The position numbers were made by a program, and so were the translations under genes. From Candidatus Omnitrophota bacterium (GTDB taxonomy: Bacteria; Omnitrophota; Omnitrophia; Omnitrophales; Aquincolibacteriaceae): a DNA stretch of 64,000 nucleotides. The notes under the pieces are model-generated. The model ran no database searches. It worked only from the letters and a program-made list of their open reading frames with translations, and was not told the DNA's origin. Below are positions 1 through 64,000 of this stretch, one piece after another (the stretch's first letter is position 1; each line of letters begins with the position of its first letter). Location of the stretch: the NCBI GenBank assembly GCA_903856085.1, contig CAIOAT010000016.1, forward strand, positions 8,581-72,580, written 5' to 3'.

Positions 1-22
1 TCAGCAAGAGAGCTTCGGACAT
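1..22 (-). CDS. 5' end (7 codons, MSEALLL) of the next ABC permease gene, expected to be pstA from gene order; runs off the window
   Basis: ATG at 20-22 (minus) lies 1 nt downstream of the pstC stop codon at 24-26. The canonical order is pstS-pstC-pstA. The fragment is far too short to verify by similarity. Confidence 0.3.
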
Positions 23-23
23 A

Positions 24-965
24 TTACATCCTCAATTTCTGGCGCATTTTATTCAGGACAATCTCGGAAACAAGGTTCAGGACAAACGTAAAAGTAAAAA
101 GCACGGCTCCGACTAGAAAAAGCGCGTAGTAGTGTTCGCTGCCCTGGGCTACGGAACCGAGCTCCGCAGCAATATTGGCGGTCATAGTCCGGACACTTGA
201 AAAAATATTACCTGTTACAAGTGCGGCATTGCCGGTCGCCATAAGCACGATCATCGTTTCCCCGAGCGCTCGCCCGAATCCAAGAATGATCGCCGCCGAG
301 ATCCCCGAAACTGCGGCCGGTACGACCGTTCCCCACACTGTCTGCCACTTCGTGGCACCTAAGGCATACGAGGCGTCCCGCAAGTCTTTGGGTACTGCCC
401 GCATCGCGTCCTCCGCAATGGTAATCATGATCGGCAGAACAGCCAGGGCTACCCCGCAAGCACCGACAAAAGCATTCAAGCGGAACTTGGTATGGAAAGT
501 ATTCTGAATAAAGGTCGCGATAAAAGCCAGCATCACAAATCCGATCACAACCGAGGGGATACCAGCCAAAAGCTCCAGTGTTGGCTTCAGAATTTCACGA
601 ACTTTGGAGGGGGCAAGTTCTGAAAGATAGATTGCACAGCCGAGTCCGAGAACGCCGGCAATGACCGTAGCGGGAAAAGCCACAAGAAGGCTGCCGCAAA
701 TAAGCGGAATGAGGGAATACTTTGGGACTTCGGATATCGATTGCCACATCATCTTGAAAACATAGTGTCCTTCCCAATCGTCGTACACCCATTTCCCAAT
801 CAGGTCAAATGGATTGGCCGTAAAAAAGAACCGCACAGCTTCTTTGAAAAGAAAAACAAAAATCAAGGCCATAATAAGCATCGACGAGATCCCTGCCAAA
901 AGCAAAAGCTTCTGGATCAGCCACTCTGAGAAATTCCCGCTTTTTTTCGTCAGTCGATGTCTCAT
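24..965 (-). CDS. pstC: Phosphate ABC transporter permease PstC
   Basis: 313-aa multi-TM ORF with an ABC-permease EAA-type loop (IAEDAMRAVPKDLRDASYALGATKWQT). It lies directly downstream of pstS on the same strand. Confidence 0.9.
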   Translation of the reverse strand: MRHRLTKKSGNFSEWLIQKLLLLAGISSMLIMALIFVFLFKEAVRFFFTANPFDLIGKWVYDDWEGHYVFKMMWQSISEVPKYSLIPLICGSLLVAFPATVIAGVLGLGCAIYLSELAPSKVREILKPTLELLAGIPSVVIGFVMLAFIATFIQNTFHTKFRLNAFVGACGVALAVLPIMITIAEDAMRAVPKDLRDASYALGATKWQTVWGTVVPAAVSGISAAIILGFGRALGETMIVLMATGNAALVTGNIFSSVRTMTANIAAELGSVAQGSEHYYALFLVGAVLFTFTFVLNLVSEIVLNKMRQKLRM

Positions 966-1048
966 TTTCCCCAGCTCATCTTAAAGGAAACAAGCGCCCC
1001 CAATGCGAGGGCGCCTGTTTCCCTTAATAATTTGGTTTCTTTACGATT

Positions 1049-1924
1049 CTACTTCTTCAGTTTCAATGGAACATACCCGATTTCTTCGACGATCTTCTGA
1101 CCTTCCGGACTCATGATCCAGTCCAGATAAGCTTTGATCTCGCCCTTGGGCTTAAAACCGGTGTACATATACAAATAGCGCCAAATAGGATACGTCCCGC
1201 TCCAGGCTGCTTCATAGTCAAGCGTTCCATCAGCCTTAACCGGGTTGATGGCCGGGGACTTATCATCCCTCTTCACGGAAAGGATCTTCACTCCCGGCTG
1301 CTTAATGTAATAAGCTGCGCCCCCGTAACCAATACCATTGGGATCCTTGGAAACCGCATTGGCAATCGCCGAGGTTCCGGGCATGGTCTGACAATCCGCC
1401 GCATAATCTTTGTTCTTGAGAACTTCTTCTTTGAGGAATGTATAGGTCCCGCTTGACGACTCACGGCAATACCGGAGGATGGGTTGATTGGGCCCGCCAA
1501 TTTCATTCCAGTTATTGATATTACCCATATAGATCCCCTGAATCTGTTTCAAGGAAAGTTCCTTGATAGGATTTGAAGCATTTACCACGATGGCCAAACT
1601 ATCCATCGCGACCTTGAATTCTTCAGGATAGTAACCGGCGGCTTTCGCTTTATCCATCTCGCTGGCCTTGATCTTGCGGCTGGCGTTCGCGATATCGGTA
1701 GTCCCATTGATCAGGGCTGCAATTCCGACACCTGAACCACCTCCGGTCACCTGGATCGCGGCTTCAGGGTGCTTCTGCATGTAGACTTCGGCCCACTTCT
1801 GCCCCATGACCACGATCGTGTCGGAACCCTTGACAGTGATGTTCTTCGCGGCGAAGGCTGACGGAATTATGGCCGCCAAAGCCATCACCAAAACACCCCT
1901 TATAACCCAACGCGTTGTTTTCAT
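1049..1924 (-). CDS. pstS: Phosphate ABC transporter substrate-binding protein PstS
   Basis: PstS-type blocks are present (ITVKGSDTIV, VTGGGSGVGIAALINGTTDIANASR). Signal peptide MKTTRWVIRGVLVMALAAIIPSAFA. SD AAAGGAG lies upstream of ATG 1924. The ORF-track start at 1966 lies upstream of the predicted -10 and adds a non-signal extension. Confidence 0.9.
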   Translation of the reverse strand: MKTTRWVIRGVLVMALAAIIPSAFAAKNITVKGSDTIVVMGQKWAEVYMQKHPEAAIQVTGGGSGVGIAALINGTTDIANASRKIKASEMDKAKAAGYYPEEFKVAMDSLAIVVNASNPIKELSLKQIQGIYMGNINNWNEIGGPNQPILRYCRESSSGTYTFLKEEVLKNKDYAADCQTMPGTSAIANAVSKDPNGIGYGGAAYYIKQPGVKILSVKRDDKSPAINPVKADGTLDYEAAWSGTYPIWRYLYMYTGFKPKGEIKAYLDWIMSPEGQKIVEEIGYVPLKLKK

Positions 1925-1949
1925 TTTAGCTTCTCCTTTTGACGCCTTC

Positions 1950-1994
1950 AGTTTAAATGAAAGCATCCTGGTTAGATGTAAAATTCCTGTAAAC
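1950..1994 (-). promoter_or_regulatory. Pho-box-like direct repeat plus candidate -10 in front of pstS
   Basis: Top strand has TGTAAAA (1977-1983) and TGTAAAC (1988-1994), 11 bp apart. On the gene strand this reads GTTTACA-N4-TTTTACA. A candidate -10, TAAACT (1950-1955), lies 21 nt downstream. The element sits between the porin stop (1997) and pstS. Confidence 0.5.
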
Positions 1995-1996
1995 TC

Positions 1997-3583
1997 TTAG
2001 AACTTATACGTCATATCGAGCTGAAACCGGCGAACCGATTGATCCGTTTGCATACCCGTCGTATAAATGGAGTTTCTCTGAGTGATCGGTCGAACGAGGT
2101 AACACGCGCCATTCACGGTCAGATAATCGGTGAGGTTGTATCCCAACTTGATGACACTGCCATCTTTGTCAGCACCACCATAGTTATACCCGCCAAAGTC
2201 GCTATCATTAAAAGCGCCAGGTACAGAGTTTGCACCGATATACTTGTATTGGTAGCTCGTCTGCCAATCCCCCTTTTTCACGAGCTTCCCGAGCGTGAGA
2301 CCTAGCGACCAGGCATACTCGCCACCCTGCATCGTGTAATTTTGGGCCGCTCCAGTCTGAGCACCAATTCCAGATGTGTTGCTCATATTCCGCGCAAATT
2401 CAGCGAATGGTTTTACGGGAACACCGTAAGGATAGAGATTAACCTCCTGATACAAGCTCAGAACATTAAACTTTCCTGCCGCCAACCTAGATCCGTCAAT
2501 CGGATTTCCATTAGCGAAACTCGTAGCAGGAGTGCTTCCATTATAGGCATTCCAATTGGAGTTCTCGGCGTAATGCTGATAATTGTAAACAGAAAGTGCC
2601 GTAAGCGCATCCACAGGCCTTTCCATTCCGGGAACATAGAAAACGGGATTCAACCCAACTTGATAAGCGAACAGGTTGGCGTCTTTTCCCTGGGAAGGTT
2701 GATTTGCCACGCCATTAGCGGTGGCATAGGTAGCTGTATTCCCATTCTCCTGGAGGATGAATTGGCCCAAGGTAGCGTAGGCTTTAAGATCCAGGTTATC
2801 GGTCTTTAAGAGCCGCGCATCGATCTTTTCATAGGCACCTTCCGGTTTCAGGTCCCGGTCCCAGATCATATCGGTAGAACCTTTTTCGAAAGGATTGTTG
2901 AATTTACCGCCAGTAACCTCCAAACCCGAGACTGCCAAATCCCCGACGGGATTGATCTTGGCCCATTCCGGAGTGTAGGTTGCGTAAGCCTTTTCGATCC
3001 AGATGTTTTTGAAGGTGAAATCATTACCAAGGGTTTGATTCGTAGAGATGGGGTCGGTGTTACCGTTGGCCGAAGTCGAACCGCCGCTGGCCATCGAAAA
3101 ACCGACTTTCATTTCCGGATTGAATGTTTTTTCAAATCCATAGCGCAGGCGGATACGAAACCGGTTTCTGTCCGGCTGGTAAGTATTAACGCCCGCAGGA
3201 GCTGTCGTTCCATTCCAGCGATTACCGGTTAGGCCAAACGCCTCATATCTCAAACGAAGATCTCCGCTGAACTTGAGGTCCTTGAGCCACTTGTTGGCAC
3301 CGCCGGTCGAATCGCTCAAGCGCTGATTGAATTCGGCTTCACTCATCGGAGGAGTTGCTTCCACGCCGCTAGGAGCCACAGCGATCTTCCCGCCGTTACC
3401 TGCCTTGAGCGCCTGGATCTCTGATTTCTGCGCCATGACGGTCGACTGCAGATCGTTCATCTGTTTCTGCATGTTCTTGACCATATCCATGAGCTGCGCT
3501 TCATCCGCGAACGCCGCAGACGAAAAAGTCATAAGGCAAACGACTAAAATGCTCGCCAGTTTTGTGAAAGGGTGGTATTTCAT
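1997..3583 (-). CDS. Outer-membrane beta-barrel porin with N-terminal coiled coil (candidate phosphate-regulon porin)
   Basis: SD GGAGGA precedes ATG 3583. Signal peptide MKYHPFTKLASILVVCLMTFSSAAFA. Heptad-like segment QLMDMVKNMQKQMNDLQSTVMAQKSEIQALKA. About 440 aa of G/Y/N-rich alternating strands follow, ending in ...LDMTYKF (terminal Phe typical of OMPs). The ORF-track start at 3784 is rejected because it has no SD and lies upstream of the predicted promoter. Confidence 0.7.
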   Translation of the reverse strand: MKYHPFTKLASILVVCLMTFSSAAFADEAQLMDMVKNMQKQMNDLQSTVMAQKSEIQALKAGNGGKIAVAPSGVEATPPMSEAEFNQRLSDSTGGANKWLKDLKFSGDLRLRYEAFGLTGNRWNGTTAPAGVNTYQPDRNRFRIRLRYGFEKTFNPEMKVGFSMASGGSTSANGNTDPISTNQTLGNDFTFKNIWIEKAYATYTPEWAKINPVGDLAVSGLEVTGGKFNNPFEKGSTDMIWDRDLKPEGAYEKIDARLLKTDNLDLKAYATLGQFILQENGNTATYATANGVANQPSQGKDANLFAYQVGLNPVFYVPGMERPVDALTALSVYNYQHYAENSNWNAYNGSTPATSFANGNPIDGSRLAAGKFNVLSLYQEVNLYPYGVPVKPFAEFARNMSNTSGIGAQTGAAQNYTMQGGEYAWSLGLTLGKLVKKGDWQTSYQYKYIGANSVPGAFNDSDFGGYNYGGADKDGSVIKLGYNLTDYLTVNGACYLVRPITQRNSIYTTGMQTDQSVRRFQLDMTYKF

Positions 3584-3655
3584 AAGATTGGATCTCCTCC
3601 GGTTGAATGGGAATGGGGCAGAATTCTTTTCTGTCCGTTTGATTTTCATGCCGGA

Positions 3656-3710
3656 AGTATAGAAAACCCGTGTCAGGTCTCCATGATGGAAATGTAAAGA
3701 AATTGTAAGG
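3656..3710 (-). promoter_or_regulatory. Four-half-site Pho-box-like array plus -10 upstream of the porin gene
   Basis: Gene-strand half-sites are CCTTACA (3710-3704), CTTTACA (3699-3693), TCCATCA (3690-3684) and CCTGACA (3677-3671), spaced 11, 9 and 13 bp. A 9-nt gap follows, then TATACT (3661-3656). The array lies about 70 nt upstream of ATG 3583. Confidence 0.55.
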
Positions 3711-3790
3711 AAAAAAGTGACGGCTTTCGGATGGAGCAAGGAACAACTTGCTAACAACCTGCTAGGAGCTAACATTGTGGACAAGATTCA

Positions 3791-3819
3791 GAAAAGCTCC
3801 CCCTCCCTGCAGGAAGAGG
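3791..3819 (-). terminator. Candidate rho-independent terminator after ppk2
   Basis: The minus strand reads CCTCTTCC-TGCA-GGGAGGGG, an 8-bp stem with two G-U pairs, followed by GAGCTTTTC. It lies 100 nt downstream of the ppk2 stop and upstream of the porin promoter array. Confidence 0.4.
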
Positions 3820-3918
3820 ACTGGAATGGAGGCGTGGGATCACCTGAAGACTTCCCATTGGTAGCGCAGTTTCACCTCGACGCAATTACTTAGAGGGGAC
3901 CCCGTTTTTCAGGGCTTC

Positions 3919-4776
3919 TTAGTAAACCGCCTGCACAAATCTCTGTTTGTTGAGAGGCGGGCGTTTGTAACCTTTATCTTTCTGGCGCTTTGGAATGACG
4001 AGTTTCTTTTGGGTCACATCTCTATAGGGGATCTGAGCCAATAGATGTGTCATGCAATTCAGGCGGGAACGTTTTTTGTCGTTCGAGTCCACCACATGCC
4101 AGGGAGAATCCTTGGTGTCCGTATGTTCAAACATGACATCCTTGGCTTTTGAATATTCCACCCAGCGAGCGCGGGCTTCTAAATCCATCGGGCTGAGTTT
4201 CCAGCGCCGGGCGGGATCCTTGAGCCTTTCCTGAAAGCGCGCTTCCTGCACGGCATCGCTGACCGAAAACCAGTATTTAATGAGAATAGTTCCGGAACGG
4301 ATCAGTTCTTTCTCGAATTGCGGGCAAAAATCCAAAAAATCCCGGTACTCCGCATCCGTGCAAAAGCCCATCACGCGTTCGACGCCCGCACGGTTGTACC
4401 AACTGCGATCAAAAAGCACCACCTCCCCGGCGGCCGGCAAATACGCGGCATACCGCTGGAAATACCACTGTGTTTTTTCCCGCTCCGTAGGAGTTCCCAA
4501 CGCCGCGATCCGGACAATGCGCGGGTTCGTGAGTCCCGTTATCCGTTTGATCACGCCCCCCTTACCGGCCGCATCACGCCCCTCAAAAAGCACCACGACC
4601 TTGAGCCCCTTAAACTTGACCCACTCTTCCAATTTGACCATCTCGGTTTGCAGCCGCTCGATTTCCCGGTCGTAAATCTTGTTTTTAAGTTTCTTGGGCA
4701 GGCCGTCGAGCTTTCCGGATTTTTTCTTCAGGATCTTCCTTATTTCTTCTTTCACATGTTGATCCTTCTTGCCCAT
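3919..4776 (-). CDS. ppk2: Polyphosphate kinase 2 (single-domain PPK2)
   Basis: 285 aa with a PPK2 P-loop region (VVLFEGRDAAGKGGVIKRI) and the FDRSWYNRAGVERVMGF block. Confidence 0.9.
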   Translation of the reverse strand: MGKKDQHVKEEIRKILKKKSGKLDGLPKKLKNKIYDREIERLQTEMVKLEEWVKFKGLKVVVLFEGRDAAGKGGVIKRITGLTNPRIVRIAALGTPTEREKTQWYFQRYAAYLPAAGEVVLFDRSWYNRAGVERVMGFCTDAEYRDFLDFCPQFEKELIRSGTILIKYWFSVSDAVQEARFQERLKDPARRWKLSPMDLEARARWVEYSKAKDVMFEHTDTKDSPWHVVDSNDKKRSRLNCMTHLLAQIPYRDVTQKKLVIPKRQKDKGYKRPPLNKQRFVQAVY

Positions 4777-4840
4777 AAGAATCCTCCGATCGTCTAAAGC
4801 CTTTTTACTTCTTTGAATGTTCCTGCCGCAAAACAGAGGT

Positions 4841-5398
4841 TCAGATCTTCACTTCGTTGGGGTAAGCGAGTTTCTTAAGCTCTTCTATCATTTGCTCGAC
4901 ATTTTTTGTTTCAGCGCTATCAGGGCCTATTTTTTTCAGACGAATATTCAGCGCCTTGTTGAGAATATCGATGGCGGCCGTGTATTTTTTTTGCATGGCA
5001 TAAGCAACACCAAGGTTAAAATAAATCGCCGCCATTTCCACGCCTTCTTTGTCCAACTTTTTAAGATCGATCAGGACAGCCAGCTTGTAGAGCTGCTCGG
5101 CTTCCGACGCACGCTTCAGGTACAAATAAAGATTTGCCAGATTATTCATGGTATCTGCGGCTTCCAGGCTGTCTTTCCCGTACTCCTCTTTCGCCACCTG
5201 AACGGCTTTTTCTGCGGCTTGAAGCGCTGCCGGCAAGTCCCTCGCTTCATTTGCGGCAACGAGCTGATCGTTCAAAGCTTGTATCTTTGCCGCACCTGCA
5301 CTGTGATCCTTCGCGAGCACAGGCTCCGCCTGCGCAGTAAGACAGATGAGAGCACTCAGAGTAAGCATTGAAATATAGCGGCATTTTTTCATCATCAT
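4841..5398 (-). CDS. Secreted tetratricopeptide-repeat protein
   Basis: Signal peptide MKKCRYISMLTLSALICLTAQA. TPR-like 34-aa repeats are present (ADTMNNLANLYLYLKRASEAEQLY; AAIYFNLGVAYAMQKKYTAAIDIL). SD GGAG lies upstream of a triple ATG (5392/5395/5398). Confidence 0.7.
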   Translation of the reverse strand: MMMKKCRYISMLTLSALICLTAQAEPVLAKDHSAGAAKIQALNDQLVAANEARDLPAALQAAEKAVQVAKEEYGKDSLEAADTMNNLANLYLYLKRASEAEQLYKLAVLIDLKKLDKEGVEMAAIYFNLGVAYAMQKKYTAAIDILNKALNIRLKKIGPDSAETKNVEQMIEELKKLAYPNEVKI

Positions 5399-5497
5399 TT
5401 TAAATCTCCGGATTCCTGAAACTATTTCTCTCCTTAAGACGCAGGATTGTAGTCCTTTGGAAAGCGGAAATCAAATCTTCCGAAGCTTTCTGATAGT

Positions 5498-5537
5498 TTT
5501 TACACATATTTATCATCACCGTCATGGGGTATTTACA
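5498..5537 (+). promoter_or_regulatory. Pho-box-like array on the plus strand (four half-sites)
   Basis: Half-sites are TTTTACA (5498-5504), TTTATCA (5509-5515), ACCGTCA (5518-5524) and ATTTACA (5531-5537). The 11/9/13 spacing is identical to the porin array. It lies 60-100 nt upstream of small ORF 5599 and in the upstream region of the divergent TPR-ppk2 unit. Confidence 0.45.
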
Positions 5538-5598
5538 TAGAAATGCGAGACTTGGGTCAGAATAAAGAATAAAACAAGCTTGCGAAAGGGGATCAACC

Positions 5599-5832
5599 AT
5601 GATCAGCCAATTAGACTGCCTCGAAGACTTGATGGATTGGAATTCTTGCACCGAAATCAAATCGGCGCCTACCGCACGCGTGGGAAAGAGTTTTTTCCCT
5701 GTTTTTATGATCGAGTCCGCAACGACATCACCGGCCGGCAAAGAAATGGACTCGTGGCTTATCCGGTCCGGGCTTTCTCCCCAAGCAAGCCTTGCCTTCA
5801 GCCGGATCGGGATCTACACGGATTTTTCTTAG
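5599..5832 (+). CDS. Orphan small ORF (77 aa), hypothetical
   Basis: ATG is preceded by GAAAGGGGA (SD-like, 7-nt spacer) and sits downstream of the plus-strand Pho-box-like array. I recognise no family. It is the only plausible plus-strand gene in the first 26 kb. Confidence 0.3.
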   Translation: MISQLDCLEDLMDWNSCTEIKSAPTARVGKSFFPVFMIESATTSPAGKEMDSWLIRSGLSPQASLAFSRIGIYTDFS

Positions 5833-5901
5833 CCCTAATCCAAAAAGATCGCGAATCTTGCCTCTTATTTTGAACTTCACGGAACGTTCGGGGATCTGTG
5901 A

Positions 5902-6717
5902 TCAAGAGACGGGAACAAACTGGGCCTGAGCGGCTTCCCAGAGCTGACGGGCCAGATCTTTCCGCTGACCCGCTCTTATCGGCCTGTCGCCAAAAACAAA
6001 ACGCGCCTTGAAGGTCCTCATCCGAAGCAGGTCCTTCAAGTGCGGCATGAATTCCATATCGCCCCACCAGCAAACAGACCGGCTGGCCGGGGTTTCTTCC
6101 CGGGGCGTTCGATAGAAGATCGTAACAAAATGGACAGGATAGAGCCTGTCGGCGGCCGATCTAAAAAGCGCCGCATTAAAAGGAAGGATCCCGCTTCCTG
6201 CGCTGCTGGTTCCTTCCGGAAAAAACAAGACACCTTTCCGTCCCTCGAACGCCTCTTCGATCTCCCGGTTGACGCGGATCGCATCCCGGGCATTGTCCCG
6301 GTCCACAAAGATACAATCGAAAGCTTTGATCACGCTTCCAAGAAAAGGCCATTCCTCGACTTCCCTTTTTGCAATAAAAACAGCGTCAAGCTGGGTCGCT
6401 AGGGCGATGATATCGACATAGCTTAGATGATTGCTAATAATAACATAGGGGGACTCCGGCGGCGTCCCGCGAACAGTGATGCGCATTCCAAGCACGGCAG
6501 CTGAGGCACGGGCCCAGAATCTGAAAACGATCTTCCTCCAGCGCCAGCCGGCCGCAGGAAGAAGGAACCTTCTGAAAAAAATAAGAAGGTAGGTCAATAC
6601 AAGCACCGAAAAAATCAAAAAGATGCGGACCCGGGCTCGGATCGAACCCCGGAGGCTCTCTACGAAACCGGCTATTTCAGTTATGAAAGAAGTCAAAGGT
6701 CTTTTCATCGAGATCAT
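5902..6717 (-). CDS. Lysophospholipid/lyso-aminolipid O-acyltransferase (PlsC/LPLAT family, OlsA-like)
   Basis: HX4D motif NHLSYVDI, FPEGTSS block and an N-terminal TM helix. The start is uncertain (ATG 6717 or 6708). Either start overlaps the 3' end of the upstream N-acyltransferase gene. Confidence 0.8.
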   Translation of the reverse strand: MISMKRPLTSFITEIAGFVESLRGSIRARVRIFLIFSVLVLTYLLIFFRRFLLPAAGWRWRKIVFRFWARASAAVLGMRITVRGTPPESPYVIISNHLSYVDIIALATQLDAVFIAKREVEEWPFLGSVIKAFDCIFVDRDNARDAIRVNREIEEAFEGRKGVLFFPEGTSSAGSGILPFNAALFRSAADRLYPVHFVTIFYRTPREETPASRSVCWWGDMEFMPHLKDLLRMRTFKARFVFGDRPIRAGQRKDLARQLWEAAQAQFVPVS

Positions 6718-7474
6718 CAATGTCGAGAAGTGTAAGAAAATCAATAGTGCCGAACGCGCGGTCCACGGCAGGTTCACTGCAGATCCGCGCCCCAAAATTC
6801 AGATAGGCCTTCAGCAAGCGAGGGATCGTCTTTTTTTTCAAGGGATACGGTGCCTCGAGAGGCTCCCCACATTCAAAATCAGGACAAACGCCAAGAAAAA
6901 TCTCCGGATGCAAATAGCCATGGGTGGATAAATAATCAAACGCATGCCAACCCTCACGGGGGTCCTGTTCCGTCAAAGAGGTGCAGCCGAAGAGGTACCG
7001 CTTCCCTTTCATCTCGAGATATTTCACAAGCCCCTTCCACAAGAGGAAAAGAACTTTGACGTTCCGATGCTCCTTTGCAATGCACGCGCGACCGATCTCG
7101 ATCCCGTTCTTCAAGTATGCGTTCGGGAACCTAGTAAAATCGAATTCCGCGGCAGAATAAAAACCAATATTCGCCTGCGCCATTTCGAAGGTTTGAAGAC
7201 GATAGGTCCCGACGGGCACCCCCGTCCTGTTCTCGCAGATAACAAGATGATCGCAATAGCGGTCAAAACCATCCTCGTCCTTACCGGACAAGTGCGACCG
7301 GAGAAGTCCCTCCTGCAGCTCCAGGTTAAAAACCCGATATCTTAAGCGGAGTACAGCATCCAGATCCGGTGAATCCCCTTTGAGAAAACGAATGTGGAAC
7401 CCTTTGTCCGGAGGAGCAGAGACAAGGTCCGAACGGACCTCCTGGCTTGCGCCTTTTTCCTGAACGGCGCTCAT
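6677..7474 (-). CDS. GNAT-type N-acyltransferase of the OlsB/hemolysin-like family (aminolipid synthesis)
   Basis: Blocks LRLRYRVFNLELQEG, FDRYCDHLVI and IGRACIAKEHR are typical of the Acetyltransf_5/OlsB family. ATG 7474 overlaps the PHP gene stop (ATGA). Confidence 0.75.
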   Translation of the reverse strand: MSAVQEKGASQEVRSDLVSAPPDKGFHIRFLKGDSPDLDAVLRLRYRVFNLELQEGLLRSHLSGKDEDGFDRYCDHLVICENRTGVPVGTYRLQTFEMAQANIGFYSAAEFDFTRFPNAYLKNGIEIGRACIAKEHRNVKVLFLLWKGLVKYLEMKGKRYLFGCTSLTEQDPREGWHAFDYLSTHGYLHPEIFLGVCPDFECGEPLEAPYPLKKKTIPRLLKAYLNFGARICSEPAVDRAFGTIDFLTLLDIDDLDEKTFDFFHN

Positions 7475-9231
7475 AAGCACCTCACCACAGATGGATTTTC
7501 AAAAAGTTCATTCCGCCGCTTAAAAAGAATCTTTTCTTGAGACTCATCCCCGCGATACTCCCCATCTGCGAGGTTGCAGAGATACTTCAGATATTTTTCA
7601 ACAGCCTCAAAAGTACCGTCTTCGGTATCGGGGAGATCGGCGCGGGAAACTTCCGGAGAAAACGTCACAAGACATTTGACATCCAGCATACGGGCCGCAA
7701 TAAACCCAAGCAATCCGATCGGCCCCGGCGTATCGATCACGATACGATCGGGATTCCATTTCTCGATCACCGAGAGCGCCCCGAGAACCGATGGAATCCT
7801 GAGCGAGAAACAACCGAAAAATCGTCTTCGAAGGAGCCCGATCATCGGCAGGTCGAGCGCCCCGGAACAACCCAGCGGCCTTCGCGGACGGGAACAGACA
7901 GCCACTCTGACAGACTGACCTCTGGCGAGGTTCCGCTTGGAGCGGAATTCTTCGAGATCCCTCAGCGACCTTACGGCATCCGAGAACCAGAGACTCCTTT
8001 CCGGGATTTTCGCCGACCTGGCCGGACATTCTTCATGGAACTCAAGGTCTTCCAACAGCCTCTTGTTATGGTTCAACAAACGGAGTGCAGCAAAGAACGG
8101 CGCACCGAGGAATGTGGTCGCAATAATGCCTTTTTTCAGCCAGCGGGCCTTTCCGGCACGCCCCTGCTTCGGCCCAAGAGCCTGGATCATGTTCCGGACG
8201 ATCTCATCGAGCAATATTGTCAGTTGTTTGTAAACAAGATCGATCCTCTGGACGGAGGAGAGGGAGCTATTCGAGGCATACCCTCGGAAAATACCAGAAA
8301 AGAATTTCCCGAGAACCTTATGAAAATTCCGTGGACTTCGTACAAGAAAAAATGAGAGGACGCGAAGTAATCCACCGTGGGATTTATTCCCCCGAAGCAT
8401 CCCGCCAATTTCGCGGGAGATGAACGCGGGGCTCTTTTTCCCAGCGAGATCACCATAAACGTGCCCCCCGATCAAGATAAAGCTCAAAGCCATGGACTTA
8501 TAATCGTGGTTACGGCCAAACCCGAATGTCTTTTTATCACGAAGAGATTGCAGAAAATCTTGCTTTGTCCTGCCAGAGGCCACCGTGAAGGTATCCCCGA
8601 TAAAAAGACCAGCATGATCATCCGACCCGCCTGTCAGTCCCTTAATCCAGCTGTCTTCCGAGAAAGGTTCGATCCGATGCTTGGCATGCAACCGTTCGAT
8701 ATCTTCGTGGGTCAAATGCTCGATGGCCTCGGTCCATTCCTGGTTATGACGGGTGGCATGAGCACCGTTCACACTTTCAAAAACATCGAAAAGCAAAATA
8801 AGCTTTTCAAGGCCGTCGCGATCAATCTTGCGATTCACGCTGAGCGTTGCGTGAGCAACCGAATAGGCGAGCCTTTCTGCACGGATATAATCCCTGAAAG
8901 CATAAATGTTCGAACGGAGCCCCAGGAGCTTCGCGAACTGTTTTTCTGTAAGATCGAAAACAAGGATGTGAACCTTGCAATGGTTCTCCGGGAAAACAAC
9001 CGAAAACTCACAACTAACAAAGGCTTCGGCGGGATACTTGTGGGCCAGACGGAGCGCTCCCTCAATAGAATTGTGGTCGGTCACCGTAACAAAATCCATT
9101 TTCTTGAATTTTGCAACGCGATAAATATGCTCGAGCTCCGTATAGGATTCACGGACCCCGAGCGCTTTCAACGTCCACTCATCTCCATCCAGAGAATACT
9201 TCGAATGCAAATGCAGATCGGCTCTAGCCAT
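7471..9231 (-). CDS. PHP-domain metal-dependent phosphoesterase fused to the N-terminal half of a GT-B (GT4-like) fold
   Basis: PHP motifs: DLHLHSKYSLDG, VTDHNSIEG, GGSDDHAG. The C-terminal ~170 aa resemble a GT4 N-domain (VRVAVCS..., PDRIVIDTPGPIGLLGFIAARML) with no C-half. ATG 9231 has SD GGAAAGGAA. The track start at 9255 is a TTG. Confidence 0.7.
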   Translation of the reverse strand: MARADLHLHSKYSLDGDEWTLKALGVRESYTELEHIYRVAKFKKMDFVTVTDHNSIEGALRLAHKYPAEAFVSCEFSVVFPENHCKVHILVFDLTEKQFAKLLGLRSNIYAFRDYIRAERLAYSVAHATLSVNRKIDRDGLEKLILLFDVFESVNGAHATRHNQEWTEAIEHLTHEDIERLHAKHRIEPFSEDSWIKGLTGGSDDHAGLFIGDTFTVASGRTKQDFLQSLRDKKTFGFGRNHDYKSMALSFILIGGHVYGDLAGKKSPAFISREIGGMLRGNKSHGGLLRVLSFFLVRSPRNFHKVLGKFFSGIFRGYASNSSLSSVQRIDLVYKQLTILLDEIVRNMIQALGPKQGRAGKARWLKKGIIATTFLGAPFFAALRLLNHNKRLLEDLEFHEECPARSAKIPERSLWFSDAVRSLRDLEEFRSKRNLARGQSVRVAVCSRPRRPLGCSGALDLPMIGLLRRRFFGCFSLRIPSVLGALSVIEKWNPDRIVIDTPGPIGLLGFIAARMLDVKCLVTFSPEVSRADLPDTEDGTFEAVEKYLKYLCNLADGEYRGDESQEKILFKRRNELFENPSVVRCL

Positions 9232-9385
9232 AAATGATTCCTTTCCTGGACTCAAGATCTACCCAGAATCATTATCGACGATCAACATGATGGGAGTGTT
9301 TGGCGGAGGAAAATTCCGTGTAAAATCATTTTGAAACGACGTAATCAGCTCTGGGGAAACAGGTTAAAGAAACCCTGCCGAACGC

Positions 9386-11455
9386 TCACTGCAGATTTTT
9401 ATTGGCCTTGGGACGCTGAGGCTTGAGATCAAGGGGAAGCTGTTTGTCATGCAAAGCTTCGTTCTCAAGCGCTTTTTGGCAAAGGTACTCTTGAACACGG
9501 AATTTCTTTTCGCCCGCAGGATCCTTTTTTTGATAGGTCCCATCGGGAGAAAGCCCCCAAGCCTTCTGGTTATCCTTGAAATAATGATGGAGGAGCTGAA
9601 TGAGTTCTTTTTTGTTTTTTCTATCCTCCACAGGAAACATGAGCTCAAGACGCTTATCAAAATTCCTCGGCATCCAATCTGCGCTGGAAAGATAAACTTC
9701 GTCGTCCCCTGCGTTCGAAAAATAAAAAATCCGACTGTGTTCCAGGAACATATCGACAATACTCACCACCTCGATATTTTCACTCAGGCCTTTGACTCCT
9801 GGCCGGAGGCAACAGATCCCGCGAACATTCAGTTTTATCTGAACCCCTTTTTGCGAAGCGCGATAGAGAGCATCAATGATCTCCTTATCCACCAAAGAGT
9901 TCATCTTCGCAATTATGAGGCCGGAGCGTTCGGGGGAACTCTGCGCAGACTCCCGAAAGATCAACCGTAAAAGCTTCCGGCGTAACCCATAGGGTGCCAT
10001 TTCGAGCTTGGAAAAATGACCGGGGCTTGAGAACCCCGTCATGAGATTGAAGAAGGAACTGACATCCGCGGCAAACTCATCATGACTCGTAAAAAGATTA
10101 AGGTCCGAATAGATCTGAGCGGTTTTTTCATTGTAATTCCCGGTTCCAAGATGCAGATACCGCTTGATCCCTGCGGCTTCACGACGAACAACCAAGCAAA
10201 CTTTGGAATGTGTTTTCAGACCAACCACCCCATAAAGGATCGTAGCCCCCGCTCTCTCCAAACGTTTGGCCTCTTCGATATTCCGCTCTTCATCAAAGCG
10301 CGCCTTCAGCTCAACTAAGACGGTAACCTGTTTTCCCTTTTCCACTGCTTTTTCAAGAGCATTAATGACCGGCGAATGATTCCCAGTCCTGTAAAGCGTC
10401 TGTTTGATAGCTAAAACATCCGGATCTTCTGCGGCAGTCGAAACAAACCGAAGAAAAGCACTGAAAGAATCGTAGGGATAATGCACCAACAGATCTTTTT
10501 CCCTGAGCAATCCCCAAAGGTCACCGGCTTCCGTCATTTCCAGAACGGGTCGCGGTATCCATGCGAGCCGCTTGAACCTTTCGAACCCGGGCTGGAATGC
10601 TAGCTGAGAAATGCTTTTAAGATCAAGCCATCCCTCACTTTTAAAGATCTCATGTCCCTCAATGCCCATTTTCTGTTTCAAATGGTCGATCATGTCATCG
10701 GACGCATCGATCTCAAGACGCACGACCCGGCTTTCCTTTCTAGACCGCAGAGCCTCACTCATAAGTTTTGCTAGGTCTTCGTCCTTTTCTTCATCGATCG
10801 TAAATTCCGCGCAACGCGTCACCCTAAGGGACCCCTGACGCCCGATCATAAACCCGAGAAAAAGCTCCTGCGCAAAAAGACCGATCACGTCTTCGATCAG
10901 AATGAACGCATGGCTAGATTCCGAGGGAAGCATGATCATGCGCGGACAATTTTTAGGGATCTCAACCAAGGCGTAACGTGCGGCTGCGAGATTGGTGGAT
11001 TCTGTGAGTTCAAAAATACGGTAAAGACTCAGGTTTGCGAGGCTCGGGAAAGGCTGTTCTTCATGAACCGCGAGCGGTGTGAGGAGCGGCAAGAACTCCG
11101 TCAAAAAAAGGTTTTTAATGAACAGGAACTGTTTCTCGTTCAGGGCTTGCGGAAGGACTCGCACAATACCGTCCCCTTCCATTTCATGGACAAGAAGTTC
11201 CTTGAAATAAAGCTGCTGCTTATGGATCAAGGAAGACGCCTGCTGATAGATCTCCAGCAGAAGTGGGTCTGTTTCAGGGACGCTGGCAACGCGAACCATA
11301 AAAAATTCGTCGAAATTGGAGCTGACGATCCCGACAAACTTCAAGCGCTCCAGAACAGGATTCGAGATATCCATTGCCTCTGCCAGAACGCGGGCATTGA
11401 ACCGAATCCATGATAATTCCCGATCAAAATATTTTTCTTGAGGGATATTTTCCAT
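9386..11455 (-). CDS. ppk: Polyphosphate kinase 1
   Basis: 689 aa with a PPK1 N-terminus (YFDRELSWIRFNARVLAEA) and the conserved blocks GLKTHSKVCLVVRRE and FLEHSRIFYF. Confidence 0.95.
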   Translation of the reverse strand: MENIPQEKYFDRELSWIRFNARVLAEAMDISNPVLERLKFVGIVSSNFDEFFMVRVASVPETDPLLLEIYQQASSLIHKQQLYFKELLVHEMEGDGIVRVLPQALNEKQFLFIKNLFLTEFLPLLTPLAVHEEQPFPSLANLSLYRIFELTESTNLAAARYALVEIPKNCPRMIMLPSESSHAFILIEDVIGLFAQELFLGFMIGRQGSLRVTRCAEFTIDEEKDEDLAKLMSEALRSRKESRVVRLEIDASDDMIDHLKQKMGIEGHEIFKSEGWLDLKSISQLAFQPGFERFKRLAWIPRPVLEMTEAGDLWGLLREKDLLVHYPYDSFSAFLRFVSTAAEDPDVLAIKQTLYRTGNHSPVINALEKAVEKGKQVTVLVELKARFDEERNIEEAKRLERAGATILYGVVGLKTHSKVCLVVRREAAGIKRYLHLGTGNYNEKTAQIYSDLNLFTSHDEFAADVSSFFNLMTGFSSPGHFSKLEMAPYGLRRKLLRLIFRESAQSSPERSGLIIAKMNSLVDKEIIDALYRASQKGVQIKLNVRGICCLRPGVKGLSENIEVVSIVDMFLEHSRIFYFSNAGDDEVYLSSADWMPRNFDKRLELMFPVEDRKNKKELIQLLHHYFKDNQKAWGLSPDGTYQKKDPAGEKKFRVQEYLCQKALENEALHDKQLPLDLKPQRPKANKNLQ

Positions 11456-11467
11456 AGTTTTGAAACT

Positions 11468-13030
11468 CTAAAGCGACGGGCCCGCGCCTTGCTTCAGATC
11501 GAGGGGTGCTCCAAAAACATCGGCGAACATGTCCCCTTTCCGTCGCAGGCTTTCCCGTTCAAGCGAAATATCCCCGATCTCTTTCGGCACCCAGATCGCA
11601 TAAGTGTCTTCCGAACGTTCCAGAGTAAACGACCGGATCTTCTGCTGGTGGCCGGTGTCCAAAGCGTCTGCAATGCGCAGGATGGAAGCAAGTTTTGAGA
11701 CGATTGCCCGGTCCGATTTCGCAAGAGACATGTAAGGTACGTGCGTTTCGCGCGGCGGCACACGGCGATGATACCGGACAACATTAGCGACAATATTCTT
11801 GTCGGTCCTCCTCAGCCCGAAGATCTCGGCGGCATCCACTAAATAATACGAATGCTTGTGGTGTCCCGAAGGAGAAACGTAGGTTCCAATATCATGTAAG
11901 ATACCGGAAACCTCGAGCAAAAGACGCTCGCGGGACCCCATGCCATGATCTCCCGCAAGCAGGTCATAAAGTTTCAATGAGAGTGAGGCCACGCAAACCG
12001 CATGCCCCTTGTCGTACATATATTTTGCCCCAAGGTGGTGGGCGGAATTAAGGACCTGCTTCGAGACGTCCGTTCTTCGGTAACCCGAAAAAAGCTGGGC
12101 CATTTCGAGCAAAAGACCGTCCCGAATACTTAATTTTGGGATAATGACCTCCTCCGCCTTGGTTTCATTTAAAAAATTCAAATAAAAAAGAAGCGCGGGG
12201 TAAAGGGACTCCGCATGCCCATAATCGAGAGAGTATTGCGCGGCAATCTCTTCGGGCGTCATTTTCCCCACCCGCCCCATAAAACTCACAAATTCTTTCT
12301 TTTCAAGAATGGTGAAACGGTCGAGAGTCTCCGGAAGAAGCTGCTGCGATACGAATCGCATATCTCCACCCAGAGCAACGAACGTATCGATCTGCTCCAT
12401 ACGAACTTCACGCGCCACGTTCTGTGCGATATCCCGGATACTCTTCTTCAGAACACGCTGTATGAGTCCCGCATCTTCTTTCCCGGCTACGGCCTGCTCG
12501 GGAAGCCTTACTGATCCTATCGGCAGGGTCCGCGTAACGCTCACCCGACCTTGATCCATGATGATCATTTCCGTACTGCCAGAGCCTACTTCGACGATCA
12601 GGCAATTCTTTTTTTCGAGATCGATCCTCCCCTCCAGCGCATGCTCGACCGCGATCAATTCGAGACGGTTTTCTTCCGGGCCCTCCAAGATCTCCACTTC
12701 GATGCCAGCGCGCACATAGATTTGATCGATGAAATTATCCCGATTCTGGGCCTCCCGGACAGCGCTCGTGGCGATCGCTTGGACTTTTTTGATTCCATAC
12801 GTATCGATCACAGACTTGAAGTCTCGGAGAATGTTCACACCCTGGCGCATGGAAGCACTGCTCAACCTGCCCGTTTTAAAAACATCTTTGCCGAAACGAA
12901 CCGGCTTTTGAAGCTGCTCCAAATAACGAATCTCGTTTTTGGCTCCAACCTCCGCAATCACCATGCGGATTGCAATGGTTCCGATGTCAATAACGGCGGC
13001 GATATGTTTTTGAATTTCTTGTTCAGGCAT
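11468..13030 (-). CDS. ppx: Exopolyphosphatase (Ppx/GppA family) with C-terminal HD domain
   Basis: ASKHA-fold motifs AAVIDIGTIAIRMVIAEV and VEVGSGSTEMI. The C-terminal HD region is ILHDIGTYVSPSGHHKHSYY. It lies 12 nt upstream of ppk1. Confidence 0.9.
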   Translation of the reverse strand: MPEQEIQKHIAAVIDIGTIAIRMVIAEVGAKNEIRYLEQLQKPVRFGKDVFKTGRLSSASMRQGVNILRDFKSVIDTYGIKKVQAIATSAVREAQNRDNFIDQIYVRAGIEVEILEGPEENRLELIAVEHALEGRIDLEKKNCLIVEVGSGSTEMIIMDQGRVSVTRTLPIGSVRLPEQAVAGKEDAGLIQRVLKKSIRDIAQNVAREVRMEQIDTFVALGGDMRFVSQQLLPETLDRFTILEKKEFVSFMGRVGKMTPEEIAAQYSLDYGHAESLYPALLFYLNFLNETKAEEVIIPKLSIRDGLLLEMAQLFSGYRRTDVSKQVLNSAHHLGAKYMYDKGHAVCVASLSLKLYDLLAGDHGMGSRERLLLEVSGILHDIGTYVSPSGHHKHSYYLVDAAEIFGLRRTDKNIVANVVRYHRRVPPRETHVPYMSLAKSDRAIVSKLASILRIADALDTGHQQKIRSFTLERSEDTYAIWVPKEIGDISLERESLRRKGDMFADVFGAPLDLKQGAGPSL

Positions 13031-13038
13031 GCTGTTCC

Positions 13039-14031
13039 CTACTTTTTGGCCGCTTTAAAAACTTCATGGGCCATTTTGGCGGCTCCTAAAATAACCGCAT
13101 TATCCTTCAGTTTGGACGGGACGATTTTCACCACTTTGGCGAGGGGCTTAAGCGCGTAAGCTTCCATCTCACGTCTGACCTCAGGAAGAATGATCTTTCC
13201 CATCGCCTCCATCATTCCTCCTCCCAAGAGGATCAATTCCGGATTCAAAATGTTCACCACATTCGCTAGCGCAACCCCGAGCCACCGGGAACGGCTCCGG
13301 ATCAGCTCCTCTAACGCGATATCCCCCGCTTTGATAGCGCGGGACAAAGCACCGCTGCGGATTTTTTTTACGTTATAACCGATCTCTTCGAGAAGATGCG
13401 GGCACTTCTGCCGCAGCAAGAGGAACCCCGCCTCCGATGCAATAGCATTCCTGCCGACCAAAGCTCCGACTTTTTGGCGCGACGTTTCAAAATCAGAAAA
13501 AGAAGGAAGTGACAGAAATGTCTGGCCGATCTCACCAGCTCCTCCAGAAGCGCCACGGTAAAGATGTCCGTTGATGATGAGCGCCCCGCCGATACCCGTT
13601 CCTAGGAAAACCCCCACGACTTCCCGATAACCCCGCGCTGCGCCGAATTGCTGTTCTCCGAAAAGCCCCGCATTGGCATCGTTTTCAATAAAGACCGGTG
13701 TTTTCAGCTTCGCTTTCAGTTTTTCAGCAAGTGAATAATTCTTAAAAAAAGATACGTTGGAGGAGACTTTGACGATCCCTTTATAGATATCAATGATTCC
13801 AGGACAACCCACACCGATGGTTACAAGATCACTCAGGTCCGACCCGGTTTCTTCCAGAACTTCCTCGATCCCGTCAATGAGCTTGTTGAAAAAGAACCTC
13901 TCGCCGCGATTACCGTCCATCTCAAGTTTGACGGTCTTTTTTAAACTAAATTTCCTGTCAAAAAGACCTATCAGAATCTTGGTCCCGCCCAGATCGATGC
14001 CAAGGATGAACTTCTTTTTCTTGCCCGCCAT
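13039..14031 (-). CDS. ROK-family sugar kinase lacking the zinc CxCGxxGC motif (candidate glucokinase, possibly polyphosphate-dependent)
   Basis: Motifs GIDLGGTKILIG, ENDANAGLFGE and GTGIGGALIING. The only cysteines are in GVGCPG and RQKCPH, so the usual ROK zinc motif is absent. SD GGGGAGAG precedes ATG 14031. The track start at 14061 falls inside the predicted -10. Confidence 0.75.
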   Translation of the reverse strand: MAGKKKKFILGIDLGGTKILIGLFDRKFSLKKTVKLEMDGNRGERFFFNKLIDGIEEVLEETGSDLSDLVTIGVGCPGIIDIYKGIVKVSSNVSFFKNYSLAEKLKAKLKTPVFIENDANAGLFGEQQFGAARGYREVVGVFLGTGIGGALIINGHLYRGASGGAGEIGQTFLSLPSFSDFETSRQKVGALVGRNAIASEAGFLLLRQKCPHLLEEIGYNVKKIRSGALSRAIKAGDIALEELIRSRSRWLGVALANVVNILNPELILLGGGMMEAMGKIILPEVRREMEAYALKPLAKVVKIVPSKLKDNAVILGAAKMAHEVFKAAKK

Positions 14032-14059
14032 AGACTCTCCCCTTTCAAAATTGATTTCC

Positions 14060-14103
14060 ATTATAATGGCTCAGGGAAGTTTTTATGTAAAGCATTTGTA
14101 AAG
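14060..14103 (-). promoter_or_regulatory. Pho-box-like repeat plus consensus -10 for the ROK-ppx-ppk1 operon
   Basis: Top strand has TGTAAAG (14086-14092) and TGTAAAG (14097-14103), exactly 11 bp apart. On the gene strand this reads CTTTACA-AATG-CTTTACA. TATAAT (14065-14060) lies 20 nt downstream, and ATG 14031 follows about 29 nt later. Confidence 0.6.
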
Positions 14104-14279
14104 TCTTGGTGGCTCTATCCATTCAGACCACCTAAAAAGCCCTTCCAGAAATTCCGTAGAGAAATCCACAGGCCCCTATCTTCACACAAAACACAGGGTA
14201 TTCCTCGCGATCTTTTAACGCAAACAAGCCATCACATAAACCTCTGTGCGAATGAACACGTTTTTCACAGGAACTGTTT

Positions 14280-17200
14280 TTATGCCGCTACTTTAACAGC
14301 CTTTGCATTTCTCCAGGAAGCAGCAAGGAACTCTGTGACAAGCATCAAGGCATCTTTCATGCCCCAAAGATCCCGTTTTCTTCCTAGCTCAAAAAGTTGC
14401 CGACTTGTGACAAGATACCAGAGAAGAGAAAAAAGAACCTCCGGGTCAGAGCTCTTCAACTCCTTATCGTAATAAACAAGATTCCCAACGCAACTCTTCA
14501 CCTTTTGGACTTCGCGGCGATCGATTCCGACATAAGCATAATCCAAGCGTTGATATTGAGGTCCGGTGACTAAGGGACGCAGGAATTTCAAAATGGAAGC
14601 ACTAATGCTATCAGATATCTCTACTAGCTGAAAATGTCCGGTAGGAAGCTCCATTTTCTTTATCTTTTGTTCGATTGCCTCTTTCCCGGGAAATCGACTC
14701 CTCTCGAACAGGATAATGACACGGAACGGCAGCCGCGAAAGCAGCAAAAGATGCTCATCGCGAATTCCGATCCTCGCGTCCAGGAAAAGGGTGTTCAAGG
14801 CATTGGCCCGCTGCGGAAGAGCGCGGAACATTCCCATTCCTTTTTGGAAGGCTAAAAAATCGTCCCCTGATAGCGCTAAAAGCTCCTTCAGATCCGGTCC
14901 TGTGCTTTCTGAAAGAAAACTCGCGTCACCCAAAAGAGATTTTAAGCGCGGTAAAAGTTTTACATCCTCCGGTCCTAGGATCCATTCCGTGATCTTGATG
15001 GCAACCAGAAGACGGACTTTCTCCGAAACAACCGGCGTCACGTCTTCTTGCAAGGAAATCTCACGCGTAACCTCTTTGGGATTGAGTTCTAACGCTGGGG
15101 GTTTTTCGGAAGTTCTGTCTTCTCTCAATTCGGAACGCAGCACCCCACCAGGGCCCACAGCAGCCAACGCGGTTGCAATCGCCGAAAAGTGCGTCGTTAG
15201 AATCTTGTAAGTACGCGGCGTAAAGACACCTCGTTTTTCACGCAACATCGTAGAAACATCCTCGGGGGAGAGGGCCACGATCTCAACGGCATCATCTCCC
15301 GGTCTAAATTCTTTCCAATTGAACTCTCCATTGAGCGAAAAATGAAACAACTTTACATCCTCTTTTCTTGTGGTGGGAACTTGCCTTCGCCCCTCATGAT
15401 GAACTTCATAGGAAAGAGGAGGGAGCTCCCGAACTGGTAATGAGGTTAAGGCCGCGGGAAGAGGGCGGCCATCACGGAGTTCTTCAAGGAACCCCCTCTG
15501 GATTGCGGCTTCCGGACTTTCTCCGGGCTCCAGATGCTCAAAAACGGGAAGATCCAATAGACCCGGATTACTGGAAGTTAAATTACTGCGCCGCTGAAAA
15601 ACAACTTTTCCATCCTTGGTCACAAATGCGGCAACCTTTAAGGCCGCCAGACCTCTTGCATGCCCCTGTTTTCTTGGCAAGTGTACGATTTGATCGCCTC
15701 GCGTATCACGAAACATAAAAATCTGCCGATCCGCGAGCAATGAACCTTCCCCCTCCAATCGCTCGACGGCTGTACGGTTCGCCAGCTCCGGAAAAGATAC
15801 CTCGAGGCGCTTCATCCGCTCCAAAATCCCAGCCCGATTGCTCCCAGATATAAAAAAATGATCGGAAGGCGCCGGAACAAAAGCCTCCACTTCAGGAGGC
15901 TTCTGCGCAGTCGCACGAAAGGTCTCCCACAGTTTTTTCCCCATCGTGCTATAAATCTTCGCATATGGATTGGCGGCATCTTGTCCATCCGAAAACGTTT
16001 TTTGATTATGAGCGAGCCTCTGAAGATTAGGCGACACCGAAGTATTCCCTCGAAGCTGAAGATCGAACTCAGCAACCACTCTCGCAAAATCCTCTACGAG
16101 ATCCACCACAAAAGCTCCATATTTTGAGATCAAGCTTTCTGTTTTTTTACGAAATACGTCTATCAATCCTTCCATCTGTTGACGTTCCTCCTCCGTCCTT
16201 GAAACAAGAGCCATGGGCCCTTTGGGAACTGCAAATTGAGGCGTGATCGCATTATCCAATGTCAGACCGGTCCCGAACAAATGCCCATACTGACCTAAGG
16301 CACCTTTCAATTCTTCTGGGCGACGAACCACATGCTCCACATCATGCCTCGGAGAACCGTTACGCCCCAACAACACGGGATGCCGATCTGTTTCAACTTC
16401 TTCCAGAGAAGCAAGCCGTGCGTCAATAACGATCTGACTTCCCTGGTTGTTATAGCTGATCACATTCGAGCTCAGGTCGCCTCCAGGGAAAATGATCTCT
16501 CCATGCTTCACGCCTTGCTCCCTGAAGTCGCCTGCCATCCGCAAAGCTTCGGCAAGATTCATCTTAAAGACCGCCATAGCAACCGCCAAAGGAATACCTG
16601 GCTGCGGGAACCAATAGATCTGTAATTTTTTACCCAACGACTCCGCCAGATCGCGAGCGGCAAAAAATTGTCCGGCATTCCCCGGGAAAAGGCCGTCGGA
16701 TTCCGCTACTTTGAAACGGAAATGTTTCAGAACATGATCCTGCGCTACCATTGTTTCAAAAAAATTCCGATTCTCTCCGTTTTTAGGCGGGAGCAAAATG
16801 ATCACCTCGACGTCCTCCCTCAAATTTTCATCCAAAAGCGCCCGGCTCATCTTTGCCATCATAAGATTTTCTCCGGCGACATCGTCCATCTGGGAAAGGG
16901 CAACTTCCCTCCTGGGTTCTGAGGCCGGTCGTGACATTTCATATTGTTTGTTTCTCATACGTTTCGCGGACGCCCGTAAGGATTGGATCTCACGTTTGAA
17001 AGTCCCGTAACCATTTCCACTAAGATTCCTCAACATCGGCCCCACATGCCTCCAAACTGAGAAAAGGGTCCACAAAACACCAAAGATTGTCGGAACTGTA
17101 ATCAACAACTGGTGCAAACCAAATATAAGGTTCAGGATGGGTACAATAAAAAGAATCGCCACTCCGGCCACCGCCAATGCCCGGCCAAGCCATCGTCCAT

Positions 17201-20200
17201 AAAAATGGTCTAGCTTGTTTCCTTCCAGCTCATCAAGTTCGGCTGTGGGATGGAACGCTTTATGGAGTCCTGCTTTTGCCACGCGCATGGCCTCACGTTC
17301 ATTTTCAAATCCGGATATTCCCAGTTTTTGCATATTGGCCGTCACGCGTCTAAAGCTGTTCAGCGTCACCCACCGATTGATCGCCACCATCAGCGTCACC
17401 CCGAGGCAAAGACGCCATATGGAAAAGGTCCAGAGAACCTTCCGATTGTGCAGGATCTTCTGCCAATCCGAGAACTTCATTCCGTCTTGAAGCAATAACT
17501 TGGGAGGATAAAGATCGATTACCTGGGAAAGGGCAATGAGCCGATTCGACAGATTGAATCCTTCATTAAAATTCTCTGCAAAATCGGCTGATTTTTCAAG
17601 AAACCTCAAAACCTCCTGCTCTTCGATATCATTCCCAGTCCCCCGAGTCGCCTGAAATTGACGGGAAGCCGTCTGAGCGGTCAGGATCGATAAGCGGGCC
17701 AAAATCCCACGGATCTTGACCAGAGAATGCGTGTCGGGTTTCCACATTTCAGAAAGGTCCTCAAAATGTTCCCGGGAAAATCTAAGCAGCGGATGCTGCG
17801 CCAACTCGCTGGCCTTTGTGGTGATCATATCCCTTTCGCCCGAACCCAAGTGCTCATTTTCTAAAAGAAGTCGAGTCCAAGCCTGAAGCGGCTCAACGAT
17901 TTCCTGGAACACCCGCATATCCACGTCATCACCGCGGACCGCTCTTTGTTTATTAGCGTTTCTTTTTAAACGCATCCCGATTTTTCCCGCCTCGTCAAAG
18001 AGAATCTCTAGAGATTCCACGGAATCTCTCCGGAAAAACTTCTCATGCCCTCTTTTTTTCATCAATGCGAAAAAAAGTTTTGGAAGATTCCAGACAAGTA
18101 GAACCAAAGCAAGAACCGGGAAAAAACGCCAACTGATGTAACGAGCCCCAAAAGGGTTCATGAAATACCTCAAGAGAGCCGCTCGCTGCGTGGGATTTTG
18201 TTCTTCCCTTACTAGCTCCAAAAGTCCCAGAACCCCGATCTTTTGTCCGGGATGCATTTGAAATTGTTCCTGAACGGATGCGGGAATCGAATCTATTAAG
18301 CGAAGAGGTGGCGACTTTCTTTCGACAAGATCGCCTTTCTTCTTCGCCCAGGCTGAGGCTTTGGCGGACCCATCGAAAGCAATATCCGCAACACTACCCT
18401 CGCCAAGAATTCCCTCCGTATCGTCGCTGCGGATCACAACTCCCTCCCGTTCACCCAAAAGCCATTGGCTGCTGTTCGCGAGAGGGATCACTGCATACAC
18501 TGTCCCCATCAAAACGCCGCGGGATGTCACGACAGAGACTTTATCTCCTGTTTTAACGCTTCCCGTTTCGACAGGGAGCAGAAAAGGATCCTCATTGGAA
18601 AGACGGCCTGTCCATTCTGCAGAACGGGGGTCAACGCTCGTTCCCAAAAAAACCTCTTTGTTTACAATGCCGGCTTTCGTCACCTGCCCCGCCGCCAACG
18701 TTTGTCCATCTAAAGCAGTAACGCCCAGAACACGACCCCCCACGGGAGCTTTGAGCAGGATGGGCAATCCGCTCCGCTGGATCCCTGCAACGGCCCGCTG
18801 AGCTCTTTTTTCATAGTCCTGGAGAGAGCTTTCGGGAAGAGTCCTAAAGTCCTGGTTCGCCTTACGCATTGTCCGTGCAAGAGTCTCAAGCTGTCTGGCA
18901 ATCTTGAGCTGCCCACCTTGCCCCACAGGGATCCATTCCCCCAAGGAGTCCCCGGCCTTAACCGTTTGTCCATCCCGAACTGTAGCTCGAAAAATTCCGG
19001 CGTCGATCCCGGGAACGGGAGGAACACCGACCGGGATGAACTGTGAAGATGGAATAGTGGTGTGAAATCCGGCATTGTGATGCAATCCTAACGATTCGAC
19101 GCTCGGAGTATTATCTTTTATCAGCTTAATATCATATGCACAACTCGCCCCATGGGCCGGAAGAGATGTGGAAGATGGGAAGCTGAAATGAACTGTTAAA
19201 ATAAATTCGCCGTCCACTCCTTTCGCAAGGTCAAAATGACTTGCTTCCCAATCCAACACATTCACGGAATGCCCATTGACGGAAAGTTCGATATCATCGG
19301 CTCCGGAATATCCCGGAGGAAGAGCAATCTTTATGACCCCCTCATCCAGAGGAACGATCCCCACGGCATAACTACCAGCCGTTGCCGGCCCCTGATCCAG
19401 TGTTTGAACGATTGCCGGGCGGGGCGAAACCAGGATGTCGGCTTCTGCTTCCGCCTTCAGTTGAGCGAGCTCCAGTTGATGTTCGATCCTCTCAAATTGA
19501 TATTGAAATATTGTGTCCCGGTCGAGAGTCCCCGCATCTTTTTCTCCTCTGGCCACCAACCCGCCAAGTTCTCGGATCCTATCTTCCAGAAATTGAGTCC
19601 TGTTATCGCGTTCTGTATCCTCTCCTCTCGCAAGCAGGTCGCCTTTTTTGACAACATCTCCAGGTTTAACGGCATAAGTCATCTTATCTGCCGTCAATGG
19701 GGCTTTGAGCATGACCGCACCGGGAGGATTCACGATTGCTTGTCCTTTGCCTGTATACAAGACAGTTGCTGTGTTTGCGACAGAGTGTTGCTCTTCAAAC
19801 ACTGGTTTGACCTCTGTCCTATCAGAAACAAGGGAGGCTGATGCGACGGAAGACGGCTCTTTCACGGAAGCCTCCTCGTTCGTGACATTCAAAGCATTGG
19901 CAGTCCCGGCTGGGCTTTGAAATGGTATCCCGGAAAAATCTTTCTTCGTGAGTTTCTCCTTTGCGCCTGACGAAGTCATTACCTGTTCTCCTTGAGAAAC
20001 CGCATCGGCCAAGGTTTCGCGCCCATCCACGTTGCCTACACCAAGAATTTCGATGACGGAACTATCCGGAGAGACCGATTGGGGGTTGGATGTCGCATGA
20101 TCGGCTTCAGAAATTTTTGGGCTCTCCGCGGTGGTTGGAAGTGCGGAAGATGGCCCATCCGCAGAAACCCTGTCGGAGAGGACCGATGATGCCGCTGCAA

Positions 20201-23200
20201 CCGGAGAAATATACGCTCTCGATACTTTTGAAGAATGCCCGTTCTCTGGAACGGAAGACGCTCCCTCCAAAGAAACAATTCGGAAATAGCCTTGGTGTTG
20301 GGGCACCACCACGAATGTTGCTTCATAAGGATTCTTGGTTTCCTTGCGTAATGTCCAGATCCCCTTTCTTTCCGTTTTAAGAAATTTCGCACCCTGCAGG
20401 TCTTTTCCTAAAAAAGTCACTGTAGAGGAGGGAACGCCCCGCTGCATTAAAAGCTGCGCTCCTTTCATGTTTTCGGTGATCATTTGTTTGCCCACCAATT
20501 TCTGAATCGCCAATTCATTGGTTTGAGCCAAGGCTGACGAAGCCATGAGAAAAGCCCCCAGCAAAAATCCTCCCATTATTTTTAACAAGAAATGGATTCC
20601 CAGCTTTCGGCGAACTTCTGAACGCTGTGGTGCAATTCCTAGCCCGAAGAAATTTGCCCCGGTGATAACATTCAAAGGTTCTACCCACGTTTCGGATGCG
20701 CGCAGATCTGTAAAACCCTTCGTAGTCCATACTTTTTCGGATACAACTTGAGCATTCAACCAATCTCTTAGTTCGTCCGGGATAGTTTTTGATCCCACCA
20801 GTCTCCACGAGAAAACCTTCCGGGAAAAACCTAAGACGATTTGGATATCAGCAATGGGTGGGGCGTTTTGATTCGTCTTCACGTGAAATAGGGTGCCATT
20901 TATGCCAAGCTTGTGCCCTCGTCTTAAAAATCCCTGCAATTCTGGAGACATCTCCAAAACAATTTTGCCAAGATCAACCCTGTAAACCAACCCCGCAACC
21001 TTTGTCTCTGGCCCAAAAGCTTCAATGTGCTTCGCCGAAAGAGAGGCTGCGCTCCGCATTTCGAATCTTGTCACACCCTTCTTGAAAGACCGATAAGCCT
21101 GCATCAAAAGGCCTGCGGCGATTGCTGACGCTTCCTCTTTTTCTTCAGCCCTTAGCTTTGATTCCCGCGTGTTCAATTCGATATATTCACGAATTCGAAC
21201 GTTAAGTCCAGATAGCGCAGAGGAGGTAAAATTCATCTCGAAAGATTCGATCGCTTTAGCGGCTAGCGCGTAAGGAACCAAGGTATCCGGCAGATCCTTG
21301 GCCTGTCCAAGATCGTTTCTAACCGATTCCAAATCGGCAAAAGTAACCCCGCCATTCCGTTCTTTTCCATAAATGAGTCCCCACGCAAGCGCCCAAGCCG
21401 CCATCGCCTGCTCAGCAGGGATTCGAATGGCCCCCTTAGCCGACGTCATAAGCTCGAGTGACACGGCGAGCATAGACGTCGGGATCATTGCATCCGCATC
21501 ATCCAACAACCCGCCATCGATCAAGCTCACGATCGCATGATGGGCAAGAGCACGCACGGTTCCGCAATCACTGAGATTAAGTTGCAAAAGCACTTCTGCA
21601 CGCTTCAAAGCTTCCCCAAGGATTTCCTTATTCATAACGGGATCAAGATAATTTGAACGCGCCTCCGAACGAACGACGATTTGCGCTTTCACCGATCCCG
21701 GTTCAGAACGGCCAGACGCTGCCTTTTCGCGAGAAAACCGATGGCGAGAGAGTTTCGAATCAACATTGGAACGCCGAAAGGCCTCTGAAATCAAAACACC
21801 CAGATGAATTTTTTTAATCATTTTCAAAGCCACCCAGGAAAAGGCAATATCCCCCGTAAGGATGACGAGCTCTGAAAGGTAGGGGCTTACAAGCTTGTTG
21901 ATAATCATCGCCATCCCCTCAACAGGAAGGAACCATAACAACAATTGACGGCGACTCTCCTTAAAAGATCCGTGGCTTTTGAAGAGTCGTAGAGATTCGA
22001 AGTTATTTTCAGGATAGATGTTTGTATAATATTTCCAGAGCATAAGTGGATAAAAAATATAAAAATTGATCAAAGCATCCCCCATGGTTTTAAGGACGAT
22101 CTCAGACCACACATCAAGCCATGGGGAAAGATTTAATTTCCCGATTAAGGCATAATAAACGGTAAAAAATAAAGCGAACAAGCTAGCTGGAGCTGCGGCT
22201 TTCCTGGAGTCTTTCCAGAATGTTTTCATGAACACTCCTCGAAAGCCATGGCGAAGATAATCCTGCATCCAGACACAATATGCCGCAATCATGCCAGCCC
22301 AGGCGATACTCACGCCAAGTGAAAGAACTAAAGAATGCCATGACGCGTTCTGAAGATGCGGTTTAAGGATAAACGCCAGCCCCAGAGTGGCGGCTGAAAA
22401 TCCAGCTGTCCCCATCGCGGCAGGTGTGATTTGTTTGAGATGAGCGAGTTTGGATCTCTGGTTCCTTATTTCGGACCGGCCGAGCAAGACTTGGGGCAAT
22501 CCCTTTACGTCCCGAGTAAGCACTTGCAGCTCTTTGGCTGCCAATGTGGCCGCCTTGCGAGAGAATAGGATTTGGATCTGATTACTGGGGATCTTTAAAG
22601 CGTCCACAATAAGCCGGTCCTCGGTAACGCCAGCCCCACGAGCCTTTTTCAGATAGCCATCAATCCTTGCATTCTCGGCCTCCGCAATCCGTATCGTCTC
22701 ATTTTCAGCCACAATCGTTTGAAGAAGACCTGCAATCTTCTCTTCGATTTTGTCATGAACTGTCAAGAGCTCGGCTTCCGCTACACGAGTCTCCAGAAGA
22801 GCTATTTCCCGATTGGCTCGCTCAGCGCCCCCGAAAGTCACCTTCCCGCCGAGACCTACGGCCTGCTGATCCTCCGTGCGTTGTTTTGCCTCCGGAACAA
22901 CTCTTGTATTGAACACATCCGGAACTTTTGTCCCATAGGAATCGAAATAGTTGAATCCCTTAAGACCGATCGAGTAACCGTTCTCTCTTGCAGCCAATCT
23001 CGCGGCCGTTGCGGCAGTCAAACGGGCCTCATAAGCCAACGCAAGTTCACGGTTTGCCGGAAGTTTGACGCCTTCTTTGGAGGTTGCTTTAAGACCAAGC
23101 GCTATTCGTTGATCGGTTGTGATCGTCCACCCTTCCGGAAATCGCACATAATTCAAGGCATTGGAAAAAGTCGCACATCCTAAGATGTTTTGGCCATAGA

Positions 23201-25985
23201 GTGTCCTCAAAGGCAATGCCGCCTTCTCCAACTTGGAACGATGCTCATTAAGACGTAAAAGCCACTCCGCCTTAAGATCTCCGATCGCCTGGCGTTTTGC
23301 GGCTGTTGACTGCGAGTTCTTGCCGGCGACTTCGCTAGCATGATCGATCGCCTCAAGGGCTGCTTCAATAATTGGGCCTTGTGATTCAAGCGTTTTCATT
23401 TCGTAGGCGGCCCCCAAGAAATCGAGGTATCGTTCACCCGCCACCTGCTGAAGTTCCAGTCCGGCTGTTTCAACCATCTGCTGCGCCAGTTCTCGCGCCA
23501 GGATATCCTGACCTTTCCAGTATTTGCTAATCTCCGCTGCAAGGGATAACACCGCACTGGCCGCCGAATCCAAACCGATCCCCGTTAATTGTATCTGCCC
23601 AAGATTCGGCAAAGTTCCTTCGACGCCAAGCCCAAGCACCGGTTTCCCATCTGCGAGACCTAGGGTAGGCATGAGAGAAATGCTCCCGGACAAACTTCTT
23701 TTTTTGGATTCCCGGATACTCACCTCAAAACGGTGTCTCAGAATGACCGGATCGCGAGTAACCAATGCTTCAGCCAGGGAGCTTTCATTCACCAGAATCG
23801 GACCGGACAGAGAAATTTCTTTTTGCGGCAAAATGTACTGACGATCCGATTCGATCTGTTGTCTCGCATGGTCACGGCCCAAATTCGCACAACCGCTGAG
23901 AATGCCTGCCATTACAACCCAAAGAACCGCCTTCATGAACGAGGAGGGCTTCCATCGGATCTCGGCGCGCGAGAACAAATTGTTTTTTCCCTGGATCGCG
24001 TCGGGGAGCAATGCCAAAAGTCCCTTCTCCGCCCCGGGAGATAGCAAGGGAGTCGGATCTAAAATGAATCCGACATGGGTATTCATTCTCTGAAATAAGA
24101 AGCTCAAAACGTGTTGCTCTAATGCTTGACGAACTTCATGCATCCCTTTGTAAAATTTCTCCGGAATGGCTGCGAATATCCGTTGTCCCTCCCCATCCAT
24201 GAATGCCGACTTTCCCGTCTGGGATCTTTGGGCCAACACGCTGTGTTCTCCCTCGGAAACATCGACCACCGCCACTTGATGTTTTTTAAGTGATCTTTCG
24301 ATCTGTCCCATAGCCGCTTCAAAATGGTCAAATGCTGGCTCTCCGACCATCTGCCTCGCCTCGGAGTGTTCCATCACGGGGAGCTGCGCGGGAGCGATCG
24401 TAGACGTCCCGGGATACCGCCCCATCAAGAGATCACTATAGGGAAGCATCTTTTCTTCCGGGTTGAAATACGGCGTCACAAGATTGAACGGTATCCCAAG
24501 CGCTTCTGTTCGCCTGAGTAGTCCTTCCTTATGGTAGCCTCCGGCAACAATCACAATGTTTCTGGTTTTATTCCCCTGTCCATTCAAAAAAAGAGGATCT
24601 TGAATCCTTTTTTTGATGATATCAAAAAAAACATCTTCGCGAGCTTCTGCCTGAGCATAAAAATCCAAAACAAGGTCGACAAGGGGCGCTATCGTCTCTT
24701 CGTGAGGGAGTGATGGCTCCCGGAGAAAGCGCTTGTAAGCCTGCACCCAGTTCTTGCGAAAATGGTCGCGAAACCGGGCCACGCACTCCCTTTTAAGTTC
24801 AAGGGAAAGCGCCTGTTTCAGGAGGAAAAAATCCTGGTAAAAGGCAAGCCATCGTCCAGCTACCGGATCACTGCGACGGAGGGTCTCATACAACCTGTTC
24901 TCGAGCGTCTGGATTTCGTCAAAAAGTCTTTCGGCTATAAGTTCGCTTTCAAATACCTGCAAAGCAAGAAACTTCCGAATCATCGGATAACGTCCCCAAG
25001 AAAGCTCCCGTGCCAAAAATTTCTCCATGATGCGTTCCGCCATAACGCGAGAAGTCACGCTTCCAGTCTGAAGTGCGCGTGACCGGAAAGTTGCATTCGA
25101 AGCGGCGCTCTCGAGCCATTCGATTTCCGATCGAGAATCCGGACCAAGCACCCGTTTAAGCTGTCCGATTTCTTTCGTGACTGCGCTACAATCCGGTGCT
25201 GTTTCCGTATTCAAAACACGGAAAAACCGAACTAGCTGAGGCCAATCTTTTTGCGTCGAAAGATCCCGCCAATCGATTCCCAAATGCTTCGAAGAGCAAT
25301 CAAAAAGAAACTTCATGTACTCGCTTAAATCATTTTGGCTTTCCTGATGAGATCTCCACATTTTCAAGAAATGGAATACCTGCGGATCAATAACTTTTTT
25401 GATATCTTGAATTAATGATGCCTCCACCTGATCAAGAAACTCTCGAATCTCACCATGGTTGCGCATAACGGCCCGGTAAGTTTCGAGGTTCTTTCGGTAA
25501 AGCCCTGCCTCCTCAATCCCGTACACGCGTATGCCGGAGTGATTTGCAAAGAATTGAGTGGCGCCATTAACGAATCCCGCTTGGAAAAGGCTTCCCAAAA
25601 AGATCCTGTTCTTTTCATCATCCTGGAAAGGCTTCAGAGCCTCGGGAGACAGAGGGCCTGATGCACCTTCAATAAAAAGCATATCGAGTTTCTTTTGCTC
25701 TAGAAGGGACTCTAGTATCTTCGTAATATTCTTTTGAGCCTCTTCCGAAGCATGCGCATCTTGGATATGGTAGAAACTGAAAGGCACGGACCTTTCCGGG
25801 GGCGGGGACTTTTCAAGGCTTCCTACTTTGGGGGATAAAAAAACGGGGGCTTCGGCAACAGCGCCGGTATAAAAATATGCCGTCACAGCACGCACTTCTT
25901 GGGAAGGAAAAATGGTTTCAAAAACAAAAATGGCCACAACAGCAAATGCTACGATCCGGATCAATTTGCTTTTCTTGGCTTTCAT
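14280..25985 (-). CDS. Giant multi-module envelope protein or polyprotein (3,901 aa from ATG 25985; the frame is open from TTG 26015 = 3,911 aa)
   Basis: A single uninterrupted frame of 11.7 kb. The N-terminus is MKAKKSKLIRIVAFAVVAIFVFETIFPSQEVRA (signal anchor). The modules are listed as separate features below. Confidence 0.8.
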   Translation of the reverse strand: MKAKKSKLIRIVAFAVVAIFVFETIFPSQEVRAVTAYFYTGAVAEAPVFLSPKVGSLEKSPPPERSVPFSFYHIQDAHASEEAQKNITKILESLLEQKKLDMLFIEGASGPLSPEALKPFQDDEKNRIFLGSLFQAGFVNGATQFFANHSGIRVYGIEEAGLYRKNLETYRAVMRNHGEIREFLDQVEASLIQDIKKVIDPQVFHFLKMWRSHQESQNDLSEYMKFLFDCSSKHLGIDWRDLSTQKDWPQLVRFFRVLNTETAPDCSAVTKEIGQLKRVLGPDSRSEIEWLESAASNATFRSRALQTGSVTSRVMAERIMEKFLARELSWGRYPMIRKFLALQVFESELIAERLFDEIQTLENRLYETLRRSDPVAGRWLAFYQDFFLLKQALSLELKRECVARFRDHFRKNWVQAYKRFLREPSLPHEETIAPLVDLVLDFYAQAEAREDVFFDIIKKRIQDPLFLNGQGNKTRNIVIVAGGYHKEGLLRRTEALGIPFNLVTPYFNPEEKMLPYSDLLMGRYPGTSTIAPAQLPVMEHSEARQMVGEPAFDHFEAAMGQIERSLKKHQVAVVDVSEGEHSVLAQRSQTGKSAFMDGEGQRIFAAIPEKFYKGMHEVRQALEQHVLSFLFQRMNTHVGFILDPTPLLSPGAEKGLLALLPDAIQGKNNLFSRAEIRWKPSSFMKAVLWVVMAGILSGCANLGRDHARQQIESDRQYILPQKEISLSGPILVNESSLAEALVTRDPVILRHRFEVSIRESKKRSLSGSISLMPTLGLADGKPVLGLGVEGTLPNLGQIQLTGIGLDSAASAVLSLAAEISKYWKGQDILARELAQQMVETAGLELQQVAGERYLDFLGAAYEMKTLESQGPIIEAALEAIDHASEVAGKNSQSTAAKRQAIGDLKAEWLLRLNEHRSKLEKAALPLRTLYGQNILGCATFSNALNYVRFPEGWTITTDQRIALGLKATSKEGVKLPANRELALAYEARLTAATAARLAARENGYSIGLKGFNYFDSYGTKVPDVFNTRVVPEAKQRTEDQQAVGLGGKVTFGGAERANREIALLETRVAEAELLTVHDKIEEKIAGLLQTIVAENETIRIAEAENARIDGYLKKARGAGVTEDRLIVDALKIPSNQIQILFSRKAATLAAKELQVLTRDVKGLPQVLLGRSEIRNQRSKLAHLKQITPAAMGTAGFSAATLGLAFILKPHLQNASWHSLVLSLGVSIAWAGMIAAYCVWMQDYLRHGFRGVFMKTFWKDSRKAAAPASLFALFFTVYYALIGKLNLSPWLDVWSEIVLKTMGDALINFYIFYPLMLWKYYTNIYPENNFESLRLFKSHGSFKESRRQLLLWFLPVEGMAMIINKLVSPYLSELVILTGDIAFSWVALKMIKKIHLGVLISEAFRRSNVDSKLSRHRFSREKAASGRSEPGSVKAQIVVRSEARSNYLDPVMNKEILGEALKRAEVLLQLNLSDCGTVRALAHHAIVSLIDGGLLDDADAMIPTSMLAVSLELMTSAKGAIRIPAEQAMAAWALAWGLIYGKERNGGVTFADLESVRNDLGQAKDLPDTLVPYALAAKAIESFEMNFTSSALSGLNVRIREYIELNTRESKLRAEEKEEASAIAAGLLMQAYRSFKKGVTRFEMRSAASLSAKHIEAFGPETKVAGLVYRVDLGKIVLEMSPELQGFLRRGHKLGINGTLFHVKTNQNAPPIADIQIVLGFSRKVFSWRLVGSKTIPDELRDWLNAQVVSEKVWTTKGFTDLRASETWVEPLNVITGANFFGLGIAPQRSEVRRKLGIHFLLKIMGGFLLGAFLMASSALAQTNELAIQKLVGKQMITENMKGAQLLMQRGVPSSTVTFLGKDLQGAKFLKTERKGIWTLRKETKNPYEATFVVVPQHQGYFRIVSLEGASSVPENGHSSKVSRAYISPVAAASSVLSDRVSADGPSSALPTTAESPKISEADHATSNPQSVSPDSSVIEILGVGNVDGRETLADAVSQGEQVMTSSGAKEKLTKKDFSGIPFQSPAGTANALNVTNEEASVKEPSSVASASLVSDRTEVKPVFEEQHSVANTATVLYTGKGQAIVNPPGAVMLKAPLTADKMTYAVKPGDVVKKGDLLARGEDTERDNRTQFLEDRIRELGGLVARGEKDAGTLDRDTIFQYQFERIEHQLELAQLKAEAEADILVSPRPAIVQTLDQGPATAGSYAVGIVPLDEGVIKIALPPGYSGADDIELSVNGHSVNVLDWEASHFDLAKGVDGEFILTVHFSFPSSTSLPAHGASCAYDIKLIKDNTPSVESLGLHHNAGFHTTIPSSQFIPVGVPPVPGIDAGIFRATVRDGQTVKAGDSLGEWIPVGQGGQLKIARQLETLARTMRKANQDFRTLPESSLQDYEKRAQRAVAGIQRSGLPILLKAPVGGRVLGVTALDGQTLAAGQVTKAGIVNKEVFLGTSVDPRSAEWTGRLSNEDPFLLPVETGSVKTGDKVSVVTSRGVLMGTVYAVIPLANSSQWLLGEREGVVIRSDDTEGILGEGSVADIAFDGSAKASAWAKKKGDLVERKSPPLRLIDSIPASVQEQFQMHPGQKIGVLGLLELVREEQNPTQRAALLRYFMNPFGARYISWRFFPVLALVLLVWNLPKLFFALMKKRGHEKFFRRDSVESLEILFDEAGKIGMRLKRNANKQRAVRGDDVDMRVFQEIVEPLQAWTRLLLENEHLGSGERDMITTKASELAQHPLLRFSREHFEDLSEMWKPDTHSLVKIRGILARLSILTAQTASRQFQATRGTGNDIEEQEVLRFLEKSADFAENFNEGFNLSNRLIALSQVIDLYPPKLLLQDGMKFSDWQKILHNRKVLWTFSIWRLCLGVTLMVAINRWVTLNSFRRVTANMQKLGISGFENEREAMRVAKAGLHKAFHPTAELDELEGNKLDHFYGRWLGRALAVAGVAILFIVPILNLIFGLHQLLITVPTIFGVLWTLFSVWRHVGPMLRNLSGNGYGTFKREIQSLRASAKRMRNKQYEMSRPASEPRREVALSQMDDVAGENLMMAKMSRALLDENLREDVEVIILLPPKNGENRNFFETMVAQDHVLKHFRFKVAESDGLFPGNAGQFFAARDLAESLGKKLQIYWFPQPGIPLAVAMAVFKMNLAEALRMAGDFREQGVKHGEIIFPGGDLSSNVISYNNQGSQIVIDARLASLEEVETDRHPVLLGRNGSPRHDVEHVVRRPEELKGALGQYGHLFGTGLTLDNAITPQFAVPKGPMALVSRTEEERQQMEGLIDVFRKKTESLISKYGAFVVDLVEDFARVVAEFDLQLRGNTSVSPNLQRLAHNQKTFSDGQDAANPYAKIYSTMGKKLWETFRATAQKPPEVEAFVPAPSDHFFISGSNRAGILERMKRLEVSFPELANRTAVERLEGEGSLLADRQIFMFRDTRGDQIVHLPRKQGHARGLAALKVAAFVTKDGKVVFQRRSNLTSSNPGLLDLPVFEHLEPGESPEAAIQRGFLEELRDGRPLPAALTSLPVRELPPLSYEVHHEGRRQVPTTRKEDVKLFHFSLNGEFNWKEFRPGDDAVEIVALSPEDVSTMLREKRGVFTPRTYKILTTHFSAIATALAAVGPGGVLRSELREDRTSEKPPALELNPKEVTREISLQEDVTPVVSEKVRLLVAIKITEWILGPEDVKLLPRLKSLLGDASFLSESTGPDLKELLALSGDDFLAFQKGMGMFRALPQRANALNTLFLDARIGIRDEHLLLLSRLPFRVIILFERSRFPGKEAIEQKIKKMELPTGHFQLVEISDSISASILKFLRPLVTGPQYQRLDYAYVGIDRREVQKVKSCVGNLVYYDKELKSSDPEVLFSLLWYLVTSRQLFELGRKRDLWGMKDALMLVTEFLAASWRNAKAVKVAA
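15156..15665 (-). other. Giant ORF Nudix-hydrolase module (aa ~3451-3620) with a variant Nudix box
   Basis: LKVAAFVTKDGKVVFQRR...LDLPVFEHLEPGESPEAAIQRGFLEELR fits GX5EX7REUXEEXGU, except that RE is replaced by RG. The box is at nt 15477-15554. Confidence 0.6.
18336..19763 (-). other. Giant ORF module E (aa ~2085-2560): HlyD/membrane-fusion-protein-like periplasmic adaptor segments
   Basis: Lipoyl-like hairpin motifs YAVKPGDVVKKGDLLARGE and ATVRDGQTVKAGDSLGEW. Coiled-coil stretch FERIEHQLELAQLKAEAEA. Beta-barrel-like segments LKAPVGGRVLGVTALDGQTLAAGQ and VKTGDKVSVVTSRGVLMGTVYAVIP. Confidence 0.5.
19791..20213 (-). other. Ser/Pro/Ala-rich low-complexity linker (aa ~1935-2075)
   Basis: Sequence SPVAAASSVLSDRVSADGPSSALPTTAESPKISEADHATSNPQSVSPDSS...EPSSVASASLVS. 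Confidence 0.6.
20526..20609 (-). other. Internal Sec-type signal peptide (aa 1803-1830: RKLGIHFLLKIMGGFLLGAFLMASSALA|QT)
   Basis: A basic n-region, a hydrophobic core and an A-L-A cleavage motif, starting immediately after RSEVR. Confidence 0.55.
21672..22463 (-). other. Giant ORF module C (aa 1185-1448): roughly six-helix integral membrane module, unknown family
   Basis: Hydrophobic stretches occur near aa 1201-1217, 1226-1249, 1275-1293, 1305-1327, 1356-1376 and 1381-1400. The module is bounded by RSEIR and RSEAR. Confidence 0.5.
22479..23888 (-). other. Giant ORF module B (aa 710-1179): TolC/OEP-like outer-membrane factor
   Basis: About 470 aa, the typical OMF size, with a two-fold internal organisation. 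N-terminal block SLAEALVTRDPVILRHRFEVSIRE...MPTLGL; second half LALAYEARLTAATAARLAARENGYSIGLKG. Long Ala/Glu/Leu-rich helices are present, and a lipobox precedes it as in NodT-type OMFs. Confidence 0.5.
23889..23936 (-). other. Internal lipoprotein-type signal peptide with lipobox (aa 694-709: MKAVLWVVMAGILSG|C)
   Basis: A hydrophobic core is followed by I-L-S-G-C, which matches the L-[AS]-[GA]-C lipobox. The Cys709 codon (tgt) is at 23889-23891. The signal starts 7 residues after RAEIR. Confidence 0.6.
24456..25784 (-). other. Giant ORF module A (aa ~78-520): candidate Tiki/TraB/ChaN-superfamily fold
   Basis: FYHIQDAHASEEAQKNITKILESLLEQKKLDMLFIEGASG resembles the GExH...H...E pattern. The late block RNIVIVAGGYHKEGLLRRTEALGIPF resembles the G..H block of ChaN/TraB proteins. 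This is pattern memory only. Confidence 0.35.
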
Positions 25986-26096
25986 TTTTTGCCCTTTTCC
26001 AATGGTGGAAGACAACTCTTTAAGGTTTTATAAAAGTTTTTCCTTCTGATCTCACGGAAAGCTTAACTTCGTTGTGAAAACTCTGCATCACATCCC

Positions 26097-26114
26097 GGTA
26101 AAGATAATGTAAAA
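26097..26114 (-). promoter_or_regulatory. Pho-box-like repeat 85-130 nt upstream of the giant ORF start
   Basis: Top strand has GGTAAAG (26097-26103) and TGTAAAA (26108-26114), 11 bp apart. On the gene strand this reads TTTTACA-TTAT-CTTTACC. No convincing -10 was found at the expected distance. Confidence 0.4.
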
Positions 26115-26283
26115 ACAATATTTCCGGGGGGTTAGGACCTTTTATCGTTTGATAGCTTTTGCTATCCCCCGGGAAATCCTTAACGACGAAATGCTCGAAC
26201 AGGAATCTGGGGCGCAAAGTCTGAATCTCTCTATTTGCTCTTCACTGTGCTTTTGAAATGCTCGCAGCAAGGCACATCTCTCC

Positions 26284-26337
26284 ATTTCAAAAATTTCTTG
26301 GAAACCTTCCTTTCAGAAGTGTAAAGAGTTGGTAAAG
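26284..26337 (-). promoter_or_regulatory. Pho-box-like repeat plus candidate -10 in the giant-ORF/phoB divergent region
   Basis: Top strand has TGTAAAG (26320-26326) and GGTAAAG (26331-26337), 11 bp apart. A weaker in-phase site, GTTTCCA, is at 26305-26299. A 9-nt gap follows, then TGAAAT (26289-26284) on the minus strand. The repeat is also about 100 nt upstream of phoB. Confidence 0.45.
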
Positions 26338-26390
26338 CTTCTATCTGTTACGCTGAAACAGGTTATGTCCGATTTGAAACTCCTCCGATT

Positions 26391-26419
26391 TTTCAACCTG
26401 TAACGAACTGTGGTACAAT
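26391..26419 (+). promoter_or_regulatory. Candidate sigma70-type promoter of phoB
   Basis: TTTCAA (26391-26396), a 17-nt spacer, then TACAAT (26414-26419). SD GGAG is at 26431-26434 and ATG at 26440. Confidence 0.4.
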
Positions 26420-26439
26420 GAACTAACTTTGGAGTTCAT

Positions 26440-27129
26440 ATGGCAAGCGAAACGATTCTCCTCATTGAAGACGAAAAGAACATCCTTGAGCTTGTGAAAT
26501 ACAACCTCGAGCAGGAGGGTTTTCGCGTCCTCACCGCGACCAAAGGCAACGCAGGTCTTGAGACAGCGCTTAAAGAAAAACCAGCCCTTGTGCTCCTCGA
26601 CCTCATGCTCCCGGAAATCAATGGCCTCGAGATTTGCAAAACCCTAAAACAGACCGAAAAAACACGCAGGATCCCTATCATCATGCTTACGGCCAAAGGC
26701 ACCGAGTCCGATAAAGTCGTCGGCCTCGAACTCGGCGCCGATGATTACATCACCAAACCTTTCAGCCCCCGGGAACTCGTAGCTCGCATCAAAGCCGTCC
26801 TTAGACGCTCTCAGGAAAAAGCCCCGGAAGAGATCTTGAGATCCGGAACGATCGAGCTTGACGTGACAAAGCATGAGCTGCGATTAAAAGGAAAGCCCGC
26901 CGAAATTACCGCCAAAGAATTCGAACTCTTGCGCGTACTCATGAGTTCCAAGGAACGGGTCCTGACGCGCGAGGTTCTCTTATCAAAAGTTTGGGGTTAT
27001 GAGAATTCTGTGAATATCGAAACGCGGACTGTCGACATGCACGTCGGACAGCTACGAAAAAAACTTGGCAAAGAAGCGGATCGGATCGTCACGGTTAAAA
27101 GCGTCGGCTACCGTTTCGACGGAGAATAA
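26440..27129 (+). CDS. phoB: OmpR/PhoB-family response regulator (phosphate regulon regulator)
   Basis: Receiver domain (ILLIEDEKNILELV, LVLLDLMLPE, MLTAKG) plus a winged-helix C-terminus (TRTVDMHVGQLRKKL, VKSVGYRF). It is adjacent to a PhoR-like kinase and to the pst/ppk genes. Confidence 0.8.
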   Translation: MASETILLIEDEKNILELVKYNLEQEGFRVLTATKGNAGLETALKEKPALVLLDLMLPEINGLEICKTLKQTEKTRRIPIIMLTAKGTESDKVVGLELGADDYITKPFSPRELVARIKAVLRRSQEKAPEEILRSGTIELDVTKHELRLKGKPAEITAKEFELLRVLMSSKERVLTREVLLSKVWGYENSVNIETRTVDMHVGQLRKKLGKEADRIVTVKSVGYRFDGE

Positions 27130-27130
27130 G

Positions 27131-28903
27131 ATGGGCTTTCCAAAGATCGGTTTCGCCAAACGTCTCCTCGTGCTGTATGGCATTATTTTCATCCTCGTCC
27201 TGCTCGTAACCGATTGGACGCTTTCTCATTTCCTCCAAAAGCGTGACCTCCAACAGCTTCAGAGCTCTCTTTCGCGTCAGTCGACCCTGATCCGCGAGAT
27301 TGCGACTCCTCTATTAAAGGAGGCTCCCAAGCTCCAATCCAAAGTCAAAAAGCTAGCCGAGGGGACCGATCTTCGCATCACGATCATCGATCCCGAAGGC
27401 GCGATCCTTGCCGATTCCAGTGAAACCAGCGAGGCTCTCGCGAAAATGGACAATCACGCGACCCGGCCCGAGGTTGCGTCCGCACTGAGAAAAGAAACGG
27501 GCATGAGCATCCGTTACAGCATGACTGTTCAGACCAAAATGCTTTATATCGCTATCCCCATCCTGGAACACTCCCAGATCCTAGGGGTCGTTCGCACCGC
27601 GATGCCGATCACACGCGTCGATGAGATCCTGGCCTCGGTCCGCCGACCCGTGATGCTCGCAGCGGTCCTCGGCATTTTGATCGTCCTCGTTGCCGGCATT
27701 CTCTTCGGCGGTCGCCTCACCCAACGCATAGGACGCATCACCTCCGTAGCCGAACGTTATGCCCGCGAGGACTGGTCTGAAAAAATCCTGATGGACGGCC
27801 GCGACGAGCTCAAAATGCTCGCAGATACCATGAATCAAATGGCCACATCCCTGCGCTCAAGGATCGAAGACCTGGAAAGTGAGAAAGGTAAGATTTCCGT
27901 CATTTTGAGCAATATGAACGAAGGGGTGATCGCGATTAGCCGGCGCAAACAGTTTGTTATGGCAAATCCCGCAGCGGAAAAAATCTTTGGATTCACTGCC
28001 GCCCATACGCAGGAGAAAAGTCTGATCGAAATCACACGCCACCCTCAACTCGAAAGGATCGTGGACCACGCCTTCCAGGAGCAAAAAAACGCCTCCTCCG
28101 AAATCCAGATCTCCGGCAAGATAAAAAAGACACTTCTTGCAAATGTGATCGTTCTCGATGCCCACGCCCGCGATATCGGCGGCATCCTTGTTTTTCATGA
28201 CATGACGGAGCTCCGTCGACTCGAGAATATCCGGAAGGAATTCGTAGCCAATGTTTCCCACGAACTCCGCACGCCCCTCACCTCGATTAAGGGATTCATT
28301 GAAACGTTGCTGGGCGGCGCCTTAAAAGATCCCCCGACCAGCGAACGGTTCCTGAAAATTGTTTCGGAGGAGACGGATCGACTCGGAAGGCTGGTGGAAG
28401 ATATTCTGACGCTTGGCGAGATCGAACAGGGCGCGGCTCTGGTCAGGAAAGAAAAGATCGATCTTGCCTCTGAACTCCCGGCCATCCTGGAACGATTTAA
28501 GACCCAGCTCCAAGAAAAAAAGATCGCGGTCGAAAACCGCATCTCCGGGAAACCTCTCCCGCTATCTGGAGACAGGGACAAAGTCCATCAGGTCTTCGTC
28601 AATCTCATCGACAATGCGATCAAATTCAATAAGCCTGAAGGGATGATCGTCCTGTCTGCCGATCAAAGTCCGAAAGGCGTGGTGATTACCATCGAGGATA
28701 CGGGGATCGGTATTCCTGAAGAGTCCCTAGGACGGATTTTTGAGCGGTTCTTTCGTGTGGATAAAGCACGTTCAAAGGAGCTTGGAGGAACCGGATTGGG
28801 CCTAGCCATCGTTAAACACATCATGGAAGCGCATGGCGGCCACGCCACATGCCAAAGCACCCCCGGCCAGGGTTCCCGCTTTTCGGTTTTTTTTCCCGCC
28901 TGA
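27131..28903 (+). CDS. phoR: Sensor histidine kinase, PhoR-like
   Basis: Two TM helices flank a ~150-aa loop. PAS segment NMNEGVIAISRRKQFVMANPAAEKIFG, H-box FVANVSHELRTPLTSIKG, N/G boxes NLIDNAIKFN, DTGIGIP and GGTGLGLAIVKHI. ATG 27131 is separated from the phoB stop by a single nt. The track start at 27065 is rejected. Confidence 0.8.
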   Translation: MGFPKIGFAKRLLVLYGIIFILVLLVTDWTLSHFLQKRDLQQLQSSLSRQSTLIREIATPLLKEAPKLQSKVKKLAEGTDLRITIIDPEGAILADSSETSEALAKMDNHATRPEVASALRKETGMSIRYSMTVQTKMLYIAIPILEHSQILGVVRTAMPITRVDEILASVRRPVMLAAVLGILIVLVAGILFGGRLTQRIGRITSVAERYAREDWSEKILMDGRDELKMLADTMNQMATSLRSRIEDLESEKGKISVILSNMNEGVIAISRRKQFVMANPAAEKIFGFTAAHTQEKSLIEITRHPQLERIVDHAFQEQKNASSEIQISGKIKKTLLANVIVLDAHARDIGGILVFHDMTELRRLENIRKEFVANVSHELRTPLTSIKGFIETLLGGALKDPPTSERFLKIVSEETDRLGRLVEDILTLGEIEQGAALVRKEKIDLASELPAILERFKTQLQEKKIAVENRISGKPLPLSGDRDKVHQVFVNLIDNAIKFNKPEGMIVLSADQSPKGVVITIEDTGIGIPEESLGRIFERFFRVDKARSKELGGTGLGLAIVKHIMEAHGGHATCQSTPGQGSRFSVFFPA

Positions 28904-28918
28904 TCCACCCTTACGTTT

Positions 28919-30373
28919 CTAGTTAAAATTGAGAACGATGGCCTTGCAACGCGTCATAGCCTCGATCGAATAGCGGATCCCCTGGGTCCCCATTCCTGAA
29001 CTTTTAACCCCGATGAACGGAAAATGATCCGGGCCGCGTTCTGTTTTTCCATTGACCTGAATCGTCCCTACCTCTAGACGCGCCGCAACTCTGAATGCCT
29101 CATCCATGCTCTTCGTGAAGACGGAAGCTTGCAGGCCATATTCGGAATCGTTTGTAATCTTGATCGCTTCGTCGATCGTTTTCACGCGCAAGATCGGGAG
29201 TACCGGCCCAAAAGGCTCTTCCCAAGCAATTCGCATATCCACCGTCACCCGGTCAAAGAGGGTCGGGAAAATAATATTCTTTTCGCGTTTATTTCCGGTC
29301 AAAAGTTTGGCGCCTTTTTGGACTGCATCATCGATAAGCTCCTGAACAAAATCCGCGGCTTCTTTTGAGATCAGCGGGGTAATATCCGCATCATCCTCCG
29401 GTAAACCCACGCTCAATTTTTGCACAAGCGGCAAAATCTTTTCGATCAGTTTGTCGGCCACGGACTCCAACACGAGGATCCGTTTCACCGCTGTACACCG
29501 CTGTCCGGAAAAAGAGAAGGCCCCGCCGACGATATGTTGGGCGGCTAACGAAAGATCGGCATCTTCCAAAACGATCGCCGCATCCTTGCCGCCGAGCTCC
29601 AAAAGTAGCGGCTTCATACCGACAAGAGAAGCGATATGTTTTCCGACCTTGCTGCTTCCCGTAAAGGCGACCATGTTGACGAGCGGATGGCTGACCAAAT
29701 AATCCCCGATCGCACGGCCTTGCCCCGTAATGACATTAAGAACGCCCGCCGGCAGCCCTGCTTCGCAGAAGACACGCGCCAAATAAAGGGCGCTGATGGC
29801 TCCCTGCGTCGGAGGTTTGAAGACCACCGAGTTTCCCGCCACAAGAGCCGGCGTGATCTTGGAAGCGGCTAGATTGATGGGATAATTGAATGGAGCGATC
29901 GCAAGCACGACCCCCAGCGGAACACGATTTACGATCGAAAGTTTCGTTTCATGAAAGCCGGGGAACGCTCCCGACGAAAGACTTTCGCCCGTGACGCGCT
30001 TCCCTTCTTCCGCCGTAAAATGGATCAGGTCCGCAGTCCGGGTCACCTCGGAAAGAGAGGATTTTTTATTCTTGGCGATCTCGCGCATCAGGACATCTGC
30101 GATCGCATCCTTCTCGCGAACAAGGATCTCGGCCGCCTTGTGGAGAACGGCGGCACGCTCGCTCACCGGGACCGCGGCCCAGGACTTTTGCGCCGCAGCC
30201 GAACATTTTAAAAATTCATCGGCCTCTTCTTGGCTCATCGCGGGCACTTCCCCGACAAGCGACCCGTCGGTGGGTGAGAAAATCTTATCCCGCTTCCCGG
30301 AGCGCGAAGTCACCCATTGACCATTAAGAAGATTCTTATATTTTTGCCCTTCACTAAAAATACAACGGAACAT
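28919..30373 (-). CDS. gapN: Non-phosphorylating NADP-dependent glyceraldehyde-3-phosphate dehydrogenase
   Basis: 484 aa. It is collinear throughout with GapN-type ALDHs (KYKNLLNGQW..., PFNYPINLAASKI, ELGGKDAAIVLEDADL, FSFSGQRCTAVKR, EEPFGPVLPILRV). Confidence 0.9.
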   Translation of the reverse strand: MFRCIFSEGQKYKNLLNGQWVTSRSGKRDKIFSPTDGSLVGEVPAMSQEEADEFLKCSAAAQKSWAAVPVSERAAVLHKAAEILVREKDAIADVLMREIAKNKKSSLSEVTRTADLIHFTAEEGKRVTGESLSSGAFPGFHETKLSIVNRVPLGVVLAIAPFNYPINLAASKITPALVAGNSVVFKPPTQGAISALYLARVFCEAGLPAGVLNVITGQGRAIGDYLVSHPLVNMVAFTGSSKVGKHIASLVGMKPLLLELGGKDAAIVLEDADLSLAAQHIVGGAFSFSGQRCTAVKRILVLESVADKLIEKILPLVQKLSVGLPEDDADITPLISKEAADFVQELIDDAVQKGAKLLTGNKREKNIIFPTLFDRVTVDMRIAWEEPFGPVLPILRVKTIDEAIKITNDSEYGLQASVFTKSMDEAFRVAARLEVGTIQVNGKTERGPDHFPFIGVKSSGMGTQGIRYSIEAMTRCKAIVLNFN

Positions 30374-30397
30374 TTTGACCTGCCCTTTCGTGGAACT

Positions 30398-30850
30398 TTA
30401 TTTACTTCGCTTTTTTGTCGCGGCTTTTTGGGTGAGAGGAACACGCTCGTGGGCTTTTTTCCCAAGCGGACGGTAATAACAAACACTGGGCTCACCGAGC
30501 TGCCAGGAAAAATAAACCTCCTGGCCCTCATGTGTACCAAAGAATTCGACATGGCCTTTTTCGATATTACGGAGAAGACAGCCCCTCGCAAAGATCGCTT
30601 CAATATCTTTGGCCAGGTCCTCGATCGCATCTTCAAGCGCGTGAATGCCGTCTTCCAGATCATCTTTTTCTTCTAAAAGCCCGTGTGTCCGCTCGGCCGT
30701 GCAAACAAGCTCATGCATAAAAAGAAGATCGTGAGTGCGGCTGTAGGCTTCTTTCTTGGTCTGGAGAAGTTTAAGGCATTTTTCAAGTTCGGGAAGTAAA
30801 GCATCGGCTTCTTCTTTCGAAAAAATGCGTTTCTTCTTCAAAGGCTTCAC
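30398..30850 (-). CDS. DUF2203-family protein
   Basis: 150 aa. FSKEEADALLPELEKCLKLL... and ...GCLLRNIEKGHVEFFGTHEGQEVYFSWQLGEPSVCYY match my memory of the DUF2203 pattern. Confidence 0.55.
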   Translation of the reverse strand: MKPLKKKRIFSKEEADALLPELEKCLKLLQTKKEAYSRTHDLLFMHELVCTAERTHGLLEEKDDLEDGIHALEDAIEDLAKDIEAIFARGCLLRNIEKGHVEFFGTHEGQEVYFSWQLGEPSVCYYRPLGKKAHERVPLTQKAATKKRSK

Positions 30851-30902
30851 AGTCTCCTCCGGGTCACAAGTTTCATTAAGCTACACCTCGCTTGCTTCCA
30901 CT

Positions 30903-32267
30903 TCAAGCTCCAAAATGCTCCGGTGCGACATCCGACCAAAGGGCGGGCATCAGACCGCCGCCCGTCGCCACATTGATCACGCTCTCATCGCTCAAACGGA
31001 CAAACCCTCCGGCGTATTTTCCTCCAAACACCAGCATATTGAAATTGTATTTCTTGTAAATAAAGTCCAGCTTCTGGTTCACAACATCGGGAACGGTCAT
31101 CGCCGGGACCGAAACTTGTTCCTGAATCACCCAATCTTCTTCTTTAAGCGCTTTATCCACCACCGCATTCCAGTCGCCATCCGGCGTCTCGCGGCCAATA
31201 TGAACCCGCCGGGCACCGTGGCTTGAGCCCGAGGGTTTTAGAACGATGGTATCCTTCTCATCTTTCAAAAAATCGATCAGAAAGACCTTCCGGTGACCGT
31301 AGAAATCTTCGGCGTCCGAAAGGCATCGCGTCCACGGAAGGTGCTGACGCTTCATCGCGTTTTCGTTCTCCGTAAAGAAACGATCAAACTCCGGGGTGGT
31401 CAAAAGCGAGAAGATCGATTTGCTTGCGGCAAGCCTTGAACGCAACGGATTGACGACGCAGACGGCTTTGTCCTTATAGGCTCGCAGCAGGTCCTGAACC
31501 TCATCGAGCCGTTCCAGCAACTCATCAAAGATCACGCGCCGGTAAATCAGGTGTACGCGAAAACCTTTGTGATAAAGTTTGCCGCCTTTGTACTGAAGTT
31601 CACGCGGATCGGCGATCGTGGTTTTATAGCCCTTGGACTCGAAATGACTTTTCATGTGTTCGAATTCCGCGGCAGTCCTCGCATGCCGCCAATCTACGAT
31701 CGCGATCTGAGGCGTTTCATAGCCCCCGAACTCTTCATAGACCGAAAGGAGCGTTGAGAGAATGCTTTGAACGCGTTCGCTGGCGGCCAAATGGTGCTCC
31801 TCAGCAAACGGCCAGACAAGTTCTTCGGAAAGGAATGCGGCCTCCATCTGATCCGCGTAGGCGGCGCCGGCCGGAGCATCGCAATTAAACTCCAAAAGCT
31901 TCAGGCTCTCGCCTTCCAGAAGCGCGTCGAAGCGGCTGAAGACGACATGCTGGGAATAACCCGGATCGATCTGCACGAGCTCTTCGGCTTCGGGAGAAAG
32001 GCGGAAATGGGACCTCAGCTGCGTTTCTTCAAAATAAAGACGTGCGGTCTTGTTGAGAATCTGGGAAAAAGTCGCGGCAGCACGCTTGAGAAGATGCTGC
32101 TGCTTGGGGGTGACAAAATAAGCTTTGTAGAAAGCCGGGACTGTGAAGCGGCCGTACGCGAACGATGAGTTTTTGAGCTTTTCCTTGAACCGGCCAATGG
32201 CGGGAACAGCGCGGGCCTCATGGATCTTCAGGTATTGGTCGTACGCGTAATCAAGATTCGCGGCCAT
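30903..32267 (-). CDS. ATP-grasp-fold protein (glutathionylspermidine-synthase-like/circularly permuted type), function unknown
   Basis: 454 aa with the blocks FSRFDALLEGESLKLLEFNCDAPAGAAY and IVLKPSGSSHGARRVHIG...NFNMLVFGGKYAGGFVRLS. Confidence 0.4.
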   Translation of the reverse strand: MAANLDYAYDQYLKIHEARAVPAIGRFKEKLKNSSFAYGRFTVPAFYKAYFVTPKQQHLLKRAAATFSQILNKTARLYFEETQLRSHFRLSPEAEELVQIDPGYSQHVVFSRFDALLEGESLKLLEFNCDAPAGAAYADQMEAAFLSEELVWPFAEEHHLAASERVQSILSTLLSVYEEFGGYETPQIAIVDWRHARTAAEFEHMKSHFESKGYKTTIADPRELQYKGGKLYHKGFRVHLIYRRVIFDELLERLDEVQDLLRAYKDKAVCVVNPLRSRLAASKSIFSLLTTPEFDRFFTENENAMKRQHLPWTRCLSDAEDFYGHRKVFLIDFLKDEKDTIVLKPSGSSHGARRVHIGRETPDGDWNAVVDKALKEEDWVIQEQVSVPAMTVPDVVNQKLDFIYKKYNFNMLVFGGKYAGGFVRLSDESVINVATGGGLMPALWSDVAPEHFGA

Positions 32268-32350
32268 GAACCGTCCAAACTTTTGACTTTATTTCTTCAA
32301 AGGTAGCCAGTGCTGCCAGGTTGCCGATGACAACAAAAAACGCTCTCGAA

Positions 32351-33505
32351 TTACTTACGCTCTTCGTGCGGAATGTAATACTGTTCCTGCGGACCGATGT
32401 ATTCAGCGAGCGGCCGTATAAGACGGTTGTCCAACTGCTGCTCGATGATGTGACCACTCCAGCCAGCGACGCGACTTGCCGCAAAAACAGTTGTGAAAAA
32501 ATCCGGAGGGAATCCGAGCACATAAAGCACGGGGGCTGAGAAAAAATCCACATTGCAGGGGATCTTTTTTCTTTCCATCATCACTTTCTCGACATGCGTC
32601 CCGATCTCCAACCAGTCCATTTTTCCCGCTTTGATGCATAGGTCATGCGCGATCTGGCGAAACGCTTCGGCGCGCGGGTCGCGGGTCTTATAAATCCGGT
32701 GCCCGAAACCCATAACCTTCTTTTTCTCGTCCAAGAGTTTATTCACATAAGCAACCGCGTTCGCAGGCGTTCCGATCTCCAGGATCATTTCCATCGCATA
32801 CTGGTTCGCCGCGCCGTGGAGTTCGCCGGCTAAGGTCCCGACCGCGGAAGTGACCGCCGAATAAAGGTTCGACAAAGTCCCCGTCGTGACACGCGCCGCA
32901 AAAGTCGAGGCATTGAGCCCGTGGTCCGCCAGGAGGATCAGGTACGCGTCTAGCGCCTTCTCCATTTCCGGCGTCGGTTTCTTGCCGCTCATCATATAAA
33001 GAAAATTCGCCGCGTGGGAAAGGCTCATGTCAGGCTGAAGGGGCTCTTTGCCTTCGCGAAGCCTGTGAAAAGCCGCAATAATGGTCGGAAAAACACCCGT
33101 CAGATGATAGGCCTTCCGCTGGGATTCCTCGGGATTGACGATGTGGGCCCTGGGATCCAGACTCCCCATGAGCGAACACATGGTTCGGAGAGCGCTCATA
33201 GGATGGGTGGTGGTCGGAATAAGCCTGAGAACCGCAAGCGCCAGCTCGGAGAGAGGTCTCTGCGCCTTCAAAGTTTCTTTGAAAGTCTTGAGTTCTTCCG
33301 TGTTGGGAAGTTTCGCGTACCAAAGATGATAGGTCACTTCTTCAAAATGGGATTTTTCAACAAGCTCGCTGATCGGAATGCCGCGATAAAAAAGCCGTCC
33401 GTTCTCACCATCCACATCACTTAGAGACGTCTGAGCGGCGACGACGCCTTCCAAGCCCTTGATCAGTTTTGATGCGCTTGAAGGTTCCTTTTTCCTGTTG
33501 GGCAT
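32351..33505 (-). CDS. gltA: Citrate synthase
   Basis: 384 aa with LILLADHGLNASTFAARV, GELHGAANQ and GFGHRIYKTRDPRA. Confidence 0.9.
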   Translation of the reverse strand: MPNRKKEPSSASKLIKGLEGVVAAQTSLSDVDGENGRLFYRGIPISELVEKSHFEEVTYHLWYAKLPNTEELKTFKETLKAQRPLSELALAVLRLIPTTTHPMSALRTMCSLMGSLDPRAHIVNPEESQRKAYHLTGVFPTIIAAFHRLREGKEPLQPDMSLSHAANFLYMMSGKKPTPEMEKALDAYLILLADHGLNASTFAARVTTGTLSNLYSAVTSAVGTLAGELHGAANQYAMEMILEIGTPANAVAYVNKLLDEKKKVMGFGHRIYKTRDPRAEAFRQIAHDLCIKAGKMDWLEIGTHVEKVMMERKKIPCNVDFFSAPVLYVLGFPPDFFTTVFAASRVAGWSGHIIEQQLDNRLIRPLAEYIGPQEQYYIPHEERK

Positions 33506-33647
33506 TTTCTGTCATCTCCTTTAAAGAAATTCACAAAGCAGGGTTATTATACTCAAAGCCGTAAAAACAGGAACTGCTCTTTTGAGAAAATCCTACCAAA
33601 CATACGGTCTGAGGCAGAACTCAGATTTTTTCGCTCCTTCGACCCGC

Positions 33648-34346
33648 TTAGACGGGTTTTGTGATCTTCCAAAGCCGGATCAGAAATATCCGGCGAGGAT
33701 CAATCAGCCGGTCGACGAGAAGCTGCGCATCCCTTTCAAAGAATGCTCTGGCATCCGGGTCCGCGAAATCCTTCATTCTTAGTTTCAGGGAAGAAAATAA
33801 AAAATTGGTCTTATAAGACACGATCCCGAGCCTCCTCACCCGTTCCTCAAAATAGCGAACGTTGATGTCCTTTTCATCCGGCGAATCGGTCTTTTCAAAA
33901 GCAATGATGAAAAAGGCTTCGCGAAAAAACCCGGTGTTTTCCTTATAAATCGTTTCTCCAGGCTTGTCAAAATAAACGGAGGCGGGCATGCTCAAGTAGC
34001 GGGAACCGTCCTGTTCGTGCAAGATCTTATAAAGCGTCACGCGCATCCCCGGCAAAGGCGCCGACAGTTCGAGCCGAAGATCCTCCCCTTCGCGCGCTCC
34101 GAGGGCATAAACCTGGATGCGTTCATCACCATGCGCCCGGTTATTCCTTTCAACCAACAACCGCAACGGCCGGGTGCCAAAGCCCGATAAATCCTGAATC
34201 GTCAGAGCTATCGGTTTGCCGTTCAAATAAAACTTGGGCAATGGGGGGACGCCCTCTTCCGCCCTGAGCGGGCTCGAGAACAAGCCGGATTGAGAAAGAA
34301 GGAATGCTACCGCGAATACGATTAAAACGCGTCTCATTGGTTTCAT
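33648..34346 (-). CDS. Secreted hypothetical protein
   Basis: Signal peptide MKPMRRVLIVFAVAFLLSQSGLFSSPLRA starts from ATG 34346 (alternatives 34358 and 34337). The long track ORF start at 34535 would overlap the upstream gene. Confidence 0.5.
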   Translation of the reverse strand: MKPMRRVLIVFAVAFLLSQSGLFSSPLRAEEGVPPLPKFYLNGKPIALTIQDLSGFGTRPLRLLVERNNRAHGDERIQVYALGAREGEDLRLELSAPLPGMRVTLYKILHEQDGSRYLSMPASVYFDKPGETIYKENTGFFREAFFIIAFEKTDSPDEKDINVRYFEERVRRLGIVSYKTNFLFSSLKLRMKDFADPDARAFFERDAQLLVDRLIDPRRIFLIRLWKITKPV

Positions 34347-34351
34347 TTTTG

Positions 34352-34642
34352 TCAGCATTTCTGCCAAAATTTTGGTATAAAAAACGGCGTCTTTTTTTTG
34401 TAATCGCAATAGGCATCCCCGAAGCGTTGCTTGAGCTCTTTTTCCTCGATAAGCTTGATCTCGAGAATGAGAAGGATCATCAGGATAACAGCTCCCTTTT
34501 CCCCGAGTCCTAAAATCCAGACTAGCACTGGCCATCCAGCGATAAAAAGTATCACGCCAAGCACCGTTGCCACCGTCCTGTAGCCCGCGGAGTATTCCTG
34601 GCCCACCCTCGCTACCAAATATCCGATTAATTGATCGAACAT
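34352..34642 (-). CDS. Short ICMT/PEMT-like membrane methyltransferase fragment (96 aa)
   Basis: The C-terminal block EEKELKQRFGDAYCDYKKKTPFFIP is typical of the isoprenylcysteine carboxyl methyltransferase family. Only about 2 TM helices are present, with no clear RHPxY block. It may be a truncated or minimal form. Confidence 0.4.
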   Translation of the reverse strand: MFDQLIGYLVARVGQEYSAGYRTVATVLGVILFIAGWPVLVWILGLGEKGAVILMILLILEIKLIEEKELKQRFGDAYCDYKKKTPFFIPKFWQKC

Positions 34643-34713
34643 AAATTCCTCCTCATTTCAAAAACCACCGGACCAGCGCCAATAATGACCGCTCTTTTTT
34701 TGCTCAGAGCGGC

Positions 34714-36279
34714 CTATCCCCCTCCGTCATCGACCTTGATATGCTGCTCCCGAACAAGCTGTCCCCGATTGTTAAAAGCCATGAGAACACCCCTCTTGGC
34801 CCCTGTCCGCTTTAGAAATTTCAGAGCGTCCAGCTTACTCTTCCAGAGAGCGATATTCCTATGGGCGTAAAAAACAATCTGAGGGAGGATCAACGCGCCC
34901 GGACGCTCCGGCTTGAGGAAGATCACCTCTCCTTTATCCGCCACCCGGGCGATCTCTTTGCCGACGGCCTCGAAGTTCCCCGCGACAATATCTTTATTGG
35001 CTTCTAAATAGCCGCCTACGGACAATACCGTCATGAAACAAAAGCAGAGAATCAATCCCCCCGTTCTTAAAACTTGAGAAAGGCCCGAACCCCATTTTTG
35101 AAAAAAATAACCATCGATCTTCGAATAGATCAGGCCTGTAAGAAGCGCTATCAAAAAGCCGGTTTTCAGAACCGAGAAATCATGGAGAGTCGTGAAATCC
35201 CATAAAACCAGGTGGTGCATAAGAACGGGCCAAAGACACAAGAAAAGCAGGATTCTTTCAAGCCTTCCGTTTCGGCTCTCCTCCACAAAACATTTTTTGA
35301 TGAAATAAATATATATTAGATTTATAAAGAACCCCCCATAACCCAGAATATAATAATTCGTGATGGCCTGCCATGCCGTCAGATCCCAGATGTTTTGTCC
35401 TGGATGAATTTTTTGAAAAACCCCAGATCTCTCAAGATATTTTTCAGACAATGTCCGCATCAAGCTCTGAACCCCGGCTATCTGGGAATAGTGCCAAAGG
35501 AGCAGCGCAAGCGCGACCAACGAAGAAACGCTCACGACTCCAAAAACAATCCTCATCGATCTTTTTCGGAAATTGAATAGGCAATAAATGAGCAGCGTTA
35601 AAGAAAAGAATGCCCCGAGCCACTCAGTAAAAATCATCAAAAAGACCGAAAGCCCAAGAAGTGCATAGTAAATGCCTTTGTGAGACGCGGTCATCAATCT
35701 CAAAAAGACATAGACCCCGGCGATAAAGAACACCTGGACAAACATTTCGCTGAAATAAACATTGGAGTGGTTCCATAATGCGACGGGTGAGAATAAATAG
35801 ACGGCAAGTCCCATCAAGGCCGGAATGTTCGAACGGCCCCGGCAATTTTTCCGGGTCAATGCGGAAACGATCAGGTAGACAAGCAGACAGCAGGAAAAAT
35901 GTACCGCCAATCCAAAGATCTGGAGGGCTGTGACATCGGGGTAAACGTGGAGGGCCTTAAAGATTAAATAGGGGACCATGTGGGCAAGCGGCCCGTAGCT
36001 CACATAATAATAATTCCCCTCCTGATCTTTGATCCGTCCTTGATTTTTAATGTTTTTATCATTTGGATTGTCATAGGTCATGATCGGTAAAAATTTATGG
36101 TTTAAAGCGCCGCCCTCATACCAGATCTGCTGAATGCGGAGAGTGTGTGCCGTCAAGTACTCATGCCCCTCTCCCAGGGGCCTGCTCATATAAGACAATC
36201 GGATGCCAGTACTTAAAGCGAACAATGCGACAATAATCAGCGCGCTCTTCAACTGATGGGATGCCAAGCTGCTACGCAA
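34714..36279 (-). CDS. Polytopic membrane protein, GT-C/ArnT(GT39)-like glycosyltransferase candidate
   Basis: 521 aa with about 11 hydrophobic helices and then a ~100-aa soluble C-terminal domain. The N-terminus is SALIIVALFALSTGIRLSYMSRPLGEGHEYLTAHTLR. It lies next to other glycan genes. Confidence 0.4.
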   Translation of the reverse strand: MRSSLASHQLKSALIIVALFALSTGIRLSYMSRPLGEGHEYLTAHTLRIQQIWYEGGALNHKFLPIMTYDNPNDKNIKNQGRIKDQEGNYYYVSYGPLAHMVPYLIFKALHVYPDVTALQIFGLAVHFSCCLLVYLIVSALTRKNCRGRSNIPALMGLAVYLFSPVALWNHSNVYFSEMFVQVFFIAGVYVFLRLMTASHKGIYYALLGLSVFLMIFTEWLGAFFSLTLLIYCLFNFRKRSMRIVFGVVSVSSLVALALLLWHYSQIAGVQSLMRTLSEKYLERSGVFQKIHPGQNIWDLTAWQAITNYYILGYGGFFINLIYIYFIKKCFVEESRNGRLERILLFLCLWPVLMHHLVLWDFTTLHDFSVLKTGFLIALLTGLIYSKIDGYFFQKWGSGLSQVLRTGGLILCFCFMTVLSVGGYLEANKDIVAGNFEAVGKEIARVADKGEVIFLKPERPGALILPQIVFYAHRNIALWKSKLDALKFLKRTGAKRGVLMAFNNRGQLVREQHIKVDDGGG

Positions 36280-36392
36280 CGCTCTTCCTCCCTTTTGTTA
36301 GACACCCAGGACTGCCTTGCAACCGATTTTGCGGGTTCGCAGTACTGCTGAAGTCTTTATTTTTATTCAGAGGATCGAGGAACATTTTTCTA

Positions 36393-36575
36393 TTATCTTT
36401 GTTTTCTCTTCCAATGTTTGCAGCCTTTTTCCACCAAGGTGGGAGGAATGCCCTTATTCGGACCTTTCCCGTGAGCCTCGAACCAAACGCAAACACCCAG
36501 AAAAGAATCCCCGAGGTCCCTGCGAAAGTCACAATCCCAGCAAGCGGTCATCACTGCCTTTTTTGAATCAGTCAT
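36393..36575 (-). CDS. Small Cys-rich protein (60 aa), hypothetical
   Basis: A strong SD (AAGGAG) lies 7 nt upstream of ATG 36575. The pattern C-W-D-C ... G-V-C ... C-K-H-W suggests a 4-Cys metal site. Confidence 0.45.
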   Translation of the reverse strand: MTDSKKAVMTACWDCDFRRDLGDSFLGVCVWFEAHGKGPNKGIPPTLVEKGCKHWKRKQR

Positions 36576-36663
36576 TTTGCAACTCCTTATTTTCTACTGT
36601 CCGGCCGTTGACCGCTCCTGCGTTCGATGAGAAGCGCAAAAGCCGCGCCCCTCTAACAACAAT

Positions 36664-37884
36664 TTACCCCTTCATTTCCAAAGCCTTATACTTATGCCAA
36701 ATAGCTTTTTCTTTGCGCTCGGAAAGAACGGTTTTCTCAAAACCCAAGTCAGGAAACCATTCCTTGCCGAAAGCTGAATAATACTCAAAGAGCCTCTGCT
36801 TCACCCACTCATCACTTCGATGTGTTATTCCCAGCTTAACTTCCAGATCACGATATAAAAAATAAGCTGCGAGCATATTGGCGTATTCATTCCAATGGCC
36901 TTCATGTTGGAATCTCAAACGGGACGGGGGAAAAAGGTGGGAACCGCTAAAGAGTTTGTAAAGATTAAGAGAGTCGATCCCCTCAGGGATTAAAGACTCG
37001 TCCTTCCCTTCGGTATGAAAAGGAAGAAGAACAACAGAAAATCGAGCGTTCTGAGCAGCCGCCCGCTTCGACCATGCCTGAAGTATCGTTTGATAGACTT
37101 TGATGGTCTGATCAACTTCAGGGGAAGGTTTTCCTGATAAATGATCGTTTTGAAAACGCTTGACCGCTGACGAATGGCGCTCTTTGTGAAAATGTTTTTT
37201 GGGCTGCAGATTAAGCCAAGAAACGAATTTTGTTTTGGCGTCTAAAAATAAGTAGGTTATGTAAAACCTAGAAACGACTCTGTTCCAAAAGGAAGAACCT
37301 TTCTTTTTTCGGGGAAAAATTAAGTGTCCCTCTCTATCCACGGAAATCAGCTTGTTTTCATAAATATTCATAAGATCATTGTCGCAATAAACATAAAACA
37401 CAAACTGCAGACCCCTGGCCACGGGCCGCTCAAGAAAGGACAAATAGGCATCATCCGTTCCATAACCATTCATCCCAAAATTAATTACTTCAAACTTGTC
37501 TTTGTTACTGTTAAGCAAATAATCGAGAACATTCACAAAGCCGTATTCGATGCTCAAGCCCGTATTTTCCACGAAAGAATCCCCGAAGAAACCGATGCGG
37601 AGCCGGCGAGCACTGGACGCCCGATCAACATCCCAACTCTGTCGCAAACCGAGATTATTATAAACCGCTAAATGCTGCTTCCCTGTATCCGGATGCTTTC
37701 GAAGAGAGCGGGTATTGGGAACCCGCTTAAGAAAATCCTCACGCGTTAATCTAGACTCAGCAGCTTCCTGGTATTTTGGAAGAAAGATTCTAAGACCTAT
37801 CTCTGCGATCATCAGCGAAATGAATACCGCGCCCAATACCAAAAGACCCTTTTGGATAAATTCTTTTGTATTTTGTTTCAGCAT
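36664..37884 (-). CDS. SGNH/GDSL-family hydrolase or acyltransferase with N-terminal membrane anchor
   Basis: N-terminal TM helix LLVLGAVFISLMIAEIGL, GDS block IGFFGDSFVENTG and a late block HEGHWNEYANML. It is adjacent to an MBOAT remnant, an AlgI/AlgJ-like pairing. Confidence 0.6.
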   Translation of the reverse strand: MLKQNTKEFIQKGLLVLGAVFISLMIAEIGLRIFLPKYQEAAESRLTREDFLKRVPNTRSLRKHPDTGKQHLAVYNNLGLRQSWDVDRASSARRLRIGFFGDSFVENTGLSIEYGFVNVLDYLLNSNKDKFEVINFGMNGYGTDDAYLSFLERPVARGLQFVFYVYCDNDLMNIYENKLISVDREGHLIFPRKKKGSSFWNRVVSRFYITYLFLDAKTKFVSWLNLQPKKHFHKERHSSAVKRFQNDHLSGKPSPEVDQTIKVYQTILQAWSKRAAAQNARFSVVLLPFHTEGKDESLIPEGIDSLNLYKLFSGSHLFPPSRLRFQHEGHWNEYANMLAAYFLYRDLEVKLGITHRSDEWVKQRLFEYYSAFGKEWFPDLGFEKTVLSERKEKAIWHKYKALEMKG

Positions 37885-37992
37885 GATTTCAACACATCCT
37901 TAGGCGCTTGGAAAATCCTAGGTTCGCTAGAACAAACGAAAGAAAATGGACGCGATAACAACAACGGTCGGCCCCGACAACGGAAAGTGACA

Positions 37993-38630
37993 TTATTTAA
38001 TCAGCCCCGCATCATAAATCGCTTCTGCCAAAAGCGCTGAATGGATTTCCCTTCCCCGCCTATTGTTGTGCATCTTATCACTGTAGAGCAACCCGTCATT
38101 TAATTCTTCAAACTGATTCATGTCCAGAACCCTCACCCCTTTCAGCCGAACATAGTTTGTAAATTCATTATAGGTAGGCATTCCTTTTCAGGCTCGATTT
38201 CGCCCCGATAGACATCCACCACACAACTTATCGCTTGAAAGGTATGAAAAGACATCCCGATAGGAAGAATAATGGATAGATGAAGGCTGTCGACACTGAC
38301 ATGCAACGGGCTGAGAAGCGCGTTTAAGCTGCCTAGGAAAAAACCAAAGTATTTGAAAAATCCAAGAATAACCAAGTTGACGCTTATGCTTAGAATAAGA
38401 AGTGCTTTTCTATATTTTGGATCCTTCGACCGAGTGATGGCCTTGGCCGAGAAAAAATCTATAGAGGTCGAAGAAAGGATGAGAAAAAGAAATCTCCAAT
38501 TCCAGCTACCATAAAAAAACAGGCTAGCCACCAGAAGGATGCGATTCTGTGTGTTTTTTGGAGAAATCCAATAGAGGGATGTTACGACGAACAAAAAAGC
38601 GATGTATTGCCAAGAGTTAAAAAGGATCAT
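37993..38630 (-). pseudogene. Deletion remnant: MBOAT (AlgI/DltB-like) N-terminal 150 aa joined out of frame to the C-terminal ~60 aa of an SGNH-type protein
   Basis: ORF 38142-38630 has the MBOAT start (MILFNSWQYIAFLFVV...FYGSWNWRF...VVDVYRGEIEPEK) but stops at 162 aa, against about 470 expected. Overlapping ORF 37993-38181 carries a DxxH-type SGNH end (YSDKMHNNRRGREIHSALLAEAI). Confidence 0.55.
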
Positions 38631-38640
38631 TTTTTGGATT

Positions 38641-41580
38641 TTATCTTACGCAAATGGATCGAAAAAGTTCCTTATATTTACCCCCGATAGCACTGATACC
38701 ATACTCGCCAAGGATTTTATCGCGATCGCAAAGACCGACCTGCTGGCGCACCTTGACATCTCTGAGCGCGAGGAGGGCCTCGACCCATTCATCAACGGTC
38801 CTGGCCAAATAGGCATTCCTCCGGTGATCGATCAGTTTTTCATACGAAGGGATAGGAGAACATACCATCGGAATCCCAAGCGACTTGAACAGGGTGAACC
38901 GATTGGTCGATTTCCCGAGATGCTGTGAAGAGTCCATATTAAACGGAACGACCGCTATATCGCTGGCAAGAATTTCTTTCCACACAGCCTTCAGGTCCCA
39001 TTTGACGGCCTTATCGTTTTTTGTGATCGCGGTCAGACGATAATTTTTCAACGCGGGAGTCCGCAGGGCTTTCTCAACAAGCGTAAGGTTCGTTAAACTA
39101 TCGGGGTTCCCAACACAAATAATGCGAATATCCGTCTTTTCGACGTTCACGTCATAATGCTTACACAGACTGGGAGGTGTTTCGATGGCATCATCAATCA
39201 CGCTAACACGTAAAGGATCTATGCCGCAGATAATCAGCTCTTCCGCCAAACGTTCAGAAACGACCACCAGGTGATCATAGGTTTCCGACATCCTTAATTC
39301 ATCCTTACTCCTCGGGAGATCGGCCAATAACAAGACCGTCTTGATGCCCTTTGCCCTGCACTTTTTAGAAAGACTGGGAGCGCCCCCCCAATAGACTTTC
39401 TGAAAAATTAGAATATCCAACCCGGAATGAAGGATAATCCAACGGAAGAACCTTGAGAGCAACAACCGGGGGGAATAGACCAAAGGCTTATAAAGAATGA
39501 CCGAATGCCACCCTTCGCCTTTCAAATAGGAATGGATGTTGATGCCCTGAATGCGACTGCTGGCATTGTTCTCATCGCCAAAAAGTACCCACCCAACGGA
39601 CGGTCGTTTAGCGGAAAAAAATCGCTTTAAAAAAAAAGCTCCTAGATTCCCTATTTTAAAAGTTCCTGATGGAAATCGAAATTTCTTTTTGGCCTCTTTT
39701 TTCATCAGGGTATTTCCAAGGGTTTTGGAACGAAAATAAGAGGGGCGATTCACGTCCCGATGGTTAACCCACTTGAAGTAAGGGTTGATCCTATAGTTTC
39801 CGGGAATCACTGCACATTTCACACGGTTCCTATAAAGAACGGGGGTTAAACTGACCTGGTCCCGCCAGCTATTTTCTTGAAACTCTCGCCACCAATCCTC
39901 CATGGCCTTGATAACAACGCTTTCGTGATGCTTCCGCAAAAGAATAGCGCCGGCAAACAAACCATTTCCGGCAGGATACCGCTCCGCTTGATACTTTTCG
40001 ATCTGTTTCTGAATGATCGCGACATCATCGAGCTCACTTTGAATGCATTTATCCGCTTCTTGGTAAATGCAATTCCTTTCCGGATGCTGAAAGCAAGCCA
40101 TGTCATCATTCGCCAGGTTTTCAGTTAAAAACCTGGATATGCTTCCAATGGGATGATAGGTGGCATCTACCCAAATGCTTTGCTCGTGGTGCGGGAAGAG
40201 CTTATGCGGGTTCATTTTGTAATAACGGGAGGTCAGAATCGGATTATCGTCGATCAGGCCGACTTTTCTGATCTGCCACGCCGGAGAAAAAGGAATGTCC
40301 TTATTTGTAAAACACACATAATCCACATCCGCCTCAAGCGCCAGCGCGGAGGGAGCTTTGAGTGTATCGGTCCCCCCGAAGATTGCCGTATAAACCACGA
40401 TCTTCCTTTGCCGCTTCGAGTTTCTCTGCCACGCATACCACAAGGAGGCCAGGAGATCACTGAGAGGATTCAGGCTAGCCTTCCTCGGGAGACGGCGCCA
40501 TAAACGCCCCTCCTTCCATCCGCTATTCCTCCAGTGCCTTATTGCGGCCTTCTCATCCTTGACCCCTTTTTCCAAAAGATCCGGATACTTGGCGAGATAG
40601 TATTCCCAATCAAAATCAGCTGGCGTTTTCTGTATCACCCAGCCCACTTTGTAGCTCCGACATTCTTTTTTCCCATAAATGACCCAATGACGCTTGGCCG
40701 CCGCTTCGGTCACGATGCCGGCACGCGAAAGATCCGGATGCTTGGCAAGATAATATTTCCAATCAAAATCCAAAGGGACATCCGAAAAAGACACCTGCCC
40801 CACCGACCTGCTCGGCACATTCCTCCGACAGGACTTCACGGCATCCTTCACTCGTGGAACATACTTCAGCATTTCCGTATCTTCTACCGCATTCGAGGGA
40901 AGATTCCTCATGGACCAAACCTCTTTCAGTTTTTTCAACCGGATGTCCGCCATTTTCCCCATCGAATCGCCCCGGTCTACACGCCCCATAAAAGTTTGAT
41001 AAGAGCGGGCAAAATAATGATTCACATGAGCTTTTTCAGAACTCACCCACTGCGTCTCTCCGGAAACACGGAATTGATGAGGAGACGGGATATCGATAAC
41101 TTTGGCAGGCCTGACAATCGCCTTCGTTTGGTTGAACCATTTTTCCGTGACCGCATCGTGATCAGCTCGCCTCGTAAGCTTTTCTAATATGAACTCGGGA
41201 TCTTGGATATGCCCATTATTCCCAAAAACGCGCCAATTCAGCATAATTTGCGAGTACGGCTCATAGTTTTTCAAGAAAGCCTTAACATCGTCATGCTCTT
41301 TTAAAACGATAAATTCATCGCCATCCACGAAGGCCATCCATTCGCACTGTCTGAATTCCTGGCAAAGGTGACGATACGCCTTAATTTGCAACGGCTGTCC
41401 CTTGCTATCAGGCCAATTGATGACGGTCACGTAATCCAAATGGCCGAAGATCTTGCGCAAAGGTAAAGCCGGATCGTTGTCGCACAAAAAGAAATGATCG
41501 AACCCGATCATCCTGTGATAAGCCAACCACTCCCTGACAAAGCGATCCTCTTCCTTCAACATCGCCGCTAAAGCAATCAT
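38641..41580 (-). CDS. Multi-domain glycosyltransferase (GT92/GT2-like + two PDL-repeats + DUF616-like + C-terminal GT-B-like), 979 aa
   Basis: N-terminus: FVREWLAYHRMIGFDHFFLCDND...FVDGDEF. Middle: KIVVYTAIFGGTDTLK...CFTNKD...LTSRYYKMNPHKLFP...WVDA (DUF616-like). C-terminus: HLVVVSERLAEELIICGIDPLRVSVIDD. There is a 4-nt start/stop overlap with the sulfotransferase gene. Confidence 0.65.
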   Translation of the reverse strand: MIALAAMLKEEDRFVREWLAYHRMIGFDHFFLCDNDPALPLRKIFGHLDYVTVINWPDSKGQPLQIKAYRHLCQEFRQCEWMAFVDGDEFIVLKEHDDVKAFLKNYEPYSQIMLNWRVFGNNGHIQDPEFILEKLTRRADHDAVTEKWFNQTKAIVRPAKVIDIPSPHQFRVSGETQWVSSEKAHVNHYFARSYQTFMGRVDRGDSMGKMADIRLKKLKEVWSMRNLPSNAVEDTEMLKYVPRVKDAVKSCRRNVPSRSVGQVSFSDVPLDFDWKYYLAKHPDLSRAGIVTEAAAKRHWVIYGKKECRSYKVGWVIQKTPADFDWEYYLAKYPDLLEKGVKDEKAAIRHWRNSGWKEGRLWRRLPRKASLNPLSDLLASLWYAWQRNSKRQRKIVVYTAIFGGTDTLKAPSALALEADVDYVCFTNKDIPFSPAWQIRKVGLIDDNPILTSRYYKMNPHKLFPHHEQSIWVDATYHPIGSISRFLTENLANDDMACFQHPERNCIYQEADKCIQSELDDVAIIQKQIEKYQAERYPAGNGLFAGAILLRKHHESVVIKAMEDWWREFQENSWRDQVSLTPVLYRNRVKCAVIPGNYRINPYFKWVNHRDVNRPSYFRSKTLGNTLMKKEAKKKFRFPSGTFKIGNLGAFFLKRFFSAKRPSVGWVLFGDENNASSRIQGINIHSYLKGEGWHSVILYKPLVYSPRLLLSRFFRWIILHSGLDILIFQKVYWGGAPSLSKKCRAKGIKTVLLLADLPRSKDELRMSETYDHLVVVSERLAEELIICGIDPLRVSVIDDAIETPPSLCKHYDVNVEKTDIRIICVGNPDSLTNLTLVEKALRTPALKNYRLTAITKNDKAVKWDLKAVWKEILASDIAVVPFNMDSSQHLGKSTNRFTLFKSLGIPMVCSPIPSYEKLIDHRRNAYLARTVDEWVEALLALRDVKVRQQVGLCDRDKILGEYGISAIGGKYKELFRSICVR
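40498..40770 (-). repeat. Tandem ~40-aa protein repeat inside the glycosyltransferase
   Basis: DFDWKYYLAKHPDLSRAGIVTEAAAKRHWVIYGKKECRSY (aa 271-310) and DFDWEYYLAKYPDLLEKGVKDEKAAIRHWRNSGWKEGRLW (aa 322-361). Confidence 0.8.
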
Positions 41581-42218
41581 GAGCCATATTCCTTCGTGGT
41601 TTTCCGAAGGATCGTATCCGGTTTTATATATTTTGTATAAAGCGGTATGCCCGACTTTGGGAGTCCTAAAAAAGATAGAATGCGAACCTGGATATCCTGA
41701 TCCAGGATGGAGATGCTTCTCCCCGGATGCACAAAATCCTCATAATGCAACTCCAGATGAGGGACCCCTTTCAACACTTCTTTGTATTTCACCTGCTCTT
41801 GTTCGATAGAGCGCGCCAGATCCTCTAGGCCCGACAGATCGGGAATTCCTCCTTGAGGCAAAGTTTCGCCTTCATAATAATGAGCCCGATACTGTTTTCT
41901 AAGAACCTTTTTGTCCGCTTGTACCTGCAATCGACTTTGGGCAACGGCCTTCGGGTCTCTCAATAAATGGATGATCTTCTGTTGCAAGAGAGTCCCCCCC
42001 AAGCTTTCCATGGTAAGAACTTGGTTGTACATCAGTATCCCCATATTTAATTTTCCGGGGATGTTCTCCGTGATTGTTCCCGTTCTTTCATACCGGAGGA
42101 ACGCCTCTCCTCGGACATGGATCTGGGGGTGCTGCTCGAAAAAGGATGCCAACAAATGCGTCCCGCTTCTTTGCGTGCTAAAGATCAAAACCTGCGGAAT
42201 AATATCCTTCATTTCCAT
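41577..42218 (-). CDS. Sulfotransferase-family protein
   Basis: 213 aa. A PAPS-binding 5'-PSB-like loop (IFSTQRSGTHLLASFF) and a later block IHLLRDPKAVAQS. The stop overlaps the downstream GT start (ATGA). Confidence 0.65.
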   Translation of the reverse strand: MEMKDIIPQVLIFSTQRSGTHLLASFFEQHPQIHVRGEAFLRYERTGTITENIPGKLNMGILMYNQVLTMESLGGTLLQQKIIHLLRDPKAVAQSRLQVQADKKVLRKQYRAHYYEGETLPQGGIPDLSGLEDLARSIEQEQVKYKEVLKGVPHLELHYEDFVHPGRSISILDQDIQVRILSFLGLPKSGIPLYTKYIKPDTILRKTTKEYGS

Positions 42219-42317
42219 AACCCCTCACTCTCACTCCCTAAAAAACATTAACTCTCTTAGAACATTAAAAAATTTCCGCGATACGTTTTGAGATACGGGT
42301 TCTCTTAATATCCTTGC

Positions 42318-43067
42318 CTAGATTATGAACTGCTGCTCCGTATTTAAGAATGAATCGAAACAGCGCGGGATCGCCGAAGTAAATTTTACAAGCTCTTCCG
42401 TCCAAGGATGACGAAATTGTAATCGGGATGCATGCAAAAGAAGACGTTCGGCCTTCACGATGGGCCGCATCTCCTCCAGCCATCCCTCGTGGATGTAACG
42501 TTCGAAGATCCGCGGATCAATGTAGATCTTGTCGCCCACGATGGGATGTCCCAAAAAGGAGAGGTGTGCGCGAATCTGATGCGTGCGGCCTGTCCGCGGC
42601 ATCACCTTTAAAAGCGAATACTCTCCTGCGTTGCTTAAAACCTGATAATCCGTTTGGGCCTTCTCTCCGTGGGGATCTGATGTGCGGATATTGTGACCAC
42701 TTTGAATGTCGAGCCCAAGCGATTCCGAGATCGTCCCCTCTTGAGCCTTAGGCGCTCCAAAGACAATAGCGTGATATTCTTTCGTCACCTGTCTGTTTTC
42801 AAAAAGGATCCCGAGCTTCCCGGCCGCCAGGGCCGATTTCGCAACCAGCACGATCCCGCTTGTCTCCGAATCAAGCCGGTTCACGATCCGGAGTCCCTCG
42901 GAACCCGAACCTACGTCCCGGATCAAAAGACTCAGCAGGTTTTTTTCCTTGAAGCGCCCCACGGGATGGACCGGAAGCGGGGCCGGCTTATCCACCACGA
43001 GAAAAAACTCATCCTCGTAAAGGATCTTGTAGTCTGTCTCCACATAAAGATCTTCTTCGGCGCGCAT
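42318..43067 (-). CDS. RluA-family pseudouridine synthase
   Basis: Blocks VDKPAPLPVHP, the catalytic NRLDSETSGIVLVAK and GRTHQIRAHL. ATG 43067 is preferred over GTG 43082. Confidence 0.85.
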   Translation of the reverse strand: MRAEEDLYVETDYKILYEDEFFLVVDKPAPLPVHPVGRFKEKNLLSLLIRDVGSGSEGLRIVNRLDSETSGIVLVAKSALAAGKLGILFENRQVTKEYHAIVFGAPKAQEGTISESLGLDIQSGHNIRTSDPHGEKAQTDYQVLSNAGEYSLLKVMPRTGRTHQIRAHLSFLGHPIVGDKIYIDPRIFERYIHEGWLEEMRPIVKAERLLLHASRLQFRHPWTEELVKFTSAIPRCFDSFLNTEQQFII

Positions 43068-43138
43068 GGAACAACCTTCCACTTTTTATAAAAAAAGTTT
43101 GCTTGATTGCCGCCCACTGGCTTTTTGCAGGATTCTCA

Positions 43139-45829
43139 TTATTTCAATAACTGTCGCAGGACGTAGTGCAGGATACCGCTATGGCGGTAGTATTCGATTT
43201 CGACGGGAGTGTCAATGCGGCAAACCGCTTCAAAGACCTTGGTTTTCCCCGCGCCCAAGGCCTTGACTGTGAGGATCTTGCCAGGCTTCAACCCCTTGGC
43301 GACCCCTTCGATCGCGTAGACCTCTTCACCGGTCAGTTTGAACGAAGCGGCGTTCTGACCTTGGAAGAATTGCAGCGGCAAAATACCCATCCCGATCAAA
43401 TTGCTGCGATGGATCCTTTCATAGCTTTCCGCGATCACGGCACGGACCCCTAGAAGCGCGGGACCTTTGGCTGCCCAGTCGCGCGAAGACCCGGAACCGT
43501 ATTCTTTCCCAGCAAGGATCACAAGCGGCCGGTTCTCTTCGCCATACTTCATAGCGGCGTCAAAGATCGGCATCGCCACGCTCTTTCCCTTTTCTGAAAA
43601 ATACTTCGTCATCCCACCTTCCACGCCCGGAACCAGCAAGTTTTTCAGGCGAATGTTCGCGAACGTGCCGCGCATCATCACTTCGTGATTACCGCGCCGC
43701 GCTCCGTAAGAATTAAAATCCTTGGGTTCGATCCCCTGTTCAATCAGATATTTCCCGGCAGGACTCGCCGGCGCGATGGAGCCCGCAGGAGAAATATGGT
43801 CGGTCGTGATCGAATCCCCGAGCACGGCCAACACGCGGGCGTTCTTGATATCCTTAAGGTCGGAGGGGAAAGCCGGCATTCTCTTGAAATAGGGCGGAGA
43901 TTTTACATAAAGAGACTTTTTATCCCAAACGAAGGTGTCGCCCCCTGGAGCGTTCAACGCGCGCCATGACTCGTTCCCCTCAAAAACATTTTTATAGCGA
44001 TTTCTGAACATCGACGGGTCCACACTCTTCAAAGCTTCCCGGATCTCCGCGGAGCTTGGCCAGATATCCCGCAGATAAACGGGTTTACCGTTTTTTCCGA
44101 GTCCAAGAGGATCCTTTTCAAGGTCGATCATGACGGTTCCCGCGATCGCGTAGGCAACGACCAGCGGCGGAGACGCGAGATAATTCGCGCGAACCTGCGA
44201 ATGTACCCGCCCTTCGAAATTCCGGTTCCCGGAAAGAACAGACGCCACGACCAGGTCTTTTTCCTTGATCGCTTTGGACACGGGTTCCGGCAATGGCCCC
44301 GAGTTCCCAATACATGTCATGCATCCATACCCCACAAGATTGAATTTCAACACTTCAAGGCAGGACAGAAGTCCGCTTGCCGCAAGATAATCCGTCACGA
44401 CCTGAGAGCCGGGCGCAAGACTCGTTTTTACCCAGGGCTTCACGGTCAGACCTTTTTGAAGCGCTTTTTTTGCGAGGATCCCGGCCGCCAGCATCACGGA
44501 AGGGCTGGAGGTGTTAGTGCAACTTGTGATAGACGCGATCACGACTGCCCCTTGCTGTAAGTCGCATTTTTCGCCCGCGATCTCGATTACGGCTTTTTTC
44601 GCAAGATCGGCCTTGTTTTTCACCGTCTCCGCGAGGGCCTTCTTGAAGGAAAGCTTTACTTCCTTGAGCGCGACTCGGTCTTGAGGCCGCTTCGGGCCGG
44701 CAAGGCTCGGAACTACGCTGGCAAGATCGAGCTCCAGAGTTTCGGAATAAACGATTTTTTCCTCCCCGCCTTCGCGGAAAAGGCCCTGCTCTTTCAGATA
44801 AGTTTCTGCGAGCTTGATCTGCTCCTCACTCCTTCCGGTCAGCCTGAGAAAATATAGCGTTTCCTGGTCGACCGGGAAAAATCCGGCCGTAGCGCCGTAC
44901 TCGGGAGCCATATTCGCGACCACCGCTCGGTCCGCGAGCGATAATTCGCTGACACCGTGTCCAAAAAATTCCACGAATTTTCCGACCACACCCTTTTTAC
45001 GAAGCATTTGTGTTGCAGTCAGCACCAAGTCTGTGGCCGTCACACCTTCGGATAATTTTCCGGAGAACTTAAAACCCACCACCTCAGGGATCAACATGGA
45101 GATCGGCTGACCAAGCATCGCGGCCTCCGCCTCAATCCCTCCAACCCCCCAGCCCAGCACCCCGAGACCGTTGATCATGGTGGTGTGTGAGTCCGTTCCG
45201 ACCAGCGTATCCGGATAAAGGAAGGTCTTCCCACCTTCTTTTCTGCTGAAGATCACGGGGGAAAGGTATTCAAGGTTCACTTGGTGGATGATCCCCGTAG
45301 CGGGAGGGACGACGCGGAAATTATGGAAAGCCTGCTGGCCCCATTTGAGGAATTGATAGCGTTCCTGATTGCGCTCGAATTCTTTCGCGATATTTTTCGC
45401 GAAGGCCTCGGAGGTCCCCGAAAAATCCGTTTGCACCGAGTGGTCGATGACGAGATCCACGGGCTGAAGCGGATTGATCTTCTTGGGATCGCCGCCCATC
45501 TTGACCATGGCTTCACGCATGGCCGCAAGATCCACAACCGCCGGAACGCCTGTAAAATCTTGCAACAAAACACGCGCCGGCGTGAAAGCGATCTCGTGCT
45601 CGCCTTTCCGCGTCGGGTCCCAGGTCGCAAGCCTCTCGATGTCTTTCCGCGTGACGTTCTTGCCGTCTTCATTGCGAAGCAGGTTCTCAAGAAGCACCCG
45701 TATGGAATAGGGAAGCTTCAGGACCTTGGCAATGCCGCATTCCTGAAGCGCGCGCAGCCGGTAGATCGTGTAGTCCTTGCCCGCAATCTTGAGCGTGACC
45801 TTACTTCCAAAGCTGTTCAAAAGACTCAT
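43139..45829 (-). CDS. acnA: Aconitate hydratase A
   Basis: 896 aa with blocks typical of AcnA/IRP-type aconitases: [65 protein letters not shown] and [16 protein letters not shown]. Confidence 0.95.
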
Positions 45830-46236
45830 CAGCGAATCCCTTTTTCATTCAGAAACGCGCTATATTCCTTGTCGACAGTTAAGATGTGATGACTGAGCCA
45901 GCTCATCAAGAAATGCACTATATCGATAGAAAGCGTTGTCTTGTCTTTTTCAAGATCTCGTTGAAAAATCGCGACCTTGGACCTGAAGACTTCGTGTTCT
46001 TTTTTGTGCTGTTCGTAGCCGGGGAAATAATACTCACTCAGAAGCAGTTCTTCCGCGTCAAAGTGCCCCGTGGCATAGCGAGCAAGCTCCCACACATCCA
46101 CACCGAGGGCCTCTCGATCGTCTTTTTTTCCCATTCTGTCAAAAATATTCCCAAAAATCTCGAAAAGCCTTTTATGCTGTTCGTCGATCATCTTGATATT
46201 CACGCTGTATTTTTCTTCCCAGATGATATGCGGCAC
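45829..46236 (-). CDS. Hemerythrin-like (bacteriohemerythrin) protein 1
   Basis: From GTG 46236, with a G-rich SD 5 nt upstream, the protein reads [28 protein letters not shown]...HFDAEELLL...HKKEHEVF...[13 protein letters not shown]. The stop overlaps the acnA ATG (TGATG). The track start at 46326 would overlap paralog 2. Confidence 0.8.
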
Positions 46237-46253
46237 GACACCCCCCCGTCTTA

Positions 46254-46661
46254 TTAGAAAACCCCGCGTGCGTTCAGGAAAGGGGCGTATTTTTTGTCCG
46301 CTTTCATCACATGCTCTGCGATCCAATGTGTCATGAACTGGACGACGTCACCGGTAAGCGTCTCCCTGCCTTCCTGAAAATTCTTCTGAAACCCCAGGAT
46401 CTTGTTACGAAAGACCTCGTGCTCCTTATGATGTTCTCCGAACTCTGGATAGTGATGCTTGATCATCAGCTGCTCTTCGGCATCGAAGTGATAGCCTGCA
46501 TACGCGACTAATTCCCGCAAGATCTCGGAAAGCGCGCTTTGCGGACGCCCCGCTTCGATGGCTTCAAAGAGCATGTCGAGCATAGCCGTGAACTTTTGAT
46601 GTTGCTGGTCAATCTCAGCAATATGAACGCTGTAGGTCTCGTCCCAAATAATGTCTAACAC
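46254..46661 (-). CDS. Hemerythrin-like (bacteriohemerythrin) protein 2
   Basis: GTG start with SD GGAGG 5 nt upstream. The sequence is MLDIIWDETYSVHIAEIDQQHQKF...HFDAEEQLM...HHKEHEVF...WIAEHVMKADKKY, a tandem paralog of 45829-46236. Confidence 0.85.
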   Translation of the reverse strand: MLDIIWDETYSVHIAEIDQQHQKFTAMLDMLFEAIEAGRPQSALSEILRELVAYAGYHFDAEEQLMIKHHYPEFGEHHKEHEVFRNKILGFQKNFQEGRETLTGDVVQFMTHWIAEHVMKADKKYAPFLNARGVF

Positions 46662-46726
46662 AAAACCTCCGCGGAAAACGTTTCTCGGGGAACGAAAAAC
46701 AGAAAAGGTTTTTCGCTCATTTACCG

Positions 46727-47824
46727 TTAACGGCCGCCCGTAACCCGCAGCTTTCTAATGATCGCCTCGCCCATTTCCCGGGTCCCAACAGCCGTGGGAT
46801 CGTTGCGGTCTTCTTTTAGATCGTAAGTCACATCTTTGCCTTCACGGATCACATCAGCCACAGCTTTTTCTAAACGCTTCGCGGCCTCGTTCTCTCCGAG
46901 ATGCTGAAGCATCAGAACACCCGAGAGGATCATCGCGACGGGATTCACTTTATTGAGTCCTTTATACTTCGGGGCAGAACCATGGGTCGCTTCGAAAAGA
47001 GCGCCATTCATTCCGATGTTGGCACCGGGTGCCACGCCCAGCCCGCCGACAAGTCCCGCGCAAAGATCCGAGAGAATATCGCCATACAGGTTCGGAAGGA
47101 CCAGCACGTCATAAAGCTCGGGCTTTTGCACAAGCTGCATGCACATATTATCCACGATGCGGTCCTCGAATTGGATGTCGGGATACTTTTTCGCCACTTC
47201 GCGCGCAACCTCGAGGAAAAGCCCGTCTGAGAATTTCATGATATTGGCCTTATGGACGGCCGTAACTTTTTTCCGTTTGTACTTCCGCGCATAATCGAAC
47301 GCGAATTTTACAATGCGTTCGCTTCCGGTCACAGAGATCGGCTTGATGCTCACGCCGGAATCCGGGCGGATTTTTTTTTGGGAAAGTCTTTCGATGTGAG
47401 CGATCAATTCCGTCACCTCGGGCGTCCCTTTCTGGAACTCAATGCCGGCATAAAGGTCTTCGGTGTTCTCACGCACAATCACAAGATCGATATGCTTGTA
47501 GCGGGAACGGACGCCGTCGTAGGATTTGCAGGGCCGGAGACATGCGTAAAGATCGAGCTCCTTACGAAGCGCCACATTCACAGAACGAAATCCTGTGCCA
47601 ACGGGTGTCGTCAGAGGGGCTTTGATGGCGACCTTGTTCTTGCGAATGGACTCCAAGACACGCTCCGGGAGCGGCGTTCCTTCGCTTGCCATAACATCCA
47701 TTCCGGCGGTCTGGATGTCCCAGTCAAATGGAACGCCTGTAGCTTCAAGACACGCCTTGGTTGCTTCCGCCAGTTCAGGTCCGACTCCGTCGCCGGGAAT
47801 AAGTGTCACGCGATAGGATTTCAT
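46727..47824 (-). CDS. icd: Isocitrate dehydrogenase (NAD-IDH/isopropylmalate-dehydrogenase family)
   Basis: 365 aa with [42 protein letters not shown] and [10 protein letters not shown]. It is upstream of the hemerythrin-hemerythrin-acnA string. Confidence 0.8.
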
Positions 47825-47936
47825 GAAATTCCTCGTTTTTTAGGGTTTTCGCGTTCCCGTGAGAACGCTGCGGTCCAAAACGCCTCCGGCTATCCTTGTC
47901 TATGCTTTGATTTCTAAATAGTGACAAGGACAGCCC

Positions 47937-47959
47937 CAATTTCAACTTCGTTGAAATTG
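47937..47959. promoter_or_regulatory. Perfect 10-bp inverted repeat (CAATTTCAAC-ttc-GTTGAAATTG) in the icd/suhB divergent region
   Basis: Read directly from the sequence. A second 7-bp inverted repeat, CCTTGTC (47894-47900) / GACAAGG (47923-47929), lies just upstream. Confidence 0.5.
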
Positions 47960-48026
47960 ATAGGTATTGGGACTAGAATGCTTCGTTCCAAAAAGACCAG
48001 CCTCATCAAAAGAGTCCATATTTTAT

Positions 48027-48827
48027 ATGAAGAACACTAAAATTAAAAGAACGCTCTTGGATGCCCTTGCGACGGCCGGAAAGATCATCCGTTCGAATTT
48101 CGGCAAGGAACAGACGATCACAAAAAAAGGCCGGTTCAACCTTGTAACCGAGATCGATAAAGCCTCGGAAAAAGCCGTGGTCGGGCTTATTTTGAAACGT
48201 TTTCCGGATCATTCGATCCTGGCCGAGGAATCCCCTGCCATACTGGGCTCCGAATACCGCTGGATCATCGATCCAATCGACGGCACCACGAACTTCGCGC
48301 ACGGCTTCCCGATCGTTTCAGTCTCGATCGGGCTGGAGAGGGATGGCCGACTTGAAATGGGCGGCGTTTTCGATCCCTTTCGTAAGGAGCTTTTTTTCGC
48401 TGAGCGCAGCCAAGGTGCAACCCTGAACGGCAAGCGCATCCATGTCTCCAAAGCAAAAACCCTCGAGGACTCGCTCCTTGCGACCGGTTTCCCCTACGAT
48501 CGCAACATAAAGCCGGATGATTATCTCGGAATGCTCCGCGTCTTTCTGCCCCGGATCCAGGGCATACGCCGCGGCGGATCTGCAGCGATCGATCTTTGCT
48601 ACGTAGCCTGCGGCCGTTTTGACGGTTATTATGAAATGAAACTCGCGCCGTGGGACAAGGCGGCAGGCATGATGATCGTCGAGGAAGCAGGCGGAAGGCT
48701 TACGGATTTTTCAGGAGCTTCTTTAACTCTTGAGGGATTGCAGAATCTCGCCACCAATGGTTTGATTCATGCCGAAATGCTGGCGGCCCTTGAACCGTTC
48801 AAACATCTGGGGCGATCTTTTTCTTAG
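48027..48827 (+). CDS. suhB: Inositol monophosphatase family protein (SuhB-like)
   Basis: Blocks LAEESP, WIIDPIDGTTNFAHG and GSAAIDLCYVACGRFDGYYE. ATG 48027 is preferred over the TTG at 47967. Confidence 0.8.
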   Translation: MKNTKIKRTLLDALATAGKIIRSNFGKEQTITKKGRFNLVTEIDKASEKAVVGLILKRFPDHSILAEESPAILGSEYRWIIDPIDGTTNFAHGFPIVSVSIGLERDGRLEMGGVFDPFRKELFFAERSQGATLNGKRIHVSKAKTLEDSLLATGFPYDRNIKPDDYLGMLRVFLPRIQGIRRGGSAAIDLCYVACGRFDGYYEMKLAPWDKAAGMMIVEEAGGRLTDFSGASLTLEGLQNLATNGLIHAEMLAALEPFKHLGRSFS

Positions 48828-49004
48828 GAAAAGTTTGAATGCCACAGAAAAAAATCTCGAAGACCCCCAGGCCTCGTCACGGCTGGACCATCCATCCCAA
48901 AACACGCCTTAAACCTTCGGAGAAAAGTTGCCCCCGGAAAACCGCGAAAAAGGCTGAAAAGCATTGGGTGGACGAACTTTTTGATTGAGCAGACAGGCGC
49001 TAAA

Positions 49005-49045
49005 AACAAAAAGCGCCGGGTTTTGAGGCCCGGCGCTTTTGAAAA
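49005..49045 (-). terminator. Rho-independent terminator (bidirectional shape) downstream of small gene 49059-49400
   Basis: Stem AGCGCCGGG (49011-49019) / CCCGGCGCT (49028-49036). It is flanked by AAAAACAAAA on the left, which is the U-run on the minus strand, and TTTTG on the right. Confidence 0.75.
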
Positions 49046-49058
49046 TCCGAAATTCTTT

Positions 49059-49400
49059 TTACTTCTTTGCTCCGCCGCTGAGATCCACACCATTTTGCGG
49101 GAGCGGAAGATCCGCAGGAATCGGGAAGGTAACGAGCTGGAGCGCGCCGCCGACCGTATCCACAGTTGCTTCAACTAAGCCCTGACCAATGCCGGACCAA
49201 ACATTCTTTCCTGCGCTGGCATATTGGTTAGGAACAGCGAAGAGCTGAATCCAGCCGAGCAGCGTGTTCTGGAGACCGAACACCAGCTTGCCGGTAACCC
49301 TGTCACCGTATGTTTTCTCTTCCGTCCACGGACTCGCCGCGAAAGCCAACGGTGCGAGAATCATGGAAAGTATCACTACGAGACTCATGATCTTCTTCAT
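49059..49400 (-). CDS. Small secreted protein, paralog family 1 of 3 (resembles the exosortase-associated TIGR04073 family)
   Basis: SD GGGAGGA precedes ATG 49400. Signal peptide MKKIMSLVVILSMILAPLAFA. Core KLVFGLQNTLLGWIQL...GIGQGLVEATVDTVGGALQLVTFPIP. Confidence 0.6.
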   Translation of the reverse strand: MKKIMSLVVILSMILAPLAFAASPWTEEKTYGDRVTGKLVFGLQNTLLGWIQLFAVPNQYASAGKNVWSGIGQGLVEATVDTVGGALQLVTFPIPADLPLPQNGVDLSGGAKK

Positions 49401-49590
49401 TGTATTTCCTCCCTTGGTTTTTAAAGCCTTGGTATGGCACCACCTTCGAATTTTATTCTGCCACAACTTGGCAACCTCTACAACCTTAATATTCCCAAAA
49501 GTTATCGTCCTCCCACGCATTTCCTTTATCTTTTTTATCACCTTTTATCCTCCCCTTGTCGACCCGCCCCTGACCCGATATGATACTCCC

Positions 49591-50706
49591 ATGCATAAAA
49601 TTCACTTTCCGCCAGAAAAACTCCGCCGAACGCTTCTTCGGTGGTATTCCCTGCATAAAAGGAACCTTCCTTGGCGCCATACTTGCGATCCTTACAAGAT
49701 CTGGGTTTCTGAGATCATGCTGCAGCAGACTCAGGTCGCGACGGTCATTCCATACTATGAACGCTGGTTCAAAAGCTTCCCTTCTCTCTCCGCGCTGGCG
49801 GAGGCTCCTTTGTCAAAGACTTTAGAGCTTTGGGCTGGCTTGGGTTATTACAGACGGGTCCGAATGCTCCATCAAGCCGCATGCTACATTCAAGAAAAGC
49901 TTCAGGGAAAGATTCCCGAGACTGCGGAAGAGTTGAGAAAACTACCCGGAATCGGCCGCTATACCGCCGGCGCGATCGCCAGCATCGCGTGGGGCGAAAA
50001 AACGCCGGTCCTGGACGGGAATGTGATCCGCATTTTCACAAGGATCTTCGCTGTCGCGCAAAGCGTAGATCGACCCGCGACCCTGGAAAGACTTTGGTCG
50101 ATCGCGGCTTCGTTCGTCGCGGGCAAAAACCCCGGCGACCTTAATCAAGCACTTATGGAATTGGGCGCAACAGTATGCTTCCCCTCAAATCCGCACTGCG
50201 CTCGCTGTCCGGTGAAAAAAAGTTGCGCGGCCCATCGAAAAGGAAGAGAACTCTTTTATCCCGTTCGTTCTCAAAAAGACCGCTATGAAAAACTAACGAC
50301 AGCAGCGCTAGTATTGAAAAACAAGAAAAATGAGGTCTGGCTAGAAAAACAACCTGAGCAGGGCCGTTGGGGCGGGCTTTGGATGTTCCCGTTTTGGACA
50401 CATAAAAAAGAGATGCTGGAAGAGCTCTCGCCTTCCTGCTCAAAACCCGTCCTTTTTTTAATCGTCCCACACGCTTTTACAAAATACAGGATCACCCTTG
50501 AGGTTTTTGGATCGTTGGCTAAAACGAGAGTGTCTTGGAAGCGGCCATGCGGAAGATGGTTTCCGATTGGGAAATTGGCCCGGATCGCTTTCCCATCTCC
50601 ACACAGGAAAATTGCTCAAGCGCTTATAGCTCGAAATGGGCTGTTAAATCCTCTTTTCCCCGGAAGAGGCCTTGCAGAAAGAAAACCCAGGGCCCGACGC
50701 ACCTAA
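49591..50706 (+). CDS. mutY: A/G-specific adenine DNA glycosylase MutY
   Basis: From ATG 49591: LLRWYSLHKRNLPWRHTCDPYKIWVSEIMLQQTQV, an HhH-GPD block LPGIGRYTAGAIASIA, an Fe-S loop CFPSNPHCARCPVKKSC and a C-terminal Nudix-like domain. Confidence 0.9.
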   Translation: MHKIHFPPEKLRRTLLRWYSLHKRNLPWRHTCDPYKIWVSEIMLQQTQVATVIPYYERWFKSFPSLSALAEAPLSKTLELWAGLGYYRRVRMLHQAACYIQEKLQGKIPETAEELRKLPGIGRYTAGAIASIAWGEKTPVLDGNVIRIFTRIFAVAQSVDRPATLERLWSIAASFVAGKNPGDLNQALMELGATVCFPSNPHCARCPVKKSCAAHRKGRELFYPVRSQKDRYEKLTTAALVLKNKKNEVWLEKQPEQGRWGGLWMFPFWTHKKEMLEELSPSCSKPVLFLIVPHAFTKYRITLEVFGSLAKTRVSWKRPCGRWFPIGKLARIAFPSPHRKIAQALIARNGLLNPLFPGRGLAERKPRARRT

Positions 50707-50749
50707 AAATCGTTATCGTAATGATAGCCGTCGTAAGCCCGGGAATTCC

Positions 50750-50971
50750 TTATTGGGTCATGCGGTCGGTCAACCAAGCATCCAGGACGTCTTTTTTGAA
50801 ACGCCACTGCCCGCCGATCTTCGTCGCCGGAACTTCACCCTTCTTCAGCAAGCGATAGATCGTCACGAGATGGAATCCAAGATATTTCGCCGCTTCCTTT
50901 GGCGTCATAATCTGGGTTCGCTCTTTCCTGGGATATTGGAATTCTGGCCCCTGCTCTTTTGTTTGTTCCAT
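50750..50971 (-). CDS. Excisionase-family (MerR-superfamily) helix-turn-helix DNA-binding protein, 73 aa
   Basis: MTPKEAAKYLGFHLVTIYRLLKKGEVPATKIGGQWRFKKDVLDAWL. A strong SD (AAGGAGAA) precedes ATG 50971. Confidence 0.75.
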   Translation of the reverse strand: MEQTKEQGPEFQYPRKERTQIMTPKEAAKYLGFHLVTIYRLLKKGEVPATKIGGQWRFKKDVLDAWLTDRMTQ

Positions 50972-50992
50972 TTTGGTTCTCCTTGTACAGCA

Positions 50993-51090
50993 TTGCTACT
51001 TTTGATTTTACTATAGCTATATGCTACAACATAACCTATCCTACATACTATAAATTGTCAACAGTTGCTAGTTTTTACGCTTTTTGCTAC
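50993..51090. repeat. Dispersed TTGCTAC motif copies in an AT-rich 350-bp intergenic region
   Basis: TTGCTAC at 50993-50999, TGCTAC at 51022-51027, TTGCTAG at 51065-51071 and TTGCTAC at 51084-51090. An 8-bp inverted repeat, GTACCGTT (51215-51222) / AACGGTAC (51245-51252), lies further downstream. Confidence 0.5.
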
Positions 51091-51326
51091 TTCTTGTAAC
51101 CTATTGTCGTGACTCCTCTTACAAAAAATCAGCCTCAAAAATAAAAATATTATTGCTTGTTATTTTTATTCATTGTAGTATCTGTGCCTGTCCGCTTCTC
51201 AGGAAATGTTTCTAGTACCGTTTTCCATTTGATTCTAAGGGGTTAACGGTACAGTACTGCAAACCAATAACAGCAGTGCTAGCCTGTCAGCCATTTTCAA
51301 AAAATCATTAAAAAGGGAGGTTGTTC

Positions 51327-51842
51327 ATGAAGAAAGCAAAGGTATTGCTAGCTCTTGTGGTCTGCGCTTTTTTGCTGGTCCCGATGAGCTTCGCGAAAGA
51401 TGTTTGGGAAATGGCTAAATCGGATGTCTATAAGGAAAAGACCGGCGGAATGTTGGGTCGCGGTCTCGTAAACGCGGCGACAAGCCCCGTTGATATCTTT
51501 GTCCAAACCGTCAACAAAACGAAGACGGAAACTCCCTTGATCGGAACTCTGACTGGTATGGCGGGCGGTCTCGGTTGCACAGCGCTTCGCGCCGGCTCGG
51601 GCATTGTAGACGTTGCTCTCTTCTGGGTCCCAGGATTTAACGGCTTCCCCGTGTCACGTTCTTATGACAACTGCTTGGAAGAATCTTCCGAGGTCGCACA
51701 ACCCATCCAAGCGCCCGTTCAGCCGGTTGCTGTGGCAAGCGCGCCTCAAGAGCCCCTCGTAACGGTCACGGAAGCACAACCTGCTGCTGTCCACAAACAT
51801 GTGATCAAAAAACATAACGCTTACGATTACGTGAAGAAATAA
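51327..51842 (+). CDS. Small secreted protein, paralog family 2 of 3, with Pro/Ala/Val-rich C-terminal tail
   Basis: SD AAGGGAGG lies 6 nt upstream of ATG 51327. Signal peptide MKKAKVLLALVVCAFLLVPMSFA. Core MLGRGLVNAATSPVDI...LTGMAGGLGCTALRAGSGIVDVALFWVP. Confidence 0.6.
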   Translation: MKKAKVLLALVVCAFLLVPMSFAKDVWEMAKSDVYKEKTGGMLGRGLVNAATSPVDIFVQTVNKTKTETPLIGTLTGMAGGLGCTALRAGSGIVDVALFWVPGFNGFPVSRSYDNCLEESSEVAQPIQAPVQPVAVASAPQEPLVTVTEAQPAAVHKHVIKKHNAYDYVKK

Positions 51843-51864
51843 AATAGACTTTCGGAACGGAAAA

Positions 51865-51906
51865 TAAAAAAAGCGCAGGACGGGTTATCGTCTTGCGCTT
51901 TTTTTA
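51865..51906. terminator. Bidirectional rho-independent terminator between 51327-51842 (+) and pyrE (-)
   Basis: 12-bp stem AAGCGCAGGACG (51871-51882) / CGTCTTGCGCTT (51889-51900) with one G-U pair and the loop GGTTAT. It is flanked by an A-run and a T-run. Confidence 0.85.
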
Positions 51907-51918
51907 TTGTTTGAAGGA

Positions 51919-52464
51919 TTACAGTCCCAAATCGCTCAGCGTGAAAATCGGTGCGTAGTGGTAACTGGCGAGCATTTCCGAAGCCCCTTCGTTGCGATCC
52001 ACGAGACAAATTGTTTTAACGATTTTTGCCCCGAGTGCTTCCACCTCCTTGATCGCCTTCAGAACTGAACCTCCGGTTGTGATCACATCTTCAAGCATGA
52101 CCACTTTGTCGCCCGGCGCCAGGGCAGGCCCTTCGATCATTTTCTGCATCCCGTGATCTTTAGCCTCTTTGCGAACGATAAACGCCTTGAGAGGCTTCCC
52201 GCTCTGAGAACTCAAAACTGACACGGCGGCTGCGAGAGGATCCGCACCAAGCGTTGGTCCGCCCACAGCATCGGCTCCTACCGCTTGAGCCATGTGAAGA
52301 ATCACCTTCGCCGCAAGAAAGAGTCCTTGCGCATCCAGTGTCACCTGCTTGCCATCGATGTAGTACTGCGAGATCTTCCCGGAGGCCAGCTTCCGCTCCC
52401 CGCGAACCACAGCCTTCTCTTGGATCTGCTTCAACAGTTCTTGTTTCAGCGCTTGTTCATCCAT
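51919..52464 (-). CDS. pyrE: Orotate phosphoribosyltransferase
   Basis: 181 aa with the PRPP-binding block VVMLEDVITTGGS and the N-terminal block SGKISQYYIDG. Confidence 0.9.
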   Translation of the reverse strand: MDEQALKQELLKQIQEKAVVRGERKLASGKISQYYIDGKQVTLDAQGLFLAAKVILHMAQAVGADAVGGPTLGADPLAAAVSVLSSQSGKPLKAFIVRKEAKDHGMQKMIEGPALAPGDKVVMLEDVITTGGSVLKAIKEVEALGAKIVKTICLVDRNEGASEMLASYHYAPIFTLSDLGL

Positions 52465-52595
52465 GATCTTATGACTCCTTTTGAGTTATTCTATGCTGTA
52501 TGGCTCCGGAAAACACCTCGCTAGCGGCCCAGCGCCCTTTTCGAGATTATACTCCACAGGGACCGCTGAAGAAACTTGCATAAAAAATCAAACCT

Positions 52596-53363
52596 TTAAC
52601 CGGGCGAGCCCATCTTTTCTCGAATCTTTCGTGAAAGACCTTTGATCATTTGTGCTTCAGGCTCCAAAAGCCCGCTTCGTTTGATGAGCCCCCGCAGAGT
52701 CCGAAGGATTCTCGGCAAAAGATCCGCCCCGCCTTTTTTGTATCCCAACGCCTTCAGAGCTTTCTCAAAATGTTCGATCGTGACCTCAATCTCTTTTTTA
52801 TCCAAAACTCTCGCATGCACGGCCGCTTCTTTTGCGCTTGGGTCTTCACACCGATCAAGCGGAGCGCGACAGGAACTTGAACCATCCCAGGAAAGAGCAA
52901 ACAGCGTGACCATCACGGCTTGCGCCAGATTAAGCGACGGATAGGAAGGCCCCGTGGGAATCGTCACCAAGTGATCGCATAAGGCACTGTCCTCATTTTC
53001 AAGGCCTTTGGATTCGCGGCCAAAAACAATCCCGATCTTCTGCTGGCGTGAACTCCCTCGAATCTTTGCAACCGTCTTATCGAAAGAAAGAAAAGTCCCC
53101 CGATGCCCGCCCAAGCGCCGCGTCGTCCCGATCACAACCCCCAAGTCCTGGATCGCGTCCTGAAGAGAAGCGTAAGCCTTCCCTTTTTTCAGGATGTCCG
53201 ATGCCGACATGGCCATCTTTTTGGCTTTCGCCCGCCAGGCTCTCGGCGGGCTCACAAGACGCAGATCCGCGAACCCCATGTTCTTGACAGCTCGGGCTAC
53301 CGCTCCGATATTGTCCGGGTTTTCAGGAGAAACAAGAATGATCGCTATCTTTTCTTTTTTCAT
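52596..53363 (-). CDS. trmJ: SpoU/TrmH-class tRNA 2'-O-methyltransferase (TrmJ-like)
   Basis: Blocks IAIILVSPENPDNIGAVARAVKNMGF, FGRESKGLENE and PSLNLAQAV. Confidence 0.8.
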   Translation of the reverse strand: MKKEKIAIILVSPENPDNIGAVARAVKNMGFADLRLVSPPRAWRAKAKKMAMSASDILKKGKAYASLQDAIQDLGVVIGTTRRLGGHRGTFLSFDKTVAKIRGSSRQQKIGIVFGRESKGLENEDSALCDHLVTIPTGPSYPSLNLAQAVMVTLFALSWDGSSSCRAPLDRCEDPSAKEAAVHARVLDKKEIEVTIEHFEKALKALGYKKGGADLLPRILRTLRGLIKRSGLLEPEAQMIKGLSRKIREKMGSPG

Positions 53364-53397
53364 CGAAAGAGTTTTTCAGCTGCAGAATGCCGCGTGT

Positions 53398-53760
53398 CTA
53401 TTCTTTTTGCCAGACATAATCCGGCAGATCGAATTGCCGCGTCAGAGGCGCAGCGTCACTCCCCACCGCATACCAGGGGAGAACAAAAACATCATTCACG
53501 CTGGATCCCCACCGTACCGCGGTATCCGTAAAGACACGCGGGATATAGGTTAACGGCCAGGCTCTGGGATGGTCTTTTCTTTCTTCTTTAAATGCATACA
53601 CGACTTCCCCGGGCGAAGTGAGAAAGCTCACCCACCCGCGCTTCTCGATGGAAACGATCTGTTTCAAAGCGCTTTCTTTTTTTCCGGTTTCCATCGCGAA
53701 AAGAGAGCTTGTCCCAAGCAATAAAACCCCGGCAAGCATCCACGCTATCTTTTTTTCCAT
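53398..53760 (-). CDS. Small secreted protein, paralog family 3 of 3 (more divergent)
   Basis: Signal peptide MEKKIAWMLAGVLLLGTSSLFA. Core IEKRGWVSFLTSPGEVVY...TDTAVRWGSSVNDVFVLPW. It overlaps the rsmB 3' end by 16 nt. Confidence 0.5.
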   Translation of the reverse strand: MEKKIAWMLAGVLLLGTSSLFAMETGKKESALKQIVSIEKRGWVSFLTSPGEVVYAFKEERKDHPRAWPLTYIPRVFTDTAVRWGSSVNDVFVLPWYAVGSDAAPLTRQFDLPDYVWQKE

Positions 53761-55076
53761 GTTTTTTTCCCTTCCGTTGGGCCTTCATTGATTTTTTTAA
53801 AAACTGCAAGAAAAAAACCATCCGTCCCACTCTCCGGCGGCCATAGCTTGAAGAATGTCGCCCCCGCTTCCCCGCAAGGGACAATCTCCAACTCGGGATG
53901 CGCCACGAGGAACGTCTTGACCACATTTTCGTTCTCCGCAGCCTCTACCGAACAAGTCGCGTAATAGAGCCTGCCGTTTTCCGCAAGATAAGGTAATGTT
54001 TTTTCCAGGATCGCGAGCTGCTCTTTCGGAAGCGCTTCGAACCAGGATGGCGCGAGCTTCCATTTCGCGTCGGGGTTCCGGCCAAGCGTCCCGGTCCCGG
54101 AACACGGCGCGTCCACCAAAATCCTGTCAAATCCTCTCTGCGCAAGCTTAAGGTCTGCCATGCGGTCCAACTCCGCCGGAAAAATATTAAAAACCCCGGC
54201 CCGCTTGGCTCTCTTTTTAAGTTCCTCCAGCTTATAGGATCGCAGGTCTGTTGCTACGATTCGCCCTTTATTCTCCATCATCGCCGCCAAAAGCAAACTT
54301 TTCCCGCCGCCGCCCGCGCAAACGTCCCAAATGCTTTCTCCGGGCTGGGGATCCATTTTTTGACAGACCATTTGACTGCCTTCATCCTGAACCTCGAACC
54401 ATCCGTCGCGAAAGGCTGGCGTATCGAATACATTGCGCCGCTCCTGAAGGATCAAGCCGAAATAAGACATCACGGTCTGGTTGGCCTCGACGCCGAAGCG
54501 CCGGAACATATCCACGAGCTTTTTGCGGCTGATCTTAAGCGTATTGGCGCGCAGCACAAGAAGCGGCCTCTGCTGGAAGAATGCCACCAAGCGTTCTGTT
54601 TCATGCACGCCAAACATCTCAGCCCATCGCTGGATAAGCCACAAGGGGAAGGAATAAAGGAGCGCCATCATTTCTTCTTTGGATTTCGGGCCTTCTCCTT
54701 CAGGGAGAAGATGTTCCTGCAGGGCGGCATAGACCCTTTCGCTTTGCTTGAAAAATTCGCGAAAATCTTCTTTGCTGACAAGTCCTTCCTTTGCGGCAGC
54801 ATAAAGGCAAAGGCATTCTGCCTTTTCGAGAGCGCTCATGATCGGTCGCGGTTTGGCCTTTTCGACCCAAGCCTCCAGGAAACTTTTGTGACGAAAGATC
54901 GCAAAGATCGTTTCGGAGAGGAACTTGCGATCGCGGGAACCGACTTTTTTCCGGTTTTGATAAAAGTAGCGCGCGAGCCAACGGTCCGACGGCATCGGGT
55001 CTTTCTCAACGCCTTGCCAAACCTCCGTGACCATGCGAAGCTGCGAAAAAATGAGCCTTCTTTGACTGTCTTTCAT
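53745..55076 (-). CDS. rsmB: 16S rRNA (cytosine-C5)-methyltransferase RsmB/Sun
   Basis: NusB-like N-terminus, SAM motif DVCAGGGGKS and catalytic motif DAPCSGTGTLGRNPD. Confidence 0.85.
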   Translation of the reverse strand: MKDSQRRLIFSQLRMVTEVWQGVEKDPMPSDRWLARYFYQNRKKVGSRDRKFLSETIFAIFRHKSFLEAWVEKAKPRPIMSALEKAECLCLYAAAKEGLVSKEDFREFFKQSERVYAALQEHLLPEGEGPKSKEEMMALLYSFPLWLIQRWAEMFGVHETERLVAFFQQRPLLVLRANTLKISRKKLVDMFRRFGVEANQTVMSYFGLILQERRNVFDTPAFRDGWFEVQDEGSQMVCQKMDPQPGESIWDVCAGGGGKSLLLAAMMENKGRIVATDLRSYKLEELKKRAKRAGVFNIFPAELDRMADLKLAQRGFDRILVDAPCSGTGTLGRNPDAKWKLAPSWFEALPKEQLAILEKTLPYLAENGRLYYATCSVEAAENENVVKTFLVAHPELEIVPCGEAGATFFKLWPPESGTDGFFLAVFKKINEGPTEGKKTWKKR

Positions 55077-55243
55077 GAAATCCTTTGGGTTAGAAAAAAA
55101 AGGCCTGATCGCATGGACCAGGCCTGTCCGAACATCAAAAAATCAAAGAGCAACTTTGTTAATTCCGCCCAAGCCTTCCTTTTTATTTCTTTTATGCGAC
55201 TTGGACTGCCCTGATTCCCCTTTGATTTTCGAATGAATGAGAA

Positions 55244-55684
55244 TCAGGACTGTTCGCCTGCGTTCAGGATCCTCTGGCGAATATCGGATTCCCGGTCAAA
55301 ACGGTTCTGCCGGGACACGTCCAGGGTCCTTTGCGCCGAAGAAAGTTGCTGCTGGATATACGGATCGTTGTTGTTGCCGCTACGTGCCGTCTTGAAAGCG
55401 TCCGTGGCACTCCACGCATGGTTGGCAATAAGGGGCCCCAGACCGACCCAAAAAAGACCTCCGGTGGTCAATGTAGCAAGAAGGATTGTGGTAGTCACGG
55501 CGGCTACTTCAATACCTGCCATGATCTTGGTTTTGGTGGCCCCGATCTCGCCGTTCATGGCCTGACCCGTGGTCGGCAAAAGCAGCGAAGCTCCAAATTG
55601 CTTGCCGCCCATTGCAAAAGCCGAAGGAGACAAGGACGCGAAAATCATCAAAAAAACAATAAGATAAGAGAGTGTTTTTTTCAT
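55244..55684 (-). CDS. Small membrane/secreted hypothetical protein (146 aa)
   Basis: SD AAGGAG precedes ATG 55684. Signal peptide MKKTLSYLIVFLMIFASLSPSAFA. Two further hydrophobic segments and a polar Q/N/R-rich tail follow. Confidence 0.5.
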   Translation of the reverse strand: MKKTLSYLIVFLMIFASLSPSAFAMGGKQFGASLLLPTTGQAMNGEIGATKTKIMAGIEVAAVTTTILLATLTTGGLFWVGLGPLIANHAWSATDAFKTARSGNNNDPYIQQQLSSAQRTLDVSRQNRFDRESDIRQRILNAGEQS

Positions 55685-55757
55685 AGGCGTTCTCCTTAAA
55701 TTGGTAATTCTCTCACCCGTAATCAACGGCTTCCCGAGGAAAATCTTTACCTTTTCC

Positions 55758-57281
55758 CTACTTCTTGGAAACGTTCCCGGAGCTCCAGTTCGAAAGAACT
55801 TCGGTAAAAAGCCGCACGCCAAAACCGTTCGCGCCTTTCGGACAATCGAAACGATTCGCCGTACAGTTCGCAGTTCCCGCGATATCTAAATGTACCCAGG
55901 GTGTTTTTTCCGGCACGAATTCTTTAAGGAACATCGCTGCCGTGATCGTCCCGGCATAGCCATCGCCTACATTCTGAAGGTCCGAGTGATGTGACTTGAT
56001 GCACTCTCCGTATTCTTCCCAGAGCGGAAGCTGCCAGCATCGTTCGCCGACCGTTTCTCCAGCTTTTTGAACAGCTTCGATCAATTTTTGATCCGTCCCA
56101 AGGATCCCGCAGGTCTTGTCCCCAAAGGTGTGGTGACACATCCCCGTCAGCGTGGCTGCATCGATAATAGCCATCGGTTTAAACTCCGCACAATAAGACA
56201 AAGCATCCGCAAGGATAAGGCGTCCTTCGGCGTCAGTATTCATCACTTCCACCGTCTTTCCATTGTACATCCGGATGATATCCCCGGGACGTTGGGGGTC
56301 TGCAGCGACATTATTTTCTACGGAAGGCGCAAGACCGACAATATGAAGCGGCAGTTTCAGATCCGCCACAAGCCCCATTGTTGCGATCACTGCGATCGCG
56401 CCGGATTTGTCATATTTCATTTCTTCCATCCCTTTCGAAGGCTTGATGGAAATACCTCCCGTGTCGAAAGTCACGCCCTTACCGACAAGGCAAACGGTTC
56501 CTTGGTCTTTGTATTCTTTTCCGTATTCCAGGATGATCAGGGCCGGAGGCGTTACGCTCCCCTGGTTCACGGCCAGGATCCCGTTCATGCCCATTTTCTT
56601 GAGTTCGTTAAGCCCAAAAACCTTACACTCGAGTTTCTTTTCAGCCGCAAGTTTCTTGGCCTCGCTGGCAAGCCGCGGCGCGTTCATCACATTTCCAGGC
56701 TCATTGTTAAGATCCCGGGCAAAAAGAACAGCACGGGCGATCTTCTCGGAACGAACCAGGGCCGGCCGGAGAGAAGAAACCCACTCCTTTTTTTCCGTAA
56801 CAAGTTCTACGGATTCCGGAGCTTTCGGCGGATCGTCTTTTTTCTTCGTTTTATACTGCGTAAAACGGTAGGCTGCCAAAAAAGATATCTCTGTGAAGAT
56901 CTTCACCGCTTCTCCGGCGGGAACAGTTTCCGTCAGGAAAGAATCGAAAGCGATGCGAACCTTCATGGCTTTGCGCCCGTTCGCAAGTCCGATCAAAGCT
57001 CCGATGGATTTTCTTAAAGAAGCGGGTTTAAGATCTTTTTTTTCGCCCAGCCCTAAAAGTATCATTTCCGGCGCTTGGCGGTATCCGGCCTGGTAGGAGC
57101 TAAAAGTTTCGCCCGCTTTTCCCGCAAAGCGTTTTTTTGAAATGGCCGCTTCTGCTGTTTTCGCGAACGCAGGATCGATCCTCTTAAGCGCTTTCAGATC
57201 CTTTTCGCCTTTAAAAAAACCCGCCACAAAAAGATCCGCCTTGGCCCCAGATCTTTTTACTCCCGCTAATGAGACTTTCAT
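55758..57281 (-). CDS. pepA: Leucyl aminopeptidase (M17)
   Basis: 507 aa with VGKGVTFDTGGISIKP and the M17 signature NTDAEGRLILADAL. Confidence 0.9.
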   Translation of the reverse strand: MKVSLAGVKRSGAKADLFVAGFFKGEKDLKALKRIDPAFAKTAEAAISKKRFAGKAGETFSSYQAGYRQAPEMILLGLGEKKDLKPASLRKSIGALIGLANGRKAMKVRIAFDSFLTETVPAGEAVKIFTEISFLAAYRFTQYKTKKKDDPPKAPESVELVTEKKEWVSSLRPALVRSEKIARAVLFARDLNNEPGNVMNAPRLASEAKKLAAEKKLECKVFGLNELKKMGMNGILAVNQGSVTPPALIILEYGKEYKDQGTVCLVGKGVTFDTGGISIKPSKGMEEMKYDKSGAIAVIATMGLVADLKLPLHIVGLAPSVENNVAADPQRPGDIIRMYNGKTVEVMNTDAEGRLILADALSYCAEFKPMAIIDAATLTGMCHHTFGDKTCGILGTDQKLIEAVQKAGETVGERCWQLPLWEEYGECIKSHHSDLQNVGDGYAGTITAAMFLKEFVPEKTPWVHLDIAGTANCTANRFDCPKGANGFGVRLFTEVLSNWSSGNVSKK

Positions 57282-57508
57282 GGATTCCTCCTTTGAGATA
57301 TTAAGATTGCTTGAAGAAAACGCGTTTGAGTGACATCTGGGTCCCGCGCCAAATACCCATCATGCTAAAAATTCAAGAAACTACCGCCGCTCTTGCTCAA
57401 TCCATAGCTTTTCTCTGGCGGAAAGAGTAAAGCATCCAGAGCACGGCAAAAGCAAACTGCCTTCTCTGCACGCGCCTCCGCATGTCTGGCGTCGTACGTA
57501 TCAGTGTT

Positions 57509-57922
57509 TCAGTGTCCCGCGTGATCGAGCGCCAGATTCACGAGCCGGTCAACATGCTTGATCTTCGGATGCTCACGCGGCACGTGAAAATAAGTGACGC
57601 GCTTGAATTTCTTCTCGAGATCTTTGACCTGGATAAAGAACGGCTTGAGATGCTCGGCCTTGAGCCTATAAATGCCGGAGAGTTGGCGCGCAACAAGCTC
57701 GCTGTCTAAAAAATAATCCGCTTCGGAGATGCCAAGCTCTGCGGCGAGCGTCAGCCCTCGGACCACGGCCGTATATTCCGCTACGTTGTTGGTGGTCTCG
57801 CCGATCGTTTCGCCATGATCGGCCAGTTTATTGTCCTTCTCGTCACAAACCAACACACCGATCGCCGCAGGCCCCGGGTTTCCGCGAGCTCCGCCGTCCG
57901 AATAGATTTTGGCTTTTTTCAT
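57509..57922 (-). CDS. rnhA: Ribonuclease HI
   Basis: From ATG 57922: MKKAKIYSDGGARGNPGPAAIG...TNNVAEYTAVVRGL...DSELVARQ. The track start at 58117 would overlap cysE. Confidence 0.8.
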   Translation of the reverse strand: MKKAKIYSDGGARGNPGPAAIGVLVCDEKDNKLADHGETIGETTNNVAEYTAVVRGLTLAAELGISEADYFLDSELVARQLSGIYRLKAEHLKPFFIQVKDLEKKFKRVTYFHVPREHPKIKHVDRLVNLALDHAGH

Positions 57923-57941
57923 AAAACCAGCTAGGCGAACG

Positions 57942-58616
57942 CTAGTCCTTTTTAAGGTTCTGACCCTTGTGATGAGCTTCGAGGGATTCGACTTCTTTTT
58001 GAAGTTCGCGAACGCGATTTTTGAGCTCTCGGACCGGATCCGGAAGATCCCCATGATCGAGATCGACCTCTTCGATTTTTTTTCCGTCAATGCGAACGAT
58101 CTCGGCCGGTACGCCAACCACGGTGCAATGATCCGGCACAGAGTGGATCACGACCGATCCGCCGCCGATCTTCACGTGATCCCCGATCTTGATATTTCCG
58201 AGCACCTTCGCCCCCACGCCGACCACCACATTATGTCCGAGTGTCGGATGCCGCTTCCCTCGTTCTTTCCCCGTTCCGCCGAGCGTCACACCCTGATAGA
58301 TCGTTACATTCTCCCCGATCTCAGTCGTTTCCCCGATTACCACGCCCATGCCGTGGTCAATGAAAAATCCGGGCGCGATCTGCGCGCCGGGATGGATCTC
58401 GACGCCCGTCAGAAATCGCGCGATCTGGGAAATAAGTCGCGGGACAAAAGGAATACGCCATGTGTAAAGAATGTGCGCGAAACGATAGAAAAGTACGGCG
58501 TGAAGTCCCGAGTAGAGAAAAATGACCTCGAGCGCGCCAAACGGCGTGCGCGCAGCCGGATCACGCTCAAAACAGGCCTTGAAGTCCCGATAAATGGAAT
58601 AGAAGGGGTTTCTCAT
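57942..58616 (-). CDS. cysE: Serine O-acetyltransferase with C-terminal coiled-coil tail
   Basis: ERDPAARTPFGALEVIFLYSGLHAV, the hexapeptide region GVEIHPGAQIAPGFFIDHGMGVVIGETTEIGENVTIYQGVTLGG, and the tail RELKNRVRELQKEVESLE. Confidence 0.9.
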   Translation of the reverse strand: MRNPFYSIYRDFKACFERDPAARTPFGALEVIFLYSGLHAVLFYRFAHILYTWRIPFVPRLISQIARFLTGVEIHPGAQIAPGFFIDHGMGVVIGETTEIGENVTIYQGVTLGGTGKERGKRHPTLGHNVVVGVGAKVLGNIKIGDHVKIGGGSVVIHSVPDHCTVVGVPAEIVRIDGKKIEEVDLDHGDLPDPVRELKNRVRELQKEVESLEAHHKGQNLKKD

Positions 58617-58637
58617 GGGAGCATTATATACGGGAAA

Positions 58638-58718
58638 TGGAGAACGTGGAACGGGGAACGCAAAATTTTTTGCACAAACATCGGGCGTTCGTTTGCCGTT
58701 CCCTGAGAAATGTTCCCC
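58638..58718. repeat. GGAACG repeat array: three tandem direct copies and three inverted copies (interrupted hairpin) in the ychF-cysE spacer
   Basis: GGAGAACG (58638-58645), TGGAACG (58646-58652) and GGGAACG (58653-58659) face CGTTCG (58685-58690), CGTTCCC (58696-58702) and GTTCCCCG (58711-58718). Confidence 0.6.
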
Positions 58719-58729
58719 GATTTTTCGCT

Positions 58730-59824
58730 TTAGACGCTGAACCTGAAAAGCATGACGTCGCCGTCCTGGGTCACGTATTCCTTGCCTTCAGAGCGAAGCA
58801 GGCCTTTTTCCCTGACGGCGAGTTGGGAACCATATTTCATAAGATCTTCGTAGCGCATGACTTCGGCACGAATGAACCCGCGTTCAAAATCCGAATGGAT
58901 CACGCCCGCGGCCTGCGGCGCCTTGGATCCTTTGCGAACGGTCCAGGCGCGGACTTCTTTTTCGCCCGCCGTGAAGTAGGTGATGAGCTGAAGGGCCTTA
59001 TAGCCGGTCCGGATCAGCGAATTGAGGCCCGGTTCTTCCAGGCCTAGGTCTTTAAGAAAAACCTGCTGATCCTCTTCCGAAAGATCGATAAGTTCGGATT
59101 CCACCTTGCCAGAGATCACCACGACTTCAGCGCCTTCTTTGGCTGCACGCTGACGCAAAAGATCAACAAAAGGCCCACCGCCCGGTAAATCCTTTTCCGC
59201 TACGTTCGCACAATAAAGCACGGTCTTAAGCGTAAGGAACGCCATATCCTTCACAAGCAGCCGCTCTTCTTCCGTGAGCCCGATATTGCGAAGAGGCGTG
59301 CCCTCTTCAAGCGCTTTTTTCACTTTTTCATAGACCGGCATTCTTTCCTTGGATTCTTTATCGCCGGTTTTTGAAAGTTTTTCGGTCTTACTGTAGCGCG
59401 TATTAATGGTGTCAAGATCCTTAAGGCAAAGCTCGGTGTCAATCACGTCAATATCTCGCGCAGGATCAATCGTTCCCGACACATGAACAATATTCGAATC
59501 CTCAAAGCAACGAACCACATGAAGAATGGCTTCGACTTCTTTGATGTGTCCGAGAAATTGGTTGCCGAGCCCTTCGCCTTTGGATGCTCCGGCGACAAGA
59601 CCGGCGATATCATAGAATTCGACCGTGGTCGGTGTTGTTTTCTGAGGATTATAAAGCTTACTCAGTTCCCAGAGCCGCGGATCGGGCACAGGGACCATGC
59701 CCACATTCGGCTCGATCGTGCAGAAGGGATAGTTTGACGCCGCGGCGTGCGCCTTGGCGATCGCGTTGAAAATGGTGGATTTGCCTACATTCGGCAGGCC
59801 AACGATACCGCATTTGAAACCCAT
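58730..59824 (-). CDS. ychF: Ribosome-binding ATPase YchF
   Basis: MGFKCGIVGLPNVGKSTIFNAI and FYDIAGLV, plus the C-terminal TGS-like block IHSDFERGFIRAEV. Confidence 0.95.
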   Translation of the reverse strand: MGFKCGIVGLPNVGKSTIFNAIAKAHAAASNYPFCTIEPNVGMVPVPDPRLWELSKLYNPQKTTPTTVEFYDIAGLVAGASKGEGLGNQFLGHIKEVEAILHVVRCFEDSNIVHVSGTIDPARDIDVIDTELCLKDLDTINTRYSKTEKLSKTGDKESKERMPVYEKVKKALEEGTPLRNIGLTEEERLLVKDMAFLTLKTVLYCANVAEKDLPGGGPFVDLLRQRAAKEGAEVVVISGKVESELIDLSEEDQQVFLKDLGLEEPGLNSLIRTGYKALQLITYFTAGEKEVRAWTVRKGSKAPQAAGVIHSDFERGFIRAEVMRYEDLMKYGSQLAVREKGLLRSEGKEYVTQDGDVMLFRFSV

Positions 59825-59888
59825 AGTTCTAATGCCTTTCCATTTTTACAGGCGGTCCCAGTACTTTTCAATTATCGCAAAGCGTTAA

Positions 59889-59903
59889 TTGGGACCGTCC
59901 CAA
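59889..59903. promoter_or_regulatory. 15-bp palindrome TTGGGAC-C-GTCCCAA with symmetric outlying half-sites
   Basis: Palindrome at 59889-59903. GTCCCA at 59855-59860 and TTGGGAC at 59931-59937 are equidistant from the palindrome centre (59896). It lies in the ychF / 60207 divergent region. Confidence 0.55.
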
Positions 59904-60145
59904 CTACCCTGTCGTGAACAAAATTTTAAGTTGGGACAGTGTGCGGCACTATATCAAAAAAGCTCTCCCCGCACAATGTGAACCTCCGCCTCAGGCAACG
60001 AACACTAAGAAACAGTTGTTCCCAAAGGCTTAAGTAGCCATCCCCGGACTTTTAAAATGGTTATTTTTAGACCTTATTGGGCTACTAAGCGATCAGCTAA
60101 AGTTCTTTTCTTCCCTGCAGATTATTAAAAAACAGCAACTGGGTA

Positions 60146-60174
60146 TTGACTTATTTGAATAATATGAATATATT
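60146..60174 (+). promoter_or_regulatory. Sigma70-type promoter of gene 60207
   Basis: TTGACT (60146-60151), a 17-nt spacer, then TATATT (60169-60174). SD AAGGAGG precedes ATG 60207. Confidence 0.6.
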
Positions 60175-60206
60175 ATATGATAATAGTTAATATTAAGGAG
60201 GTTCCC

Positions 60207-61898
60207 ATGTTAAAAACGAATAAGAAAGTAGCGGGAATATTTGCGGCGCTTTTACTTTGCTGCGTTCTAGGCTTCCAATTACCGGCTCCGGCTGAATGGC
60301 AACGGCCTATTCAGCCCTCGCTGGTAGGCGGAGCCCTCACCTGCCTTGCTTCCCATCCGCTCGACGGAACTAAGTTCCTGGTTGCTTCCGGACAACAGGT
60401 TTTCGAGGCCGGAAAAGAAAGCGCCTGGCAGCCACTCTGGTCCCAAGCCGACGCGAGCGCGCCGATCAAGCGGTTATTTTCCTTCGGTGTGTTGCCGGAC
60501 ATTATTTTCGCGATCACCAACCGAAGCGTTTTTATGGGAAACTTGAAAGACCGTTCCTGGCACGTGGTCTACAAAGACTCGGAAAAAACGCCTCTCTCTT
60601 TCGCGATCGACCCCAAAGATCCCAACCGCTGGTTCCTGGGAACCCAAAAAGGTCTTTTGGAAACAGAAGATGCCGGAAAAACATGGTCGCCCTCCAGGAT
60701 CTTTGGCGGCTCTGGTGCCGTGCCCCTTATTTTTTTTGTTGAGAACCGGCTATTTGTCGGAAGCGAAAATGCTCTTTTCCTTTCGCTTGCTGGAGGCGCC
60801 GCACAGCAGGTCTTTACCCTTCCCGGAACCGAAGGCGAACCCGCGGAAGCGACAAGTGACGATGCGCCCAGCGACGCGTCTTCTTATCTTTTCAAGCTCC
60901 ACGATTTGATCGCCTCGAAGCGCAACCCGCAAGAGCTGTTCCTCGGAACCACAAACGGCGTCTTCCAAAGCCATGACGGCGGGCACCGCTGGGAACCTTT
61001 ATCCAAAAGTGGTCTTCAAAGCACAACGGTGTTTCAGCTGGCTTATTCGTCAAAAGGAAACCGTCTTTATGCGGCAACACCCCGCGGTGTTTATGCGTAT
61101 GATCCTCACTCGCAGCGGTGGACCGGTCTTTTTGAAGGGTTGGCCCGTGATCGTGCGCAGAGCATCGCGGTACTTAATGAGGAAAAATTGCTCGCGATCA
61201 CGGAAGAAGGTTTCGTTCAATACCCGCTGGGACCTTTCACGCCGGAGGCTGGACCCGCGCTGACGATCTATCAGCCGCAGGAGGAAACACTTACTCTTTT
61301 AAAAGAATTGATTGCTCGGGAGCCTTCCGCCCGCGAAATTCATAAACGCGTCATTCAATACGCCGACGTCGCAAACGGCAAGATCAAGCGATGGCAAGCG
61401 TTGTCTCGGATCGCCGGAGCCCTTCCAACCTTTTCGTTTGGCAAAAACCTGGATCGAGGCACTTCTATCAGCACCTACAGCGGCAAGTACATTACGGGCC
61501 CTGAAGATGTAAGCAAAGGATGGGATGCAGATGTTAGTTGGGATTTTGGCGACATGCTCTACAGCTCCGACCAAACCTCGATCGATTCGAGAGAAAAAAT
61601 GATGGTGGAACTTCGAAACGATCTGCTGTCGGAGGCCACACGTATCTACTATGAGCGGCGGCGGCTCCAGATCGCACTCGTCTTCACGCCGCCCGTCTCG
61701 GAACAAGAACATCTTGAAAACCTCTTGCGCATGGACGAGCTCACCGCGCTTCTGGACGGAATGACAGACGGATTCTTTTCGAAGCGATTAGAACGGATTT
61801 ATGAGGATCGGCCGGAGTTTAATAAGTTGTGGGGTTTTAACCCGGAAAGTGTGCGGAGCGCGGCGTACGGCAACAGCCCACAAGAAAAGGGGGAATAA
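60207..61898 (+). CDS. Secreted protein with Asp-box (BNR) beta-propeller repeats and an unknown C-terminal domain
   Basis: Signal peptide MLKTNKKVAGIFAALLLCCVLGFQLPAPA. Asp-box motifs TEDAGKTWSPS and SHDGGHRWEPL. The C-terminal ~200 aa are helical with no recognised family. Confidence 0.6.
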   Translation: MLKTNKKVAGIFAALLLCCVLGFQLPAPAEWQRPIQPSLVGGALTCLASHPLDGTKFLVASGQQVFEAGKESAWQPLWSQADASAPIKRLFSFGVLPDIIFAITNRSVFMGNLKDRSWHVVYKDSEKTPLSFAIDPKDPNRWFLGTQKGLLETEDAGKTWSPSRIFGGSGAVPLIFFVENRLFVGSENALFLSLAGGAAQQVFTLPGTEGEPAEATSDDAPSDASSYLFKLHDLIASKRNPQELFLGTTNGVFQSHDGGHRWEPLSKSGLQSTTVFQLAYSSKGNRLYAATPRGVYAYDPHSQRWTGLFEGLARDRAQSIAVLNEEKLLAITEEGFVQYPLGPFTPEAGPALTIYQPQEETLTLLKELIAREPSAREIHKRVIQYADVANGKIKRWQALSRIAGALPTFSFGKNLDRGTSISTYSGKYITGPEDVSKGWDADVSWDFGDMLYSSDQTSIDSREKMMVELRNDLLSEATRIYYERRRLQIALVFTPPVSEQEHLENLLRMDELTALLDGMTDGFFSKRLERIYEDRPEFNKLWGFNPESVRSAAYGNSPQEKGE

Positions 61899-61952
61899 CA
61901 TGAACGCTCAAAAATGTTTCCGCCCCACAAGCCAGGGGCCACGCCCCACGAA

Positions 61953-63065
61953 TCAGTCTTGCCGCCTCATTCGGTCAAGCCTGAGCTGCCCGCACGCCGC
62001 ATCGATTTCCCGGCCCTCAGTCCGGCGGAGCGTGACCCGGAGACCGCGCCGTTCGAGCTGGTCACAAAAGCGTTCCGTTGCTTCAGGCGTGGGTGCTTTG
62101 TGCGGAAACTCTGCGATCGGGTTGTAAGGAATGACATTGATCTTGGCCCGGAGCGGTTTTGCGATCATGGAAACACCCTCGGCTTCCTCTTCCGAATCGT
62201 TCACGCCGGCGATCAACGTATATTCAAACGTGATCTCTCGCTTCAGGTCCTGATTGATCTTCCTCAGGGCGCTCACAAGCTCTTTAAGCGGGTAACGGCG
62301 GTTGATCGGAACAAGGCTGCTGCGAACCTCATCGATCGAGGAGTGGAGCGACACGGAAAGCCGGACGCGTCCGTCCACGGCTTTTACAAATTCCAGGATC
62401 TTCGGGGTGATCCCGGAAGTCGAGATCGTCACTCTTCGCGCCCCAAAGGCGAAACCCCAAGGTTCGATCAAAATACGGACCGCCTTCAGAGTGGCGTCAT
62501 AATTATCGAGCGGTTCTCCCATCCCCATAAAAACAACGTTCGTGATCTTTTTTCCCGTCATGCGGCTGATCCGCGCAACTTGCTCGACGATCTCGCCGGC
62601 CGTAAGATTGCGTGTGAATTTCCCCTGCCCGCTCGCGCAAAACGCACATTGGATCTTGCATCCCAACTGCGTCGAAACACATACTGTTTCTCGCCGTCCC
62701 CGGATGTTTACGTCCTCGCCCTCCTCGTCCTCAATGGAATCCTTTTGCGAAATGAGAACGCTTTCAAGAAAATGTCCGTCTGCGGTTTTGAAAAGGAACT
62801 TTGTCGGCCCCCCGGTCACAGCTTTTTTTTCCTCACCGGGTTCAAGTGCGGTAAGGCGGATCTCCCCGGAAAGTTTTTGGAGCATGTCTTGGGCCAGGTT
62901 CCTGATCTCTTCCCAAGCGAGAACATTCTTTTGATAGATCCAATCCAGGAGTTGGGCCGCACGATATTTGGGAAGGCCTTGGGCCGTGACAAAATTCTCT
63001 ATTTCTTCAGGAGTGGAGCCATAGAGGGTTTTCATGGGCTGTTTTTTGTCCGTCTCTGCGCTCAT
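61953..63065 (-). CDS. rlmN: Radical-SAM 23S rRNA/tRNA (adenine-C2)-methyltransferase RlmN
   Basis: CVSTQLGCKIQCAFCASG (CX3CX2C), NVVFMGMGEPLDN and the C-terminal DAACGQL. The start is ambiguous (63065 or ATG 63035). Confidence 0.9.
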   Translation of the reverse strand: MSAETDKKQPMKTLYGSTPEEIENFVTAQGLPKYRAAQLLDWIYQKNVLAWEEIRNLAQDMLQKLSGEIRLTALEPGEEKKAVTGGPTKFLFKTADGHFLESVLISQKDSIEDEEGEDVNIRGRRETVCVSTQLGCKIQCAFCASGQGKFTRNLTAGEIVEQVARISRMTGKKITNVVFMGMGEPLDNYDATLKAVRILIEPWGFAFGARRVTISTSGITPKILEFVKAVDGRVRLSVSLHSSIDEVRSSLVPINRRYPLKELVSALRKINQDLKREITFEYTLIAGVNDSEEEAEGVSMIAKPLRAKINVIPYNPIAEFPHKAPTPEATERFCDQLERRGLRVTLRRTEGREIDAACGQLRLDRMRRQD

Positions 63066-63087
63066 AGCGCCGTACGCCTTGTAACCA

Positions 63088-64000
63088 TTAGATCCATTTC
63101 TTGAACTTCATCCAGACAAGCGTGGCCAAAGAGGAAAGCACGCAAAGGCCGATGGCGAACGGATAGCCCATCGCCCATTCCAATTCGGGAAAATGCTTGA
63201 AGTTCATTCCGTAAATGCTTGCGATGATGACAGGCGGCATGGTAACCGTGGCCAGGACTGTAAGATGTTTTAGAACTTCGTTCAGCTTGAAAGAGGAGTA
63301 GGAAAAATAGACCTGGAGAATGTTGTTCAGATTCTCATGATATGCTTCGGCCATACCATAGATCCTGAAAAGGTGATCATAGATATCACGAAAATACATC
63401 AGATGCTCTGCCTTGATAAAGACGCTGGAATCACGGGTCAGAGAATAAAGCGTGTCGCGTTGGGGGCCGACAATCCGCCGCAGATGAAAAACGTCTTGTT
63501 TGAGCTGCAACAGGGTTTTTAGAAAATCCTTCGAGGTGTGACGGAACATTTCTTTTTCAAGGGCGTCGATTTTCTCGTCATATTTATCCAACACAGGAAG
63601 ATACCGATCCACCAAATGATCCAGCAGAGAATGCGCGAGCATATCGGAACCGCTTGCCATTAGCGTCGAGGTCTTCCTTTGCACAAGCTCGCGAACCTGG
63701 GTTACGCTCCCCAGCGGTTCTTTATGAACCGTCACGACAAAATTCTCCCCCATGAAAAGATTAAGCTCTATGGTTCGAAGTTCTCTTTTCGAACCCTTTT
63801 CGCGCAGGGTCATCGCATGGACGACCATGAAAAGATACTCTCCGTAGTCGTCAAGCTTGGGTTGCGATTGGTCGGTCATACAGTCTTCGACTGCCAGAGG
63901 ATGAAAGTTAAAGATCTCTACCAACAAATCGCTCTCAGATTCGGTGGGCTCTTCGAGATCAACCCATAGAAGACCGTCTTTTTCGTCCAAAACGGAAAGA
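63088..64000 (-). CDS. corA: Magnesium/cobalt transporter CorA (5' end probably beyond the window)
   Basis: The YGMNF signature lies before two C-terminal TM helices. The frame stays open to nt 64000, and the track start at 63990 is a TTG. Confidence 0.85.
   Translation of the reverse strand, partial: LSVLDEKDGLLWVDLEEPTESESDLLVEIFNFHPLAVEDCMTDQSQPKLDDYGEYLFMVVHAMTLREKGSKRELRTIELNLFMGENFVVTVHKEPLGSVTQVRELVQRKTSTLMASGSDMLAHSLLDHLVDRYLPVLDKYDEKIDALEKEMFRHTSKDFLKTLLQLKQDVFHLRRIVGPQRDTLYSLTRDSSVFIKAEHLMYFRDIYDHLFRIYGMAEAYHENLNNILQVYFSYSSFKLNEVLKHLTVLATVTMPPVIIASIYGMNFKHFPELEWAMGYPFAIGLCVLSSLATLVWMKFKKWI

Follow-up and report, generated by a model that had tools for sequence, protein, structure and literature searches.

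The locus described here raises the question of whether a bacterial reading frame of thousands of codons yields one giant protein or a chain that is cut into several ordinary ones. The frame lies on the reverse strand of the window, that is, of the whole stretch of 64,000 nucleotides that was analysed. Its likely start is the ATG at 25985-25983, which has a purine-rich AAGGG about 7 nt on its 5' side and gives a product of 3901 aa (P0001); 18 contigs on record carry an identical 3901-aa product. The species of the window was not found among the scanned GTDB representative genomes, in which the closest loci belong to Omnitrophota MAGs at 30-33% identity.

In the initial annotation, a recurrent pentapeptide, R-S-E-[IVAL]-R, was proposed to mark the module borders of this ORF and to be a candidate processing site. 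The coordinates and the quoted codons of its six copies were all exact when rechecked (Table 1). The two near copies are genuine, as HSEAR aligns with RPEAR or RSEAR in orthologs and RAEIR agrees with the family consensus.

Table 1. Features of the giant ORF; residues are counted from the TTG codon and positions refer to the window.
Feature	Residues	Positions	Strand	Remarks
Giant ORF		14280..26015	(-)	3911 codons counted from TTG; ORF list and translation
Sec-type signal peptide/anchor, ORF N-terminus		25887..25985	(-)	MKAKKSKLIR, ~19 hydrophobic residues, SQEVRA
Conserved N-terminal domain	~60-535	24411..25838	(-)	TIKI/TraB/erythromycin-esterase-like by predicted fold, with ~300-aa helical insert
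HIQDAH motif	83-88	25752..25769	(-)	nearly invariant Asp86 and invariant His88
FIEGASG		25656-25676	(-)	invariant Glu116, 28 residues downstream of the HIQDAH His
Invariant Arg459		24624-24650	(-)	N-terminal domain
VAGGYHKEG motif	490-498	24522..24548	(-)	invariant G-G-x-His495
Motif copy 1, HSEAR	550-554	24354-24368	(-)	closes N-terminal module
Module 2	555-682	23970..24353	(-)	small, soluble, without Pfam match
Motif copy 2, RAEIR	683-687	23955-23969	(-)	fits family consensus
Module 3	688-1179	22479..23954	(-)	lipoprotein signal and TolC-like outer-membrane efflux region
Motif copy 3, RSEIR	1180-1184	22464-22478	(-)
Module 4	1185-1448	21672..22463	(-)	polytopic membrane protein, four hydrophobic segments
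Motif copy 4, RSEAR	1449-1453	21657-21671	(-)
Module 5	1454-1797	20625..21656	(-)	soluble, without Pfam match
Motif copy 5, RSEVR	1798-1802	20610-20624	(-)
Module 6	1803-3626	15138..20609	(-)	HlyD-like/NUDIX membrane protein
Module 6, Sec-type signal/anchor		20520-20609	(-)	hydrophobic map
Module 6, NUDIX domain		15225-15635	(-)	large C-terminal region; PF00293, E=6e-6
Motif copy 6, RSELR	3627-3631	15123-15137	(-)
Module 7	3632-3911	14283..15122	(-)	first ~40 residues predicted disordered; predicted generic Rossmann-like core

The motif is rare by chance, as had been estimated: RSE[IVAL]R occurs four times in the ORF against 0.028 expected from its composition, and the loose pattern that takes in all copies occurs six times against 0.087. 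Equal frequency elsewhere had been set beforehand as a sign against the proposal; in the part of this comparison that is computable, a six-frame scan of the window, nine loose matches were obtained, six of them in the giant ORF and three in stop-to-stop frames of 35-47 codons that are not genes. The motif is hence absent from the other credible proteins in the window. Once the search for a pattern is itself counted, the enrichment within P0001 alone is only suggestive: in a de novo pattern scan of the single ORF, RSE.R scores 2e-6 and the unrelated VK.GD scores 2e-7. The codons vary synonymously at all five positions, including exchanges between CGN and AGR and between TCN and AGC, so the conservation is at the protein level, as had been argued, and neither a DNA repeat nor a recombination scar is involved.

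The ORF belongs to a very large family whose defining feature is a TIKI-like N-terminal domain, a membership not recorded in the initial annotation. In 190 proteins of at least 1000 aa that share this domain, a set that leaves out the query cluster, R[SAP]ExR is found 751 times against 47.4 expected. Among 77 homologs, with P0001 included and contributing 4 sites, RSE[IVALM]R is seen 147 times against 2.3, and 141 further cluster representatives hold 471 R[SAP]ExR sites against 26.9. A second profile search covered a set of 5.8 billion proteins (at least 4 matches). The reversed motif, used as a control, gave 172 matches and thereby an apparent enrichment, which arises because S, A or P at position 4, as for example in RSESR, RAEAR and RSEAR, lets a variant fit both patterns; when these dual-matching variants are subtracted, about 31 matches are left against about 47 expected. 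The motif is thus real, selected at the protein level and conserved across orthologs and family.

The earlier consensus has to be widened. In the family, S, A or P stands at position 2, and at position 4 L, V, A, M and I predominate, with S, T or Q in some proteins. The site logo consists of R-[SAP]-E-x-R only, with no conserved flank upstream or downstream, and the pair of hydrophobic residues described before the motif is not family-wide, positions -1 and -2 favouring A, S, P and G. Pro, Ser and Glu are enriched in the flanks and aromatic residues depleted, while +1 is occupied by S, A, E, T or N, without a fixed nucleophile. Each protein has its favoured variant (the probability of drawing an identical pair is 0.315 within proteins and 0.089 when pooled), and the preferences for RSELR, RAEVR, RSESR and others are protein- or genome-specific. 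In one further locus (L002), two tandem giants of the same genome both use RAEVR; their N-terminal domains are only 26% identical and have nearer relatives elsewhere that use RSELR, RSEMR or RSESR. Judging from these sequences, the variant follows the genome and not the lineage of the N-terminal domain. Other lineages carry [AG]xSLG, GARLA or AARLS at the same kind of position. The first motif lies at a median of aa 607 across the family.

That the motif sits at module borders, as was first noticed in P0001, is borne out by the orthologs, which at 23-63% identity keep it at the same borders; its loss there had been named in advance as grounds for rejecting the idea. Module alignments with orthologs reach the last residue of the motif-delimited segments, and the orthologous segments of module 3 align end to end. 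Homology blocks shared with P0003, P0006 and P0007 begin at RAEIR or at most 4 residues before it, those shared with P0002 and P0003 stop exactly at the last residue of RSEIR (copy 3), and the border of copy 6 is formed by RSELR, RSEVR or RAEMR in P0002, P0003, P0005 and P0006. Modules are gained and lost as cassettes exactly at motifs. The cassette of module 4 is present in P0005, P0007 and P0008 and was not detected in P0002-P0004, module 5 is found in P0001 alone among its close homologs, and BLAST did not detect module 2 in the eight closest homologs; module 7 is kept in P0002, P0003, P0005, P0006, P0008 and P0009. The long module 6 has orthologous segments (1911-2164 aa) that are likewise without an internal motif break.

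The segments have the dimensions of ordinary proteins. Their median length is 292 aa (257 segments from 28 proteins), a normal size for a bacterial protein, and in four homologs the Pfam domains lie wholly within segments. HPr, whose domain starts 2-3 residues after RSEVR, a TrmB-like methyltransferase, DUF218, a pyridine-nucleotide oxidoreductase, starch synthase and glycogen phosphorylase each occupy a segment of their own. As in a polyprotein, one ORF comprises several unrelated proteins that stand alone elsewhere, with a conserved short motif at their junctions. In AF2 models, confidence is low for the residues around HSEAR and for the 40 residues after RSELR. Scanned against Pfam and NCBIfam, the complete ORF gave NUDIX, a weak OEP match (PF02321, E=5e-4, in module 3), a weak Biotin_lipoyl_2 match, one sub-threshold isopentenyl-diphosphate isomerase and nothing else; module 6 has a weak PF13533 match and, after its signal, four VKxGD lipoyl/HlyD-like hairpins and three more hydrophobic segments.

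Signal peptides are recognized by a positive n-region, a hydrophobic h-region and a lipobox L-x-G/A-C or an AxA site. Judged by eye, MKAVLWVVMAGILSG-C709, directly after RAEIR, has the features of a lipoprotein signal, and RKLGIHFLLKIMGGFLLGAFLMASSALA-QT, directly after RSEVR, those of a Sec signal. The lipoprotein signal of module 3 is MKAVLWVVMAGILSGC with Cys709 (nt 23889-23936). The N-termini that had been pointed out behind the motifs are real, since P0005 and P0008 share the lipobox ILSGC (Cys709) and the module-6 signal sequence recurs in orthologs. Cys709 is one of only 10 cysteines in the ORF.

The N-terminal domain, of about 500 aa, is the sole part common to all members and is always N-terminal. 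Its predicted fold, an alpha/beta core with a central parallel beta-sheet flanked by helices, agrees with that of the TIKI/TraB/PrgY/GumN/erythromycin-esterase/ChaN superfamily, among whose members are sequence-specific endopeptidases such as Tiki, which acts on Wnt, and RRSP, which acts on Ras. The two halves of the core are separated by some 300 residues of helical insert. Within 129 classified sequences, H78, E106, H485, R449, G482 and G483 (Met11 numbering) are invariant, and D76, at least 90% conserved, would stand where the 2His/2Glu motif has its first Glu. The resulting arrangement, D-x-H, 28 residues, E and a distant H, would resemble the 2His/2Glu catalytic motif of the superfamily, known from Bcr135 (H85/E113) and RRSP (E3900, H3902, E3930, H4030) (PMC6254334), and the His-to-Glu spacing of 28 residues is the same in both proteins. 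The domain matched nothing in Pfam or NCBIfam (five N-terminal domains were tried against Pfam even at E<=10), nor the sequence profiles of TraB, erythromycin esterase and ChaN/DUF399; PDB sequence searches with a single sequence and with a profile gave nothing relevant, and Foldseek gave no significant match against the PDB. The apparent kinship with the superfamily is therefore one of predicted fold and residue pattern only. The large insert and the fusion to thousands of residues of cargo set the domain apart from the superfamily, of which, to our knowledge, no member processes a polyprotein.

At least 125 of 173 family members have a Sec-type signal peptide at the N-terminus. The cargo of the giants includes proteins of cytosolic type, such as sigma-70, radical SAM with CxxxCxxC, HPr, enzyme I, PGK and PGI; beyond the N-terminal domain, roughly half of the giants lack transmembrane segments, and the giants in general are nearly devoid of cysteine. 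The secretion signal on the first domain of chains with cytosolic-type cargo and the near-total exclusion of cysteine are all unexplained, and we think that they are questions in their own right.

We consider it fairly probable that Omnitrophota and related phyla encode chromosomal polyproteins in these ORFs and that the motif is their processing signal. One ORF would encode the TIKI/TraB-like domain and, behind it, a varying series of unrelated modules, each the size of a protein (exported proteins, lipoproteins, membrane proteins and cytosolic ones), with one motif copy in the linker after every module except the last, and a sequence-specific endopeptidase would read the motif and cut the chain into independent proteins. 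The present ORF would yield about seven products, in order along the chain: the TIKI-like domain, a small soluble protein and a TolC-like lipoprotein, followed by a polytopic membrane protein, another soluble protein, the HlyD-like/NUDIX membrane protein of 1,824 aa and a 280-aa protein whose core is Rossmann-like. Cleavage at the motif is the part that we hold with most assurance, and in our opinion it is quite probable. Modules 3 and 6 open with their own lipoprotein or Sec signal directly after the motif, and their topology would make sense only if the chain were cut; otherwise the lipoprotein signal would cross the membrane in inverted orientation, with the TolC-like domain stranded on the cytoplasmic side. 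The protein-specific variants, together with their wholesale switches between lineages, point to a drifting enzyme specificity and not to a structural linker or a ribosomal signal.

As for the enzyme, we favour the N-terminal domain as the endopeptidase, which might cut the chain that it belongs to or other chains. It is the only shared part, it is always N-terminal and it keeps catalytic-type residues, which makes it the leading candidate, although we put it forward tentatively. A conserved protease module at the C-terminus was also considered and rejected: the last segments are often 256-310 aa long, yet by sequence they form separate, unrelated clusters that show no similarity in profile-profile comparison, and module 7 is modelled with a generic Rossmann-like or HAD-like core and no predicted protease fold. 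In the AF2 model, the first motif is not docked into the N-terminal domain, which bears on neither a cut nor an uncut chain.

The motif might instead be cleaved by a cytoplasmic protease encoded elsewhere, the TIKI-like domain being an obligatory first cargo, that is, an exported enzyme with another role. We regard this as rather unlikely, and it draws on the same observations that speak against the N-terminal domain as the reader. The Sec signal of most members makes the domain look exported, while the cargo includes proteins of cytosolic type and the cut seems to be needed in the cytoplasm; the motif variant tracks the genome and not the N-domain lineage; no residue among the conserved N-domain columns distinguishes the RxExR and xxSLG classes; and proteins with the domain and without the motif exist, namely 45 of 129 long members, mostly Elusimicrobiota, with no detectable punctuation motif, and motif-free members of about 700-800 aa. 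A separate protease leaves unexplained, however, why every motif-bearing giant opens with the N-terminal domain and why the catalytic-type residues of the latter are invariant. In the gene calls of the window and of two further loci (L002 and L003), no protease gene adjoins the giant gene and no neighbour is held in common. Such an enzyme would also predict avoidance of the motif in ordinary proteins; the ordinary genes of the window and of the L002 and L003 flanks hold none, yet 0 true matches against about 2 expected in 34,000 aa is an underpowered comparison, to which a metagenome scan added 18 loci.

The readings that dispense with a protease fare worse. An uncut giant multi-enzyme scaffold, in which the motif would be a conserved linker, for instance a docking site for the N-terminal domain, a chaperone or a partner, seems improbable to us. 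For the half of the giants without internal membrane segments, a soluble megaprotein is topologically possible, but an uncut chain would have no use for lipoprotein and Sec signals in its interior, directly after motifs, the modules are unrelated whole proteins shuffled as cassettes, and a docking pentapeptide that switches between RSExR, AxSLG and GARLA is harder to explain than a protease with drifting specificity. Modification of the Ser is ruled out, since position 2 may be Ala or Pro, and internal translation starts after the motifs were rejected because Met is not enriched at +1 to +10. Separation on the ribosome, in a 2A-like manner by which the nascent motif would release the upstream module while translation continues, would solve the topology, each module being its own chain with its own signal and the exported N-terminal domain being released before the others; the invariant motif residues are charged (R, E, R), as are residues in some known arrest peptides. 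Nevertheless, we judge it very improbable: the signal would be five residues with no conserved upstream context and without the 2A consensus D(V/I)ExNPGP, and its replacement by different pentapeptides in related lineages and its drift between genomes are hardly compatible with reading by the conserved peptidyl-transferase centre and exit tunnel. We know of no bacterial precedent for it. Chance or composition, a DNA repeat or a mis-assembled or mis-called ORF is already refuted and can be set aside with near certainty. The unrelated VK.GD does match the de novo score of the motif in the single protein, but recurrence in hundreds of independent proteins rules out chance, and the synonymous codon variation, the same ORF in all those contigs on record, and orthologs at such varied identity with a frame open over more than 3,000 codons leave no room for an artefact.

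Viral polyproteins that carry their own site-specific protease (picornavirus 3C, potyvirus NIa, flavivirus NS3) are among the systems closest to the proposed processing of the giants. In both, one ORF comprises several unrelated proteins, the junctions carry a short motif that varies between lineages, and a protease, here a candidate one, is encoded in the same chain. The giants differ in being a chromosomal bacterial family with housekeeping enzymes, envelope proteins and regulators as cargo; their candidate protease is of TIKI type with a secretion signal and not chymotrypsin-like, and their cleavage is putative. Cyanobactin PatE multi-core RiPP precursors and the plastid-targeted polyproteins of Euglena and dinoflagellates have cassettes between repeated recognition sequences, and they share with the giants variable cassettes and short repeated sites for a dedicated protease; their cassettes, however, are peptides of a few residues or copies of one protein, in contrast to the different proteins of about 300 aa found here. 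Self-cleavage of the intein or hedgehog type does not fit, as there is no fixed Cys, Ser or Thr nucleophile at +1 and the giants are nearly Cys-free.

MARTX toxins are giant bacterial proteins from which several unrelated modules are released by autoprocessing, and one of their effectors, RRSP, is a site-specific endopeptidase of the TIKI family (PMC6254334). Their cysteine protease domain cuts after Leu inside the host cell, and they are type I secretion substrates with glycine-rich repeat regions (PMC6254334). None of these features (C80, glycine-rich RtxA repeats, type I secretion signal) was found in the ORF in the Pfam and NCBIfam scans, and, unlike MARTX, the giants include the cell's own envelope and metabolic proteins in their cargo. 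Nearer in phylogeny are the 'Archaeovorins', giant Omnitrophota proteins that exceed 30,000 aa and have a C39 (or S8) peptidase close to the N-terminus (bioRxiv 10.1101/2023.11.21.568195), and the 'huge proteins' surveyed in Elusimicrobiota and Omnitrophica (PMC11573180). The size cut-offs of the two studies were more than 30,000 aa or more than 5,000 aa. The phyla are the same and NUDIX, radical SAM, HATPase_c and Lysine_decarbox cargo is held in common, while the present ORF, unlike the Archaeovorins, has 3,901 aa and no C39 or S8 match. Both surveys raise cleavage without identifying cleavage points; C39 or S8 peptidase domains are proposed as the processing enzymes, and neither a motif nor a TIKI-like domain is named (bioRxiv 10.1101/2023.11.21.568195; PMC11573180). 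Literature searches for the polyprotein, for the motif strings and for TIKI/TraB in combination with these phyla gave no description, the only matches for 'RSELR' being an unrelated PL7 alginate-lyase motif.

The motif thus supplies candidate cleavage sites at the level of residues, together with a candidate enzyme, and makes the question of a cut or a single chain testable. Beyond the present locus, we lean slightly towards the broader view that Omnitrophota and their relatives make many ordinary proteins, including envelope machines and metabolic enzymes, as chromosomal polyproteins cut at every motif into up to about 25 proteins by a dedicated endopeptidase whose specificity drifts between genomes. 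If this is true, co-expression would be achieved at the level of the protein, as is so far known from viruses, and the scarcity of cysteine would point to an unusual processing chemistry or compartment. Confirmed processing could also give orthogonal protease/site pairs for biotechnology. Genomes of Omnitrophota and related phyla would then have to be annotated anew, a single 'hypothetical giant protein' being resolved into as many as about 25 proteins, each open to analysis and modelling by itself, and polyprotein expression, a viral hallmark, would also be a chromosomal strategy of gene expression in bacteria.

The giant ORF of the window is likely to start at the ATG rather than at the TTG from which its codons were counted (ORF list and translation), and the product from this ATG (3901 aa) is identical to a database protein, P0001, which is recorded for 18 contigs. 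The initial annotation had located in the ORF four exact and two near copies of the pentapeptide R-S-E-[IVAL]-R, by which it is divided into modules 1 to 7; all of their coordinates and quoted codons were found to be correct on the DNA. From composition, 0.028 matches to RSE[IVAL]R would be expected and four are present, and the loose pattern gives six matches for 0.087 expected. By eye, the motif had not been found in other credible proteins of the window, and a six-frame scan agrees, giving just three further loose matches in stop-to-stop frames of 35–47 codons. In a de novo pattern scan of the ORF, RSE.R was recovered at 2e-6, the top pattern being the unrelated VK.GD (2e-7). Recurrence within one protein is, by itself, not decisive evidence.

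Features of the window and of two other loci (L002, L003) that contain members of the family
Feature	Location	Details
Giant ORF	14280-26015 (-)	3911 codons from TTG at 26015
Likely start	25985	ATG; purine-rich AAGGG ~7 nt upstream
N-terminal signal peptide	25887-25985 (-)	c-region PSQEVRA-VT; this looks like the motif (S-Q/E-V-R) and also like an AxA-like signal-peptidase site
N-terminal domain	24411-25838 (-)	ORF aa ~60-535
VKxGD hairpins, module 6	18954-19694 (-)	ORF aa 2108-2354 and 2487; VKxGD at aa 2116, 2122, 2352, 2487
Segment past last motif	14283-15122 (-)	
Downstream genes	9386-14061 (-)	ROK-family kinase, Ppx/GppA phosphatase, polyphosphate kinase
Upstream divergent genes	26440-28903 (+)	OmpR-type response regulator with PAS/HAMP histidine kinase
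Cysteine, window giant	14283-26015 (-)	10 Cys/3,911 aa (0.26%), one being the lipobox Cys709; 31 other genes 1.05%
Cysteine, L002 giants	L002:10001-38789	2 Cys/9,560 aa; other genes nearby 0.88%
Cysteine, L003 giant	L003:10001-26311	1 Cys/5,436 aa; other genes nearby 1.08%
Tandem giants	L002:10001-28789 and 28894-38789	6,262 and 8,946 aa, ~100 nt apart

The family provides much larger numbers. A whole-protein search with the window ORF gave 77 matches, every one of 2,170–6,482 aa, with very diverse enzyme domains and with sources named Omnitrophota, Elusimicrobia, Endomicrobiaceae or Auribacterota. These contain 147 sites of the form RSE[IVALM]R (the four of P0001 counted in) for 2.3 expected, and 141 further cluster representatives have 471 R[SAP]ExR sites for 26.9 expected, with a maximum of 23 in one protein. 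The enrichment in related giant ORFs that the initial annotation had proposed to look for is thus present: 751 sites versus 47.4 expected in 190 proteins of at least 1000 aa, the query cluster excluded. These 190 proteins give R-[S>A>P]-E-x-R as consensus, with position 4 occupied chiefly by L, V, A, M or I. Outside the pentapeptide, conservation is limited to small residues at -1 and -2, beside a modest excess of Pro and Ser upstream and of Glu downstream and a deficit of aromatics. Conservation in the protein and not in the DNA, as had been claimed, was borne out by synonymous codon variation at all five positions, CGN/AGR and TCN/AGC included, and therefore selection acts on the peptide. 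In the literature on RSELR and RSEVR, the only match is a conserved region of PL7 alginate lyases, which is unrelated to the present motif.

That the motif marks module borders could be confirmed by splitting close homologs at their motifs and comparing the segments. For modules 3 and 6, the alignments with several orthologs run through to the final residue of both segments. The counterpart of the HSEAR copy of the window ORF in orthologs is RPEAR or RSEAR; module 4 is present in some orthologs and was not found in others, and module 5 has no counterpart among the close homologs, being unique to the window ORF. In more distant members, Pfam domains sit within single motif-bounded segments (DUF218, TrmB-like methyltransferase, pyridine-nucleotide oxidoreductase, HPr, response-regulator receiver domain, starch synthase, glycogen phosphorylase and metallophosphoesterase), HPr starting 2–3 residues past an RSEVR. 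The segments have a median length of 292 aa (interquartile range 182–506 aa; 257 segments of 28 proteins). Module 3 begins with a lipoprotein signal, MKAVLWVVMAGILSG-C709, module 6 with a Sec-type signal and module 4, a polytopic membrane protein, with the first of its four hydrophobic segments. The segment past the last motif is often of 256–310 aa in homologs; these C-terminal segments form unrelated sequence clusters, between which profile-profile comparison gives no similarity. Module 7 was considered as a protease and ruled out, since its modelled core is generic Rossmann-like and has no protease fold.

The cargo of the window ORF includes a weak outer-membrane efflux (TolC-like) match in module 3 and, in module 6, a NUDIX domain together with four VKxGD motifs reminiscent of lipoyl-like hairpins in HlyD-type periplasmic adaptors. 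These sequence likenesses weakly suggest that modules 3, 4 and 6 supply components of an export system that spans the envelope, together with accessory proteins. A homologous giant, P0005, is annotated as a histidine kinase on account of its HATPase_c. Tandem giants occur at L002 and also at the loci L061, L062 and L064; at L062, two ORFs led by the N-terminal domain and one Cys-poor ORF of 2,143 aa lie inside 21 kb. The giant ORFs are nearly devoid of cysteine, with a median of 0.08% over 155 giants (by motif class, 0.043% for RxExR, 0.029% for xxSLG and 0.19% for no motif) and none at all in the 4,363 aa of the giant P0119, and their contents of Trp, His and Met are normal. Functional cysteines are retained, such as the lipobox Cys709 and the radical-SAM CxxxCxxC of the giant P0036. 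Such an exclusion would be in keeping with export of the proteins or with a processing step that is sensitive to thiols.

Single proteins prefer one variant of the motif: RSELR has 13 copies in P0119, RSESR 12 in P0016, RAEVR 11 in P0021, RSEQR 10 in P0174, RSEAR nine in P0052 and RPEVR five in P0014. The probability that two sites are identical is 0.315 within the same protein versus 0.089 for the pooled sites. Other lineages of the family have different recurrent pentapeptides at the same kind of position, including one copy soon after the N-terminal domain: [AG]-x-S-L-G in P0023, P0027 and P0031, G-[AS]-R-L-A in P0059 and A-A-R-L-S in P0038. In P0027 and P0059, one copy lies 3–8 residues from the C-terminus. 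The 129 long members comprise 70 with RxExR, 12 with xxSLG, two with ARL and 45 with no simple motif, the latter mostly from Elusimicrobiota.

The first ~525 residues are the sole region common to all the whole-protein matches. A search with this N-terminal domain (N-domain) over 1.84 billion cluster representatives gave 5,780 clusters at E<=1e-3 and 2,495 at E<=1e-10, and it is N-terminal in all of the best 150 of the 5,780, in host proteins of up to 7,700 aa. The closest genomic loci, among the GTDB representatives scanned, which do not include the species of the window, are Omnitrophota MAGs with 30–33% identity in the N-domain and the RxExR motif. Elusimicrobiota loci, Endomicrobium included, often have several copies of the N-domain per genome, mostly without a simple motif; the Elusimicrobia MAG ND5_Bin_57 has at least five family loci. 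Shorter members (P0220–P0222, L013, L018, L028 and L037; ~700–1,350 aa) consist of the N-domain and one extension, in which no motif recurs and R[SAP]ExR is matched once at most, as a stray, and therefore the N-domain is not limited to punctuated giants.

Sequence searches of Pfam, NCBIfam and PDB with the N-domain gave no match. Fold matches (value in brackets) were obtained to the erythromycin-esterase-like Bcr135 (2rad_A, 8.8), a TraB family protein (8bqs_DQ, 8.7), HopBA1 (5t09_A, 8.5), ChaN (2g5g_X, 8.3), EreC (6xcq_A, 7.8) and RRSP (5w6l_A, 7.5); Foldseek gave no significant match, though its top ranks are the same proteins. Seven residues are invariant in 129 sequences (H78, E106, G156, R449, G482, G483 and H485, numbered from the ATG) and D76 is nearly so. 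The TIKI catalytic motif is 2His/2Glu, with H85 and E113 in Bcr135 and E3900, H3902, E3930 and H4030 in RRSP (PMC6254334). The pattern D76-x-H78 … E106 … H485 has the same His-to-Glu spacing of 28 residues. Together, the fold matches and this pattern point to a divergent TIKI/TraB-like domain, with a modelled helical insert of ~300 residues, which appears to keep catalytic-type residues.

We think that the giant ORFs may be polyproteins with the motif as processing signal, and cutting of the chain at the motif is, in our opinion, probable. The strongest arguments are that protein-sized modules are shuffled as cassettes, that signal peptides directly follow motifs (if the chain stayed uncut, the lipoprotein signal of module 3 would pass through the membrane the wrong way round), and that the motif varies from genome to genome as an enzyme specificity does.

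Regarding what would read and cut the motif, the TIKI-like N-domain is the obvious, if tentative, candidate; the TIKI/TraB superfamily includes sequence-specific endopeptidases, such as Tiki and RRSP. Four results stand against it and therefore make a trans-acting protease encoded elsewhere a serious rival. A classical Sec signal peptide (K/R-rich n-region, ~15–19 hydrophobic residues, AxA-like site) forms the N-terminus of at least 125 of 173 members, yet in about half of the giants no transmembrane segment follows, and the cargo includes sigma-70, a radical-SAM enzyme that retains its CxxxCxxC, HPr, enzyme I, PGK and PGI. Of the 13 and 8 motif sites in the tandem giants of L002, all but three read RAEVR, despite N-domains that share only 26% identity and come from separate sub-lineages, in which RSELR, RSEMR or RSESR is used by the other members; the specificity thus goes with the genome. 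None of the conserved N-domain columns separates the RxExR from the xxSLG class, and many N-domain proteins are without a punctuation motif. Separation on the ribosome would resolve the topology problem set by an exported-looking N-domain and cytosolic-type cargo, but it is hard to reconcile with a motif of five residues that is swapped wholesale between related lineages.

Surveys of giant bacterial proteins have raised cleavage as a question and identified no cleavage points (bioRxiv 10.1101/2023.11.21.568195; PMC11573180). Literature searches gave no account of the motif, of such bacterial polyproteins or of the N-domain in these phyla. Giants of the window type share the logic of viral polyproteins, with MARTX toxins as a looser parallel. 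Defining features of the MARTX and Archaeovorin classes are missing from the window ORF, and those of 2A peptides and inteins from the motif sites of the family. If cleavage is confirmed, this family would be, to our knowledge, the first such case from a bacterial chromosome.

Follow-up and report, generated by a model that had tools for sequence, protein, structure and literature searches.

The question raised by this locus is what function is served by a Nudix-type domain with an unusual box, and by the conserved module directly ahead of it, when both are part of a giant envelope protein of an Omnitrophota bacterium and lie beside genes for phosphate and polyphosphate metabolism. The locus was analysed within a window of 64,000 nucleotides, and all coordinates below refer to this stretch.

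The giant open reading frame and its relatives

The region at 15138-16838 (minus strand) corresponds exactly to aa 3060-3626 of one stop-free open reading frame (ORF; 14280..26015, minus strand), and the peptides quoted from it in an earlier note on this DNA, where it was described as part of one long chain, were found there. The ORF encodes a multi-module envelope protein of 3,911 aa when counted from a TTG codon; an ATG at 25985, ten codons in, is the likelier start. Both of the domains proposed earlier for this region are present, but their borders are better placed about 25 residues upstream, so that the first, referred to here as the orphan module, spans aa ~3044-3425 (15741..16886, minus strand) and the Nudix-fold domain spans aa ~3428-3615 (15171..15734, minus strand), including its N-terminal hairpin and a C-terminal FTPR motif. 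The two domains are adjacent and occupy the C-terminal end of the last segment by which this ~3,900-aa protein is anchored to the membrane. The C-terminal tail module (14283..15122, minus strand; aa 3632-3911) is the least conserved part of the ORF, and a family search with it gave no match.

Relatives of the giant protein were reached via the neighbouring ROK gene, and they are encoded by syntenic giant genes (3,471-3,840 aa) located upstream of a ROK-PPX-PPK1 block. The placement in Omnitrophota comes from the names of the sequences that cluster with the ROK protein. Pattern scans of genome and metagenome contigs for further relatives found none. A word-indexed protein search with the 567-aa region recovered one fragment (P0001), and the same search with a 7-sequence alignment gave no match; the query protein itself was not recovered, so that long proteins of this kind seem to be absent from that collection and the rarity observed there is an artefact. 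The gene diverges extremely fast in comparison to its neighbours. The orphan module and the Nudix domain are its most conserved parts, with 36-41% identity to the L-type relatives, as against 24-32% or no match for other segments. A decaying pseudogene is ruled out by the undamaged ORF of several independent assemblies and by the conservation of these two domains, which is the highest in the gene.

Giant multi-domain proteins of Omnitrophota, termed Archaeovorins, have been described in two preprints, one from 2026 and the other by West-Roberts et al., 2023 (10.1101/2023.11.21.568195), in the latter of which they are defined by a length of >30,000 aa and by glycosyltransferase, methyltransferase, peptidase and NUDIX content. 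The ORF considered here shares with them the phylum, a membrane-associated multi-module organization, the recurrent NUDIX domain and the question of cleavage. However, it is 3.9 kaa rather than >30 kaa in length, and it lies in a phosphate island and not beside secretion or pilus genes. A Pfam search of the giant ORF gave no match for C39 or S8 peptidases, glycosyltransferases or methyltransferases. With 3,911 aa and only NUDIX above its Pfam cutoff, the protein is not an Archaeovorin as defined.

Membrane topology and resemblance to export systems

The tethering of the chain to the membrane, as claimed in the earlier note, is borne out by its hydrophobic segments. A membrane helix at aa 2631-2653 (18057..18125, minus strand) ends a long, presumably periplasmic part and is followed by a basic stretch, and a hydrophobic hairpin of two membrane helices at aa 2940-2988 (17052..17198, minus strand) tethers the orphan module and the Nudix domain. 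Clusters of basic residues are found after the helix, before the hairpin and downstream of it. The type of protein present in the window also has a fourth hydrophobic segment, at aa 2861-2879, which contains an Arg; the topology is ambiguous in this respect, as the module and the Nudix domain would be periplasmic if this segment spans the membrane.

The upstream parts of the chain recall tripartite efflux systems. Motifs resembling those of lipoyl domains in HlyD-type adaptors (VKxGDxVKKGDLL and APVGGRV) are present at aa ~2100-2440, and a lipobox stands ahead of a region that weakly matches OEP, the family of TolC-type outer-membrane factors. The Pfam matches that bear on the periplasmic adaptor and export device put forward in the earlier note are both below their cutoffs (Biotin_lipoyl_2, 17.3 bits against 29.8; OEP, 16.3 bits against 22), and searches of PDB sequences and profiles gave no match to the N-terminal domain or to the adaptor-like and TolC-like parts. 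Unlike in tripartite efflux, all of these parts are in a single ORF, which has no pump domain of the ABC, RND or MFS type.

The Nudix domain and its variant box

NUDIX (PF00293) is the only Pfam family whose cutoff was passed by the giant protein. The match, at aa 3461-3597, scored 25.6 bits with the whole protein and 32.1 bits (E 1.3e-7) with the sub-sequence, the cutoff being 21.1. In a library of 1.84 billion sequences, small Nudix proteins (E about 1e-5) were the only matches to the domain outside the giant family, and profile searches with PADLOC and PHROGs gave generic Nudix matches only. The AlphaFold model of the domain has a pLDDT of 83.8 and a pTM of 0.80, and the top 50 Foldseek matches of this model in the PDB are all Nudix-fold proteins. 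The best of them is Escherichia coli YfcD (2fkb, E 2e-10), followed by other Nudix hydrolases and type-1 IPP isomerases; GDP-mannose mannosyl hydrolase and NadM-Nudix are also among the matches. A profile comparison with the PDB likewise placed YfcD (2.8e-17), IDI (2e-16) and DR0079 (3e-14) closest. These results place the domain firmly within the Nudix fold, in the YfcD / type-1 IPP-isomerase-like clade, and it is supported by structure prediction, whose failure to support it had been named beforehand as grounds for abandoning the assignment.

With the YfcD/DR0079/IPP-isomerase-like branch the domain shares an N-terminal hairpin with a His, the Q-R-R and P-G motifs, a His before the box, E-E-L and a C-terminal F-T-P. 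It differs in being fused into a 3,900-aa membrane protein and in the absence of several clade-invariant residues, and YfcD, unlike this domain, has the canonical R-E in its box. A function as type-1 IPP isomerase was rejected: the PRK03759 model gave 18.9 bits against a cutoff of 127, and F3492 is found at the position of the catalytic Cys of the isomerase.

The variant box, FEHLEPGESPEAAIQRGFLEELR, is located at 15474..15542 (minus strand; aa 3492-3514). The sequence reported for it earlier is present, although the high end of the interval then given (15477-15554) was about 12 nt off. The canonical box, G-x5-E-x7-R-E-U-x-E-E-x-G-U, is departed from at three positions, with E3493 at the first G, G3508 at the E of R-E and R3514 at the last G, whereas E3499, R3507 and the E3511-E3512 pair are retained. 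The earlier description of R3507-G3508 and of the intact E-E pair was thus accurate, but it made no mention of E3493 and R3514.

Two of these deviations are coupled. Among 122 stand-alone homologues, the residues at the first-Gly and RE positions were E/G in 115 and G/E in the remaining 7, with E/E or G/G in none; the 115 may represent a single clade and the search was seeded with E/G sequences, so that independent events are few. Both states also occur within the giant family, where E..G is present in the window protein, P0030, P0001 and P0032, and G..E in L002, L003, L004, L005, L012, L013 and P0031, the E-E pair and the Arg of the box being kept in all members. The change from R-E to R-G therefore appears to be one half of a coupled swap, by which the glutamate would have moved from the helix position after the Arg into the loop, where E3493 takes the place of the first glycine of the box. 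A putative structural rationale comes from MutT chemistry, by which the first Gly and the Glu of R-E would belong to the same metal site. Because the box still has four carboxylates (E3493, E3499, E3511 and E3512), the domain most likely retains binding of a divalent metal and a diphosphate-containing ligand. In the earlier note R-G had been read as a mark of altered or lost activity. This reading is not sustained, as R-G is the usual state (115/122) in the closest stand-alone subfamily and is perfectly coupled to the Gly-to-Glu change.

This subfamily (P0034-P0036 and about 110 more) consists of free-standing proteins of 170-220 aa, often auto-named IPP isomerase, with the box signature [AG]-E-H-L-x-P-G-E-x7-R-G-x2-E-E-L. 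The window domain has the identical signature, including E-H, P-G-E, R-G, E-E-L and the coupled E/G state. Of the 45 positions with a conservation of 80% or more in the subfamily, it retains 27. Outside the box, a His (100% conserved), a Lys (98%), a Trp (96%) and a Glu (96%) that the stand-alone proteins retain are replaced in the window domain by A3458, T3480, L3487 and K3555, respectively. The His and Lys align to residues of IPP isomerase that presumably serve there as a metal ligand and in diphosphate contact. Because several residues invariant in the stand-alone cousins are absent, the substrate of the window domain is probably different from theirs. Three of the stand-alone R-G Nudix genes had neighbourhoods without a common theme, which hence gave no hint as to the substrate.

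The orphan module

The orphan module is a lineage-restricted conserved module whose N-terminal half is alpha/beta (Rossmann-like) and whose C-terminal half is mostly helical. Its family has 4 members among 1.84 billion representatives, and it is 36-64% identical to its relatives. No match to the module was found in Pfam (even at E 10), NCBIfam, PHROGs or PADLOC, or in the PDB by sequence or profile. A structural model built from an alignment of 4 sequences is of low confidence (pLDDT 58.4, pTM 0.43), and a Foldseek search with it gave no match below E 0.1. A beta-alpha-beta core at aa ~3059-3179 (16479..16841, minus strand; model residues 20-140) is modelled better, with a pLDDT of 70-88. Four invariant core motifs, PPxxGEN, ESDGxFPGxAG, YWxP and FPGG[DN]L, each come right after one of four successive predicted strands. 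The earlier description of this region as an unplaced globular module is consistent with its conservation and with the lack of family matches. A non-enzymatic repeat, which would have spoken against that description, is ruled out, as the sequence is non-repetitive and is without a paralogue in the window.

The phosphate and polyphosphate island

The giant ORF is flanked on both sides by genes related to phosphate. A PhoB-like response regulator and a PnpS/PhoR-like histidine kinase (26440..28903, plus strand) are divergently transcribed from it, the former scoring 265 bits, just below the cutoff of 296 for the PhoB model, and the latter 413 bits with the PnpS model (cutoff 400). Directly downstream are genes for a ROK glucokinase-family protein, a Ppx/GppA exopolyphosphatase and polyphosphate kinase 1 (9386..14061, minus strand). 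PPK2, PstS and PstC in this island are all above their model cutoffs.

A Pho-box-like tandem hexamer, TTTACATTATCTTTACC, is present at 26097..26113 (minus strand), about 110 nt upstream of the ATG of the giant ORF, and another at 14086..14102 (minus strand), between its stop and the ROK-PPX-PPK1 block. The pattern TTTACA-N5-TTTAC[AC], with an 11-bp period, was defined post hoc after one copy was seen; the window has 3 copies of it, where 0.11 would be expected. All three copies are upstream of minus-strand island genes, the giant gene among them. A copy with 1 mismatch is found at 26320-26336; when 2 mismatches are allowed, this same post hoc pattern occurs 14 times in the window against 3.5 expected. 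The TTTACA hexamer also resembles a -35 element.

An adjacent PhoB/PhoR-type pair, phosphate and polyphosphate genes and tandem repeats in the promoter region are what is looked for in a Pho regulon. Based upon these features, the phosphate context proposed earlier holds good, and the giant gene appears to be part of a Pho-type phosphate and polyphosphate island. In eukaryotes, cleavage of polyphosphate by Nudix enzymes is on record (PMC6522730, PMC8064635). Nudix polyphosphatases of the DIPP/Ddp1/Aps1 type are similarly tied to polyphosphate and phosphate homeostasis (PMC6522730, PMC8064635, PMC11323792), but they are eukaryotic and of a different Nudix clade, and the link in the present case is one of gene neighbourhood only.

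A proposed membrane-tethered unit for phosphoanhydride compounds

The reading that we prefer, with modest confidence (a probability of roughly 0.5), is that the orphan alpha/beta module would combine with the Nudix domain into a two-domain unit, tethered to the membrane, for the handling of a phosphoanhydride compound under phosphate scarcity. This unit would hydrolyse, or at least bind, a diphosphate-linked compound, for which a nucleoside diphosphate derivative, a (p)ppGpp-like nucleotide and polyphosphate are candidates, and it would work beside the membrane part of the protein under these conditions. The scavenging of NDP compounds, suggested in the earlier note, is speculation.

Junction motifs and possible processing of the giant protein

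RSE[ILVA]R motifs were observed at module junctions, ahead of internal signal peptides. One of them, RSELR (15123..15137, minus strand; aa 3627-3631), comes directly after the Nudix domain and is kept in every relative.

These motifs suggest a reading that is compatible with the two-domain unit and changes only what the acting unit would be. Here the giant ORF is a polyprotein with RSE[ILVA]R as its processing sites, and the domains considered above act in a product of ~1,830 aa (aa ~1804-3626), comprising a signal peptide, the adaptor-like periplasmic part, the membrane helices, the orphan module and the Nudix domain, and separated from the TolC-like lipoprotein and the C-terminal tail. We regard this as possible, but tentative. 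Five motifs of the form R[SA]E[AILV]R are found in the giant ORF, where 0.17 are expected for a looser pattern, and only six across the six reading frames of the window. Each motif site is written in different codons, which indicates a constraint on the peptide and rules out a DNA or RNA element such as a ribosome-binding site. Three of the five motifs stand ahead of a lipobox signal peptide, a membrane block or a signal peptide, and a like placement is seen in L003 and P0033. Further, two modules that are missing from relatives have the motif at their borders, and recombination breakpoints are located at or near the RSELR after the Nudix domain. The cleavage points of Omnitrophota giant proteins are stated to be unknown (10.1101/2023.11.21.568195). 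On the other hand, processing is predicted from sequence, the motif is degenerate at some junctions of the relatives (RPELR and RSETR in L002, RLQER in P0033), and it may function in linking or docking rather than in cleavage.

An extended form of this proposal is less probable still, and we consider it rather unlikely. It holds that the ORF encodes a true bacterial polyprotein, in which R-S-E-[ILVA]-R marks the sites of processing as well as of cassette gain, loss and recombination, and whose products form a phosphate-starvation-induced machine spanning the envelope. The released parts would be the TolC-like lipoprotein, extra membrane and soluble modules, the signal-peptide-bearing chain of adaptor, membrane part, orphan domain and Nudix domain, and the tail protein, and the cytoplasmic unit of orphan domain and Nudix would process or sense a phosphoanhydride such as polyphosphate.

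Alternative roles of the two domains

Because the subfamily His and Lys are lost, a non-catalytic binding role is a serious alternative to hydrolysis, though we give it only about one chance in four. The Nudix domain would then be a sensor that binds a diphosphate-linked small molecule and relays its state to the membrane part. Ligand sensors of this kind are exemplified by Nudix-type regulators such as NrtR and by the degenerate NUDT9-homology domain of the TRPM2 channel, a eukaryotic domain of the ADP-ribose pyrophosphatase clade. The latter serves in ligand binding and, much as is proposed for the present protein, combines an altered R-E with a C-terminal position on the cytoplasmic side of a membrane protein. 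The loss of several subfamily-invariant residues, the departure of the box from the canonical motif at three positions and the fusion to a membrane protein, beside another conserved domain that is not enzyme-like, are all consistent with a sensor. However, the acidic residues are truly lost in TRPM2, whereas here the carboxylate appears to be relocated. The E-E pair is invariant, and the retention of four acidic box residues in both family variants via the coupled swap would be unexpected if metal chemistry were dispensable.

It is more doubtful that the orphan module is a divergent sugar-1-phosphate nucleotidyltransferase-like (GT-A-like) enzyme, which together with the Nudix domain would form a make-and-break pair for a nucleotide-sugar, by analogy to the bifunctional NadM-Nudix enzymes. 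The beta-alpha-beta core with invariant loops after its strands would suit such an enzyme, as would the presence of GDP-mannose mannosyl hydrolase and NadM-Nudix among the structural matches of the Nudix domain. Against this, the model of the module is of low confidence and without a Foldseek match at the level given above, no HMM or PDB sequence signal for a nucleotidyltransferase or a GDP-fucose pyrophosphorylase is present in it, and the loop after strand 1 is PPKNGEN and not the glycine-rich G-x-G-x-R/K loop that is the signature of sugar-1-phosphate nucleotidyltransferases.

It is quite improbable that the two domains are delivered out of the cell within a predatory or host-directed surface machine, of the kind proposed for much larger giant proteins of Omnitrophota, with the Nudix domain acting on prey molecules. 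In favour of this, NUDIX is recurrent in Omnitrophota giant proteins, which are proposed to act on prey, the C-terminal part would lie outside if the fourth hydrophobic segment spans the membrane, and the gene diverges extremely fast relative to its neighbours. Against it, a strongly basic sequence follows the last helix, the gene lies in a phosphate/polyphosphate housekeeping island with Pho-box-like sites and no secretion or pilus genes near, and the protein is ten-fold smaller than the described class.

Implications

For the annotation of Nudix proteins, these results indicate that R-G in place of R-E need not mean a dead box, and the rule of coupled positions provides a simple guide for the many Nudix proteins annotated as "IPP-isomerase-like". 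For the biology of Omnitrophota, the locus presents a mid-sized giant gene that appears to be wired into a phosphate/polyphosphate island. Its strongly constrained parts are the orphan domain and the Nudix domain only, and these are hence the parts to express and assay. The junction motif provides a handle on whether and where Omnitrophota giant proteins are cut and, if the polyprotein reading is true, it would be the first concrete candidate for a cleavage site in these proteins.

Nudix Domain of the Giant ORF

The region at positions 15138–16838 on the reverse strand corresponds exactly to residues 3060–3626 of a single uninterrupted ORF (14280–26015, reverse strand), which encodes a giant protein of 3,911 aa if counted from a TTG codon, although translation more likely begins at the ATG at 25985. 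An earlier note had described here an unplaced globular region followed by a Nudix domain in which the glutamate of the R-E pair in the box is replaced by glycine. These observations were confirmed and their interpretation was supported in part. The peptides quoted in that note are present in the giant ORF, and so is the variant box, FEHLEPGESPEAAIQRGFLEELR (aa 3492–3514), which was located at nt 15474–15542, a few bases from the position originally assigned to it.

The Pfam NUDIX model matched aa 3461–3597 above its curated cutoff, with scores of 25.6 bits for the whole protein and 32.1 bits (E 1.3e-7) for the sub-sequence. Searched exhaustively with HMMER, a set of 1.84 billion representative proteins gave eight matches in total, four of which were fragments of the giant-protein family and the other four small stand-alone Nudix proteins (E ~1e-5). 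In a nine-sequence alignment with relatives and small Nudix proteins, the window domain aligned end-to-end with the latter, N-terminal hairpin and C-terminal F-T-P motif included, and the profile based upon this alignment matched E. coli YfcD (2.8e-17), type-1 IPP isomerases (2e-16 and weaker) and Deinococcus DR0079 (3e-14) in the PDB. The AlphaFold model of the domain had a pLDDT of 83.8 and a pTM of 0.80, and its top Foldseek match was again YfcD (2fkb, E 2e-10), followed by NudI, RppH, GDP-mannose mannosyl hydrolase and IPP isomerases. Structure prediction thus supports the proposed Nudix fold, and the domain is a new member of the known YfcD/IDI-like clade. Its identity as an IPP isomerase was ruled out by a score of 18.9 bits against the equivalog cutoff of 127, and is also opposed by the Phe present at the position aligned to the Cys of the isomerase.

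Coupled Substitutions in the Nudix Box

Such variants of the box had been described as often having altered or lost hydrolase activity. Among 122 stand-alone proteins, gathered with the profile of the nine-sequence alignment and aligned to the window domain, the column of G3508 contains Gly in 115 and Glu in seven, and that of E3493, the canonical first glycine of the box, contains Glu in 115 and Gly in seven. The two columns are perfectly coupled (first-glycine/R-E residues: E/G, 115; G/E, 7; E/E and G/G, 0), in a search that was seeded with E/G sequences and where the 115 E/G sequences may be one clade. Both states also occur within the giant family, E-H...R-G in the window protein and its relatives P0030, P0001, and P0032, and G-H...R-E in those from the syntenic loci L002, L003, L004, L005, L012, and L013 and in P0031. 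In proteins of the G..E type, the x5-E position is occupied by Asp and the Arg is preceded by one additional residue, and hence four acidic box residues are kept in both types. In MutT chemistry, the carbonyl of the first glycine and the R-E glutamate share one metal site; by analogy, a glutamate at either of these positions could serve the same site. Due to the perfect coupling in the homologs and the presence of both states in the giant family, the R-G box appears to be a hallmark of the subfamily with built-in compensation, rather than a mark of lost activity.

Of the 45 positions with at least 80% conservation among the stand-alone proteins, the window domain keeps 27. It is without the invariant His (A3458), the 98% conserved Lys (T3480), and the 96% conserved Trp (L3487) and Glu (K3555). 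In the alignment of the profile with PDB sequences, the missing His and Lys correspond to the metal-binding His and the diphosphate-contacting Lys of IPP isomerase. Because these two conserved positions are missing, the ligand or the chemistry of the window domain has probably shifted. The loss of these four subfamily-conserved residues also favors the main rival explanation, in which the domain is, as in TRPM2, a non-catalytic sensor. In the reading that we prefer, metal and diphosphate binding would be retained through the relocated glutamate.

Upstream Module

The module preceding the Nudix domain (aa ~3044–3425), searched both alone and as a seven-sequence profile, had no match in NCBIfam, PHROGs, PADLOC or the sequences of the PDB, nor in Pfam even when matches up to E 10 were considered. 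It is also non-repetitive and has no paralog in the 64-kb window, which speaks against its being a repeat, and it remains, as first noticed, an unplaced region: an orphan domain. The module shows 61–64% identity to P0030 and P0033 and 36–38% to the other lineage, with ~100 invariant columns. Its structural model was poor (pLDDT 58.4, pTM 0.43) because the underlying alignment contained only four sequences, and a Foldseek search with it returned nothing below E 0.1. Within this model, residues 20–140 (pLDDT 70–88) are predicted to form a beta-alpha-beta-alpha-beta-alpha-beta unit, and the invariant motifs PPxxGEN, ESDGxFPGxAG, YWxP, and FPGG[DN]L directly follow its four predicted strands, which would be the usual location of the ligand in doubly wound alpha/beta folds. 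The description of the module as enzyme-like is plausible, and a nucleotidyltransferase-like nature serves as a lead only.

Divergence of the Giant Gene and its Junction Motif

In several assemblies of independent origin, ROK-PPX-PPK1 is immediately preceded by a syntenic giant gene encoding 3,471–3,840 aa. The organism is an uncultured member of the Omnitrophota; its ROK protein is 92–97% identical to its cluster mates, among them proteins under the names "Omnitrophica bacterium RIFOXYB12_FULL_50_7" and "Candidatus Omnitrophota bacterium." The flanking proteins (ROK, PPX, PPK1, and others) exhibit 72–96% identity between the window and L002, L003, L004, and L012 (82–96% to the window in the three closest loci and 78–96% in L004), and for segments of the giant protein the corresponding values are 24–41%, which makes the giant gene a hot spot of divergence. 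Two window modules (aa 1186–1449 and 1455–1798) are missing in the relatives; the best-conserved segments are the Nudix domain (~40%) and the upstream module (~37%), and this region is thus the core under constraint in a gene that otherwise diverges fast. In L012 (4023–4036) the giant gene lies in two overlapping ORFs in different frames (1,777 and 1,761 aa), and on the ENA contig of P0001 (genes 2–1204 and 1177–2799) the split separates the module from the Nudix domain; either assembly frameshifts or real splits could account for this.

The motif R-[SA]-E-[AILV]-R is present in five copies in the giant ORF, where 0.17 are expected for a looser pattern, and these represent five of the six copies across all six frames of the window. 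The five copies of the ORF lie, on the reverse strand, at aa 683–687 (nt 23955–23969), 1180–1184 (22464–22478), 1449–1453 (21657–21671), 1798–1802 (20610–20624) and, as RSELR after the Nudix domain, 3627–3631 (15123–15137). Their codons differ at every site. In three of the five cases, what follows is a lipobox signal peptide (aa 692–710), a membrane block of four helices, or a signal peptide (aa 1805–1829), as is also true of L003 and P0033, and the two extra window modules are bounded by the motif. It is found at equivalent junctions in L003 and P0033 and after the Nudix domain in all relatives, and degenerate forms occur in L002 (RPELR, RSETR) and P0033 (RLQER). In P0001 and P0032, a Nudix domain of the window type (53–71% identity to the window and P0030) is joined to a C-terminal tail that shares 88% identity with the other lineage and 27–31% with the window type, which indicates a recombination breakpoint at or near the RSELR after the Nudix domain. 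Judging from these sequences, the motif is possibly a polyprotein processing site or a cassette boundary.

The N-terminal domain of the giant ORF (aa ~80–140; ~25600–25780, reverse strand), with no Pfam or PDB match, contains HIQDAH...(30 aa)...MLFIEGASGP, resembling the metal-site pattern of ChaN/TraB/TIKI-type proteins; if protease-like, it could bear on processing of the giant ORF. In a preprint on giant genes of Omnitrophota, NUDIX is among the recurrent domains and the cleavage points are stated to be unknown (10.1101/2023.11.21.568195), and in one pipeline signal peptides called at internal positions are treated as artefacts and removed (10.64898/2026.06.07.730766). In comparison with the "Archaeovorins" of Omnitrophota, the giant ORF is ten-fold smaller and its gene context is different.

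Phosphate Island

Divergent from the giant ORF are genes for a PhoB-like regulator, whose score of 265 bits falls slightly short of the equivalog cutoff, and a PnpS/PhoR-like kinase, whose 413 bits exceed the cutoff of 400. The genes downstream of the giant ORF and on its strand are ROK, Ppx/GppA, PPK1, an unassigned gene, two acyltransferases, PPK2, another unassigned gene, PstS, and PstC. The two island genes without family assignment (7471–9255 and 1997–3784, reverse strand; ~595 aa each) are kept in the relatives (a 586-aa gene in L002, L003, and L012); the former has a weak PHP match only, and the latter may correspond by position to a Porin_5-matching gene of a relative's locus.

The repeat TTTACA-N5-TTTAC[AC] has reverse-strand copies a short distance ahead of the giant ORF (26097–26113), ROK (14086–14102), and pstS (1977–1993). 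The pattern TTHACA-N5-TTHACM, which was set post hoc from the copy TTTACA-N5-TTTACC that precedes the giant ORF and which overlaps -35-like hexamers, occurs three times in 64 kb against 0.11 expected, with no shuffle containing three. A looser pattern gave 14 matches against 3.5 expected, further sites being at 26320–26336, 9308–9335, and 3693–3709. Pho boxes of PhoB/PhoP regulators have an 11-bp period, which the layout of these repeats resembles. Based upon the three repeats, the giant ORF, ROK, and pstS are predicted to form a single regulon controlled by the neighboring PhoB-like regulator. Together, the regulator/kinase pair, the island genes and the repeats bear out, at the level of sequence prediction, the Pho-regulated context suggested earlier. 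The ROK ORF (13039–14061, reverse strand) is 340 aa long here and 330 aa in all cluster mates, and a -35/-10-like pair ends at 14063; its true start is therefore probably about ten codons downstream of the listed ATG.

Membrane Topology and Proposed Function

Ahead of the module, the giant ORF contains a hydrophobic segment (aa 2631–2653), a tight two-helix hairpin (aa 2940–2988), and a weaker segment with a conserved internal Arg (aa 2861–2879), whose counterpart is sub-threshold in the other lineage. Lys and Arg accumulate behind the first helix, ahead of the hairpin and over the 50 residues that follow the latter. With three true helices the module, Nudix domain, and tail would be cytoplasmic, and with four they would be outside; the cytoplasmic location is favored. 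The part before the first helix (aa 1830–2630) is preceded by a signal-peptide-like segment and has lipoyl-like motifs typical of HlyD-type adaptors, with Pfam matches below cutoff and empty PDB searches, and the lipobox at aa 692–710 is followed by a region with a weak TolC-family (OEP) match. These features make the suggested export device possible.

The giant ORF of this phosphate island carries an orphan conserved domain and a YfcD/IDI-like Nudix fold, fused after membrane helices. We suggest that this membrane-tethered unit would bind or hydrolyze a phosphoanhydride-containing compound under phosphate limitation, the giant gene presumably being co-expressed with the polyphosphate and phosphate-uptake genes. 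Polyphosphate is a candidate ligand, attractive by gene neighborhood only. Nudix polyphosphatases are documented in eukaryotes (PMC6522730, PMC8064635), and they belong to a different clade from the window domain. The fused architecture within a Pho island is a new version of known kinds, and the coupled-swap rule and the junction motif are the main sources of interest in this locus.

Follow-up and report, generated by a model that had tools for sequence, protein, structure and literature searches.

How can an export signal work when it lies deep inside an open reading frame? The question is raised by a giant ORF in the 64,000-nucleotide stretch of DNA from a Candidatus Omnitrophota bacterium that we analysed (the window), in which an earlier note had described a Sec-type signal directly after the pentapeptide RSEVR, heading a long adaptor-to-Nudix chain. 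The ORF reads as a six-module polyprotein (Table 1). Around it lie a two-component system and housekeeping genes, with no mobile-element context found; searches of the ORF against NCBIfam and PADLOC gave no matches, and hence no defence-system signature. Literature searches (bacterial, Omnitrophota/Elusimicrobia, and TIKI polyproteins) yielded no description of this giant-protein family, nor of any such polyprotein family in cellular bacteria.

Table 1. Features of the giant ORF in order along the encoded protein; positions are those of the window.
Feature	Residues	Position	Strand	Basis or remark
Giant ORF	3,911 codons	14280..26015	(-)	uninterrupted; counted from TTG at 26015
Database protein P0001	3,901 aa	14280..25985	(-)	ATG at 25985
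Module 1: signal-like N-terminal segment and TIKI/ChaN-like hydrolase domain		23970..25985	(-)	alignment signature
RAEIR motif	683-687	23955..23969	(-)	lipoprotein signal follows
Module 2: lipoprotein, outer-membrane-factor-like	lipobox LSGC, 706-709	22479..23954	(-)	Pfam OEP, lipobox
RSEIR motif	1180-1184	22464..22478	(-)	
Module 3: small polytopic membrane protein	1185-1448	21672..22463	(-)	about 4 TM helices, net charge +16
RSEAR motif	1449-1453	21657..21671	(-)	
Module 4: soluble unit, no signal, no known family	344 aa	20625..21656	(-)	
RSEVR linker motif, fourth of five R[SA]ExR sites	1798-1802	20610..20624	(-)	
Module 5: Sec/SPase I-type signal peptide	1803-1830	20526..20609	(-)	predicted cut ALA/Q
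Module 5: S/A/V-rich, poorly conserved region, predicted periplasmic	1831-2084	19764..20525	(-)	gappy alignment, composition
Module 5: periplasmic adaptor (MFP/PAP) domain	2085-2628	18132..19763	(-)	AF2, Foldseek, profile
Module 5: TM1, predicted out to in	2629-2652	18060..18131	(-)	KD 2.13; K/R 2-3 before, 6 after
Module 5: predicted cytoplasmic helical region	2653-2946	17178..18059	(-)	
Module 5: marginal hydrophobic helix	2861-2879	17379..17435	(-)	
Module 5: predicted TM3-TM4 hairpin, short loop GLHQ	2947-2988	17052..17177	(-)	K/R 3 before, 0 in loop, high after
Module 5: conserved, predicted cytoplasmic domain of unknown family	2989-3460	15636..17051	(-)	invariant alignment columns
Module 5: Nudix domain, degenerate Nudix box EPGESPEAAIQRGFLEELRD	3461-3597	15225..15635	(-)	Pfam, PDB
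RSELR motif, closes module 5	3627-3631	15123..15137	(-)	
Module 6: soluble C-terminal unit	280 aa	14283..15122	(-)	conserved; 46% identity to P0005 end

The RSEVR junction lies in a linker stretch, GIAPQRSEVRRKLG, and is followed directly by RKLGIHFLLKIMGGFLLGAFLMASSALA, with QT beyond the predicted cut. The segment was judged by rule (n-region charge, an h-region of 10 to 15 hydrophobic residues, and small residues at –3 and –1). It consists of an n-region, RKLGIHFLLK, with a charge of +3; an h-region, IMGGFLLGAFLMA, of 13 uncharged residues; and a c-region, SSALA, with alanine at –3 and –1 and glutamine at +1. By these rules the segment is a real Sec/SPase I signal with all three regions that the earlier note had ascribed to it, and SPase I would be expected to cleave it. 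The motif and an AXA-type signal recur at the equivalent position in 7/7 colinear homologues (P0002 to P0008) and in three Omnitrophota MAG orthologues (L002, L007, and L008), the signals of orthologues ending in AFA, VFA, AGA, AQA, or SWA. In the same ten relatives, the signal is followed by a motif-free chain of 1,800 to 2,200 aa. The chain in P0001 is equally clean, as had been claimed: R[SA]E[ILVAMFT]R is absent from residue 1803 until RSELR. Relaxed patterns add just KTERK (1880), RTEVK (2066), and ASEPR (3031), which were rejected as extra degenerate cleavage sites because they are not kept in orthologues. The signal begins 1,802 residues into the ORF and not at the N terminus, where signal peptides are located; it would be N-terminal only if the chain were cut at RSEVR.

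The pentapeptide is strongly enriched in this protein family. The giant ORF carries five copies against 0.08 expected (2,000 shuffles, maximum 2), and the other six-frame ORFs of at least 150 aa in the window carry none; 77 homologous giant proteins hold 214 copies, where about 8 (7.9) are expected, and 134 independent cluster representatives hold 287. Because the five copies use different codons, the motif is conserved at the peptide level, and a DNA- or RNA-level signal or a reassigned codon behind it was rejected on the same ground. Conservation is limited to the five motif residues, with nothing conserved upstream, and the flanks are linker-like, A, S, P, and G being enriched at –1 and –2. 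The median module between motifs is 377 aa long, which is the size of whole proteins, so that a recurrent linker motif separates protein-sized modules, as is expected of a processed polyprotein. In P0012, a DUF218 domain, a TrmB-like methyltransferase, and a flavoprotein occupy one module each, with the Rossmann motif beginning about 14 aa past a site, and in P0037, HPr begins 4 aa past one. Hydrophobic stretches are depleted upstream of sites and follow 11% of them, compared with 4.9% of random positions, at distances mostly of 5 to 17 aa, which are n-region lengths.

The arrangement of the first two modules is difficult to reconcile with an uncut chain. Module 1 has its own signal-like N terminus, on account of which its TIKI-like domain is predicted to be exported. 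Module 2 carries a lipobox after the first motif site that is kept in orthologues, and Pfam OEP matches this module in 4/5 orthologues (best score 27.9 bits, cut-off 22). Since lipoprotein and Sec signals require an N-in orientation, which is impossible behind an exported and uncut module 1, cleavage before module 2 would be needed. PDB searches with single sequences of modules 2, 4, and 6 returned nothing meaningful. The reading that we favour, and hold to be rather probable, is that the ORF encodes a polyprotein processed at the motifs, with cutting putting the export signals of its modules back at an N terminus. Six protein-sized modules would be joined by short R-[S/A]-E-x-R linkers, and the chain would be cut at or next to them. 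A cut at RSEVR would give module 5 the free N terminus RKLG...SSALA/Q, which would then act as an ordinary Sec signal and be removed by SPase I; module 2, the lipoprotein outer-membrane factor, would be released likewise after RAEIR.

An unlikely alternative, though the likeliest of those considered, dispenses with endoproteolysis. The ORF would then encode one giant multi-pass protein, with the stretch after RSEVR a signal-anchor or TM helix, maybe cut by signal peptidases only, and R[SA]ExR a structural, topogenic, or partner-binding linker motif. Internal signal-anchors are indeed ordinary in polytopic proteins, the motif arginines would add to the positive-inside n-region, the h-region in P0006, P0005, and P0002 is long and hydrophobic enough for a TM helix (dG –1.4 to 0.9), and SPase I and LspA alone could detach modules 2 and 5 from the part that precedes them. 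However, the orientations of modules 1 and 2 are inconsistent without a cut, and in family members devoid of any TM segment, this motif stands between enzymes that are purely soluble and cytoplasmic. A hydrophobic stretch comes after just 11% of sites, so the motif has no general role at the membrane.

Separation during translation, by internal initiation on a stop-less operon or by 2A-like skipping at R[SA]ExR, appears slightly less probable again. It would agree with the fact that separation must be cytoplasmic or co-translational for the downstream signals to work, and in-frame Met residues do stand at plausible starts (MKAVLWVVMAGILSGC after RAEIR, MASVVKK... in P0008, and MGGARRS... in L007). 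Over 501 sites, however, Met shows no enrichment downstream of the motif, on which ground general internal ATG initiation was rejected; at site 1798, moreover, no Shine-Dalgarno-like purine run precedes the candidate starts. Internal initiation neither prevents read-through nor explains a peptide-level motif with varying codons. 2A skipping requires about 18 residues ending in NPGP, whereas only five residues are conserved here and none upstream.

If the polyprotein is processed by proteolysis, the best candidate protease would be the TIKI/ChaN-like hydrolase domain at the start of every member, some other cytoplasmic protease being equally possible. Family members (2 to 7 kaa) open with a signal-like segment, counted in 181/209 members and in many followed by no stop-transfer segment, and a TIKI/ChaN-like domain with the signature D-x-H...E...GGxH. 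Among 70 sequences, H88, E116, R459, and GG-x-H495 are invariant, and D86 is found in 89%. The catalytic His-Glu pair and second His of the TIKI/TraB/PrgY/ChaN/erythromycin-esterase superfamily are therefore present in module 1, which shares with that superfamily the 28-residue His-Glu spacing and the second His in GxxH (here GGxH). The same spacing is seen in Bcr135 (H85-E113) and RRSP (H3902-E3930), and TIKI has a 2His/2Glu set (PMC6254334). Module 1 differs from the superfamily in that its halves are split by a helical insertion of about 280 residues, its matches fall below curated thresholds, and its substrate would be the protein's own linkers. Pfam PF04187 (ChaN/Tiki) matches 6/22 members with a sub-threshold best E value of 2.4e-4, and Erythro_esteras matches 1/22; no Pfam or NCBIfam model reaches its curated cut-off, and the module 1 profile gave no match in the PDB. 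The domain matches 9,975 cluster representatives at 50% identity.

The predicted export of the TIKI-like domain counts against the favoured reading: cutting in the cytoplasm would be required at aa 1449, 1798, and 3627, and likewise at every site in family members that are purely soluble. Elusimicrobiota have the family too, according to a profile search of genome contigs, and one homologue is labelled Auribacterota; scanning contigs with the N-terminal domain alone turned up no close relative. Modules elsewhere in the family include the TrmB-like methyltransferase and HPr and, from precomputed Pfam matches, sigma-70 domains, PGI, and PGM.

Module 5, which the internal signal would deliver to the envelope, contains a genuine periplasmic adaptor fold, in agreement with the HlyD-like part described earlier. 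The AF2 model of this domain (pLDDT 70) has two lipoyl plus α-hairpin units in tandem, together with β-barrel parts. In the comparison with MFP structures that had been proposed, its top 50 Foldseek matches in the PDB are all adaptors (E values of 7e-9 to 1e-5, probability of 1.0), including MacA, MexA, AcrA, ZneB, CusB, and EmrA; a profile search against the PDB retrieves MexA with an E value of 4e-4. Pfam scores are below the curated thresholds (Biotin_lipoyl_2, 21.4 versus 29.8; HlyD_3, 12 versus 22.2), and PF25917 is a precomputed match in one homologue.

The four TM helices originally proposed for module 5 are reduced to three (2630-2652, 2947-2965, and 2968-2988). TM1 is kept in orthologues and forms the long helix ending the adaptor model, whereas the segment 2861-2879 is marginal, failing a Hessa-scale insertion test in 3/5 orthologues (dG of at most 2 only in P0001 and P0004). 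The difference matters, because with four TM helices, cleavage of the signal would leave the Nudix domain in the periplasm, on the same side as the adaptor. The data favour three helices, which would place the adaptor outside and the Nudix domain inside, the K/R distribution placing the loops after TM1 and TM4 inside; the C-terminal part of module 5, which ends in the Nudix domain, is positively charged. The AF2 model of aa 2600-3626 (pLDDT 52, pTM 0.32) is too poor for topology or fold, with helices 66-234 at pLDDT 70 to 87. Following the hairpin, the domain at aa 2989-3460 has the conserved pattern LLPPKxGEN...AESDGLFPGNAGQFFAARD...IYWFPQPG; it has no Pfam or PDB sequence matches and no Walker A motif.

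The C-terminal part belongs to the Nudix family, as the note had stated, with 25.6 to 27.8 bits for Pfam NUDIX (gathering cut-off 21.1; 4/5 orthologues match) and PDB Nudix matches at an E value of 4e-3; its Nudix box, however, is degenerate. The box E-x5-E-x7-R-G-F-L-E-E-L-R is incomplete with respect to GX5EX7REUXEEXGU, in that the initial G, the E of RE, and the final G are all substituted, and has RGFLEE where REUxEE is expected, while P0006 retains REFQEE. The trans-envelope adaptor-to-Nudix chain proposed earlier is thus favoured as far as opposite sides of the membrane are concerned, given three helices, but not all homologues have this link: in P0008, an RSEVR site precedes the Nudix region, which lies in a separate module. 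In the polyprotein reading, about 800 residues of module 5 would be exported, the tandem adaptor domain among them; the chain would then make three inner-membrane crossings (TM1 and the TM3-TM4 hairpin), leaving about 640 residues in the cytoplasm with the Nudix-like domain last. Module 5 would probably join modules 2 and 3 in an envelope-spanning assembly.

Among known systems, periplasmic adaptors (AcrA, MexA, MacA, EmrA, HlyD, CusB, and ZneB) have the same lipoyl, α-hairpin, and β-barrel fold; module 5 is likewise predicted to be exported to the periplasm and is encoded with a lipoprotein outer-membrane factor, so that the partner factor expected of an adaptor is found in module 2, with its lipobox and OEP match. 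It differs in having two lipoyl/hairpin units per chain, a cleavable-looking signal with a predicted C-terminal anchor of three TM helices in place of an N-terminal lipid or TM anchor, and the large, predicted cytoplasmic part with a Nudix domain. A transporter partner is also lacking: no ABC, RND, or MFS pump family and no Walker A motif was found in the giant ORF, and no energising transporter in it or within about 10 kb.

The likeness to MARTX toxins is of another kind. These are giant proteins of 3,500 to 5,300 aa, from which modules are released by an embedded protease that cuts inter-module linkers. In MARTX, a cysteine protease domain is activated in the eukaryotic cytosol and cuts after Leu, and the toxins have RTX repeats and are secreted through type I machinery. 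The candidate protease of the present family is instead the N-terminal TIKI-like domain, the putative site is R[SA]ExR, and the modules bear bacterial Sec/lipoprotein signals and housekeeping-type enzymes. A third alternative, about as improbable as separation during translation, takes the likeness further: the whole polyprotein would be exported and processed outside the producer (periplasm, host, or prey), and the recipient would read the internal signals. It draws on the frequent signal-like N terminus, often without a later stop-transfer; on the MARTX effector RRSP, a TIKI-fold endopeptidase (PMC6254334); on the proposal that Omnitrophota are predators or parasites (10.1101/2023.11.21.568195); and on the precedent of polyvalent proteins of phages and conjugative elements including plasmids, which combine 2 to 15 domains per polypeptide according to Iyer et al. 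(2017; PMC5512222). Against it, some modules are enzymes and regulators of housekeeping type (TrmB-like methyltransferase, HPr, sigma-70, PGI, and PGM), the giant gene lies among housekeeping genes, the family is present in Elusimicrobiota too, and no delivery apparatus was identified here. Polyvalent proteins, according to that source, belong to viruses and plasmids in genomic conflicts, whereas the present modules include envelope machinery with export signals. Although the modules each resemble separate gene products, an artefact (adjacent genes fused through misassembly or mis-calling, or an incorrect genetic code) can be dismissed, with an identical 3,901-aa ORF on 14 to 18 contigs from independent sources (NCBI, JGI, ENA, and Logan assemblies), the same junctions in colinear orthologues at 31 to 53% identity, and ordinary, varied sense codons at the junctions.

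The polyprotein reading has a parallel in viral polyproteins of the picornavirus, flavivirus, and nidovirus type, in which a short conserved cleavage motif is repeated between units the size of proteins, the chain itself includes the protease, and membrane-targeting segments come right behind the sites of cleavage; the host signal peptidase cuts internal signal sequences in flaviviruses. The gene described here is cellular and bacterial and lies on a chromosome among housekeeping genes, with another candidate protease fold and another motif. Within the same phylum, giant Omnitrophota proteins ("Archaeovorins," dockerin-type) have very long ORFs, TM segments, and suspected post-translational cleavage; these proteins are more than 30,000 aa long and carry SecA-like domains and peptidase domains of the C39 or S8 type, and their cleavage points are unknown according to the authors (West-Roberts et al., 2023 preprint). 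In comparison, the proteins described here are of 2 to 7 kaa, with a TIKI-like N-terminal domain and an explicit recurring motif.

More tentatively, and with a little less than even confidence, we suggest that Omnitrophota, Elusimicrobiota, and related phyla may encode the equivalents of operons as single ORFs of 2 to 7 kaa, which would be cut by the N-terminal TIKI-like domain at pentapeptides particular to each lineage, R[SA]ExR being the one seen here and [AG]ASLG, GARLA, or AARLS those of other lineages. Their contents would be envelope machines, sugar-metabolism enzymes, PTS components, and sigma factors, with buried Sec and lipoprotein signals functional only after the cut, and the family would comprise roughly 10,000 clusters at 50% identity. 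In the literature, we found no description of such an operon-as-polyprotein strategy of gene expression for cellular bacteria.

If the motifs are real processing sites, giant proteins of the Omnitrophota type would have explicit cleavage points open to testing, which the 2023 giant-gene preprint calls missing. Polyprotein expression of ordinary cellular machinery would then be documented in bacteria, and proteolysis would unmask internal Sec and lipoprotein signals, a logic so far linked to viruses and a few toxins. Module 5 would represent an unusual envelope-spanning design, a tandem adaptor fused across the membrane to a large cytoplasmic Nudix-fold domain, and its own outer-membrane factor together with the lack of a recognisable pump suggests a non-canonical conduit or signalling device. 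As the N-terminal domain matches about 10,000 cluster representatives, while no Pfam or NCBIfam model reached its curated cut-off on it here, many metagenomic "hypothetical giant proteins" could be segmented and annotated module by module.

The segment flagged in the earlier note as a Sec-type signal directly after RSEVR falls inside one single ORF, the giant ORF, whose database protein (P0001) starts from an ATG at 25985 and is 3,901 aa long. RSEVR occupies aa 1798 to 1802, and the following 28 residues, RKLGIHFLLKIMGGFLLGAFLMASSALA, which precede QT, contain by rule all three SPase I signal regions: a basic n-region, an h-region with 13 uncharged residues, and the c-region SSALA, with Ala at both –3 and –1. 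The earlier observation is thus confirmed; residue numbers are those of the ORF, as in the earlier note. The strict motif R[SA]E[ILVAMFT]R is found in the giant ORF at aa 683, 1180, 1449, 1798, and 3627, with none between, as the earlier note had stated for the stretch from aa 1803 to RSELR; the five copies delimit six protein-sized modules, of which module 5 spans aa 1803 to 3626.

Positions of features in the window
Feature	aa	Position	Strand	Remark
Giant ORF		14280..26015	minus	3,911 codons, counted from TTG
N-terminal domain common to all family members	11-682	23970..25985	minus	TIKI-like D-x-H...E...GGxH signature
Partial motif copy RSEIE	295	25119..25133	minus	
Near-motif HSEAR	550-554	24354..24368	minus	End of TIKI-like domain
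In-frame ATG after RAEIR	694-709	23889..23936	minus	
Partial motif copy RSEPG	1436	21696..21710	minus	13 residues upstream of RSEAR, same linker
Signal segment after RSEVR		20526..20624	minus	
Tandem lipoyl/alpha-hairpin units	2085-2628	18132..19763	minus	
OmpR-type response regulator and Cache/HAMP/PAS histidine kinase		26440..28903	plus	Transcribed divergently from giant gene
ROK-family kinase, Ppx/GppA phosphatase, putative polyphosphate kinase (by sequence only)		9386..14061	minus	Directly downstream, same orientation

A homologue search yielded 77 giant proteins of 2,170 to 6,482 aa, with existing source labels of Omnitrophota, Auribacterota, Elusimicrobia, and Endomicrobiaceae MAGs. Most match the query over the N-terminal ~80-570 residues only; nine closer homologues (P0002 to P0009 and P0068) match further along too, and P0002 to P0008 are colinear with it over most of its length. 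All of these colinear homologues have the motif and an AXA-type signal at the position equivalent to RSEVR, and the same layout, followed by 1,870 to 2,100 aa free of the motif, is present in orthologous ORFs at three related loci in Omnitrophota MAGs (L002, L007, and L008). The signal sequences can barely be aligned, indicating that selection acts on signal-peptide character.

Motif and signal end at the RSEVR-equivalent site of colinear homologues
Protein	Motif	aa	Signal end
P0002	RAEVR	1477	GAFA|G
P0003	RSELR	1092	PSWA|Q
P0004	RSEIR	1087	SAQA|A
P0005	RAEVR	1839	NVFA|G
P0006	RSEFR	1357	SAFA|G
P0007	RSEVR	1330	GAFA|E
P0008	RSEVR	1403	VAGA|S

The motif is absent (0 copies) from all other six-frame ORFs of at least 150 aa in the 64-kb window, and shuffling of the giant protein gave a mean of 0.08 copies and a maximum of 2, against the five observed. 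Codons differ among the five copies, so conservation is at the peptide and not the DNA level. The 77 homologous giant proteins hold 214 copies (7.9 in shuffles), and a further 134 cluster representatives hold 287. The residues around the motif resemble those of a linker, positions –1 and –2 being rich in A, S, P, and G relative to expectation; the median spacing of successive motifs, 377 aa, is that of an ordinary protein, and recognizable Pfam domains occur one per inter-motif unit and begin few residues past the motif. In P0012, for instance, a DUF218 domain, a TrmB-like methyltransferase, and a flavoprotein each occupy one unit, and in P0037, HPr begins 4 aa downstream of a motif. A hydrophobic 13-mer lies within 50 aa downstream of 11% of motif sites versus 4.9% of random positions, starting mostly 5 to 17 residues past the motif, a spacing that matches signal-peptide n-regions in length, and hydrophobic stretches are depleted upstream. 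Such features are typical of sites at which a polyprotein is processed between its modules. Members without R[SA]ExR (P0023, P0027, P0031, P0038, P0059, P0087, P0118, P0120, P0148, P0161, P0162, and P0197) carry other recurring pentapeptides, such as [AG]ASLG up to 10 times, GARLA 11 times (P0059), and AARLS 5 to 6 times (P0038), which suggests lineage-specific linker or cleavage motifs.

In module 5, the signal is followed by a poorly conserved S-, A-, and V-rich stretch (aa 1831 to 2084). A structure model of aa 2085 to 2665, built with seven homologues (pLDDT 70), shows a pair of lipoyl-type beta units that each bear an alpha-hairpin, followed by beta-barrel parts and, at the terminus, a long helix. 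Its best 50 Foldseek matches in the PDB are all periplasmic adaptors (E values of 7e-9 to 1e-5, probability 1.0), including 4l8j, MacA, MexA, AcrA, ZneB, CusB, and EmrA, which bears out the HlyD-like part that had been read from the sequence; the sequence profile matches MexA (E = 4e-4), and the Pfam matches to Biotin_lipoyl_2, HlyD_3, and HlyD_D23 are all sub-threshold. A trimer of such tandem-unit chains would present six hairpins, the number that six separate adaptor protomers provide in known tripartite pumps.

Hydropathy and Hessa-scale scans place TM1 (~2630 to 2652) and a TM3/TM4 hairpin (2947 to 2988) in all full-length orthologues; the segment 2861 to 2879, the remaining one of the four helices claimed earlier, passes in P0001 and P0004 only. 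K/R residues number 2 to 3 ahead of TM1, 6 behind it, 3 ahead of TM3, and 0 within the TM3-TM4 loop; the stretch following TM4 is very basic. On these grounds, we favor three TM helices, with the adaptor predicted to be periplasmic and both a 290-aa loop and the C-terminal 640 aa cytoplasmic. The proposed arrangement of adaptor outside and Nudix inside would thus hold with three helices; with four, the Nudix domain would be outside. That domain was correctly placed at the chain end and scores above the Pfam cut-off; its Nudix box is incomplete in the giant ORF (RGFLEE) and canonical in P0006 (REFQEE). A strongly conserved domain in the cytoplasmic part has no family match, and an AF2 model of aa 2600 to 3626 (pLDDT 52) was too poor for use. 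The link of adaptor and Nudix stands for the window's ORF, where RSELR splits off module 6, but not as a general feature: when P0008 (residues 3327 to 3812) is compared with aa 3434 to 3898 of the window, its Nudix-like region follows an RSEVR site and is fused to a module 6 homologue. The covalent link is therefore not universal but lineage-specific, and module boundaries shift between orthologues.

At the start of module 2 is a lipoprotein signal, and every orthologue retains its lipobox; in 4 of 5 orthologues the module matches Pfam OEP, in one of them above the threshold. The in-frame ATG after RAEIR would yield MKAVLWVVMAGILSGC, a complete lipoprotein signal, and a Met stands there in several orthologues too (MLRRRF..., MNRRRF..., and MKFLLR...); these codons look like fossil or still-used starts, though over 501 sites family-wide Met is not enriched downstream of the motif, so modules do not generally retain their own ATG. 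Of the other modules, 3 is a small membrane protein of polytopic type, and 4 and 6 are both soluble, with no family assigned; no Walker A motif or ABC, RND, or MFS domain was found in the giant ORF. Its neighbors are housekeeping genes and the divergent two-component system, a possible regulator of the giant gene; the polyphosphate/nucleotide cluster adjoins a gene whose longest module ends in a Nudix domain.

We conclude that R[SA]ExR represents putative cleavage sites. A cut at RSEVR would generate the N terminus of a Sec substrate, and the released module 5 would be a tandem adaptor anchored in the inner membrane, with its Nudix-bearing tail in the cytoplasm, probably working with the module 2 outer membrane factor. 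That the chain persists uncleaved as a giant polytopic protein is unlikely: the module 2 and module 5 signals each require an N-in, C-out orientation, and without a cut the module 2 signal would meet the translocon wrongly oriented, behind exported module 1, so that separation of the chain must take place on the cytoplasmic face, ahead of any contact of these signals with Sec. We give little credence to co-translational separation of the modules, through internal initiation or peptide-bond skipping, and similarly little to an exported, MARTX-like effector polyprotein. An artefact is excluded by the colinear orthologues and by the identical 3,901-aa ORF on 14 to 18 contigs from independent assemblies.

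The universal TIKI-like domain of module 1 is the obvious candidate for the protease. It has invariant H88, E116, R459, and GG-x-H495, and 89% of sequences carry D86; of 22 members, 6 match Pfam PF04187 (ChaN, Tiki superfamily; best E = 2.4e-4) and 1 matches erythromycin esterase, and no Pfam or NCBIfam model matches at the curated cut-off. The TIKI superfamily has a 2His/2Glu set, and 28 residues separate His from Glu both in Bcr135 (H85/E113) and in RRSP (H3902/E3930), the latter a sequence-specific endopeptidase (PMC6254334); H88 and E116 are equally far apart. HSEAR is conserved in orthologues as [RHPA][SPA]EAR-x-M-x-G (RSEAR in P0004) and could be an auto-processing or pseudo-substrate site. 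A signal-like segment precedes the domain in 181 of 209 members, and here lies a paradox: the domain is predicted to be exported, yet cleavage at 1449, 1798, and 3627 has to take place in the cytoplasm. Many members (P0011, P0012, P0017, P0018, P0021, P0037, P0052, and P0064 among them) have no TM-like segment past this signal-like segment and nonetheless carry cytoplasmic-type enzymes; all their sites must likewise be cut in the cytoplasm. Possible solutions are that the domain acts while not yet exported, that another protease, located in the cytoplasm, makes the cuts, or that the whole chain is exported and processed elsewhere.

When representatives of clusters at 50% identity were searched with an N-terminal-domain profile, 9,975 matched (7,092 at E ≤ 1e-30); in the best 150 of these, the domain always begins near residue 10 to 210 of proteins of 540 to 7,376 aa. 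Past it, the Pfam sets are highly varied, including PTS EI, HPr, glycogen phosphorylase, PGM, PGI, kinases, and sigma-70 domains. Species-representative genomes with relatives are Ca. Omnitrophota and Elusimicrobiota MAGs, and the Elusimicrobia MAG OdNE_18-Q3-R46-58_BATAC.493 has at least two loci with the domain (L014 and L019), so the family can be multi-copy per genome.

Analogues are known among viral polyproteins, in MARTX toxins, and in the polyvalent proteins of mobile elements (PMC5512222). No description of the family was found in the literature on polyproteins with Omnitrophota, Elusimicrobia, or TIKI/TraB. A preprint on Omnitrophota giant genes (10.1101/2023.11.21.568195) suspects proteolysis and states that cleavage-point information is lacking, and a 2026 preprint on long Omnitrophota proteins mentions neither cleavage nor motifs. 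The adaptor, outer membrane factor, and Nudix domain are all known folds; were the reading at the level of the family confirmed, its novelty would be considerably greater.
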